Shown here: one piece after another, positions 1 through 32,000 of the stretch
How positions within the stretch are numbered: position 1 is the stretch's first letter
Layout: every line of letters starts with the position of its first letter
Source of the DNA: an uncultured Chloroflexia bacterium
GTDB lineage: Bacteria; Chloroflexota; Ktedonobacteria; Ktedonobacterales; JADMIN01
Length of the DNA stretch: 32,000 nucleotides
NCBI GenBank assembly: GCA_963718915.1
Contig: CAVRAI010000014.1
Coordinates: forward strand, 90,001 to 122,000
Direction: 5' to 3'
Notes under the pieces: generated by a model
Seen by the model: only the letters and a program-made list of their open reading frames with translations
Told to the model about the DNA's origin: nothing
The model's database searches: none
Program-made: the position numbers and the translations under genes

Positions 1-478
1 TGTGCGTGTGGCCACCCGCGTAGATATGCGCGTCGCAGCCCGCGAAGAGTTGGGCCAAATCGTCATCGCTCGTCGTCGCGCGGATCGGGTCTTTGAACGA
101 CTGTGGCGAGCCGTGGTAGCAGAGCAGCGTCGCGTCGCCATCGAGGGCAATGGAGACCGTTGGCTCGAATGCCGCGATAAATTCGCGGTCACCTGGCGAG
201 AGCCGCGCCAGCGCCCAGGCGTCGATCTCCTGCAGGTTGCGGAATAGCTCGTCCGTCGCGGGCGGCTCAGGCGTCAGCAGGGTCGTGTCGGCGTCGCCCA
301 TCACCACCGGGCAGCCGATCTCACGCAGACGGCTCACCACCTCCTCAGGCTGCGGCCCAAAGGCGGCCACGTCGCCCAGGCAGACGATACGATCTACCCC
401 TTCACCCGTCATGTCGTCCAGTATCGCCTCGAAGGCGACGAGATTGCCGTGGATATCCGCGATGATGGCGATATGCAT
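1..478 (-). CDS. metallophosphoesterase family protein (3' end cut by window edge)
   Basis: Absent from the ORF track because it runs off the window. My minus-strand translation from ATG at 478 reads MHIAIIADIHGNLVAFEAILDDM..DRIVCLGDVAAFGPQPEEV..VVMGDAD..YAGGHTH. This shows the DxH, GD and GHTH metallophosphatase motifs. Confidence 0.8.
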   Translation of the reverse strand, partial: MHIAIIADIHGNLVAFEAILDDMTGEGVDRIVCLGDVAAFGPQPEEVVSRLREIGCPVVMGDADTTLLTPEPPATDELFRNLQEIDAWALARLSPGDREFIAAFEPTVSIALDGDATLLCYHGSPQSFKDPIRATTSDDDLAQLFAGCDAHIYAGGHTH

Positions 479-579
479 CTCTCTTCTCCTGCCGCGTGGT
501 AGACTCTCCCCAGCAATCATAAGCCATGAGCAACGACATGTCAGCATGATATGGAAGATATGAAGGAGGGGATAGGCGC

Positions 580-1452
580 ATGGCCCGGACATATGGCAAC
601 CAGTCGATGGTGGCTCCGCTGAAGCGTGTGCTGGTGAAGCCGCCCAGTGAGAGCGCTGAAGATGTCAGGCGGTGGCAGGAGTTTGGCTATCACTTCCCGC
701 CGGATGTGGACGAGACGCGCCGCCAGCACGATGGCCTAGTGAAACTTCTGCGTGATGCGGGCGCCGAGGTCGTTCTCGCCGAGGAGGCGCAGCCCGCCCT
801 GCTCGACTCCATCTTCGTCACCGATCCCGGATTCGTCACCGACGCGGGCGCGATCATCGGCCACATGGGCAAGCAATTGCGCCGGGGCGAGGAGCCAGCG
901 CTGGCCCGCGAGCTAGCCCGGCTGGGTATCCCCGTTCTTGGCGCGCTCGAAGGGGACGAGACACTCGAAGGCGGCGACGTCCTCTGGCTCGATCCTGAGA
1001 CGCTCGTCATCGGACGGAGCTATCGCACCAACGACGCGGGCTACCAGCGGGTGCGTGCGCTGCTGGCGGGCAGCGTGAAGAACATTCATCAGGTACAGAT
1101 GGCGCACTGGCACGGTCGTGGCGAGATACTCCACCTGCTCTCGGTCATCAGCCCAGTGGCCGAGAACCTGGCGCTGGTCTATCCTCCACTCGTTCCGGTT
1201 CCGCTCTACGAGTTGCTGGAGGCGCGCGGTATCCGCACAATAGAGGTTCCCGATAGCGAGTTCGTCACCCACGCGCCTAACGCGCTGGCGGTCGCGCCGG
1301 GCCACGTCATCACGATGCAAGGCAACCCCATCACCGCCGGACGCCTGCGCGACGCGGGCGTCACCGTCTGGGAGTACGAGGGGCGCGAGCTGACACTCAA
1401 CCGCGACGGCGGAGCCACCTGCATGACCTGCTGCCTGTTGCGGGACTATTGA
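580..1452 (+). CDS. guanidino-group-modifying enzyme (dimethylarginine dimethylaminohydrolase / arginine deiminase / amidinotransferase fold)
   Basis: Intact 290-aa ORF with GGAGG about 10 nt upstream of the ATG. It has HWHGRGEILHL and a C-terminal NRDGGATCMTCCLLRD (catalytic Cys context of this superfamily). It is divergent from the phosphoesterase gene. Confidence 0.75.
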   Translation: MARTYGNQSMVAPLKRVLVKPPSESAEDVRRWQEFGYHFPPDVDETRRQHDGLVKLLRDAGAEVVLAEEAQPALLDSIFVTDPGFVTDAGAIIGHMGKQLRRGEEPALARELARLGIPVLGALEGDETLEGGDVLWLDPETLVIGRSYRTNDAGYQRVRALLAGSVKNIHQVQMAHWHGRGEILHLLSVISPVAENLALVYPPLVPVPLYELLEARGIRTIEVPDSEFVTHAPNALAVAPGHVITMQGNPITAGRLRDAGVTVWEYEGRELTLNRDGGATCMTCCLLRDY

Positions 1453-1556
1453 GGCGCGTTCTTGAGTGCAGTGGTCGCATAGCGCGTTGACCGTTTGCCT
1501 GCCGAGGCCTGATGACCCCGGTGTATGGCTCTGCCCAGCCCTGCGCATGTCAGTTC

Positions 1557-1578
1557 GCCGTAGCATTTACGCTACGGC
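1557..1578. terminator. 8-bp stem hairpin between convergent genes (possible bidirectional terminator)
   Basis: gccgtagc-atttac-gctacggc is a perfect 8-bp stem. It lies between the stop at 1452 (+) and the stop at 1596 (-). There is no clear U-tract. Confidence 0.3.
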
Positions 1579-1595
1579 CTGCTCGCCGTATTGCA

Positions 1596-2903
1596 TCAGT
1601 CGCTCGTCGTCTCATCCACTGGCGGTGCGGCTCGTCTGTGGGGCGCGTCGAGCAGCCAGAGTGTGGCGAAGGTTGGCCGCATCGTATCGTCCACCGTGTT
1701 CAAGACGCTCTCGGTCAGATGCTCGATATCCACCAGGCTGGGCAGCCGCGCCGCGAAAGCCTGGATCGTCCGCGCCGCGTCGTAGCTGCTCCGGTAAAAG
1801 CGCCGATTGATGCCGCGCTGGACCCGGCCCCGTAGCGGCTGGAAGAGCGTCGCGATGAACAGCGTCGAGAGCGTGATCGCCACCTCCGACCCCTGGGTGG
1901 ACTCGTGGGTGATACTGCTGAACAGCACTCCCAGCAACACCACCATCACGAAGTAGACGAGCGCCAGCAGAACGGTCAGCGAGCCGTAGATGAGCGTCCG
2001 GTTGATGAGCACATCGACATTGAAGAGGCGATGGCGTAGCAGCGCGATGCCCACCGTTAGCGGCACGAGCAGCGTCGTGGCGCTGAGCAGAATCACCGCG
2101 GCGATACGCAGGACGATTGTGACGCTGCCCGTGACGATGCCGGTGAGCGCGGCCACGTGGTAGAGGACCGTCAGGAAGATGCCCAGCAGCATCCCCAGGA
2201 AGCCGAAGACAACCCATTTGGTCTGCTGGCGTTCCGGCCAGGTCGAGACCCAGGTGTAGCGATAATATTGCGCCGCCGCGCCCACCACAAACCAGGCCGC
2301 CCAGATCACGAAGGTCAGGGCAATCGCCCAGGGATGCGCCGCCACGACGGTCCCGGCAAAGAGGAAGAAGCCGATAACCCAGACGGTCCACGGAATCAGC
2401 AGCCAGACCGTCCAGCGAGGCACGAATCGCCCATTGGGGAAGATGAAGGCGAAGATGAGCAGCAGCAGCCAGCCCACCGTCTGCAGAAAGCCGTATGGCT
2501 GTAGCCAGATCGGCTCGGCGTTGAGGATGGCGTAGATGGTGCCGGGCAGCCCGGCGCCGAAGCCAACGAGCGCTAGCGCCACCAGCAGCGCGGCGGGGTC
2601 GCGCGGTTTGCGCCAGGCGATGAGCGCCGCCATGCCAAAGTAGCTGAGGACGACCAGCGCCTCGAGCGCGATATTCCAGACGGCATGGAAGCCTGGGGAG
2701 ATGCCCAGCGCGGCCAGCCCCACGCGCAGGTCGGCGGGGGGATGCAGCAGCAACTTGTAGCGGGCGACCAGACTGGCGACACAAAAGCCCATGCAGAACA
2801 GTGTGAAGACGATCCATACGCCCATGAGCAGGCGGGCGTGCGATCGGCGCCAGTGGCTCGCCAGGGTCGTCGGCGCATTGATCCGCCTGGTCCGCTGGAC
2901 CAT
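1596..2903 (-). CDS. polytopic membrane protein, sensor-like membrane domain without output domain
   Basis: Intact 435-aa ORF with about 10 hydrophobic segments and the motif FPNGRFVPRW. The cytoplasmic tail reads LFQPLRGRVQRGINRRFYRSSYDAARTIQAF..DIEHLTESVLNTV, the kind of juxtamembrane helix usually followed by GAF or kinase modules. The protein ends about 40 aa later. A paralogue lies at 10706-12015. Confidence 0.8.
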   Translation of the reverse strand: MVQRTRRINAPTTLASHWRRSHARLLMGVWIVFTLFCMGFCVASLVARYKLLLHPPADLRVGLAALGISPGFHAVWNIALEALVVLSYFGMAALIAWRKPRDPAALLVALALVGFGAGLPGTIYAILNAEPIWLQPYGFLQTVGWLLLLIFAFIFPNGRFVPRWTVWLLIPWTVWVIGFFLFAGTVVAAHPWAIALTFVIWAAWFVVGAAAQYYRYTWVSTWPERQQTKWVVFGFLGMLLGIFLTVLYHVAALTGIVTGSVTIVLRIAAVILLSATTLLVPLTVGIALLRHRLFNVDVLINRTLIYGSLTVLLALVYFVMVVLLGVLFSSITHESTQGSEVAITLSTLFIATLFQPLRGRVQRGINRRFYRSSYDAARTIQAFAARLPSLVDIEHLTESVLNTVDDTMRPTFATLWLLDAPHRRAAPPVDETTSD

Positions 2904-3048
2904 GAATGCTCCTCACTTCCGGGGCGCTCGGCTCGTGTTTCGCCGTAGGCAACTGTGGGCATCAGTATAGCAGGCTACTACGCTGACCGCCAGACAGCAC
3001 GATCCTGCCCAGGGTGGCGCATGGCTCGTAGATGGCGGATATGAGGAA

Positions 3049-3091
3049 CCGGATAGGAGCTATCGACAGACAGCACCGATAGCCTATCCGG
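3049..3091 (-). terminator. long imperfect hairpin downstream of 3149-3430
   Basis: ccggatagg-ag-ctatcg / loop acagacagcac / cgatag-cctatccgg gives 15 paired bases with a 2-nt bulge. It sits about 60 nt downstream of the minus-strand stop at 3149. Confidence 0.3.
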
Positions 3092-3148
3092 CTCATGCGC
3101 GACGCCTCGCTATCACTTGACCGGAGAAAGCGCTGTGCCCAGTGACGT

Positions 3149-3430
3149 CTAGTGTGGGTGGGGTGGAGACGAAGGCAAATCTTGCGTATCTTGTTGTGGA
3201 CGTATCTTGTTCATGATGCGATCAAGCTCGTCAGGGTAAATTGAGGGCAGGTCATATGCATTTCGCGGCGGCGCGCAGATATACGCCGGAAGTGCGCTCC
3301 TCGCGGCCGCATGGGATGCCGCCTGCCCGGGCAGTGATACTCGTCCATAGACCGCGAGTGTAGCCATGAGCAGCAGTGCGAAGATGGCAGTGGCTGCGAG
3401 TCTGCGCGGGTTCCGAATAGTCGCTGGCAT
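3149..3430 (-). CDS. small hypothetical signal-anchored/secreted protein
   Basis: 93-aa ORF with a strong SD (GGGGGAGGA) 8 nt upstream of ATG 3430. The N-terminus RRLAATAIFALLLMATLAVYG is a signal or anchor. I recognise no family. Confidence 0.55.
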   Translation of the reverse strand: MPATIRNPRRLAATAIFALLLMATLAVYGRVSLPGQAASHAAARSALPAYICAPPRNAYDLPSIYPDELDRIMNKIRPQQDTQDLPSSPPHPH

Positions 3431-3648
3431 CGTGTGTATCCTCCCCCTATTTCTTGTGTTCGCCGACCATACCCGACGACCATGTTCGTCAAGGAGTGTT
3501 GTCCTGGTGTCCAGTCTGCCCGGAGAAGTATTTCCAGACCACCGACAACCCCGACAATCACCCAGACAAGGCCTCCGACAATCGCTCGAAGTCGTTGATG
3601 AGGCAAGCTTGTGGATTTTGCGGGAGAGGTGTTATCATCAGGCAGCAA
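3211..3648 (-). CDS. candidate small TM protein (only core 3493-3606 is supported)
   Basis: Core RLRAIVGGLVWVIVGVVGGLEILLRADWTPGQHS aligns with QSEAIVVVLVGAIVRIVGGLAKLIQADWKPRQHS of ORF 7824-8066. The length difference is 9 nt, so the frame is preserved. Weak points: the starts are TTG, there is no convincing SD, and the 3' part overlaps the better-supported 3149-3430 in another frame. It may instead be conserved regulatory DNA. Confidence 0.25.
   Translation of the reverse strand: MLPDDNTSPAKSTSLPHQRLRAIVGGLVWVIVGVVGGLEILLRADWTPGQHSLTNMVVGYGRRTQEIGGGYTRCQRLFGTRADSQPLPSSHCCSWLHSRSMDEYHCPGRRHPMRPRGAHFRRISARRREMHMTCPQFTLTSLIAS
3609..3638 (+). promoter_or_regulatory. putative sigma70-type promoter of the XRE-SBP gene
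   Basis: TTGTGG, an 18-nt spacer, then TATCAT. The -10 block ggtgttatcat is conserved in the paralogous upstream region (8091-8106). The RBS GGGGGAG lies 8-14 nt before ATG 3737. Confidence 0.3.
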
Positions 3649-3736
3649 TACCGCGCACGTGTTGGAGTATGGTGTAGGCTTGAATCCTTTAGGTCGTAGC
3701 CAGTAGCCACATGGTGTAGAGGGGGAGACACGCCCT

Positions 3737-6175
3737 ATGGCCTCAACATCGTCTCTGACCTTCGCGGATCTGCTGCGGTATCACCGGACAGCCGCCGGAC
3801 TGACCCAGGAAGAGCTGGCGGAGCGGGCACACCTGAGCGTGGACGCCATCAGCACGCTGGAGCGCGGGACGCGCCGGACGCCCCGCAAAGACACGGTGGC
3901 GCTCCTCGCCGATGCATTGCGCCTCGCGTCGGAGGATCGCGCCGCATTTGTCGCCGCTGCGGCTGCCGCCCGTCGTGCCCCGTCCGTCACGCTGGCTGCC
4001 GCTCAGCCCGAGAGCCTTGTTCATGACGCCGGAGAGGCCCAAACCGCCGTAGCGTCTGCCGCCAACAACCCGCCCCGTAGCTTCGGCGCCTTCCTCGTCG
4101 ATACGTGGTCAACCGCGCGCGCGCATCTTATTGTGGTGGTTGCGCTGACCCTCGCACTACTCACTTTTATCGGCCTGCTCTTGCCGCTCATCATCCCAGC
4201 GTTACCGCGCGCGCTGGGACTGGTGACAGGTGTGGTGTCTCTGACGCTGCTAGTGGCGATCATTTTGACGCGACCATTACGCCTGACGCTAGTACATCAA
4301 TGGCGTGAGGCGCGCAAGCCGTTCGTGGCGGTGACGAGTGTGTTGTTGATGCTGGTAGGCGTGCTCACTACCCTGCCCGTCACCGGTACTGCGCCGCTCG
4401 CGCAGTCCCAGCGAGCTGTCTACGATTACAGCTACACCTACCATCATCCAACACACATTGGTGGCTCGATCACCGTCGGCTGGGCGGAGACTCTCCAGAC
4501 ATTTGCCCCGAATTGGATAGGCAACGGTATCTCGTGGTTCACGACCTCTCCGGTCTGGCAGGGATGCATCGTGCAGCTTCCTGACCAGACGCTTGGGCTG
4601 GCGGGCTGGAAGGCGGACCAATGCACACAGGTTCCCTCGGTGGACAATGGCGGAGAGAGTCACGACGAGACGACGACGACGATCCACATCGATCCTCGGG
4701 CCGTCTGGTCGAATGGTGTGCCCATCACCGCCGATGATTTTCTGTTTGGCCAGCGCCTCGCCGCCGACCCCAACCTGACCGGCGGGTTCCCCTTCGATCA
4801 GATGACACTTACCAGGCTCGATGCCCATACCGTCCGGATCCGGTGGGCAACGCCCTATCCAGATTTTCTCACTGCTCTCAGTTATTTGTTCCCAGTGCCA
4901 CTGCATGTGTATGCCACGGGCAAGTTCTCCAACATCTTCGATCCGACGACGGGCGCCTATAACTCTGCGCTGGCCCAGCAACTCAGGACGACCCCAGCGT
5001 TTAATACAACCATCCCGGTAGATAACGGCCCTTTTACCGTGCAGAGCTTCATTCCAAACCATCAGGTGGTTCTAGTCAAAAACCATCGCTTCTTCTCGAA
5101 CTTCTTTCACATGCCGGCGTTGGATAAGATCATACTGCTGCCAGCTTCCAAAGACTTTCTTCCGCAGCTTGCAGTCCCGCTTAATCCAGTGCCCCAGATG
5201 GAAGCTGATGTTATCGATCAGTATCGGCGAGGCTTGCTGGATCTCGCACTGCCGTTGACGCCGATCAACCTGCGTCAGTTAGGGAGTATACCCGGAAATC
5301 AGGTGGAAATCGGCTCCGCGTCTGATACGATAGAGCTTGGGTTTAACGAGCTCAAAGTAGCGCCCAATGTACGCACGAAGGGGGGCGTGTCCATCTTCAC
5401 CGACCGTATGGTGCGCCAAGCATTCATCGAGGCTTTTAATCGCTGTGCGGCGGTGCAATCCCTGCTCGGCGGCGTCAAGTGCAACGATCCGACTATCTTC
5501 ACCGATGAGTCAGACGCGACTGCTGCCGTCGCGGCCTACGATCCCTCCTTCAAACTGCCAGCGTACAATCCCCCCGATGCCGCGCGCCTTATGGAGGCGG
5601 CAGGCTACCATCTGGTGGACGGCGTCCGCCGCAACAAAGATGGTGTGACCCCGCTAACTCTCAGACTTGTCGTCTCGCCTGGAGCGAGCGGGAGCACCAG
5701 CATCGCACGGCAGATGCAGCAAGACTTCTCCAAGAATCTGGATGTCGGCGTAATCATCGTGGACGATCAGATCGCCTTCTGGAATCAAGCGAGCCCAATC
5801 AATACAGGCGCTTTTGACCTGATACTGGTTGAATCGCAAAACAGCGTAGATCCCATCGGACGTCTGACTTTTGATATGGCTGGGCCGTTTGATAACGCGA
5901 CGATTCAACAGGGGCTAGACCCTTTTGGGATCATCGACGCGCAGGCGAGCCAACGCGACCAATTAGCGGCACAGACGCTCTCCGACGAGCAGCGAGCGGT
6001 CATCCTGCTGAATTTGCATCGCTACTTCTCCCAGCAGTACTACGTCGAGCCGATGTATATCAACGATGTCGTCGCGCTGAAGAAGCCGACACTGTGCAAC
6101 TTCAAGCTGTGGCCAGATCCCGGCAGTCTCCTCTGGAACATCGCGGATTGGTATGTCGCGCCCATGTGCCCATAG
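3737..6175 (+). CDS. membrane-tethered XRE-family HTH regulator fused to an extracytoplasmic family-5 (DppA/OppA-like) solute-binding domain
   Basis: Intact 812-aa ORF. The N-terminus LTQEELAERAHLSVDAISTLERGTRRTPRKDTVALLADAL is an XRE HTH. Three hydrophobic helices follow at aa ~125-215. The rest has SBP_bac_5-like features (HIDPRAVWSNGVPITADDFLFG, DNGPFTVQSF.PNHQVVLVKN). No ABC permease or ATPase genes are nearby. Confidence 0.85.
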   Translation: MASTSSLTFADLLRYHRTAAGLTQEELAERAHLSVDAISTLERGTRRTPRKDTVALLADALRLASEDRAAFVAAAAAARRAPSVTLAAAQPESLVHDAGEAQTAVASAANNPPRSFGAFLVDTWSTARAHLIVVVALTLALLTFIGLLLPLIIPALPRALGLVTGVVSLTLLVAIILTRPLRLTLVHQWREARKPFVAVTSVLLMLVGVLTTLPVTGTAPLAQSQRAVYDYSYTYHHPTHIGGSITVGWAETLQTFAPNWIGNGISWFTTSPVWQGCIVQLPDQTLGLAGWKADQCTQVPSVDNGGESHDETTTTIHIDPRAVWSNGVPITADDFLFGQRLAADPNLTGGFPFDQMTLTRLDAHTVRIRWATPYPDFLTALSYLFPVPLHVYATGKFSNIFDPTTGAYNSALAQQLRTTPAFNTTIPVDNGPFTVQSFIPNHQVVLVKNHRFFSNFFHMPALDKIILLPASKDFLPQLAVPLNPVPQMEADVIDQYRRGLLDLALPLTPINLRQLGSIPGNQVEIGSASDTIELGFNELKVAPNVRTKGGVSIFTDRMVRQAFIEAFNRCAAVQSLLGGVKCNDPTIFTDESDATAAVAAYDPSFKLPAYNPPDAARLMEAAGYHLVDGVRRNKDGVTPLTLRLVVSPGASGSTSIARQMQQDFSKNLDVGVIIVDDQIAFWNQASPINTGAFDLILVESQNSVDPIGRLTFDMAGPFDNATIQQGLDPFGIIDAQASQRDQLAAQTLSDEQRAVILLNLHRYFSQQYYVEPMYINDVVALKKPTLCNFKLWPDPGSLLWNIADWYVAPMCP

Positions 6176-6206
6176 ACGCGCGGAGACGTAGCGTGCGGAG
6201 ACAGCG

Positions 6207-6244
6207 AGCCAGCGGCATAGCAGCACAAAGTCGCGCCGCTGGCT
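6207..6244. terminator. hairpin between convergent genes
   Basis: agccagcggc (6207-6216) pairs with gccgctggct (6235-6244) as a perfect 10-bp stem with an 18-nt loop. It lies between stop 6175 (+) and stop 6298 (-). Confidence 0.35.
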
Positions 6245-6297
6245 TGTCGAGCACAGCATTGCCTGGACGGCGCGCTCATCCAGCGATGATGATATCG

Positions 6298-6805
6298 TCA
6301 GATGATGATATCGTCAATCTTCCAGTCTGATCCCTCCTGTACGAACGTCATACTGCCTCCCGACTGCGCCTGGGAGCCCAGCATTTCGAGTTTCACCGTG
6401 TAGAGGAGCTGGTCAGTCGCCTCTGTTCCGCTAATCTTCAGGAAGTCTCCCTGTCCCCATTCTGAGCAGTCGAGGAAGGTTTCCCCTCGGCACGATGTGG
6501 GGTATCTGCGAAGGTTTCGTGATGGTGTGTTTGTACTGGCTCGAAAGAAAGGTGTATGCCTGATTTAAATTGCCCCCATGGACAGCGCTGCAAAACTGCG
6601 TGATCGTCTTGATGATTAACTGACCTGAGCTGACGACCGGGCTGAACTGTGGATACGGCGTTGAGTTGCCGCTCGGCAACGTGGTTGTAGCCGCCTGCGG
6701 TAGCGGCAGAGCGCAGGCTACCAGCGGAACCAACACTGCCGCGGCGAATGCGGCGCGCGCCATGAATCGGCGGATCGAACCGGCGTGATAGGCACTCTTG
6801 CTCAC
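6298..6805 (-). CDS. lipoprotein with NTF2-like/DUF4878-like domain (one frame break near 6483-6486)
   Basis: GTG start behind AAGGAG. The signal peptide has an LVAC lipobox. ORF 6431-6805 stops early, but shifting frame at a C4 run restores ..RGETFLDCSEWGQGDFLKISGTEATDQLLYTVKLEMLGSQAQSGGSMTFVQEGSDWKIDDIII* ending at 6298. That sequence parallels the C-terminus of the TIR protein ecto-domain. Confidence 0.6.
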
Positions 6806-6826
6806 TGTCTGCTCCTTTTTCCTGCG

Positions 6827-7827
6827 CTACACGTCTGACTGAACGCTATCGATCTTCCACGTGCTGCCGTCTTTGATGAACTTCATCGTCTGGTTGCTGA
6901 CTGTGGTGCTTGCGCCAGTTGCCGTGAGTGCGCTGAACTGCACCTCGTTGCTCGCGGCATCTCCATTCTCGCGGTAGAAACCATCGATGCCCGAAGAAAA
7001 AGGCTGGCACCCAGTGATTGTGACCTGCTGGCCGCCGAATGCGGTGGTTAGCTTCGTCGCAACATCTTGCGGGCTGCCGATCCGCGCCTGGAAAGCGGGC
7101 GTGAGATAGGAGTAGGCGGTCGAGTAGTCGTTGTGTGAGATGGCAGTGCAAAACGCGTTGAGTGTGACGTGGGCGCCGTTGGTCGCATTTGCCTGGGTGA
7201 GATTGAGTGCCGAGTTAGAGATGAAGTTGAATCCAAGGTAGCCGAGACCAAGGACGACCACGCATCCGATGATGATGAACACGAGCGGAATGCCCACGAT
7301 GGCCGCGGCCTGCCGCTTGTTGAGTCCGGCCGATGGCGGATTCTGGATGAATCCCTGTACTGGCGCGCCACCCCTATTTTCGTGATGTCGTCGAGCAAGG
7401 TGTTGATATCCTGCTCGAAATACTGGTTATTGTGCATCGGCGCGACGTTTTGGACCACCAACTGCTCGATGGTCGCAGGTAACGTCTCCGCATCTGGTAT
7501 CCCTGCATCGTCGATAAGCACGGGAATGATGCGTTTGCGCCAGCGAATGGCTGTCTCCACCTCGATGCGTACAGGATCGTTGGGTTGGTCGAGCCGACGT
7601 CCGTGTGCATCGCTGATGTTGAGCCATTGCGGGCCGATGACAACCAGAACAACTTTGCACTTACGGATTGTCTGGTCGATGAACTCGCGGAAGTCCACGC
7701 CGCGTGGAATCTTTTCCACATCGTAAAAGATGGCCTCTCGCCCAAATGCCTGGACCAGGTGATCGAACAGGCGACCTGTTGTCCCTTTTTCGTCTGCCCG
7801 ACGGTATGACAAAAAGATGTCATTCAT
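6827..7827 (-). CDS. TIR domain protein with C-terminal TM helix and extracytoplasmic NTF2-like domain (one frame break at 7371-7374)
   Basis: ATG 7827 gives MNDIFLSYRRADEKGTTGRLFDHL..FYDVEKIPRGVDFREFI..VVLVVIGPQWL..DPVRIEVETAIRWRKRIIPVLID, which reads as a TIR_2-like domain. After a C4 run the next frame reads GGAPVQGFIQNPPSAGLNKRQAAAIVGIPLVFIIIGCVVVLGLGYLGF plus a ~125-aa domain (ORF 6827-7297). The tail of ORF 7048-7848 is an off-frame read. Confidence 0.75.
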
Positions 7828-8066
7828 GCGATTGTCACCTCTGTACACGCCTCAATTCTGTGTGAAACGAAGGGTTGTGAGTTAAAGCTCCCGATGCCTG
7901 GCATGGTGTGCGGAGATGGCGGACCGTCGCGCGGGTGGCGCTTGGCGGCTAGCTCCACGTGGGAGTGCTGTCTTGGTTTCCAGTCTGCCTGGATGAGCTT
8001 TGCAAGGCCACCGACAATCCGTACAATTGCCCCGACAAGCACCACGACAATCGCCTCGGATTGCAA
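7824..8066 (-). CDS. candidate small TM protein upstream of TIR gene (core 7962-8066)
   Basis: 80-aa ORF with a TTG start. Its TM core is conserved with 3493-3606. Its stop overlaps the TIR ATG (ATGA at 7824-7827). No clear SD; it may be regulatory DNA instead. Confidence 0.3.
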   Translation of the reverse strand: MQSEAIVVVLVGAIVRIVGGLAKLIQADWKPRQHSHVELAAKRHPRDGPPSPHTMPGIGSFNSQPFVSHRIEACTEVTIA

Positions 8067-8077
8067 GCTGAACAGTA

Positions 8078-8106
8078 TTGCGTATAAACAGGCGTGGTGT
8101 TATCAT
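8078..8106 (+). promoter_or_regulatory. putative promoter of second XRE-SBP copy
   Basis: TTGCGT, a 17-nt spacer, then TATCAT. An alternative is TTGCAA (8061-8066), 16 nt, then TATAAA (8083-8088). The block ggtgttatcat is shared with 3628-3638. Confidence 0.3.
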
Positions 8107-8233
8107 GCAGCGCAAACCCCGTACGTTAGGGATCGTGGGGATGGGGGACGAAGGGATGAGCCGGAGCCCTTCGATAGTGTTGCCTAGATCGTGTCGGTTG
8201 TCTTCCCGTAATCTGGGAAAGAGAGCGACGGCC

Positions 8234-10687
8234 ATGGCCTCTACCCCAGCGCCGACCTTCGCGGACTTGCTCCGATCCCACCGTGTGGCCGCTGGACTCA
8301 CCCAGGAAGAGCTGGCGGCGCAAGCGCAACTCAGCGTTGATGCCATCAGCACACTGGAGCGTGGGACACGCCGCACGCCCCGCAAAGACACCGTTATACT
8401 GCTAGCTGATGCGCTGAATCTCTCGCCAGATGATCGCGCCGCTTTTGCCGCCGCCGCCCGTCGTGCCCTGACAGCTCCGCTGGCCGACGATCAGCCTGAG
8501 AGCCTTGTTGATGACGCCGGAGAGGCCCAAACCGCCGCCGCGTCTGCCGCCAACAACCCACCCTGTAGCTTCAGCGCCTTCCTCGTCGATACGTGGTCAA
8601 CCGCTCGCGCGCATCTTATCGTGGTGGTTGCGCTGACCCTCGCACTACTCACGATTATCGGCTTGCTCTTGCCGCTCACCGTCCCCACGTTTCCACGCGC
8701 GCTTGGTGTGATCGCGGGGCTGGCCGCAATTTTACTGGCGGCGGGAATGGTGGGTATGGCACTGGCGCGCCAACAACATCCAGCGCTGTTGCGGCAGCAG
8801 TTACGGGAGATGCGCCAACCAGTAGTCGCAGTGACGAGTAGCTTGCTCAGCCTCGTGGTCGTTCTTACAACCCTGTTCGTGACCAAGCCTCTGCCTATCA
8901 CGTCGCATGGGCCAGGCGGGTATGCATTCTTCAGCTACACCTATCACAAACCGACGCACACCGGTGGCTCTATCGTCGTTGGCACGTATTTAGACACTAC
9001 AACAGTTGCCCCGCGCGCGGTTGTCCACGTTGGTGATGATTGGTATCAAGCCTTGTGGAACAGTTGTCTGGTACAGTTGCCTGATCTGTCACTGGGATTG
9101 AACGGCTGGAAGGCGGATCAGTGTGTGAACGTGCCGACGGTTGCCGACGGTGAGGAAAACGTTGATGGCAGAACAACAAACTCCCGAATCGATCCTCGCG
9201 CCGTCTGGTCGGATGGGGCGCCGTCACCGCCGGAGACTTCATGTTCACCTTCCAACTGATGAGAGATCGCAACATCGGCTTTTTCGGCTCGAGTGATACT
9301 CTGCCCTGGCGCTTGATGCGCCTCACCGCGCTTGACTCTCATACCGTGCGGATTGATTGGTCCGCCCCGTATGGTGACTATCTTTTTGCGCTCCAATGGC
9401 TGACCCCACTTCCGCTGCACGCCTACGCACGTGGTAAGTTCGCTGGAGTGTACGATCCAGTCACAGGTGTGTACAACGCCGCACTTGCTCAACAATTGGC
9501 GGCAGACGTTATCTCAACACGGCCATCCCAGTAGATAATGGCCCATTCACGCTGAAGAGTTTCGTACCGCATGACCGTTTCGTTGTGGTCAAGATTTCCC
9601 GCTTCTTCTCTAACTTCTTCCACGCGCCCGCGCTCGATCAGATCACATTTGTCTCTACATCAGCGCCCAACATTGCTGTGAGCGAACAATTCGCAGCCTC
9701 CAAACGTGCATTGATTGCTGCATATCAACAAGGTGGACTGACGCTGGCCCTTGGATTGGGAGCCGCTGTATATGAATCAGTTAGGACGTATTCCTACTCA
9801 GGAGGTGATGAGCAGCCCCGTGCTCCGTTTCCTGATCCTGGGCTTCAACCAACGAAGCATAGCGCCCAACGCTCAAGCCAATGGTGGCGCGTCGATCTTC
9901 ACTGACATTACAGTGCGTAAGGCATTCACCGAGGCGTTTGACCGTTGTGCGGCGATGCATTTCGTGCTCGGCATTCACGACTGCAATGACCCAAGCTTCC
10001 ATACCGACGAACTCAGCGCGCCACCAGCCGCGGAGTACGATCCGACTGTCACAATGCCGACGTTCAACCCCACCGACGCCGCTGCGCTCATGGAACGCCT
10101 TGGCTTCCACGTAGTAGATGGTATCCGGCGATACAAGGATGGAAAGACGCCCATCAAGCTGACGCTTGCCCCTTCGCCATACGCCGTACAATTCGAGGAT
10201 ATCGCTCGTCGAATGCAACAAGACTACGCCCAGAACCTGAAGGTCGCTGTGAGTGTTGTGAGCGCTGATGTGGAGCCGAGCTTTTTTGTTCCAGGCGGGC
10301 TGGCGCAGACCGGGGCGTTCGACGTTGCCCTGTGGGGTGATGAAAATCTTGGTACGCCAGTGGACTTTATTGCGAATTATGGATGGGACAGCGCAGAGCA
10401 TACCAAGCGCGCAAAATCCTATTGGCGGCAACTTCCTGGGGGTGATAAATCCCTGGGTCCTCAGGCAGGATGAGCGTGGATCGCAGATATACGATGGCAG
10501 CCAGCGCACAGAAATTTACCGCGAGTTGGCGAGCCATGTGGCTCACTCACTCAGCATCGAGCCGCTATTCATCAATGCTGATATTTCACTGGTGAAACCG
10601 ACGCTCTGCAACTTCAAGCACTGGCCGCAATCCGGCTTCGATCTTTGGAACATCGCGGATTGGTATGTAGCGCCTTCATGCCCGTAG
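8234..10687 (+). pseudogene. paralogue of the XRE-HTH/TM/SBP5 fusion, interrupted by 4 frameshifts
   Basis: MASTPAPTFADLLRSHRVAAGLTQEELAAQAQLSVDAISTLERGTRRTPRKDTV.. is collinear with 3737-6175 across ORFs 8078-9259, 9241-9534, 9585-9905, 9751-10473 and 10268-10687. Frame breaks lie near 9221, ~9510, ~9765 and ~10390. I saw no in-frame stops. The C-terminus ..KPTLCNFKHWPQSGFDLWNIADWYVAPSCP matches copy A. Confidence 0.8.
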
Positions 10688-10705
10688 AGCGCGCTTAGGA
10701 GCGAC

Positions 10706-12015
10706 TCATTCGGCGCGCGCAGCCAGAGCGAGAGGTTCGTCTGGCTCCATCGTCTGCTGTACGACCACCAGTAAATGTTCGCTTAGGTCGCTCAGGTTGA
10801 CCTCCTGCCGCAGCGTGGCGCTGAAGCTGGCCAGCGTCTGCTCGACATTGTATTTGCGGCGATAGAAGCGGCGGTCGATGACACGCTGGAGACGGCGGCG
10901 TAACGGCTGGAAGAGCGCGGCGATGAGCAGTGTCGTCACCACGATAAGGGCGGGCGATGGCTCGCTGCTCTGACGCTGGGCGAATGCGTTGACGATGGCC
11001 TGCACGCCGACGACTCCCCCGACGTAGATCAGCGCAAGGATGGCGGTGAGCGAGCCGTAGACCAGCGTCCGGTTGATGATGACGTCGATATCGTAGAGCC
11101 GCGAGCGCAGAATCGCGATGGCTATCGAGATGGGGATCAGCAGCAGGAATCCTGCAAAGGCGGTCTGCGCGACAAACGTGCTGATCACGCTCGAAGCCAG
11201 CAACTCCGGTGGCAGCAGGAGATTCCCCAGCGTAAGGAGCGCACAAAGCCCACCATGCGATGGCAAAGCCGAAGACAACCCATTTGGTCTGCTGGCGCTC
11301 TCGATGGGTCGAGACGCGACGATAGCGGTAGATCTGCGCGGCTACAGGAGCCAGGACCGAGCCGAAGAAGAAGAGAATACTCCAGTCGAATGACTCACTG
11401 TAGATGAGATGGCTGAAGTAATCATAGGTCCAGTATCCACCAACCATGAGGACAAGCAGCCAGCTCTAACGTGGCACAAAGCGCCCATTAGGGAAGAGGA
11501 AGAAGAAGGTGATGAGACTGGTCTGCCCAAGGATATAGAGGATGCCGATACAACCAGAATCCAACGCCGGGCTGCACCGCCAGCGTATCCTGAAGGGTGG
11601 TCTCAAATGCGGCGCCACCAAAGAGCACCAGCGTGAAGGCGCAGAAGAGGGCCATCCGGTCACTGGAGCGCCGCCAGAAGATGATGGCGGCAATCACGCA
11701 GTAGATCAATACAACGACCGCGTTCCCTGCCGTCTGAAAATTTGCCAGGAATCCCAGCGTCAGGCCAGACTGGCGGAACAAACGCTGATCGAACGGCGTT
11801 GGGTGCAGATAAAAGCAGTGGATGCCGGGGGAACACGGCGTCTGCAGCAGTGCATTAAACCGCGGTAGCATGACGAAATTGAGCGCCAGCACAAGCAGCG
11901 TCAGCGCGATCCAGGCGACGCGGGCGATGAACAGCCAGGGGCCATGCAGCGTCTGTCCGCTGTCGGTCGAAGGCTGGACCGTGGCGCGCTCGACGGTCAT
12001 CGCTGGCTGATTCAT
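10706..12015 (-). pseudogene. paralogue of membrane protein 1596-2903, with 2 frameshifts and one in-frame TAG
   Basis: ATG 12015 sits behind GAGGAG. The pieces are 11488-12078, 11466-11693, 10695-11447 and 10706-11278. LFPNGRFVPR is followed by TAG (11466-11468) where the paralogue has Trp (VPRW). The tail LFQPLRRRLQRVIDRRFYRRKYNVEQTLASF matches copy A. Confidence 0.75.
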
Positions 12016-12115
12016 GTCTGACTGGCTCCTCGATACGATGACGATATTCGATCTGGCTTCTGGCGCGGAGCATACCATCGGCCCGTTACGAAACCGCTAC
12101 GGATCATAGCGCGCA

Positions 12116-12916
12116 TCAGAAGCCGAACAGGTGCGGTATCACATTGCCGAGGAGGTAGCCGCCCAGGGCGGAGGCCGTGCCGACGACGACGACCTCCAGC
12201 GCGCTCCGCACCAGATTGATGTTGGCGAGCCGCCCTTTGATAATGCCGACGATCACCAGCGCCAGCACCGTCAGCGCCAGCGAGACGGGCAGCGCGGGTG
12301 ATCGGCAGGAAGAAGTAGGCGATCAGCGGGAAGATGGAGCCGATGATATAGGAGACGCCCATCGTCAGCGCCTCGGGGATATGGACGGTGTCGGGGTCAA
12401 TCTGCAGCCCAAGCTCTTTCTCGACCATCGTTTTGTGATAGGCGTCGGGATATTTCGCCAGCAGGTTGGCCATCGTCGTGGCGTCCTCGGCGCTCACGCC
12501 TTCGTGGCGGAAAAGATGCGCCATCTCGTCCAGCTCGAACTCCGGGTTGTCGCGAATCTCGCGCAGTTCTTTCTCACCTCGGTCTTCTGCACCTGCGCCT
12601 CGGAGCGCCCAGAGATGAACTCGCCCGCGCCCATCGAGAGCGCCCCCGCGAACGCCTCCGCCAGCCCGGCGATGATGACCGCGTTCGTACTGCCCGTGCC
12701 GCCAGCCACCGCGCTCACCACGCCCACCGGCACCAGCAGTCCATCCAGCGTGCCAAAGACCACCTCGCGGATGCGGCTCAGCCGCGCGATGCGCGCCTTC
12801 TCGCCATAGAGATGCTCGTCTGCTTTCCTGCCGTCTGGCTGTCCGGTGGTAGCGAACTCTCCAAGGTGTCTCTCCTTCACGTCAATGCTTCGTGCCACCA
12901 ATAACTCACGCCACAA
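12116..12916 (-). pseudogene. VIT1/CCC1-family iron/manganese transporter, 2 frame breaks
   Basis: REVVFGTLDGLLVPVGVVSAVAGG..AGALSMGAGEFISGRSE (12494-12916). Then ..MAHLFRHEGVSAEDATTMANLLAKYP..LTMGVSYIIGSIFPLIAYFFLP (12012-12524). Then my translation LPVSLALTVLALVIVGIIKGRLANINLVRSALEVVVVGTASALGGYLLGNVIPHLFGF* ending at 12116. Confidence 0.75.
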
Positions 12917-13050
12917 TACTATGAGTCCATGCTACGGAAGGATACGAGACAAGATCGCTCCTCCAGGCAACACAACAGCCCCACCCGGCTGACGATGCGA
13001 TTGCCCATCCGCCGAGATGAGGCTGTGTCGTGTGTTGTGAGTGAGCGCCG

Positions 13051-15340
13051 CTAGCCAGCCGACGAGCAGACGTAGAGTGTGCCGCCGGATGTCGCCGCCA
13101 TACTCGCTCGCGGCGACCTGCGTGCAGTTCGACGTGACCCAGCTCACTAACTGGCCGTTGCCGCCGCCCTGACCGCCGAAGCCGCCACCACCGCCATCCA
13201 GCAGGAAGTAGCGAATGGCCCCGGAGCTAACCAGCGCCTGAAGCTGGCTCACGCTCAGAATCTGGTCGGAGCCGCTAAAGCCACCCAGCGCGATGACCGG
13301 CTGGCCGCTTGCGATGATGTAGGGCGCCGCCGTCTGCGAGTTGAGCGTCGCGAGGAGGTAGCGGGCCGAGCCGCGATGCGCCTCCAGGTAGGCGAGCAAC
13401 TGCTCGTTCACCTGCAAGCTCTGGCCGCCGTTGCCATTGGCGACGCCGCCAGTGGGCGCGCCACCGCCGCCGTTGCCCGGCCCAAATTGTCCGTTGCCCT
13501 GCCCGCCGAAGGCTGGTGGGAAGCCGCCGAGGCCGCCATTGCGCGGGCCACCGGGGACGAAGCCGTTGGGGGAGAGCGGCCGCCGCCAAGCCCGCGCGGG
13601 CCACCGTTGCCGCCGAAGCCACCACCCTGCGCCAGACTCGCCGAGGGGCCAGCCGTCGGCAGCGTGCCACCCGCGCCGCTGGCCAGCGAGACGCCCACCC
13701 AGGTCGCCGGGCCAAGCAGCAGCAGCGCGACACCGAGCGCCGTCGCCACCACCGCAACCGCCGACGAGCGGCAGCCGGTCCGCGAATGCATTGCGCGGCG
13801 TATCGACAGCAGGCAGCGGTCCACCGGTGGCGGGCAGCAGCGTGGGGTAGCAGGCGGCGCGTGGAACGCCACCAGGCCAGCAGCGCGGCGATCGGCAGCG
13901 AGCCACCGACGATCAGCGGCGTCATCCAGCGGTTCCAGCGGTGTAGTCGGCCAGGATGACGCCTGGACAAGGGCGGTGACGACGCAGCGCGACCGGCAGC
14001 AGACAACCATGCCAGCCCGCCGCGCGATAGTCACGCCAGAGCAGGACGCCCGATGCCGGCCAGCGCGGCGATGCCTGGCGCGAGCATCGAGAGATAATAG
14101 GTGTGGATAGAAGCCCGCGACGCTGAAGAAGATCGCCATCGTCAGCGTCCAGCCGCCCCAGAGCGCCAGCGCCGACTGTTGCGGCGTCAGATGGGCGTTG
14201 CGCCGCGCCTCCGCCGAGTGGAACCAGGAGCGGACGTCGGCGCGACGAGCGACTGCCCGTTCCGGCGGATGCCCCAGCCCGTCGCCAGCAGGCCGATCGA
14301 CGCCGAGCGCGAGCAGCCAGCTCACCTGGCCGCCAAGCTGCGCATTCAGCAGGCGGAAGAGGCCCGGCACGCCGTTCTCGGAGACGCCGCCGGGCCCGCC
14401 CGCCGCGGTCGGTCCGCTGGTGATGGCCGAGATGATGGACGAGCCGGAGGTTGAGCCGCCACGGAAGACCATGCCCAGCAGCCGCTGGATGCCGTTGTAG
14501 CCGAGGGCCAGATCAAGCTCGGAGTTGGTGCCGCTGGAGCCGACGTAGGGGCGCTGGCGTGGCGGGCGTCAGGTCCACGGCGACGACCCAGGCGAGCGAG
14601 ACGGCCAGCATCAGCCGCGCCGGCGACGCGCCAGGTGCCAGAGGCGCGTGCGCCAGCGCAGCGGCGCGCCGAGCAGATAGACAGCGCGAAGGCCGGCACG
14701 ACCAGATAGGCCTCGAGCATCTTGATGTTGAAGCCGAGGCCGACCAGCACCGCGCCGAGCAGCAGCCAGCGCAGGCTGCCCGCGCTCGGCGGCGCGGCTC
14801 ACGGCCCAGGCGCCCAGCAGCACGGTCAGCACGAGCAGGCTGTCGATGGTGTTGTTGCGGTTGGTGACGACGCTGATCGGCGTGATGGCCAGGAACAGCG
14901 CCGCCAGCAGCCCGGCGCACGGCGCCGAAGACGCGCCGCACCAGATGATAGAGCACGCCGACCGAGAGCACGCCGGCCAGCGCCTCGGGCAGCAGGATGC
15001 TGAAGCCGCTGAAGCCGAAGAGCTTGGCGCTGGCCGCCTGGATCCAGAAGCCGAGCGGCGGCTTATCGACGGTGACGAAGCCGCCCGGATCGAAGGAGAC
15101 GAAGAAGAAGTTGTGCCAGCTCTCCAGCATGCTGCGGATGGCCGCCGCGTAGTAGAGGTTGGCGTAGCCGTTGCGCTGCAGCTCGTAGAAGTTGGTGAAG
15201 GCGGCCAGCAACAGGATCAGCGCGAGCGCCTGGCGGCGGCGCGGCTCCCAGAAGGCGCGCAAACGCCCAGGGAGCGAGCGGAACGGTGAGGCTGGCGACG
15301 CGGCGTCATCGAGCGCCGGTGGGGCGATATCGGTTGCCAT
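13051..15340 (-). pseudogene. glycosyltransferase family 39 (ArnT/PMT-like) membrane protein, at least 6 frame breaks
   Basis: The N-terminus reads ..ALILLLAAFTNFYELQRNGYANLYYAAAIRSMLESWHNFFFVSFDPGGFVTVDKPPLGFWIQAASAKLFGF. Later pieces are scattered over all three frames (14611-14832, 14346-14750, 13408-14472, 13275-14006, 12932-13906). The C-terminus reads ..LLAYLEAHRGSARYLLATLNSQTAAPYIIASGQPVIALGGFSGSD..IRYFLLDGGGGG..ASEYGG, then with a shift GGTLYVCSSAG* ending at 13051. Confidence 0.75.
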
Positions 15341-15631
15341 GGTCTCCTCCTGTGGTCGTTGGCTGAGTCATCCAATCATACGCTGATCGTGGCGTGATCG
15401 GTTGACGAAATATGACGACATGTGTGTATCAAGTGCGGCGCATGTGGGATGTTTCTCAGCCACTGTACCGGCGCAACATTCACGTTCGATGTGAGTCCGA
15501 TGTGTGTTCTCTCATGATAGGAAGCGAGCACAGAGATGTGAAATGCTCCAGCTTCGCGGCATGAATGCCGCGGCTAATCCCAACCACATGGCCCTCATTG
15601 CCCGGCGAAAGGTACATTCGCCCCAGGATTA

Positions 15632-15657
15632 GCCGTGGCCTTCAACGTTTGGTGTGA
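15632..15657. repeat. IS left terminal inverted repeat
   Basis: 25/26 match to the reverse complement of 16736-16761. Confidence 0.75.
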
Positions 15658-15747
15658 GTTAAGCGGCGGGAAGAAAGCGAGTAGAAAGGAAGGGCCACAC
15701 GGGCATAGTGAGAGCACAGATCGATTTCCGACAAAGGAGGCTCTCAG

Positions 15748-16716
15748 ATGCTCGATGTGGATACCTTCCTGACGACACTCTACGTGTTGGTAGACGAGTG
15801 CGACAAGGGCATGTTGCCCCCCGAACCAACCACCCCAGGCCCGGCGCCCGCGCTGAGCCGGAGTGAAGCCCTCACCCTGGCGCTCTTTGGGCAATGGGGG
15901 ACGTTTCCCAGTGAGCGGGCATTCTACCGTTATGCCCAGCGCCATTTGCGCACGGCTTTTCCGACGTTGCCCGCCCGCAGCCAGTACAATCGCCAGCTCC
16001 GGCGGCTCGCCCACCCCCTGATCGCCGTCGGGCAGTGGGTCGCGGCGCGGCTGCGAGAGACGCTGGCAGCCGCCAGCGGAGCGGACGATGCCTACGAAGT
16101 GGTCGATAGCCTGGGGGTGGCGACGCGGCATAACCAACGCCGGGGACAGGGCTGGCTGCCGGGCCAGGCGGCGCGTGGCTACTGCAACCGGCTTGGCTGG
16201 TACATCGGCTTCCATGTGCTGACCGTCGTCACGCCCCAGGGCATCATCACCGGCTTTGGCATCGCGCCTGGCGACAGTTCCAATCAGTGGCTCGCTGAGA
16301 CGTTGCTCGCCGCTCGCCACTGTCCGCAATCCCGCTTGCCCGAAGTAGGCCCGCCGTCCGCCGCTGGCGCGTATCTGGCCGATACGGGCTTTGAGGGCGC
16401 GCGATGGGTACAGCAGTGGCGGACGCAGTATCAGGCGCAGGTGTGTATTCCCCCCAAACGGGGCACTCTGCGCCGCCGCCCGCAGCATCCCTGGCCCCGC
16501 CCGCTCCGTCGTGCCTTTGCCAGGTGGCGGCAGATCGTCGAGAGCGCGCACGACAAGTTGCTGCGCCTGCTGGGCTTGGAACACGAACGCCCCCATACTC
16601 TGGCCGGGTTCCGGGCGCGGCTGACCGCCCGTATCGCCCTCTATAATGGGTGTTGTTGGCTCAATCATCATCTGGGTCGTCCCTTGTTGGCTTTCGCCGA
16701 CCTGATCGATTGGTAG
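15748..16716 (+). CDS. DDE transposase, IS982-family-like
   Basis: Intact 322-aa ORF with AAGGAGG 7 nt upstream. The N-terminus reads LDVDTFLTTLYVLVDECDK..LSRSEALTLALFGQW..FYRYAQRHLRTAFPTLPARSQYNRQ. Candidate DDE residues are in VVDSLGV, YLADTGFEG and RQIVESAHDKLL. Confidence 0.85.
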   Translation: MLDVDTFLTTLYVLVDECDKGMLPPEPTTPGPAPALSRSEALTLALFGQWGTFPSERAFYRYAQRHLRTAFPTLPARSQYNRQLRRLAHPLIAVGQWVAARLRETLAAASGADDAYEVVDSLGVATRHNQRRGQGWLPGQAARGYCNRLGWYIGFHVLTVVTPQGIITGFGIAPGDSSNQWLAETLLAARHCPQSRLPEVGPPSAAGAYLADTGFEGARWVQQWRTQYQAQVCIPPKRGTLRRRPQHPWPRPLRRAFARWRQIVESAHDKLLRLLGLEHERPHTLAGFRARLTARIALYNGCCWLNHHLGRPLLAFADLIDW

Positions 16717-16735
16717 GTACGTTCGCAAAGACAAT

Positions 16736-16761
16736 TCACACCAAACGTTGAAGGCTACGGC
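16736..16761. repeat. IS right terminal inverted repeat
   Basis: tcacaccaaacgttgaaggctacggc is the reverse complement of IRL with one mismatch. Confidence 0.75.
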
Positions 16762-16809
16762 GCGCCCACCAAACGTCTACGCGCGCCATACAGTTTCTCC
16801 GCTTGCCAT

Positions 16810-16836
16810 GCGATAGACTGTGCCGACCCCTATCGC
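16810..16836 (-). terminator. hairpin directly after the ferric-reductase-like gene
   Basis: gcgatag / 13-nt loop / ctatcgc gives a 7-bp stem 4 nt past the TAA at 16840-16842. A second GC hairpin (ggcgcgc..gcgcgcc, ~16760-16788) follows. Confidence 0.3.
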
Positions 16837-16839
16837 GCC

Positions 16840-17478
16840 TTACCGGCTACGGCGGGCGGGCGCGACCCGCGATGTGTTGGCCCGCGGCGCTTCTGGCCAG
16901 AAGATACGGGCGAGGACGAGCAGCGTTACCACGCCGGAGAAGCCCAGATAGAGCGCGCGCATCCATGGCTCGCCGGAATCGCTGCCCGCGAAGATGCCGT
17001 GGAGCGTCACCAGGACGAATGCGGCGAAGCTGGTATAGTGCAGCGCACGCCAGCTTGCATAGGCGATGCGTCGCTTCGCCCACGAGCTCAGCCAGACCAC
17101 CGCCAGCCCGTAGAGCGCCAGCACGCCCAGATCCACCGCAAGTGGCCGGTAGGGCTGGTCGAAGGGCAGGAGCAGGTTGAGCAGCGAGAACGGGATGAGC
17201 GGATCAAAGACCAGCGAGAGCAGGTGGAAAACCACCAGCGCCAGCGTGAGCACCGCCAGATAGGGATGCAGCTCATCCAGGAGCCAGAGCGCGCGCGCAT
17301 TGCGCAGCCGCGAGACACGCGCCAGCGAGCGGAAAAGGCCGATGATGACGGTGACCGAGAGGGTGATATAGGCGGAGGTCGCCGCCGCGCGGGTGACGTA
17401 CCATAGGAACGGGTTGGTGGTTGCGCTGGTCGCCGCGAGCGTGAGACTCAGCGACGAGAGCGATGTGAAGATATTCAT
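16840..17478 (-). CDS. ferric-reductase-like (MsrQ/FRD-type) haem-binding transmembrane protein
   Basis: ATG 17478 (MNIFTSLSS..) overlaps the ApbE stop (ATGA). The protein is 212 aa with about 6 TM helices and conserved His (ELHPYLAV..VVFHLL, ALHYTSF..VTLHGIF). It is the in-frame tail of track ORF 16840-18498. Confidence 0.75.
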   Translation of the reverse strand: MNIFTSLSSLSLTLAATSATTNPFLWYVTRAAATSAYITLSVTVIIGLFRSLARVSRLRNARALWLLDELHPYLAVLTLALVVFHLLSLVFDPLIPFSLLNLLLPFDQPYRPLAVDLGVLALYGLAVVWLSSWAKRRIAYASWRALHYTSFAAFVLVTLHGIFAGSDSGEPWMRALYLGFSGVVTLLVLARIFWPEAPRANTSRVAPARRSR

Positions 17479-18680
17479 GGTTTCTGCTCCAGTTGGCGCA
17501 TCTCGGCGAGGGTGAGCGGCGGGAGCGCCGAGCCCACCATCATCGGCAGCATCGCGCTCTGCGTGCCCCAGGTGGCGAGATATTCGTTCAGGTTGCGCGA
17601 GAAGGCAATCTCGCCTGTGCCAAAGACAAGAGCCAGCGCGACCCCGGCGTCGCCATCGTCCCGCGGGCCAAGCGCGCCGTAGCGCCCCCAGGCGGATTCG
17701 ACGGCTGCGAGCGCGCTGGGATAGCCGCGCAGCAGCGCCACCTTGGCGGCTACCTCTGCCTGCGCTGCTGTCGGCGCGAATGCCGTGGCCGTGGCGATCA
17801 GCGAGTCTGGCTCGTCGCCGCCTGAGGTCCAGAGCGGTATCGGCTGGCCGGTACGCGGATCGAGCAGGTGATGCTGGCGCTGGCCATCGCGCAGCCACCA
17901 GCGCCGCACCGCGCCAGAGGTCGCCATCGCGCCGCGACTCAGGCGTACGGTCGCCAGATGGGTTCGCCGGATCGTCTATGCCCGATAGCTCCAGCCGTGG
18001 GTCGCGAATACCCACCGACCAGAGTTCACCTGGCTGCTGCCCACCATGCGCGCGCAGGTCGCCGCCGACGTTGACGAGCGCGCCGGGAAATTTGGCGCAG
18101 TAGCGGACGAGCGCGACATCCGCCGCCCAGCCCTTAGCGATGCCGCCGAAATCTAGCTGCAGCCCAGCGGGAAGCCGTATCCGCCTGCGTCGTGGGTCGA
18201 GCGCGATGGCGCGCCAGGCAGCGCGTACGGCGGGCGCTGGAAGATCGAAGGCGGTTGCAACCTCATGGTGGGCGATGGCGGCGAAGTCGCGGTCGTAGCC
18301 GAGGGCGCACAACTGCCGCAGCATCGTCGGGTCGAAGAGGCCGCCGCTGGATTCAGCCGATTCGAGTGCCAGCGCTGTGCACTCATAGAGCACATCGGAG
18401 GCGGCAAACCAGCCGCCCGCCGCAGTGTTCAGGCGGCTCAGCTCGCTCTCGGGCCGGAAGCGCGAGAGGCGCGTGTCAACCTCGTCGAACCAGTCCATGC
18501 AGGCGGCGGCGGCGGCGGCGGCCTCGGCCCAGCGGACGATGGGACGGCGATCTGCATGCTGACGTCGGTAGCCATCGGTCGCCCGCGACGCTGGACCAAC
18601 TCATAGCGGTCGTCCGCGCGGCAATCGGTATCGTCTATCGAGACGGTGGAGCGTCCACCGAAGGGTGTGGATGTTGTCAT
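17475..18680 (-). pseudogene. apbE: FAD:protein FMN transferase (ApbE family), 2 frame breaks
   Basis: MTTSTPFGG..RRGRPMATDVSMQIAV (18438-18680). Then ..AEAAAAAAACMDWFDEVDTRLSRFRPESELSRLN..FDPT..LDFGGIAKGWAAD..VNVGGDLRAHG..WSVGIRDP (frame of 16840-18498). Then ..LSRGAMATSGAVRRWW..HHLLDPRTGQP.. (17475-17927). Breaks lie near 18530-18550 and 17960-17972. I see no signal peptide. Confidence 0.75.
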
Positions 18681-18797
18681 CGTTAGGATGTCCCTGTGCT
18701 GGAGTTGGAGCCGCCCAGACTCGGCGATGTGAAGATCGAGCCTGAACTGCTGGAACTGCCTGAATTGCTGGAACTACTCGATCCGTCATCGGTCGAG

Positions 18798-20096
18798 CTA
18801 CTGGAACTTGAGTTGAGCTTGATTGGAGCTTGAGCTGGACGAGGAGCCGCTGGAATTCACCGCGCTTGCCGTGGCAGACGAGATGTGCGTCAGCCCCCAC
18901 ATCCCGGCGAAGACGCCAATCGCCGCCGCCGCAACGCCCGCGCGCAGACCACGCCGCGCCGCCAATCGCGCCGCTGCCGTAGGACGACGCGCGCCACCAG
19001 TGGAGGCCGCCTGCGGCGCGGCAACCCGCCGTCCCGCCGTCGCTAGCGTGAGATCGCCCTCTGGCTCCGCGACGCAGCTGAGGACGTAACCCTGGGCGCG
19101 TTCATCGGGGGTCAGCGCGTTATTTTCGCCGCTCGCGCAGACCCTGCCGGAAAGGACTCGTAGCCGACAGGTGGCGCAGGCGCCCGCCCGGCAACTGAAA
19201 TCGGGCCGGTAGCCGCTCCGTTCGAGCGTCTCTAGCAGCGTCTCGCCGGGTTGCGCGTTCAGCACCGCGCCGCTATCGGCCAGGCGGATGCGTGCCGCCT
19301 TCCCCGCGTGCGGTGATCGGCCCGCACGGCGAACGGACGGGCTGGCGAAGACCTCAGCGTGCAGATGGGTAGCGGGGACGCCGTGGCTGGTGGCTGCCGC
19401 CTCCAACTCGTGGCGGAGCGCGGCGGGGCCGCAGACGTACCACTGCGCCTGCATGGCCTCCGAACCCAGCGCGGCGACGATTCGCGCCGGATCGAGCCGC
19501 TGTCCCTGTGTCGTCATGTAATGGCGCTGCGTCAGCCAGGTCCGCTGCGGGTCGAGCGCCGCCAGTTTGCGGCCAAAGATGGCGTCTTCGGGGCCGTGGT
19601 AGGCGTAGTGCAGCGTGACCCGCGGGCGCTCAGCCGGAGCCATGCGGGCGAGGGCGCGTAGCATCGCGAAGACGGGCGTGATGCCGCTGCCACCGGCGAC
19701 GAAGATGTACGGGACGTCGGGATGGGGCCGCTGGGTCATCGTGAAGCTGCCCTGCGGCTGACTGGATTGCAGCGCCATGCCCGGCCTGATGCGGTCGATC
19801 AGGTAGTTGGAAACCCTGCCGCCTGCGGTCCGCTTGACGGTGATCTGCCAGGGAGCATCCGCGCTGCCGTCGCCACAGAGCGAATACGAGCGGTAAAGCG
19901 GCGTCCCACTAGCGGTGGGAATCGTCAGCGTGATGAACTGGCCCGCGCGATAGGGGCCGGGCGCCCCATGCGTGCCGGGCCGCGCCAACGTGAAGGTGAC
20001 GGCGTTGCGCGCGGCGGGCGTCACGGCGGTGACCTGCACCGTGATCGTTCGGGCCGCCGCCTGCGTGCGCCTGATGTCTGAGATAGCCGTGGCCAT
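18798..20096 (-). CDS. FNR-like FAD/NAD(P)-binding oxidoreductase with C-terminal plant-type 2Fe-2S ferredoxin domain, TM anchor and Ser-rich tail
   Basis: 432-aa ORF with AAGGAG 6 nt upstream. It has RSYSL (FAD), FVAGGSGITP (NAD(P)), and SCRAGACATCRLRV..GYVLSC (2Fe-2S Cys ligands). A TM segment GVAAAAIGVFAGMWGL and poly-Ser follow. The Ser-rich coding continues in another frame down to TAA 18683-18685. Confidence 0.85.
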   Translation of the reverse strand: MATAISDIRRTQAAARTITVQVTAVTPAARNAVTFTLARPGTHGAPGPYRAGQFITLTIPTASGTPLYRSYSLCGDGSADAPWQITVKRTAGGRVSNYLIDRIRPGMALQSSQPQGSFTMTQRPHPDVPYIFVAGGSGITPVFAMLRALARMAPAERPRVTLHYAYHGPEDAIFGRKLAALDPQRTWLTQRHYMTTQGQRLDPARIVAALGSEAMQAQWYVCGPAALRHELEAAATSHGVPATHLHAEVFASPSVRRAGRSPHAGKAARIRLADSGAVLNAQPGETLLETLERSGYRPDFSCRAGACATCRLRVLSGRVCASGENNALTPDERAQGYVLSCVAEPEGDLTLATAGRRVAAPQAASTGGARRPTAAARLAARRGLRAGVAAAAIGVFAGMWGLTHISSATASAVNSSGSSSSSSSNQAQLKFQ

Positions 20097-20422
20097 CGTT
20101 CACTCCTTCTCATATCATCAGCCTTCCCGCTTCGGCCCAGAGACCAGGGGAAGTGTGGCGCGTCGTTGCGTCATGTTCACTCATGTACGCCGTGTACTTT
20201 GAGAGTGTGGCAGGCGATGATGAAGGAAATATGGGTACACGATTGGAGTCTCTTCATGAAAGGAAAATCTCATGGTGAGGCGCATGGCCAAGTGTGAGGT
20301 GCGCGTGAGATGCGCGTGCGCCGCTGTGTCCGTTCCGTGAGCGCCTTGGGTTATCCTGCCGTCGTGCGGGGATTGTGGCTGGGGAACTGCCCTGCCCGCC
20401 CCGCCGAAGGGAGGGTGACACC

Positions 20423-20857
20423 ATGGAAGAAAAGGGTGTAAGGATTGCGCTGGTTGTCGTGAACCTGTTTGCGGCGGTGAGCGCTATTGTGGGAGCCATA
20501 GGGCTGCTCGTCGGGTTTATGAATATCCCCCTCAGTGAGCTGACCGGGACGCCCTTCGCCGACTTCACCGTCCCGGCGCTGCTGCTGGGCATCGTCGTCG
20601 GTGGCAGCGCGCTGGTGGCCGCGATCATCGCGCTGTTTGGGCCACGCCGGTTCGAGGCGCTGGCGTCGGCGGCTGCGGGCTGTATCATGGTGGGCTGGAT
20701 GGCGGTGGAGATCGCGATGGTTGGCCTGGATGTCTGGGTGCAGGCGGCCTACTTCGCCGTGGGGCTGGTGATGATCGGCCTGGCGGGACTACTGCAATGG
20801 GCGAAGTCGCATCAGCCGGGCGTGAGCGGCCAACCCCACGCGCATCGCCTGGCCTGA
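20423..20857 (+). CDS. hypothetical 4-TM membrane protein
   Basis: ATG 20423 (MEEKGVRIALVVVNLF..) sits behind GGGAGGG and has four hydrophobic segments. ORF 20375-20857 extends 16 codons upstream. I recognise no family. Confidence 0.6.
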   Translation: MEEKGVRIALVVVNLFAAVSAIVGAIGLLVGFMNIPLSELTGTPFADFTVPALLLGIVVGGSALVAAIIALFGPRRFEALASAAAGCIMVGWMAVEIAMVGLDVWVQAAYFAVGLVMIGLAGLLQWAKSHQPGVSGQPHAHRLA

Positions 20858-20926
20858 ACGGGCACGCCAGTGTGCTACCATAGGCGCACGAGCGAATCGA
20901 GGGCCACAGGCGAAGATGGGGCGCAC

Positions 20927-21700
20927 ATGACTGAGCGGCGACAAGTGATCTGCTATGCCCATCGCGGCGCGCGCGGACACGCGCCCGAAAACACCCTGCT
21001 GGCCTTCGACCTCGCCTTCGACCTCGGCGCGGAGGCCATCGAGTGTGACGTGCAGCGCAGCCGCGATGGCGAGCTGGTCATCATCCACGACGGCACGGTC
21101 AACCGCACCACCAACGGCGTGGGGGCCGTCGCCGCGCTCTTTCGCCGACCTGCGCGCGCTCGATGCCGGGCGGGTCTGGCGCATCCCGCAGCGCATCCCA
21201 ACGCTGGCCGAGACGCTCGAACTGGTGCGGCGAGCGTGGCGGCGCGCTCAACCTGGAGATCAAGGGCGAGTCGGTCGAGGAGTCCGTCGGCACGGCGGAG
21301 GCGGTCGAGCCAGTGCTGCGCGCGCTGGAGGAGCCACTACGTTCGCGGCTGCTGGTCTCCTCGTTCGAGCATCCCGCCGTGGCGCTCTTGAAGGAGCGGC
21401 TGCCGTGGCTGCGGGTGGCGACGCTCTATAGCGGGCGCGAGTGGCAGAAGGCGGATATGCTCGCCCCGGCGCTGGCGATGGGCGCGGAGGCGATCCACCC
21501 CGGCGTCGGCCTCACCACCGCCGACCTGGTGACGCGGGCGCATGCCGGGGACTGCGCGTCAACGTCTGGACGGCCAACCGCTCCGCCACCATCCGCAAGC
21601 TGATCGCCTGGGGCGTGGACGGCCTCTTCAGCGACTACCCCGAGCGCGTCATCATCGCCCGCGCGCAAATGGCGGCACAGGCATGCCACAGCAGACGGGA
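20927..21700 (+). pseudogene. glycerophosphodiester phosphodiesterase (GDPD family), 3 frame breaks; 3' end uncertain
   Basis: [64 protein letters not shown].. Then [29 protein letters not shown]. Then [27 protein letters not shown]. Then GLRVNVWTANRSATIRKLIAWGVDGLFSDYPERV. Breaks lie near ~21143, ~21235 and ~21548. The present frame runs on to 21896 into the convergent MFS gene, so the true stop is unclear. Confidence 0.7.
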
Positions 21701-21709
21701 TGATATGCG

Positions 21710-22984
21710 CTACTGGCGCTGGTCGCGGGGGATGAAGAGCAGGACCGTGGCGGCGGCCATGTACGAGGCGGCCATCAGCAGGAACGCCGGGATGAAGCTG
21801 CCGGTGCGGTCAATCACACTGCCGAGGATGACATCCCAGAGCGAGCCGATGCCAAAGGCCAGCGTGAAGTACCAGCCCATCGCCACGTCGCGCTGATCCG
21901 GCGCGGAGTTGTCCACCAGATACGTCTGGAGCAGCGGACTCTCGCAGTAGACGACCAGCCCCAGCCCCGTGATCGAGATCACCATGATAATCAGCGGCGC
22001 GCCCCCGCCGAAGACTACCGGCACCAGCAGCGTGAAGACCGTCGCCAGCCCATAGCTGACCAGCAGCAACGGACGCCGCCCGGCCCGATCCGAGATGCGC
22101 CCGGCCAGCAGCGGCCCCACGATGCTGCCAGCCAGCAGCAGCGTATAGAGGACGGTCACAGTGGTCTGCGGCAGCTTGATCGGCCCCAGCAGGTAGAGCG
22201 GCAGATACTTGGTCAGGATGCCCAGCCCGCGTCCGCCCGCGGCGACCAGTGAGGCGATGATGACCAGCACGACGCCACGGTGGCGGAGCGGCGCGAAGAG
22301 TGTCGCGATACGCGCGCTGAGGGGACGGTCAGTGGACTTCACAACGGGCTTCGCCTCGGGCCGGGCAGGCTCGCGCGTCAGCAACATCACAGCGGACCCG
22401 GCGGCCAGCCCAGGCAGGGCGAAGATCATCAACGTGGGCTGCCAGCCGAACGACTTGATGAGCGCCGCGCCGATGAATGGCACCAGCAGCGTGCCGACGT
22501 TGCCGCCCGCCACGTGCCCGGCAATCGCGAATCCACGCCTGCGCGCGCCGTAGCTATCGGCGAGGATCGAGTTGCCCGCCGGGTGTTGTGGCGCGCCGCC
22601 AATGCCGCGCAGCGCCGACCAGCCCAGCCACGGCAGAAACGTGACGGCGGTCGCGGTCATGAACGTCGCCACCGCGACGACAAGGTTGCCGACGCCAATC
22701 AACACCTTGCGCGGGACGCTGCGGCTGAGGTAGCCAAAGACCAGTTGGAGCAGTCCGCCCGCCAGCCCCGAGACGGTGCCGATGAGGCCAATCTGCGTAT
22801 AGCTGAAGCCGTACTGGTCGTGCAGAATCGGGAAGATGAGCGGCATCAGGATGCTGACGCCATGGAGGACGGCATGGGCCGCGCTGACGGTAATCAGATT
22901 GGCGCGGGCGTCGGCTGGCGGCAGGGCTGCTAGCTCGTCGGGCGGGAGCGTCGCCTGCCGGGTGTTGGTATCGAGGGATGACAC
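21710..22984 (-). CDS. MFS transporter
   Basis: Intact ORF 21710-23035 with 12 hydrophobic segments. It has MFS loop motifs (GYLSRSVPRKVLI, GRISDRAGRRPLLL). I prefer GTG 22984, which has GGAGGA 10 nt upstream, over the SD-less TTG at 23035. Confidence 0.85.
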   Translation of the reverse strand: MSSLDTNTRQATLPPDELAALPPADARANLITVSAAHAVLHGVSILMPLIFPILHDQYGFSYTQIGLIGTVSGLAGGLLQLVFGYLSRSVPRKVLIGVGNLVVAVATFMTATAVTFLPWLGWSALRGIGGAPQHPAGNSILADSYGARRRGFAIAGHVAGGNVGTLLVPFIGAALIKSFGWQPTLMIFALPGLAAGSAVMLLTREPARPEAKPVVKSTDRPLSARIATLFAPLRHRGVVLVIIASLVAAGGRGLGILTKYLPLYLLGPIKLPQTTVTVLYTLLLAGSIVGPLLAGRISDRAGRRPLLLVSYGLATVFTLLVPVVFGGGAPLIIMVISITGLGLVVYCESPLLQTYLVDNSAPDQRDVAMGWYFTLAFGIGSLWDVILGSVIDRTGSFIPAFLLMAASYMAAATVLLFIPRDQRQ

Positions 22985-23077
22985 GATGCGCAAGTCCTCC
23001 AGGTGTTCTGGAAACAGCGTAACACACCCCGGCAAGCGGTTAGGGTGGCAGCGGTCGCGGTCAATTGGCGCGCATCA

Positions 23078-24190
23078 TTACACCTGCACATTATTGGCGA
23101 GGTACTGGATATGCTGGATATCGCGCTGCCAGTAGACCTGGGCTTTCGTGGAGTTGAGGCTAAGCGCGGCCACACGCGCTGGTTTGCTGCTCTCTGGCCC
23201 GCCCGCCAGCATCGCGAAGACGACGCCCTGCATCTCGGTGATCTGGATGGGCGTGTAGCCAGGGAATCGCGATAGACATGCCTTGGTTTCCAGTGGTCGC
23301 GTCCAGCGCGATGACCGCGTTCATTATGCGTGCCGTAGACAAGTGGTTGGCGTCTGCACGATGCCCGGCCAGCCATCGAACTCGACAGGCACGTTCCAGA
23401 GCGTCTGCCCGTCTCCGGATCGAGACTGGCGACATGCTGCGAGCCGCTGACCAGCACCGATTGGTCGTTCACGCTGACGAGATTGCCCGCGATCTCGCTG
23501 TGCCAGAGTTCCTTGCCCGTGCGCGCGGCATACGCCAGTACCTCGTTGCTCTCCGGAGGTATAGATGGTGCTATGGTTGATGCCAGCCAGGGCGGCATAG
23601 ATCAGTTGCCAGAGCGGCTTGCCATCATCCTCCTGATAGACCGCCAGATGCGCGCCCTGGCCCTGCGCGTCGGTGATGGTGGCGATGGCGAGACCATCCT
23701 TCACATAGACCGGGTCGGTCGCGGGCTGATCCAGTCGCCAGCGGAGCGCGCCGGTGGCGGCGTCCAGCGCGAAGAGGCCGTCCGCCTTCGCCTGCGCCAG
23801 CACGATCACGCCATCGCTCGCGATGGTGAAGTCCGGGTTGGGCATCGGAGCCTTCCAGAGCGTATGCCCGTCGCTGGCGCGCACAGCCACCAGCGTTCTC
23901 GACGATGGCTGTGTTGAGCCGCCTTCAGTGTAGATGATCCCATTGACCATGATTGGCTGGAAATTCGTACTCGGCTCCCCGGTCGCCGCATGCCAGGCGT
24001 CGTTGCCGTCGCGCCCGTTGAGGGCGGTCAGCCCCGCCGTCGTAGTCCCGCTACCGCCGACGGAGTAGGGAATAGTGATGTGCGAAGCGAGAGGAGCGGC
24101 CGCGTTGAAGATGCTCGTCTCGCCGCAGCCACTGAGCAACAGCGAGACCAGGACGACGATGACGAGCGACGCAGCTATAGACAGCGCCAC
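23078..24190 (-). pseudogene. PQQ-like beta-propeller repeat lipoprotein, 4 frame breaks
   Basis: MALSIAASLVIVVLVSLLLSGCGE contains a lipobox. Repeats of the type ..LVAVRASDGHTLWK.., ..LFALDAATGALRWR.., ..AYAARTGKELWH.., ..VIALDATTGNQ.. are spread over ORFs 23324-24190, 22930-23598 and 23160-23435. My translation of the last part reads ..GYTPIQITEMQGVVFAMLAGG..AQVYWQRDIQHIQYLANNVQV* ending at 23078. Confidence 0.7.
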
Positions 24191-24311
24191 GCTTCAAGCA
24201 GCCGATCTCGCTGGCAACCATATCACGCTCCCTGAATGGCCTGCTGATGGGGAATCAATCTACCGCTATAGACGTATCCAGCGAGCTAGAGTGTTCCAGC
24301 GAGCCAGCGAT

Positions 24312-24788
24312 TCAGGACTGGGATGCGGATGGCGGCGCGGGCGGCCAGGTGAAGATCGAGGGGCGGATCGCCTTCTGGAAGGTGTAGGCCGAGCGCATCA
24401 TCCCCACCTTGTTCTCGTAGAAGCGGTGAGCGTCGGCGCGTTGCAGCCCGGAGGCCAGCGCGACGGTGTCGCAGCCAAGGTCGCGCGCCATCGCATCCAC
24501 CTGGTCCATCAGCGCCTTGCCGTAGCCGCGCGAGCGCTTGCTGGCCGTCGTCACCAGCTCGTAGACCCAGATGTGATGGCCGTAGTAGAGGTTTGTCTGC
24601 TCGCCGATACCCGCCAGCGCCCGGATGGTCCCGTCGTCGTCGCGCGCCGCCAGCAGCCGGTAGCCCTGCGGCGTGATGACGCGCATCAGGTCGAGGAACG
24701 TCGCCTCGTCGAGATGGGTGCGCAACTCGCGCATCACCGGAAACGCCTCGCGCCACTCCGCCTCGGTCGTCAGCTCATCAATCCGCAT
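24312..24788 (-). CDS. GNAT family N-acetyltransferase
   Basis: Intact 158-aa ORF. ..YELVTTASKRSRGYGKALMDQVDAMARDLGCDTVALASGLQRADAHRFYE.. shows the acetyl-CoA-binding R/Q-x-x-G-x-G/A motif as RSRGYG. Confidence 0.85.
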   Translation of the reverse strand: MRIDELTTEAEWREAFPVMRELRTHLDEATFLDLMRVITPQGYRLLAARDDDGTIRALAGIGEQTNLYYGHHIWVYELVTTASKRSRGYGKALMDQVDAMARDLGCDTVALASGLQRADAHRFYENKVGMMRSAYTFQKAIRPSIFTWPPAPPSASQS

Positions 24789-24868
24789 ACCATCTCCCCA
24801 GCCTCTAGGCCACTACACCGCATCATGTGCCTGCTCCTACTCTACGGGGTGCAGACCTCACCCCCAAC

Positions 24869-24891
24869 CCCCTCTCCGACGCGGAGAGGGG
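24869..24891. repeat. GC-rich palindromic (REP-like) hairpin unit 1
   Basis: cccctctccg-acg-cggagagggg is a perfect 10-bp stem. It lies in the 190-bp spacer between the GNAT start and the PNPOx-family stop. Confidence 0.6.
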
Positions 24892-24928
24892 CCGCACCCA
24901 TAGCCTGCTGCCTGAATGGTCGCCTAGT

Positions 24929-24949
24929 CCCTCCCCTCGTAGGGGAGGG
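24929..24949. repeat. GC-rich palindromic (REP-like) hairpin unit 2
   Basis: ccctcccct-cgt-aggggaggg is a perfect 9-bp stem. Both units are followed by ccgcaccc-type tails. Confidence 0.6.
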
Positions 24950-24979
24950 TGGCCGAAGGCCGGGAGAGGTCCGCACCCC

Positions 24980-25651
24980 TCACCCATCCACCCCCGGCAG
25001 CAGCACCACGAACGAGCTACCCGGCGCGTCATCCTTCGCATCGCGCGAGCCACGCGCCGGGCCGGTTCGCACCTTCGCGCTCAGCTCTTCCACCGCGACC
25101 GCCATCACATCCAGCGCGCGCAACTCGCCGATTCGCGCCGGGTCATAGTCATGCCCGACTGTGCGCCCCGGAAAATAGCGCAGCGTCATCGCCTCCATCA
25201 GCGCGCGTTTGCGTTGCGTATCGGTGACTGGCTCAGCCGTGCCATAGACGACGACACTGCGATAGTTCGCCGAGTGATTCTTGGCGTCGCGCGAGGCCAC
25301 CAGCCCATCCAGCAGCATGACCTCGATAGCCACCAGCGTGCCCGCCCGTAGCGTCTTCTGCAAGCGGCTTGCGGGCGCGCCATGCAGGTAGATGACACCA
25401 TCCTCATAATGGTACGTCATCGGCGCGATAAACGGCTGCCCGTCCACCGCGAAGGCGACATGCGCCACGCGGCCCGCGCGCAGAATCTCCTCCGCGATCT
25501 CCGGCATCGAGCGCTCGGGATGCCGTCGGATGCGCGACCGCGGGCTGACGCTTGCGCGCGCCGCTAACGTTGTCGGTGATGCTAAATCCGCCGCCTCTGG
25601 TTCGTCATGTGTATGGATATGCCGCCGGGTTGTCCGAGTCATCGCAGTCAT
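24980..25651 (-). CDS. pyridoxamine 5'-phosphate oxidase family (flavin-binding split-barrel) protein
   Basis: ATG 25651 gives MTAMTRTT..RRHPERSMPEIAEEILRAGRVAHVAFAVDGQPFIAPMTYHYEDGVIYLHGAPASRL..SANYRSVVVYGTAEPVTD. The upstream part of ORF 24980-25861 overlaps the divergent mocR start, so I reject it. Confidence 0.8.
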   Translation of the reverse strand: MTAMTRTTRRHIHTHDEPEAADLASPTTLAARASVSPRSRIRRHPERSMPEIAEEILRAGRVAHVAFAVDGQPFIAPMTYHYEDGVIYLHGAPASRLQKTLRAGTLVAIEVMLLDGLVASRDAKNHSANYRSVVVYGTAEPVTDTQRKRALMEAMTLRYFPGRTVGHDYDPARIGELRALDVMAVAVEELSAKVRTGPARGSRDAKDDAPGSSFVVLLPGVDG

Positions 25652-25768
25652 CGCTATTCCACCAGTTTCTCGCTCATCGCACACCATCCAGTCACACAAA
25701 CGTCGTCCAGGTGATATGGTACAGGTAGAAATGGCCTGACGGAAGAGCCATATTTTGCGAGGACCATT

Positions 25769-27415
25769 ATGCCAATACACAAGCGCCGTGGCGCCGACCT
25801 GCTGATGCATCTCGACCGGTCGATCGCGGGCGACGGGTTGACGCGCCAGATCTATACGCAACTCCGCGCCGCGATTCTCGACGGGCGGCTGCGTGCGGGC
25901 GACCGGCTGCCACCCAGTCGCGACCTGGCGCGCGATCTCGGCGTGGCCCGGCTGACGGTGGCGACCGCCTACGAATGGCTGGGCGCCGAAGGGTACGTCT
26001 ATGGCCGTGTGGGCGCGGGCACATTTGTCGCGGCGGTCTTCGCCGAGCCAGCGCTGACCCTGCCCGCCGCCTCAAGCGCGCCACGATCCCATCATGTCTC
26101 GCCAGCCCGATCCGACGCCGCCCCGACGATACAGGAGCCGCCTGTCCCGCTCTCGAGCTGGGCGCGCCGCATCGCCACCATTCCGCTCGCGGGCATCAGT
26201 CCCGCCGAGAGCGCCGCCTGCATGTGGGATATGCGCCCGAGTGTTGGCGCGGCGGATGCCTTCCCCTGGGCGCGTTGGCGCCGAACTGTTGGCTGGCCCG
26301 ATCCGCTGGCGGGTGATGCGCCTCCGGCCAGCGCCATGCTGTCCTCCGCCACAGCATCCAACTACTGGGACGCCCTGCTTGGCCCGCTGGAGACGCGCGA
26401 GGCCATCGCCGCGTGGCTGCGCCGCTCGCGGGCGGTGCGCTGCGTGCCGGAACAGATTCTGGTGGCGGGCAGCGTGCAGCAGATGCTTGCCCTGCTGGCG
26501 CGGCTGCTGATCGAGCCGGGACAGCAACTCCTGGTCGAAGACCCCAGCTATGTCGGCTTCCACGCGGCGTTTCTGGCGGAGGGAGCCGTGCTGTCGGGCA
26601 TGCTGGTGGATGAACACGGCCTGCGGGTGGAGGCGCTGCCCGCAAGCGACCGTGAAGAACGTGAAGGACATGACGAAAATGGAGTGGACAGCGCCACGCC
26701 ACGGCTGGCGATTGTCACGCCGTCGCACCAGTATCCCACCGGCGTAACGCTCACCCTGGAGCGGCGGGTTGCGCTGCTGGAATGGGCGCGGCGCGCGGGC
26801 GTGGTGCTGGTCGAGGACGACTACGACGGCGATCTGCGGCTCGAAGGGCAGCCGCTCGAAGCGTTGCGCGGGCTGGACGACCGCGACGAGGTGATCTATC
26901 TCGGCACCTTCGCCAAGGCGCTCTATCCCGCCGTGCGCCTGGGGTTCGCCGTCCTGCCACACTGGCTGATCGAGCCAGTAGCCCGCGCCCGCGCCGCCAG
27001 CGACCGGCATCCCGCCTGGCGCGACGCGATGGCCGTCGCCCGCTTCATCGAGGCGGGCGAGCTGGAACGTCACCTCGCCCGCATGCGGCGGCTCTATCGC
27101 GGGCGACGCGACGCGCTGACCGCCGCGCTGCGCGAGCATCTGGGCGACCTCGTCACCATCGGCCCGGCGGATGCGGGCATCCACCTGCTGGCGCGGCTGC
27201 CCGACGGCGTGGACGATGTCGCGCTGGTTGATGAGGCCCAGCGGCACAGTATCGCCTGCATGCCACTCAGCCCGCACTACCAGGGGAGCGCGCGGCCCGG
27301 TCTGCTGCTGGGATTCGGCGGCATGTCCGAGGCGCGGCTGGCCGAGGGCGTGCGTCGGCTTGCGCCGCTGGTGCGCGAGGCGGTCGCCACGGCGGAGGGC
27401 GCCCACGCGCTATAA
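25769..27415 (+). CDS. MocR/PdxR-type regulator (GntR HTH fused to class-I aminotransferase-like PLP domain)
   Basis: Intact 548-aa ORF. LTRQIYTQLRAAILDGRLRAGDRLPPSRDLARDLGVARLTVATAYEWLGAEGYVYGRVGAGTFV is a GntR winged HTH. The remaining ~400 aa are aminotransferase-like (..TPSHQYPTGVTL.., ..YLGTFAKALYPAVRLGF.. with candidate PLP Lys). Confidence 0.9.
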   Translation: MPIHKRRGADLLMHLDRSIAGDGLTRQIYTQLRAAILDGRLRAGDRLPPSRDLARDLGVARLTVATAYEWLGAEGYVYGRVGAGTFVAAVFAEPALTLPAASSAPRSHHVSPARSDAAPTIQEPPVPLSSWARRIATIPLAGISPAESAACMWDMRPSVGAADAFPWARWRRTVGWPDPLAGDAPPASAMLSSATASNYWDALLGPLETREAIAAWLRRSRAVRCVPEQILVAGSVQQMLALLARLLIEPGQQLLVEDPSYVGFHAAFLAEGAVLSGMLVDEHGLRVEALPASDREEREGHDENGVDSATPRLAIVTPSHQYPTGVTLTLERRVALLEWARRAGVVLVEDDYDGDLRLEGQPLEALRGLDDRDEVIYLGTFAKALYPAVRLGFAVLPHWLIEPVARARAASDRHPAWRDAMAVARFIEAGELERHLARMRRLYRGRRDALTAALREHLGDLVTIGPADAGIHLLARLPDGVDDVALVDEAQRHSIACMPLSPHYQGSARPGLLLGFGGMSEARLAEGVRRLAPLVREAVATAEGAHAL

Positions 27416-27469
27416 TGCAAAAACAGCGCGGAACGCGCCAGGCGCATACGGGGAGAGAGACGCCGCATG

Positions 27470-28528
27470 GATGTTCGACCAGAGCGGAACGAGCAGGAAC
27501 AGCCGGAGTCCGCGACAGTATCCGTGGAATAGCGAGTGGGGGACGATTCCGCCACCGCCGCCGGAGCATGCCTCGCCCGACGCGCCTTCGACACCCGCTC
27601 AGACCGCGCAGCCCGTGCAATCGGGCGGCCCGCCAGCGCGACACCTGGCCTCATACGTCCCCTACATCGCCGAGCAGCGCGTCGCGGAGCAGCAGCAACA
27701 GCAGGCCAACCTGGGCCGCAGACTTAAGCGCAGACGCGGACACCAGCGGACGCGCGGGCATCGGCCGGGCGGAAGGATGCCGCGGGATGCGCGTCGGGCG
27801 CGGCCATCCTGGCGGTGCTCTCGAAGCTGGCGGTGGCGGGCAAGGTGCTGCTACCGTTCCTGAGCGCCGTCGCGAGCCTCGCCGCCTATGCATGGCTCTT
27901 CGGCTGGCAGTTCGGCCTGGGGATTCTCGTCCTGCTCTTCGCGCACGAGATGGGCCACTACATCATCATCCGCGCCAAGGGGCTACCGGCAAGCTGGCCC
28001 GTCTTCATCCCGCTGCTGGGCGCGTATGTCATGATGCGGCGCATGCCGACCAACGTGCGCGACGAGGCGGAGATCGCCATCGCGGGGCCGTTCGCGGGGG
28101 CGATGGCCAGCGCGCTCTGTTTCTGGCTCTATCACGTGACGGGGCTGACGGTGCTGCTGCCGCTAGCCTATTTCAGCTTCCTGATCAATCTGCTGAACCT
28201 GATTCCCGTCTCGCCACTGGATGGCGGGCGCATCGTCGGGGCCATCTCGCGCTGGATCTGGCCGATTGGCCTGGTCCTGCTGGGCATCGCCTTCCTCTAC
28301 ACGCACAGCATCCTGCTGATCATCCTGCTCTGGCTCGGCTTTCTGGAGACGATCAGCCGGTTCCGCATGGCGTCGATTGCTGGCTCCTATTACCGCATCC
28401 CGCTGCTCTCGCGCGCCTACATCACCATCTTCTACTTTGGGCTGGCCGCCGCCCTGGCCATCGGCATGTTCGCCACCGAGGGCATCATGGCCGCGCAGCT
28501 AGCGGGTCGGTCAATCTTCGGAAGCTAG
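27470..28528 (+). CDS. M50 (site-2 protease family) zinc metalloprotease; N-terminal Pro/Gln-rich region joined by one frame break near 27767-27770
   Basis: The core ORF 27815-28528 has HEMGH and NLLNLIPVSPLDGGR. Its frame is open upstream to 27728 (..GAAILAVLSKLAVAGKVLL). An ATG at 27470 behind GGGGAGAGAG opens MFDQSG..PPPPPEH..QQQQQANLGRRLKRRRG in another frame. The core is high confidence; the N-terminal join is moderate. Confidence 0.7.
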
Positions 28529-29406
28529 CCCACGTTCACGATTTTTCCTGCGCGCACTGTTGCTAGAAAGCGCCGCCGCTGGCGAAGATAGAGATAGAAG
28601 TCGGCCCAGCTGAGGAAGCCCGCCGTGGCGAATCCATGGGCAATCGTCGCCGCAAGGATCGAGCGCCTGCCGTCTCTGCCGCGCGGCCATTGGTAGAGCG
28701 CGCCAAAAATCGCTCCGGCGAAGGTGACGCCCGCAATCGAGCGCCAGCTCCACTTGCCCAGGCGATGATACGCGCCAAAGACCGCCGTCGTCGCCGCCCA
28801 GCCCAGCAGGCCAGCTAAGTTGCCAATGCGTGGCACGCGCGCCAGCCCTCGCACCGCCAGATCCTGCAGGGCGCCGCGCCAGAAGAGCTCTTCGCCGGGC
28901 GCGTTGATCGCGAAGTAGAACAGCGTCTGCGTCAGTTGATCGGCGTCGGTGGGCAGGCGATAGCCCGGCGCGACCCATCCACGGAACGCGGCGGCCAGCC
29001 CCGCCAGCGGCACGCCGACGGCGATGCCAAGCAGCGTCTCGCGCCGCCAATTCTCGGAGGTAATGCCAATACCCTCCGGCCCGCGACCCGAAAGCCAGGC
29101 ATAGAGGCCCGCGCCAGCGAAGAATGGCAGCACCCGCCCGGCGGTATCCTTCCAGGCCCAGTTCCAGGTGTCGCGCACCGTATTGCGGGGGATGCTCGCG
29201 TCGAAGCGCGCCAGCCACTCCGCCTCGTGCGCCGCGCTTGCGCTTGCCGCGCCTGACACGACGGGGACGACTGGAATATCGGAGGGCGCTGCGGCGGCGG
29301 TATTATTCAGGGTGTTGTCCGGGGTGTTGTCCGAAGTGTCGTCCGGGGAGGGATCAGCGGTTGCGTCTGTCGTCATATGCTCAACATGTCCATTCAGGAT
29401 GTCCAT
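28525..29406 (-). CDS. CPBP family intramembrane glutamic endopeptidase (CAAX protease/Abi-like)
   Basis: Intact 293-aa ORF with APGEELFWRGAL (EExxxR), AVFGAYH (FxxxH) and TIAHGFATAG. The start may be ATG 29376 (MTTDATAD) rather than 29406. Its stop overlaps the M50 stop. Confidence 0.8.
   Translation of the reverse strand: MDILNGHVEHMTTDATADPSPDDTSDNTPDNTLNNTAAAAPSDIPVVPVVSGAASASAAHEAEWLARFDASIPRNTVRDTWNWAWKDTAGRVLPFFAGAGLYAWLSGRGPEGIGITSENWRRETLLGIAVGVPLAGLAAAFRGWVAPGYRLPTDADQLTQTLFYFAINAPGEELFWRGALQDLAVRGLARVPRIGNLAGLLGWAATTAVFGAYHRLGKWSWRSIAGVTFAGAIFGALYQWPRGRDGRRSILAATIAHGFATAGFLSWADFYLYLRQRRRFLATVRAGKIVNVG
29310..29345. repeat. 12-bp tandem repeat x3 (third degenerate), in-frame inside the CPBP N-terminus
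   Basis: gggtgttgtccg gggtgttgtccg aagtgtcgtccg encodes ..SDNTPDNT.. on the minus strand. Confidence 0.7.
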
Positions 29407-29411
29407 TCAGG
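29386..29411. repeat. perfect 13-bp tandem duplication spanning the annotated CPBP start codon
   Basis: atgtccattcagg atgtccattcagg. Each unit carries an ATG on the minus strand. Confidence 0.8.
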
Positions 29412-29634
29412 GTGGCCAAACGCTATAGCGCCACAATGCCACAATGTCATATATGCGCCAGCCATGTGCTCTGGTATCCTTTGATTGTACGCGATTGCGC
29501 CAGGGGCGAACTGTCAATACACGCCTTTTGGTATGTTTGTGTGCTATTTTGCGGACAAGACTTGCGCGACGCGATACAATAGCACCACACGACTCCAGCC
29601 TGCCTCGCCTGGCATTGAGAAACGTCTGAGCATC

Positions 29635-29670
29635 GCACCGAATCCAGCACCGAATCCAGCACCGAATCCA
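29635..29670. repeat. perfect 12-bp tandem repeat x3 upstream of the pseudokinase gene
   Basis: gcaccgaatcca x3 ends 43 nt before ATG 29713. It is in-frame with the CDS (would read APNPAPNPAPNP). Confidence 0.8.
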
Positions 29671-29712
29671 AAGGCACGGCGTGGTGGATGTTCGCGGGGG
29701 GTAGATAAACTC

Positions 29713-32000
29713 ATGCAGTGTCCGCAATGTGGAATGATGAATCCGCCGGGCCAGGATGTATGCGCCCGGTGCGGCAGCCCGCTGTTTCCCGCGCGCCCAG
29801 ACTACGGCGGCGCGCGCAACGCAGGCGCGTACGGCGGACAGAACTGGCCGGGATATCCTGCCGGGGAGAATGAACCAGTCGATGGGGTCTGGCGCGAAGA
29901 GTGGCCCGCGCTGGGCGGCCAACCAGCGCAGGCGCCGCTGCCACCCTGGCTCGCGTCGGAGGGCAATGGCAATCCGCCATCGTCGCAGATGCCCTCTGGC
30001 CCATTCGCCCCCGCCCAGCAGAACAACGGCTGGAATGCGCCACCCGCCTCGGGTCCATTCGGTTCGGAGTACCCCTCGCACTACCCGCCGCAGAGTCCGC
30101 CGCAGAGTCCGCAGCACTATCCGCCGCAACGCCGCCGCAAGCGCCCTCGCAGTATCCGTCATACTACGGGGTTGACTCAGAGCAGCTCAATCAGCGCGGC
30201 GCGCCACAGCAGCAGATGCCGCCGATGCCGCCAATGTTCATGGTGAATCCGCCCGACGTCTATCCTCCAGACGCTGCGCTCGCTCCCTATGGAGTATCCC
30301 CAAATAACGCGCTCTCAATACCGCCTCCGGCGCCTATGGTTCCAGCGCCCGCGGCCCCATCACTCGCGCTGGCGTACACGCTTACGCCAGGCACAGCGCT
30401 CAAGAACGGACGCTATCGCATCATCCAGCGGTTCTCTGGCGGGTCAACGGGCAGTGACACCGAGCTACCGCTGATGGTTGCCACGGATACCGAGCTACCC
30501 AATGAGCGTGTCCTCGTCCAGGAGCTACCACTGACGTCGATGCATCCCGAAGACGCCGAGTATATCCGGCATGGCGTCATCGACCGGCTGGATAGTCGCT
30601 CCCGTATGCCCGGCATCGCGCATCTGCGTGATAGCTTCGTGGAACAACGCCGTAGCTTTCTGGTCTTTGAGCTACCCTCTGGGGATCGCCTGCTCGACCG
30701 TCTGCGGCGCGCGCATGGGCCGCTGCCCGAAACTACCGTTATTGGCATCGTGTTGCAGATACTTGATATCCTCTCCGCGCTGGAGCACAGCCCGGTGCCA
30801 ATCATTCACGGCAACATCTCCCCGGCGAATATCCTGCTACGGCCCGGTGGCCAGGTCGTGCTGGTAGGTTTCTCGCCCACGCTGCTGATCTATCCGACGG
30901 GACAGGTGACGAATGGGCCAGCGGGCACGCTGAGCGCCTACTCCGCCCCGGAACAGGCGCGTGGTACGGCAGACGTCCGCTCCGATCTCTATGCCACCTG
31001 CGCGGTGATGCACTACGCGGTCACGGGCGCCGAGCCTGTTGGACGTATGTTCCCGCTGGCGCGCCACGCCAATCCCGCGGTCTCCCTGGAATTGGAGGAT
31101 ATTCTTGGACAGGGTCTGCGCCCCTCGCCGAGCCAGCGTTACCAATCGCCCGAAGCGCTCCGTGAGGCGCTGGCGCCGCTGGCGTCTGGTAAGCGCTTGA
31201 CGCACATTGACGAAGAACTGGATCCTGATAGCCCAACAGGACTGCGACTGGTACGCGACGCGCAGGGCCGATTGGTTGGCCCGCGACAGCGCTTGACGCA
31301 GAATCCGCTCTTCTTCGTCACCATCGTCCTGATACTGGTGGCGTTGCTTGGCGGCGGCGTTTTCTATGCGCTGCAACCCCATACGTCCGCTCCGGCCACC
31401 TCCCCGCAGACGCTCACCAGCGCCTTTGCGTCGTACTATCAGTCCAGTGGAATCGGCCTGAGCGGCGGGGAGTTCGTCTTCGATTCCCAGCAGCCTGACT
31501 ATGCGCTCAAACAGGCGGGCGCTCTGGCGTTGGGATCAGGCGATGTCAAAGGCGCGCTCGCGGCGTATCAGAAGGCGGTGACGAGCCAGCCCAATGATGT
31601 TGAAGCGCTCATCTACGCCGCCGACCTGCAGATCCTGGCGGACAAAGCGCCGTACGTGACCGTGATTGCTGGCGTGGCGTTCGGCTCAGATGATGATGCT
31701 GACAACGCTGACTCCGAAGACTTTGATCCCGCGCGCTACGAGTTGCAGGGTATTTATCTGGCGCAGCAGCGTTTCAATCAGTCTTCTACATCGACGGAAC
31801 ATGTGCGGCTGCGTGTGCTGATCCTCAATTCTGGCAAAAATCCATCCGATGCCCAGCTTGCCTCGACGCTGATGCTCGATCAGATCCATAAGGGCAACGT
31901 CCAGAATATTGTCGGCATTATCGGCTGGCCAGAGTCGAATCAGAGCCGTCTGGCGATGGCGGCGCTGGGCGCGTCGGGGCTTCCGCTGATCTCACCGATT
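29713..32000 (+). CDS. zinc-ribbon / Ser-Thr-kinase-like pseudokinase / TM / periplasmic-binding-protein type-1 receptor (one frame break ~30125-30131; 3' end beyond window)
   Basis: MQCPQCGMMNPPGQDVCARCGSPL is a CxxC..CxxC ribbon, followed by a P/Q-rich linker (ORF 29485-30246). The frame starting at 30132 is open to 32000 and is not in the track. It contains a kinase-like domain (..GRYRIIQRF..VLVQEL..IIHGNISPANILL..VGFS..YSAPEQ..SDLYA..). A TM segment LFFVTIVLILVALLGGGVFYAL follows, then a LivK-like domain (..VTVIAGVAFG..LQGIYLAQQ..IVGIIGWPESNQS..). Confidence 0.75.

Follow-up and report, generated by a model that had tools for sequence, protein, structure and literature searches.

In ToxR, TcpP and CadC, the DNA-binding domain sits at the cytoplasmic N-terminus and the chain then crosses the membrane to a sensor domain on the other side, and the sites bound are upstream repeats near promoters. 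BcrR, the bacitracin sensor of Enterococcus faecalis, is a membrane-bound one-component regulator that carries an XRE-type helix-turn-helix (HTH) and four transmembrane (TM) helices and senses within the membrane, and in RodZ, a protein of the HTH_25 plus DUF4115 type with one TM helix, an XRE-like HTH binds MreB. Covalently attached extracellular input through a solute-binding fold is known from the BvgS and EvgS Venus-flytrap kinases and from the natriuretic-peptide receptor guanylyl cyclases. Free family-5 solute-binding proteins (SBPs) signal by docking on receptors, as in the pairs DppA-Tap, CBP-ChiS and AibA-TlpB (PMC8050422). Transmembrane transcription regulators (TTRs) are defined as single proteins that combine a DNA-binding domain with one or more transmembrane regions, and a census of 50,302 of them lists no SBP_bac_5 partner domain (PMC10269533); BcrR is discussed in the same paper and in PMC3968067.

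Here we consider a gene whose product joins an XRE-type HTH through three TM helices to a family-5 SBP domain. It lies in the window, by which we mean the whole 32,000-nucleotide stretch of DNA analysed, and its parts are the following.

3737..6175, + strand: complete XRE-3TM-SBP5 gene, 812 aa (open reading frame, stop codon included)
3761..3946, + strand: XRE-type HTH, aa 9-70, with recognition helix LSVDAISTLERG (Pfam, AF2)
3947..4081, + strand: Ala-rich cytoplasmic linker, aa 71-115, poorly conserved (pLDDT, dN/dS)
4082..4384, + strand: membrane region, aa 116-216 (hydropathy, charge counts, conservation, AF2)
4385..4453, + strand: family-specific extracytoplasmic juxtamembrane motif YD(F/Y)SYTYHxPTHxGG, aa ~217-239 (conservation)
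4454..6172, + strand: SBP5 (cluster C) ectodomain, aa ~240-812 (Pfam, Foldseek, cysteine conservation, dN/dS)

The reading frame on the plus strand is open over its full 812 aa, as a preliminary description of this DNA had stated, and a public database holds an identical protein (P0001) from a 243-kb contig; the host is a soil bacterium. The XRE HTH that the same description placed at aa 1-70 is recognized by Pfam as HTH_31 at aa 9-70 (49.3 bits against a cut-off of 27), which assigns it to the XRE family, and as HTH_3 at aa 13-63 (41.5 bits against 23). In the AF2 model of the whole protein (pLDDT 80.6), helices at 9-20, 24-31, 35-43, 51-60 and 65-87 form the five-helix arrangement of the Cro/C1 type, with a pLDDT of 92-96 at aa 11-40 and 51-70, 78 in the loop at aa 41-50 and lower values past aa 70. 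The closest solved relatives of this HTH (DdrO, HipB and ClgR) are all DNA binders, and it also resembles CapH. Within the linker, aa 83-115 are disordered (AF2 pLDDT below 50) and dN/dS reaches 0.40-0.68, indicating fast evolution; in paralogs, a class III cyclase domain occupies this position. Among XRE-only orthologs from three genomes, dN/dS is 0.11-0.19 for the HTH and 0.15-0.18 for the SBP domain, and both are under purifying selection.

The remaining ~580 residues, earlier read as a family-5 SBP, do match SBP_bac_5 at aa 307-701 (128.7 bits against a cut-off of 32.4, E 3.7e-37), and the AF2 model agrees. Its best Foldseek match in the PDB is EppA (6wm7, E 1.7e-25, target TM-score 0.79), target TM-scores are 0.83 for NikZ and 0.82 for CtaP, and further matches include NikA, AppA, OppA and MppA; overall, E values of 1.7e-25 to 1e-22 and target TM-scores of 0.70-0.83 identify the bilobed fold, at an identity to SBPs of solved structure of only 15-19%. 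The nearest structures bind EDTA, nickel chelates, cysteine, peptides or sugars, and at this level of identity no ligand class was drawn from them. The protein has six cysteines (277, 296, 570, 582, 787 and 811), every one of them within the C-terminal domain; among homologs each is either invariant or conserved in 90% or more. In an alignment judged by eye, the family consensus does not keep the aspartate position of the OppA/DppA-type GWxxDxxDP motif. The binding-site region of the SBP differs among paralogs.

The three hydrophobic helices claimed for aa ~125-215 were found as well. On its N-terminal side the membrane region comprises a juxtamembrane D-x-W-x3-RA-x-L motif, TM1 (129-152), a short outer loop and TM2 (160-177), followed on the C-terminal side by a basic cytoplasmic QWRxARKP loop (178-196) and TM3 (197-216); the 19-residue Kyte-Doolittle peaks are 2.98, 2.59 and 2.26, respectively, and AF2 places helices at 116-152, 158-177 and 179-216. 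Residues W189, R190 and R193 of the TM2-TM3 loop are at least 90% conserved. Across 68 homologs, the mean number of K+R is 5.2 in the TM2-TM3 loop vs 0.6 in the TM1-TM2 loop, and this positive-inside pattern, together with the confinement of the conserved cysteines to the ectodomain, gives the predicted topology, with the N-terminus inside and the C-terminus outside. In the juxtamembrane motif that follows TM3, Y233 and P238 are invariant and Y229, F231, Y235, H236, T239 and H240 at least 90% conserved. No cysteine precedes aa 277, the SBP domain comes after the third TM helix, and inspection of the sequence after TM3 found neither a lipobox nor a conserved signal-peptidase (A-x-A) site, so the export signal of an ABC-transporter SBP is missing. 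By its sequence, the SBP domain is tethered by TM3, and neither cleaved off nor lipid-anchored.

With HTH_31/HTH_3 and three TM segments, the window protein has the composition of a TTR. It shares with ToxR, TcpP and CadC the layout of a DNA-binding domain inside, a membrane passage and a sensor outside, and with CadC also a long disordered cytoplasmic linker. However, ToxR and CadC bind DNA through a winged helix of the OmpR type (Trans_reg_C) and cross the membrane with only one TM helix, whereas the window protein, which has no Trans_reg_C match in Pfam, has an XRE HTH, three TM helices and, as its sensor, a 570-aa SBP5 domain. Compared by description, BcrR likewise combines an N-terminal XRE-type HTH with several TM helices, but it has four of them and no large extracytoplasmic domain, whereas here three TM helices are followed by 596 aa. 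RodZ is similar in that it starts with an XRE-like HTH, crosses the membrane and ends in a domain outside the cytoplasm; in the window protein, HTH_25 scores 15.7 bits against a Pfam cut-off of 24.6 and DUF4115 is absent. As in BvgS, EvgS and the natriuretic-peptide receptors, a bilobed solute-binding fold is attached to a transmembrane receptor, and the cyclase-carrying paralogs of the window protein mirror the receptor-cyclase layout of the latter. These receptors, however, use class I/II folds (SBP_bac_3, ANF_receptor) and place the output at the C-terminus, whereas the window protein uses the large family-5 fold with an N-terminal output, a C-terminal sensor and three TM helices, the output being a DNA-binding domain. 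DppA, CBP and AibA also feed ligand information into signalling as family-5 SBPs, but they are separate soluble proteins that also serve an ABC transporter, whereas the window SBP is fused and has no linked transporter genes.

Full-text literature searches found no description of the XRE-3TM-SBP5 architecture, in line with the earlier impression that it is undescribed; it is not unique, however, as tens of database proteins share it. The design has not been described before, yet it follows the known principle of TTRs.

We define here a 3TM-SBP5 receptor family of the Ktedonobacterales (68 aligned members), characterized by TM1-TM2-QWRxARKP loop-TM3, the YDFSYTYHxPTH motif, the six cysteines and a C-terminal WNxADWYxAPxCP motif; these motifs are conserved across the aligned members, and the window protein has all of them. 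Homologs were found only in uncultured Ktedonobacterales. The N-terminal module on the 3TM-SBP5 unit may be XRE, XRE plus a class III cyclase, a cyclase alone or TIR, and a tree of the SBP domains shows these output types interspersed. The relatives mostly contain a cyclase as well as XRE, the cyclase part matching the Ma1120 class III cyclase (E 8e-24), and XRE-only forms, which make up only about 11 of about 70, occupy three separate positions on the tree. The XRE + SBP5 architecture arose at least three times within Ktedonobacteria. The P0089 clade is a separate XRE-SBP5 lineage; its SBP domains share 47-55% identity with ordinary free SBP5 proteins of ~570 aa that are annotated as transport proteins. 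Furthermore, SBP5 receptors share a nearly identical XRE cassette, including the recognition helix LSVDAISTLERG, with a Peripla_BP_6 receptor and with STAND/TPR proteins of the cytosol.

No large open reading frame of the window encodes an ABC permease (BPD_transp) or ATPase (ABC_tran) domain, and a six-frame scan of the window found no Walker A motif and only two matches to the LSGG[QE] signature, both in non-ABC contexts, which agrees with the earlier claim that such genes are absent from the window. ABC transporter genes are also absent within 10 kb at L001, L041, L042 and L043. Given no cognate permease or ATPase genes at five loci, the protein lacks the linked transporter of an ABC-transporter SBP. 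Conserved neighbours were rejected as partners, as contexts differ among the same four loci and local synteny is confined to close relatives; no protease gene is conserved beside the family genes there. A link to Pycsar-type defence was likewise rejected: at L042, an XRE-cyclase-SBP5 gene is followed after 100 nt by a PycTM gene (PADLOC E 1e-20), no PycTM was found beside family genes at the other fetched loci, and the match of the cyclase to PycC is weak (E 3.8e-5).

The DNA upstream of the gene carries three further features.

3510..3520, + strand: second conserved upstream box TCCAGTCTGCC, consensus yCmAGTsTGCC (11-instance alignment plus L074)
3537..3583, + strand: element with four GACAA repeats, candidate operator of the XRE cassette (repeat pattern, comparison)
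3609..3638, + strand: putative promoter, TTGTGG, 18-nt spacer, extended -10 TGtTATCAT (inference)

The GACAA direct repeats, at 3544-48, 3553-57, 3565-69 and 3577-81 (spacing 9/12/12), form a pattern that occurs once in the window, with 0 occurrences expected by chance. Twelve complete copies of the ~45-nt element, and one more cut by a contig end, were found upstream of XRE-cassette genes, the 12 genes including three distinct finds from an unbiased metagenome scan and one XRE-STAND gene. In all 12 cases the element stands in fixed register with the putative promoter, and the surrounding DNA diverges. It is absent before three cyclase-only (XRE-less) relatives, and it is also missing before the XRE-only gene of P0005 (L001) and an XRE-STAND gene in L075. 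The metagenome scan for the repeat pattern returned 28 matches, of which 23 are unrelated (GACAAC)n repeats coding for Asp/Asn. Because it is present before XRE-cassette genes and absent before XRE-less relatives, the element is a candidate operator, although it could be bound by another factor or could merely travel with the 5' end of the XRE cassette via recombination.

The second box lies ~25 nt before the GACAA element. Downstream, the promoter motif GGTGTTATCAT occurs in the window only at 3628 and 8096, and in L001-L005 only before family genes; in distant members, the distance from the last GACAA to the -10 is about 52 nt. The promoter is termed putative because a consensus promoter scan did not report it. 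Two other readings of the conserved DNA were discarded. A minus-strand open reading frame for a hydrophobic peptide (AIVGGLV...ADWxPxQHS) has variable sites distributed 14/12/14 over the codon positions and no conserved start codon, and in L010 the peptide breaks down even though the DNA repeats persist; an Rfam scan of the whole window for an RNA element gave no match.

The architecture had been reported to occur a second time further downstream.

8006..8052, + strand: GACAA-repeat element before the second copy (repeat pattern)
8234..10687, + strand: second, disrupted paralog (HTH, linker and TMs intact to about 9223, then four frameshifts)

A second family copy does lie at 8234-10687, but it is not an intact reading frame: homology passes through frames 3, 2, 1, 2 and 3, with frameshifts near 9223, 9513, 9731-9751 and 10397, all outside long homopolymers. 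Its first ~470 nt share 82% DNA identity with the 3737..6175 gene, and overall its nearest relative is P0036 (74-88% identity), which has the XRE-cyclase-3TM-SBP5 layout; the second copy lacks the cyclase. Apparently a cyclase-type paralog recombined here and had its N-terminal module exchanged near TM1. The element before it reads GACAA (8013-17), TACAA (8022-26), GACAA (8034-38) and GACAA (8046-50), and the promoter motif follows at 8096-8106. Other window genes are also frameshifted relative to intact orthologs, namely those for GDPD (three shifts, ~92% identity), ApbE (two) and PMT (at least two). Because of these indels, assembly errors and real decay of the second copy are indistinguishable, and its designation as a firm pseudogene was not sustained.

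Taken at slightly better than even odds, our favored explanation is that the 812-aa protein is a one-component regulator that spans the membrane and represents an undescribed type, with the SBP5 ectodomain as its sensor. That the SBP has been co-opted for sensing, as first suggested from the sequence, is supported by the occurrence of one 3TM-SBP5 unit with XRE, cyclase or TIR outputs and by the lack of linked ABC transporter genes at five loci. An extracellular ligand would close the lobes of the SBP5 Venus-flytrap domain, and lobe closure would alter how the 3TM module packs or oligomerizes; in paralogs, this module would drive obligately dimeric class III cyclases. The XRE domains, on flexible linkers of ~45 residues, would then change their DNA binding as a pair or array while staying membrane-held, comparable to ToxR and CadC. 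Since the HTH-TM1 linker is disordered and fast-evolving, mechanical coupling is unlikely, and control would instead run via oligomerization or proteolysis. The likeliest DNA target would be the four GACAA repeats ~52 nt upstream of the -10 of the gene's own promoter, implying autoregulation, and the same site precedes other genes with this XRE cassette. Ligand binding, transmembrane coupling, recognition of the GACAA repeats by the HTH and whether regulation is positive or negative are points that we only infer, as is the control of DNA binding by ligand.

Proteolysis features centrally in an alternative that we regard as unlikely, in which the protein is a membrane-sequestered factor and cleavage, within the linker or at the membrane, is either set off or prevented by ligand and frees the XRE domain, with parallels in DdrO/IrrE, in CapH/CapP cleavage and in regulated intramembrane proteolysis. 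The disordered, fast-evolving linker of ~45 residues would suit such release, the closest HTH matches include the cleavage-controlled XRE repressors DdrO and CapH, and cytosolic proteins make use of this XRE cassette too. However, no protease gene is conserved next to family genes, three TM helices make an unusual type of substrate for site-2 proteases, and the cyclase and TIR paralogs must signal without release, so the 3TM-SBP5 chassis itself transmits across the membrane. These same paralogs, whose fusions suit a sensor rather than a transport component, also bear on the idea, to which we assign a similarly low probability, that the SBP5 domain still supplies an ABC permease from another locus with a peptide, metal chelate or oligosaccharide and that the XRE domain only sets the protein's own expression level. 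Membrane-anchored SBPs are normal in bacteria without an outer membrane, TM-anchored ones being common in monoderms; the similarity of the P0089-clade SBP domains to free proteins annotated as transport is in keeping with such a role, and a GACAA element before the gene itself fits plain autoregulation. Yet permease and ATPase genes are missing at all five loci, the conserved 3TM module and basic loop exceed the needs of a simple anchor, and the identity to transport SBPs of known structure is low.

The sharply conserved ~45-nt repeat element at a fixed promoter distance amid diverged flanking DNA, the DNA-binding nature of all the closest solved relatives, and a sub-threshold HTH_25 match without DUF4115 make it quite improbable that the HTH is not sequence-specific but a RodZ-like protein-interaction or generic nucleoid-tethering module, with the XRE-only protein acting as a scaffold or co-receptor; what recommends this reading is that a cassette almost identical down to its recognition helix in SBP5, Peripla_BP_6 and STAND/TPR proteins would be unusual for separate regulons. 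We find it scarcely credible that the XRE-only form is a decaying remnant, that is, a non-functional, cyclase-deleted derivative of an XRE-cyclase receptor. A cyclase is present in most relatives, the juxtamembrane motif that follows it in paralogs is still retained and the second copy in the window is disrupted, but XRE-only orthologs are intact in at least three genomes, with the low dN/dS values of HTH and SBP domain given above, and XRE-only forms sit at separate positions of the SBP tree.

Returning to the favored reading of a regulator with an SBP5 sensor, it would add the large family-5 fold to the covalently attached sensors of membrane-bound transcription factors. The family offers a natural experiment in receptor modularity, with apparent recombination junctions visible in this window, and could serve as a template for engineered biosensors based on the SBP5 ligand pocket, which is well understood; as a DNA target, the GACAA-repeat element is immediately testable. 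Moreover, a near-identical XRE cassette across unrelated sensor proteins makes private-regulon specificity doubtful and raises the question of how cross-talk is avoided, or put to use, among many sensors that share one recognition helix. As a tentative proposal, possible but on balance doubtful, the SBP5-3TM chassis with its alternative outputs and the shared GACAA-operator/XRE cassette might constitute an undescribed surface-receptor system of Ktedonobacteria that forms a cross-regulating network. If this were true, the chassis with XRE, cyclase and TIR outputs would correspond, in bacteria, to receptor cyclases and Toll-like receptors, and the unit of promoter, GACAA operator and XRE cassette would connect membrane receptors of the SBP5 and Peripla_BP_6 kinds, together with STAND NTPases of the cytosol, to one operator, giving filamentous Ktedonobacteria a cross-regulating network rather than private one-component circuits.

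The receptor gene at 3737..6175 (+), copy 1, stays open through 812 codons, and the preliminary description of an intact 812-aa fusion agrees with its domain content. Where an XRE helix-turn-helix (HTH) had been assigned, to aa 1-70, Pfam finds HTH_31 (aa 9-70; 49.3 bits against a cut-off of 27) and HTH_3 (aa 13-63). In the part assigned to a family-5 solute-binding protein (SBP) it finds SBP_bac_5 (aa 307-701; 128.7 bits against a cut-off of 32.4, E 3.7e-37). Three hydropathy segments (aa 129-152, 160-177 and 197-216) correspond to the transmembrane (TM) helices expected at aa ~125-215. The structure prediction that had been suggested, an AlphaFold2 model built from a 68-sequence family alignment (mean pLDDT 80.6), contains a confident five-helix HTH, a disordered stretch at aa 83-115, long helices at 116-152, 158-177 and 179-216 in agreement with the hydropathy segments, and a bilobed domain, also confident, that takes up the rest of the chain from aa ~240. 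Its Foldseek matches in the PDB, led by EppA 6wm7 (E 1.7e-25, target TM-score 0.79) and including NikZ (0.83), CtaP (0.82), NikA, AppA, OppA and MppA, are all family-5 SBPs at 15-19% sequence identity, with no other fold among them. Matches to the NCBIfam models Opp4A, NikA and OppA are weak, partial and far under equivalog cut-offs, marking the SBP5 domain as divergent.

The proposed orientation, with the DNA-binding domain inside and the SBP outside, is borne out by charge counts in 68 homologs. The TM2-TM3 loop carries a mean of 5.2 Lys+Arg per ~20 residues and the TM1-TM2 loop 0.6 per 7 residues, so that by the positive-inside rule the N-terminus and TM2-TM3 loop would be cytoplasmic and the SBP domain extracellular. 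The C-terminal domain contains all six cysteines (277, 296, 570, 582, 787, 811), of which five are invariant and one is at least 90% conserved in the family alignment. This fits disulfides outside the cell and thus an extracellular SBP domain; likewise, the N-terminal modules of paralogs (HTH, nucleotide cyclase, TIR) require cytoplasmic substrates. Neither a lipobox cysteine nor a conserved A-x-A site comes after TM3 in the protein or the family alignment, which leaves the SBP domain tethered. The same alignment contains the motifs QWRxARKP in the cytoplasmic loop, D-x-W-x3-RA-x-L before TM1, kept in XRE-only proteins, and YDFSYTYHxPTHxGG at the extracellular juxtamembrane position.

Among the 50,302 transmembrane transcription regulators that a 2023 census counted across 11,337 genomes, HTH_3 makes up 9% and HTH_31 2.9% of DNA-binding domains; as a partner domain, SBP_bac_3 and SBP_bac_8 are listed in just two cases each and SBP_bac_5 in none (PMC10269533). 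A review of signalling SBPs describes the family-5 members DppA, CBP and AibA as free proteins docking on receptors (PMC8050422). A full-text literature search, with most subscription journals outside it, returned nothing relevant on these domain combinations or on Ktedonobacteria receptors, in keeping with the earlier failure to recognise XRE + SBP5 as a described architecture. As for the likeness then drawn to ToxR/CadC and BcrR: judged by sequence and model, the copy 1 protein has an XRE HTH and an SBP5 fold and counts as a transmembrane transcription regulator, but it shares neither the winged helix and single TM of ToxR/CadC nor the four TM and missing ectodomain of BcrR, and it is without the HTH_25 + DUF4115 of RodZ.

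Among 5.8 billion proteins searched, ~90 are clear family members, and one, on a 243-kb contig, is identical to copy 1. All taxon-named members come from Ktedonobacterales metagenome bins, and five uncultured Ktedonobacterales/Chloroflexia bins are the sole carriers of the family among 185,579 species-representative genomes. Members have the TM + SBP5 part in common and differ at the N-terminus.

N-terminal modules of family members
XRE only: ~11 proteins, 790-823 aa
XRE + Guanylate_cyc: ~30 proteins, ~1000 aa
Cyclase only: ~9 proteins
TIR_2 N-terminus: ~8 proteins
TIR + cyclase together: one protein

For the cyclase part, the class III cyclase Ma1120 is a match of known structure (E 8e-24). 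A neighbour-joining tree built from the SBP domain has the output types intermixed, with XRE-only forms at three separate positions, which implies repeated swapping of outputs. Ktedonobacteria hold two further XRE-TM-SBP5 lineages, with one TM helix each, standing among hundreds of Pkinase-TM-SBP5 and XRE-TIR-TM-SBP5 proteins. In Ktedonobacteraceae (P0124-P0239, for both kinds) the Pkinase-TM-SBP5 proteins (Ser/Thr kinase, ~950 aa) number hundreds, and the XRE-TIR-TM-SBP5 proteins measure ~860 aa; we found no paper describing either kind. XRE-TM-Peripla_BP_6 proteins also exist (P0096 and others). Fusion of binding-protein folds with signalling modules is thus a theme in this class.

The XRE cassette, TFADLLRxHRxAAGLTQEELAERAxLSVDAISTLERGxRRxPRKDTVALLADAL, was compared between aa 1-75 of the window protein and P0094, P0095, P0096, P0097 and P0112. 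Ktedonobacterales SBP5 receptors, Peripla_BP_6 receptors and cytosolic STAND/TPR proteins all carry it in nearly identical form, recognition helix LSVDAISTLERG included. This near-identity makes a common DNA target more likely than private regulons, and unless the HTH has another role, cassette proteins probably share one target.

A candidate for that target lies in an upstream block common to copy 1, copy 2, L001 paralogs and the L043 ortholog (L001 and L043 being contigs compared with the window). Its 45-nt core, (G)ACCACCGACAAC-nCGGACAATC-nCnCnGACAAnnACnCnGACAATC, contains GACAA four times as direct repeats with fixed spacing of 9/12/12.

Occurrences of the GACAA element
Window 3537-3583: before copy 1
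Window 8006-8052: before copy 2
L001 4616-4655 and 9787-9826; L043 ~9670
L007 ~5818; L010 ~5718; L042 ~9752: before distant members
L064/L066: metagenome scan, before a family member
L054: metagenome scan, before the XRE-TM-Peripla_BP_6 protein P0096
L049/L062: metagenome scan, before an XRE-cyclase protein with a Walker A motif, hence probably a STAND-type ATPase
L074: complete element before an XRE-STAND gene

Within the window the triple GACAA pattern occurs only before copy 1 and copy 2 (0 expected by chance). The distant members in L007, L010 and L042 encode proteins 43-59% identical, and their surrounding DNA is unalignable; in all these members the last repeat stands ~52 nt upstream of an extended -10-like motif (GGTGyTATCAT), and a second conserved box, yCmAGTsTGCC, lies ~25 nt upstream of the element. 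An unbiased metagenome scan for the repeat pattern gave 28 matches, 23 of them (GACAAC)n coding repeats and the other five representing three distinct true elements, 164-340 nt upstream of XRE-cassette genes. Besides L074, two further XRE-STAND genes were inspected: in L073 the contig breaks off at the last repeat, which is correctly spaced from the -10, and L075 has no element. None precedes three cyclase-only family genes without XRE (L006, L008, L011). A reading of the block's minus strand as a hydrophobic peptide was rejected: variable sites spread 14/12/14 over codon positions and the reading fails in L010, so the block is treated as non-coding. The element was seen only before XRE-cassette genes, whether an SBP5 receptor, a Peripla_BP_6 receptor or a STAND ATPase follows, and this association makes it the best candidate operator, probably serving autoregulation. 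Alternatively, element and cassette may merely be linked as one recombining 5' cassette, but linkage fails to explain ~90% element identity amid diverging 5' UTR and flanks.

L001 and L043 share the gene order of the window: ADI-like gene, 435-aa polytopic membrane protein, small secreted protein, receptor, VIT1, PMT, ferric reductase/ApbE, GDPD and MFS. L043 has one receptor copy, L001 three in tandem, and the window one plus one disrupted; distant members in L041 and L042 have unrelated contexts. Upstream of the receptor, the 435-aa protein (1596-2903, -) is encoded divergently, with synteny in both L001 and L043, and a paralog fragment (10695-11546, -; 46-48% identical) lies directly downstream of copy 2. 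A small ORF (3149-3430, -) with a signal-peptide-like start, MPATIRNPRRLAATAIFALLLMATLA..., has conserved counterparts in the corresponding place of L001 (68 aa) and L043. In L042, the XRE-cyclase-3TM-SBP5 gene P0013 is followed after 100 nt by a PycTM-type effector gene (13137-13685, +; PADLOC E 1e-20), an adjacency seen once among the loci compared. Family genes have two distinct 5' leader types of ~100-130 nt without an Rfam match (window 3640-3736 compared with L001 12505-12635; window 8107-8233 compared with L001 9883-10000). The leader and first codons of copy 1 are shared with P0005, yet its body lies nearest to P0002, which adds to the evidence that paralogs have exchanged parts.

The second copy placed at 8234-10687 (+) is not an intact ORF: no single frame translates it, and homology passes through frames 3, 2, 1, 2, 3, with breaks near 9223, 9513, 9731-9751 and 10397. 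Over the first ~470 nt its DNA is 82% identical to that of copy 1, and its closest relative is P0036, a 990-aa XRE-cyclase-3TM-SBP5 protein from another sample (74-88% aa identity per piece), whose cyclase residues 68-289 have no counterpart. Given this mosaic, copy 2 looks like a recombinant between paralogs, its N-terminal module exchanged at a junction near TM1. GDPD (20870-21896; three frameshifts, ~92% identity), ApbE/ferric reductase (16840-18680) and PMT/YkcB (12932-15340) are also frameshifted against intact L043 orthologs, which suggests indel errors in the assembly or widespread gene decay and makes copy 2 a possible pseudogene only. A PQQ-repeat gene (22930-24190) is likewise split by frameshifts. 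Between the receptor copies, a TIR_2 ORF (7048-7848) passes out of frame into a TM + DUF4864-like ORF (6827-7297); 6827-7848 (-) is probably one split TIR-TM-ectodomain gene.

We lean modestly towards the copy 1 protein being a membrane-bound one-component regulator. Its SBP5 ectodomain would sense an extracellular ligand and the conserved 3TM module would pass the event on. A shift in oligomeric state is the most plausible means, given a flexible HTH linker and the use of this module by paralogs to drive dimeric class III cyclases; the GACAA array, at the promoter of the gene itself and at related promoters, would then be bound by the XRE domains. Release of the HTH by proteolysis is an unlikely route.

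A reading as a tethered SBP for transport, whose HTH does no more than autoregulate, would suit the probable autoregulatory element but is also unlikely. The earlier statement that the window holds no ABC permease or ATPase gene was upheld: none was found among its large ORFs, a six-frame scan came up without a Walker A motif and with just two LSGG[QE] matches, both in non-ABC contexts, and L001, L043, L041 and L042 have no ABC transporter genes. A non-DNA role for the HTH, the proviso on a shared target, appears quite improbable, and decay of copy 1 into a remnant, as the disrupted copy 2 might suggest, highly improbable. Across XRE-only orthologs and paralogs from three genomes, dN/dS is 0.11-0.19 for the HTH, 0.15-0.18 for the SBP domain, 0.34-0.54 for the TM region and 0.40-0.68 for the linker, indicating that selection keeps both HTH and SBP domain. 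The modular receptor family and the candidate operator cassette that its XRE members share with other proteins seem most worth pursuing.

Follow-up and report, generated by a model that had tools for sequence, protein, structure and literature searches.

A 32,000-nucleotide stretch of DNA from an uncultured Chloroflexia bacterium (hereafter the window) contains two adjacent genes, one for a predicted single-pass membrane protein with an N-terminal, SARM1-like TIR domain and a C-terminal, outward-facing NTF2-like domain, and the other for a predicted lipoprotein that bears a paralogous copy of the outward domain (Table 1). The gene layout suggests a bacterial outside-in TIR receptor, and we refer to the membrane protein as the receptor. 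We propose, giving the idea about an even chance of being right, that the two genes form a conserved envelope module of Ktedonobacterales-type Chloroflexota in which the ecto-domain and the lipoprotein control the cytoplasmic TIR domain.

Table 1. Features of the receptor-lipoprotein locus and its flanks (window coordinates)
Feature	Position	Strand	Basis or remark
Receptor gene	6827..7827	minus	TIR + linker + TM helix + NTF2-like ecto-domain; TIR_2 match and homologues
TIR domain, residues 1-150	7378..7827	minus	Pfam TIR_2; Foldseek and phmmer to SARM1
Single TM helix, AAAIVGIPLVFIIIGCVVVLGLGYLGF	7229..7309	minus	AF2 helix 171-203, hydropathy, charge bias
NTF2-like ecto-domain, residues 216-333	6830..7183	minus	AF2 and Foldseek; predicted extracytoplasmic
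1-nt deletion in receptor	7359..7361	minus	Window CCAGTAC versus L002 CCAGGTAC
Lipoprotein paralogue of ecto-domain	6298..6805	minus	BLASTP to ecto-domain, lipobox, 12 homologous clusters
Extra base in G-run of lipoprotein	6483..6486	minus	Homologues read ...IVPRETFLDCSEW
Small ORF, TTG start	7824..8066	minus	Stop overlaps TIR ATG (ATGA); in promoter region
XRE-HTH/TM/SBP_bac_5 one-component-type regulator	8234..10687	plus	tblastn with intact paralogue; divergent from TIR gene
XRE-HTH/TM/SBP_bac_5 paralogue, intact, 812 aa	3737..6175	plus	Pfam HTH_31/HTH_3 and SBP_bac_5; convergent

Domain architecture of the receptor

Once a single G near 7360 is restored, the receptor is a 333-aa protein that begins with the ATG at 7827, behind the Shine-Dalgarno sequence GAGGTG (7841-7836, minus strand), ends at a TAG stop (6829-6827), and comprises, from the N to the C terminus, a TIR domain, a linker, a single TM helix, and an NTF2-like domain. 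Intact, full-length homologues, 321 to 378 aa long, number at least 24, with the Pfam TIR_2 domain and the TM helix present in all 24 family members; along with Pfam and the AF2 model of the whole protein (pLDDT 83), they bear out both the architecture given in a preliminary description of this DNA and its claim that the reading continues past a frame break into the TM helix and a C-terminal domain ending in ...WKIDSVQSDV. That description had put the break in a C4 run (7371-7374), which proved incorrect: the window lacks one G next to 7360, a position at which a 99%-identical sister contig (L002) is intact. The restored TIR/TM junction reads ...KIGVARQVQGFIQNPPSAG..., the same as in all homologues, and the motif GVAR(Q/K)xQG spans the break site in P0017 and all homologues. 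Because L002, despite being 99% identical, is free of the break, we judge it almost certainly to be an assembly error.

The open reading frame from the 7827 ATG matches TIR_2 (PF13676) with an E value of 3e-13 and a score of 50.8 bits, well over the cut-off of 28, so that the profile search upholds the TIR domain that had been recognized from the sequence alone. In Foldseek searches, the best match of the TIR model is the TIR domain of human SARM1 (E=1.8e-8, target TM 0.84, rmsd 2.6 A), and TIR-APAZ, AbTir, and plant TIRs were also matched, which places the domain in the flavodoxin-like TIR fold. As phmmer aligns DPVRIEVETAI with DWVHKEIVTAL of SARM1, E89 (codon 7563-7561) falls on the SARM1 active-site Glu, E642, which we take to be catalytic. 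Both E89 and E91 are invariant across the 24 homologues, and the conserved Glu previously pointed out within VRIEVETAI is thereby corroborated. From these sequence features, we infer that the receptor TIR would cleave NAD+.

The receptor has one hydrophobic segment and no signal peptide, and the K/R residues flanking the TM helix, summed across the 24 family members, number 45 on the N side versus 4 on the C side; in the window's own helix, they occur on the N side only. Because of this charge bias across the helix, the TIR domain is predicted to be cytoplasmic and the C-terminal domain to lie outside, in agreement with the TIR-in/domain-out topology first suggested.

The ecto-domain, of about 118 aa, is modeled by AF2 as an alpha+beta cone, with helices (218-259) followed by strands (270-331) at a pLDDT of mostly 75-96. 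Its residues C227, C274, and W324 are invariant, and the ecto-domain has exactly two Cys in 23 of the 24 family members. Foldseek retrieves limonene epoxide hydrolase (LEH) and the RsgI9 NTF2 domain (E of ~2-4e-4, target TM about 0.45). None of the 24 receptors reaches the cut-off of a curated Pfam NTF2-like model, the best sub-threshold match being to DUF4864 in a single member (E=1.3e-3, 19.4 bits versus a cut-off of 27.1), and the lipoproteins gave no match at all. An exhaustive phmmer search with the ecto-domain recovered 89 representatives, of which 84 were run against Pfam, giving MecA_N (36), DUF4864 (19), and DUF3887 (13), as well as SnoaL_3; in P0145 and P0131, the Pfam NTF2-like match overlaps the very stretch aligned to the window's ecto-domain. 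The NTF2-like identity that had been claimed is thus retained as a predicted, fold-level assignment, with homology to members of the class, but all Pfam NTF2-like models remain below their cut-offs. The ecto-domain relatives constitute the outside part of TM proteins with a cytoplasmic FHA or Ser/Thr-kinase domain and, therefore, the ecto-domain is a reused extracytoplasmic module. Mean pairwise identity among the 24 family members is 72% in the TIR domain versus 44% in the ecto-domain, a contrast that we read from the alignment as a conserved output combined with a variable sensor.

A hydrophobic segment is found in 98 of the best 120 TIR relatives, many of them with outside domains, and the layout is hence common in databases. 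The outside domains on close relatives include FGE-sulfatase, PAN, WD40, SH3, and beta-sandwich domains; membrane anchoring is typical of this TIR subfamily, and the TIR-TM unit pairs with varied outside domains. Many other near relatives are merely tail-anchored, with at most 30 residues past the TM helix and no ecto-domain, and therefore what matters may simply be attachment to the membrane. Accordingly, the receptor could be a TIR effector tethered to the membrane that responds to an internal cue (e.g., a phage protein), with the TM helix and outside domain serving to localize, restrain, or oligomerize it and the lipoprotein acting as a structural or assembly partner. A parallel is offered by TirC of amoebae, a TIR NADase of bacterial origin that would otherwise be toxic and is restrained by its N-terminal TM helix (PMC13142454). 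Like the receptor, TirC has its TIR held to the membrane by one helix, but it differs in the N-terminal position of that helix, in the lack of an outside domain and of a paralogous partner, and in its eukaryotic host. The bacterial TIR systems characterized so far also all sense cytoplasmic cues (PMC11350192). However, several features weigh against an internal trigger, which we consider somewhat unlikely: the ecto-domain is conserved and folded, its Cys pair is invariant, and a secreted paralogue co-evolves with it; alternative outside domains of sensor type (e.g., FGE-sulfatase and PAN) occur on the same TIR-TM unit; and receptor kinases bear the same NTF2-like module.

The lipoprotein paralogue and the genomic setting

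The lipoprotein gene starts with a GTG at 6805, behind AAGGAG (6817-6812) and 21 bp past the receptor stop, and encodes 168 aa once the run at 6486-6483 is shortened by its one surplus G. The N terminus has a positively charged N-region, a hydrophobic region, and a lipobox of the form L-x-[GAS]-C (RRFMARAAFAAAVLVPLVAC; LVAC at 6724-6713, minus strand), as predicted for a lipoprotein; a lipobox is also present in the copy from L001. The lipoprotein domain is homologous to the receptor ecto-domain, with a BLASTP E value of 3e-11 and 23% identity over 108 aa, with both Cys aligned between the two copies. Among 12 homologous clusters, the lipobox and the two Cys are found in all 11 full-length ones (the truncated P0122 was left out). 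The AF2 model of the lipoprotein is poor (pLDDT 56, from a 5-sequence alignment) and agrees with the ecto-domain only in its helices-then-strands order. On the strength of the alignments, we regard the lipoprotein domain as a true paralogue of the ecto-domain, and both the paralogous lipoprotein and the shared Cys pair had been correctly called at the outset.

The two genes stand side by side in 11 loci, but their order varies: the lipoprotein gene follows the receptor gene in the window, L002, the P0121 contig, P0003/P0124, P0005/P0125, P0001/P0212, and L083 and precedes it in L001, P0006/P0216, L164, and L165. The first order belongs to one subclade and the second to another, and the subclades of the receptor tree match those of the lipoprotein tree, pointing to co-diversification of the two with conserved linkage. 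A short-read relative has both genes of the pair intact. Most homologues come from a JGI sample, in the form of gene tables; a scan of metagenome contigs contributed a single additional full-length member, L084, on whose 2-kb contig no adjacent lipoprotein paralogue is present. In the homologue search, the receptor family was restricted to one lineage, and the host is probably a soil Chloroflexota of the Ktedonobacterales.

The window neighborhood consists of ordinary genes, with no defense island or mobile element; Rfam yielded zero matches in the window, and a promoter and terminator scan of 6100-8400 returned nothing above chance. Such a housekeeping-like context, together with the confinement of the family to one lineage, would fit a non-immune role, namely, an envelope-homeostasis, developmental, or kin-recognition pair of these mycelium-forming Ktedonobacteria in which the TIR is a scaffold or a maker of a signaling nucleotide. 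MecA_N-type NTF2 domains are, moreover, tied to cell-wall enzymes, and the module is common to FHA and Ser/Thr-kinase signaling proteins. Against this, the retention of the SARM1-type Glu in a domain closest to NAD-consuming TIRs disfavors a role as a scaffold only, and receptor repertoires of the immune type likewise combine a constant output with a diverse sensor and exchange their outside domains; we hold a non-immune role to be unlikely.

Two further neighbors had been drawn into the unit. The small ORF upstream of the TIR gene does exist and overlaps it as claimed, but it is not conserved: no homologues are found upstream of the TIR genes in L001, L003, and L083, a syntenic short-read contig has an equivalent 400-bp gap with no called gene, and a 2-nt difference in L002 breaks the frame. 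Given its TTG start, this frame break, the lack of homologues, and the presence within it of the TIR-gene Shine-Dalgarno sequence, it is probably not a gene; we rejected it as a translationally coupled gene and as part of the unit. The XRE regulator is indeed head-to-head with the TIR gene, and an intact 818-aa version of this XRE-TM-SBP protein is encoded on a syntenic JGI contig, whereas the window assembly needs at least four frame switches to read it. Only the window, L002, and a single close relative have it beside the receptor, and it is absent beside P0001, P0002, P0003, P0006, and P0008; as it is syntenic only in close relatives, it was rejected as a conserved partner.

The condition of the reading frames raises the question of whether the cluster is decaying in this genome, with real breaks and no functional product. 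Two frame breaks fall within about 1.5 kb, with at least four more in the adjacent XRE-SBP gene, and the G-run of the lipoprotein gene is of equal length in the window and L002; this break is common to the two independent assemblies, and therefore the lipoprotein gene may indeed be defective in this population. Yet the remaining 1-2-nt indels between the two assemblies each lie at different short homopolymers, with the four of L002 absent from the window and the TIR break absent from L002, and other genes of the window, at 10.5-15.5 kb, are likewise fragmented. In-frame stops and large deletions are also lacking, and the locus is otherwise fully conserved relative to the intact homologues, which together make a pseudogene cluster quite improbable. 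Programmed frameshifting was rejected, as the break sites differ between the window and L002 assemblies.

Comparison with known systems

The receptor shares its TIR fold and active-site Glu with SARM1, AbTir, TIR-STING, TIR-SAVED, SPARTA TIR-APAZ, and Thoeris ThsB. In SARM1 and the bacterial TIR effectors, a sensor leads to TIR self-association and this to NAD+ cleavage, and the same logic is expected of the receptor. However, those proteins are soluble and respond to cytoplasmic cues (cyclic nucleotides, a guide RNA with its target, or the NMN/NAD ratio), whereas in the receptor a TM helix connects the TIR with a domain on the outside. Among the scanned neighbors, no partner of the ThsA, cyclase, Argonaute, or STING kind was found. 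The similarity to Thoeris is confined to a weak, partial ThsB match (E=2.8e-5 over 66 residues, 4-69), with neither the partner gene nor any scanned neighbor resembling a ThsA effector of the SIR2 or of the Macro/TM-with-SLOG type, and PADLOC-DB 2.0 gave no confident system, with weak, partial TIR matches (ThsB, PDC-S66, and SAVED_TIR) for the receptor and none for the lipoprotein.

With the animal Toll-like and IL-1 receptors, the receptor has in common a single-pass layout in which one TM helix separates a sensor on the outside from a TIR on the inside, and the lipoprotein is comparable to the decoys or co-receptors IL-1R2 and CD14/MD-2, which are separately encoded, membrane-tethered or secreted relatives or helpers of the outside part. 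The polarity is nevertheless opposite (N-in/C-out in the receptor and N-out/C-in in the Toll-like receptors), with an N-terminal, cytoplasmic TIR and a C-terminal ecto-domain; the outside domain is NTF2-like rather than LRR or Ig, with no LRRs present; and the TIR is of the enzymatic SARM1 type rather than an adaptor-recruiting scaffold. We therefore treat the likeness as an analogy, with no homology at the level of the whole protein.

The outward domain finds parallels elsewhere. The S1C-NTF2 domain of the Clostridium thermocellum anti-sigma factor RsgI9 (PDB 7sjy) and the MecA_N domain of PBP2a belong to the same fold class and lie outside a single TM helix, and the outside domains of the FHA and Ser/Thr-kinase TM proteins are detectably homologous to that of the window. 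The output is a TIR in the receptor, in contrast to a kinase, FHA, or anti-sigma domain in those NTF2-bearing proteins; further, the receptor ecto-domain is single rather than tandem, and a dedicated lipoprotein paralogue is specific to the receptor family. In multicellular bacteria, caspase effectors are linked to outside domains of the FGE-sulfatase or CHASE2 type (PMC3501461, PMC8195603). These caspase-TM-sensor proteins similarly couple a death-type effector within the cell to a variable sensor on its exterior and are enriched in filamentous or multicellular lineages, and close TIR relatives share their FGE-sulfatase domain, but the effectors in those systems are of the caspase type and not TIRs. 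For the TIR-TM-NTF2 protein paired with a lipoprotein, no published description was found in the literature on bacterial membrane and receptor TIRs, on TIR with NTF2-like domains, or on Ktedonobacter with TIR, in all of which subscription papers are under-covered and absence is not proof. The novelty initially claimed is qualified by the membrane-anchored layout being widespread among the nearest TIR relatives in databases, although no paper on that layout was found either.

A model for the pair and its implications

In our preferred reading, the pair would operate as an envelope module whose membrane protein has a SARM1-like TIR in the cytoplasm and a disulfide-containing NTF2-like domain facing outward, with the lipoprotein, an ancient duplicate of the outward domain, tethered on the same face of the membrane. 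The state of the ecto-domain, i.e., free, ligand bound, or paired with the lipoprotein, would set the packing distance of the cytoplasmic TIRs, and their clustering would trigger NAD+ cleavage as in SARM1, TIR-STING, TIR-SAVED, and SPARTA, so that the cell would stop growing, die, or receive a nucleotide signal. The lipoprotein might be a decoy or inhibitor that separates receptors or, alternatively, a co-receptor. We infer the outside trigger as well as the role of the lipoprotein.

A bolder version of this proposal is that these proteins are true outside-in receptors, in which the extracytoplasmic NTF2-like domain detects an external cue (damage to the envelope, a product of a phage or competitor, or loss of the lipoprotein paralogue) and relays it via the one TM helix to a SARM1-type NADase, with the lipoprotein as dedicated decoy or co-receptor, and that they represent one branch of a large, undescribed membrane-TIR repertoire of multicellular bacteria in which outside domains are interchangeable. 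We advance it tentatively, as possible if on the doubtful side. To our knowledge, the bacterial TIR systems that are understood experimentally all respond to something intracellular. If true, this would be the first bacterial receptor logic resembling animal Toll/IL-1 signaling, independently built and with the opposite polarity, and NAD+-depleting suicide or signaling modules would be controllable from the cell surface. The receptor family is small and clearly delimited, with intact members, and it draws attention to a much larger group of TIR proteins, anchored in the membrane and apparently not yet described, that bear FGE-sulfatase, PAN, WD40, SH3, or beta-sandwich domains on the outside.

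TIR domain and reading frame of the receptor

The receptor gene begins 8 nt past a GAGGTG motif with an ATG, from which the protein reads MNDIFLSYRRAD. This frame matches the Pfam TIR_2 model with 50.8 bits (E=3e-13; cutoff, 28), which bears out the TIR domain proposed in the preliminary description. As assembled in the window, it turns to nonsense past ...DDITKIGVARQ, and a second frame takes up the receptor with ...QGFIQNPPSAGLNKRQAAAIVGIPLVFIIIGCVVVLGLGYLGF..., followed by a domain of ~118 aa ending in WKIDSVQSDV. The junction of the TIR and transmembrane (TM) parts reads CCAGGTAC in L002, a sister contig, versus CCAGTAC in the window; putting back a G next to 7360 yields a continuous 333-aa receptor (...KIGVARQVQGFIQNPPSAG...), and all homologues agree with this reading across the junction. 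Judged by L002 and the homologues, the true break thus lies ~10 nt downstream, in the minus-strand direction, of the run at 7371-7374, where it had originally been placed. As L002 lacks the break, an error of assembly is almost certain.

The repaired receptor has about 30 near-full-length homologues (40 to 68% identity), 23 of which (321 to 378 aa) were aligned with the window protein. An AF2 model based on this 24-protein alignment (mean pLDDT, 83) displays a TIR fold (residues 1 to 150), a linker, a long helix (171 to 203), and an alpha+beta cone (218 to 331). The top PDB matches of the TIR domain in Foldseek are human SARM1 TIR structures (E=1.8e-8; target TM-score, 0.84), followed by SPARTA TIR-APAZ, AbTir, and plant TIRs, and SARM1 is the best solved relative by sequence as well (E=9e-6). 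DPVRIEVETAI of the receptor aligns with DWVHKEIVTAL of SARM1, placing E89, invariant in the 24-protein alignment, on the catalytic glutamate E642. The receptor accordingly has a SARM1-type TIR domain with the Glu kept.

Features of the TIR locus and its surroundings in the window
Feature	Position	Strand	Remarks
XRE-HTH/TM/SBP_bac_5 protein	3737-6175	+	intact, 812 aa
16-bp tandem duplication	6284-6315	-	across lipoprotein stop codon
Lipoprotein	6805->6298	-	GTG start at 6805; stop 6300-6298
Receptor	7827->6827	-	ATG start at 7827; stop 6829-6827
GAGGTG motif	7841-7836	-	
Small ORF	8066->7824	-	TTG start
XRE-HTH/TM/SBP_bac_5 protein	8234-10687	+	broken, at least 4 frame switches
VIT1-family and PMT_2/YkcB glycosyltransferase genes	10695-15340	-	split into several ORFs

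Membrane topology and the outside domain

In each of the 24 receptors, a single 21-mer is strongly hydrophobic, with no other candidate; across its 15-residue flanks, K/R residues number 45 toward the TIR domain versus 4 toward the C-terminal domain. In 23 of the 24, the latter contains exactly two Cys, both being invariant. Together with the lack of a signal peptide, these features support a topology in which the TIR domain is inside and the C-terminal domain, with a probable disulfide, is outside.

The sole close genome match, in a Ktedonobacterales MAG (L003, 1166-2206), is 69% identical in its TIR-linker-TM part but carries another domain outside, beta-rich and Cys-containing, as does the protein P0035; this points to swapping of outside domains on an unchanging TIR-TM unit. 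Further-off TIR relatives bear FGE-sulfatase, PAN, WD40, TPR, SH3, or DUF805 parts. Among the proteins P0036-P0120, drawn from many phyla, most close relatives of the TIR domain have a hydrophobic segment directly behind it, some being only tail-anchored and others bearing parts of these types. Since 98 of the 120 nearest relatives have one or more strongly hydrophobic segments, mostly directly after the TIR domain, and the outside parts vary, a membrane-anchored N-in TIR with a swapped outside part is the norm for this subfamily. Many of these relatives are just tail-anchored, and the receptor might be merely a tethered TIR effector with an internal trigger. On the contigs of the receptors P0003 and P0006, FGE-sulfatase genes and additional TIR_2 genes, encoding 187 aa and 547 aa, are found within a few kilobases of the family members, a hint that TIR and sensor genes cluster locally in these genomes. 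We found no published description of such membrane-anchored bacterial TIR proteins in the literature. In a survey of TIR systems from E. coli, a single system containing a TM segment is noted, and the authors state that bacterial TIR systems seem to lack TLR-like features (PMC11350192).

No receptor family member reaches the cutoff of the Pfam NTF2-like models (best, DUF4864, 19.4 bits versus 27.1). We nonetheless assign the outside domain to this fold because Foldseek aligns its model with limonene epoxide hydrolase and with the NTF2 domain of RsgI9, an anti-sigma factor of C. thermocellum (E about 2-4e-4), and because its relatives, only 89 when 1.84 billion representatives were searched exhaustively with phmmer, include MecA_N (36/84 of those run against Pfam), DUF4864 (19/84), and DUF3887 (13/84) proteins, with the Pfam match in some falling exactly on the stretch aligned with the window domain. 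Partnered with FHA (7), TIR_2 (5), or Ser/Thr kinase (4) domains, these relatives show the outside domain to be an extracytoplasmic module reused across single-pass signalling proteins. The relatives P0141 and P0162 are Ser/Thr kinases, with or without FHA, bearing tandem NTF2-like outside domains akin to that of the window, such that one sensor module serves kinase, FHA, and TIR outputs. Another possibility is that the receptor and its lipoprotein convey a non-immune envelope or developmental signal.

The paired lipoprotein

The lipoprotein ORF starts behind AAGGAG, 21 bp past the receptor stop, with a signal-peptide-like segment and the lipobox LVAC. BLASTP shows its domain and the outside domain of the receptor to be homologues (E=3e-11; 23% identity across 108 aa) whose two Cys positions align, as the preliminary description had proposed. 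A profile search recovered 12 lipoprotein clusters, and in all 11 full-length ones (all but the truncated P0122) the lipobox is followed by exactly two Cys. The frame breaks near 6486 and picks up as ETFLDCSEW...MTFVQEGSDWKIDDIII, owing to one extra G in the run 6486-6483, where homologues have ...IVPRETFLDCSEW. Because this run is equally long in the window and L002, the break could reflect a systematic error at homopolymers or a genuine frameshift. A less likely reading is that the window copy of the pair is in decay; in a short-read JGI contig of a close relative, the XRE-SBP (818 aa), TIR (333 aa), and lipoprotein (156 aa) genes are all intact. The 16-bp duplication (GACGATATCATCATCT / GACGATATCATCATCG) is also present in L002; as the close homologue P0121 reads ...DDIIIAG, the duplication brings the stop forward by two codons.

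The receptor and lipoprotein genes adjoin in 11 loci, a linkage stronger than could be seen in the preliminary description. The lipoprotein gene is downstream of the receptor in the window, L002, the P0121 contig, the receptor/lipoprotein loci P0003/P0124, P0005/P0125, and P0001/P0212, and the contig L083; it is upstream in L001, P0006/P0216, L164, and L165. In L001 it (7281-7923, upstream of the P0008 TIR gene) is frameshifted, so that it occupies two frames and was annotated as a pair of small genes, another gene hidden by indel errors in long-read contigs. A more distant family member, L084, lies on a contig of 2 kb without an adjoining paralogue. As adjacency is kept despite changed gene order, there is good evidence that the two are a functional pair. 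In a neighbor-joining tree, outside domains and lipoproteins fall into two distinct clades whose subclades correspond, which indicates an old duplication followed by co-diversification.

Neighboring genes, assembly quality, and possible function

L002 (ENA ERZ25039457 contig_16752, from a metagenome) is 99% identical to window 6201-8300, from which it differs by ten gap positions; all are indels of 1-2 nt in short homopolymers and fall at different places in each assembly. In the receptor gene, L002 carries four indel events that the window lacks. The frame-switch-rich XRE-SBP gene and several fragmented genes at 10.5-15.5 kb fit a noisy long-read assembly, and the split VIT1 and PMT_2/YkcB genes are consistent with an indel-rich stretch. 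Similarity to L002 is a mosaic (~99% identity with few indels over 6160-10500; only ~90% with many over 10500-15588), which suggests inter-strain recombination or patchwork in one assembly.

The XRE proteins flanking the pair, paralogues of one-component type, each with an XRE helix-turn-helix, a TM region, and an extracytoplasmic SBP_bac_5 domain, are ~63% identical over their N-terminal 330 aa. Their adjacency to the pair is confined to the window, L002, and the P0121 contig, and the gene contexts of P0001, P0002, P0003, P0006, and P0008 differ; hence, the suggested XRE partnership is unsupported. The small TM ORF, once viewed as part of the unit, fares no better: its frame is lost in L002, no homologue precedes other family members, and no gene is called in the matching gap of the syntenic JGI contig. 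We treat it as a likely 5' untranslated or promoter region. The preliminary description was largely right on anatomy (TIR, TM, C-terminal domain, then LVAC lipoprotein, all present in the sequence) and linkage; incorrect or lacking support are its placement of the first break, its small TM ORF as part of the unit, and its link to the XRE regulator. The remaining window genes have ordinary functions, and no Rfam matches were found in the window.

The pair combines a SARM1-type TIR domain with its Glu, one TM segment whose flanks signal N-in, an NTF2-like domain facing outward and bearing a conserved Cys pair, and a linked, co-evolving lipobox paralogue. TIR enzymes elsewhere (SARM1, TIR-STING, TIR-SAVED, and SPARTA) are activated by self-association; from these, we infer that the outside domain might set TIR packing, with the lipoprotein, tethered at the same membrane face in a monoderm, acting as an inhibitor/decoy or co-receptor. 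Seen in the window through a noisy assembly, and with its function deduced in this manner, the receptor-lipoprotein pair appears to be a clearly delimited and testable addition to the TIR effector theme.
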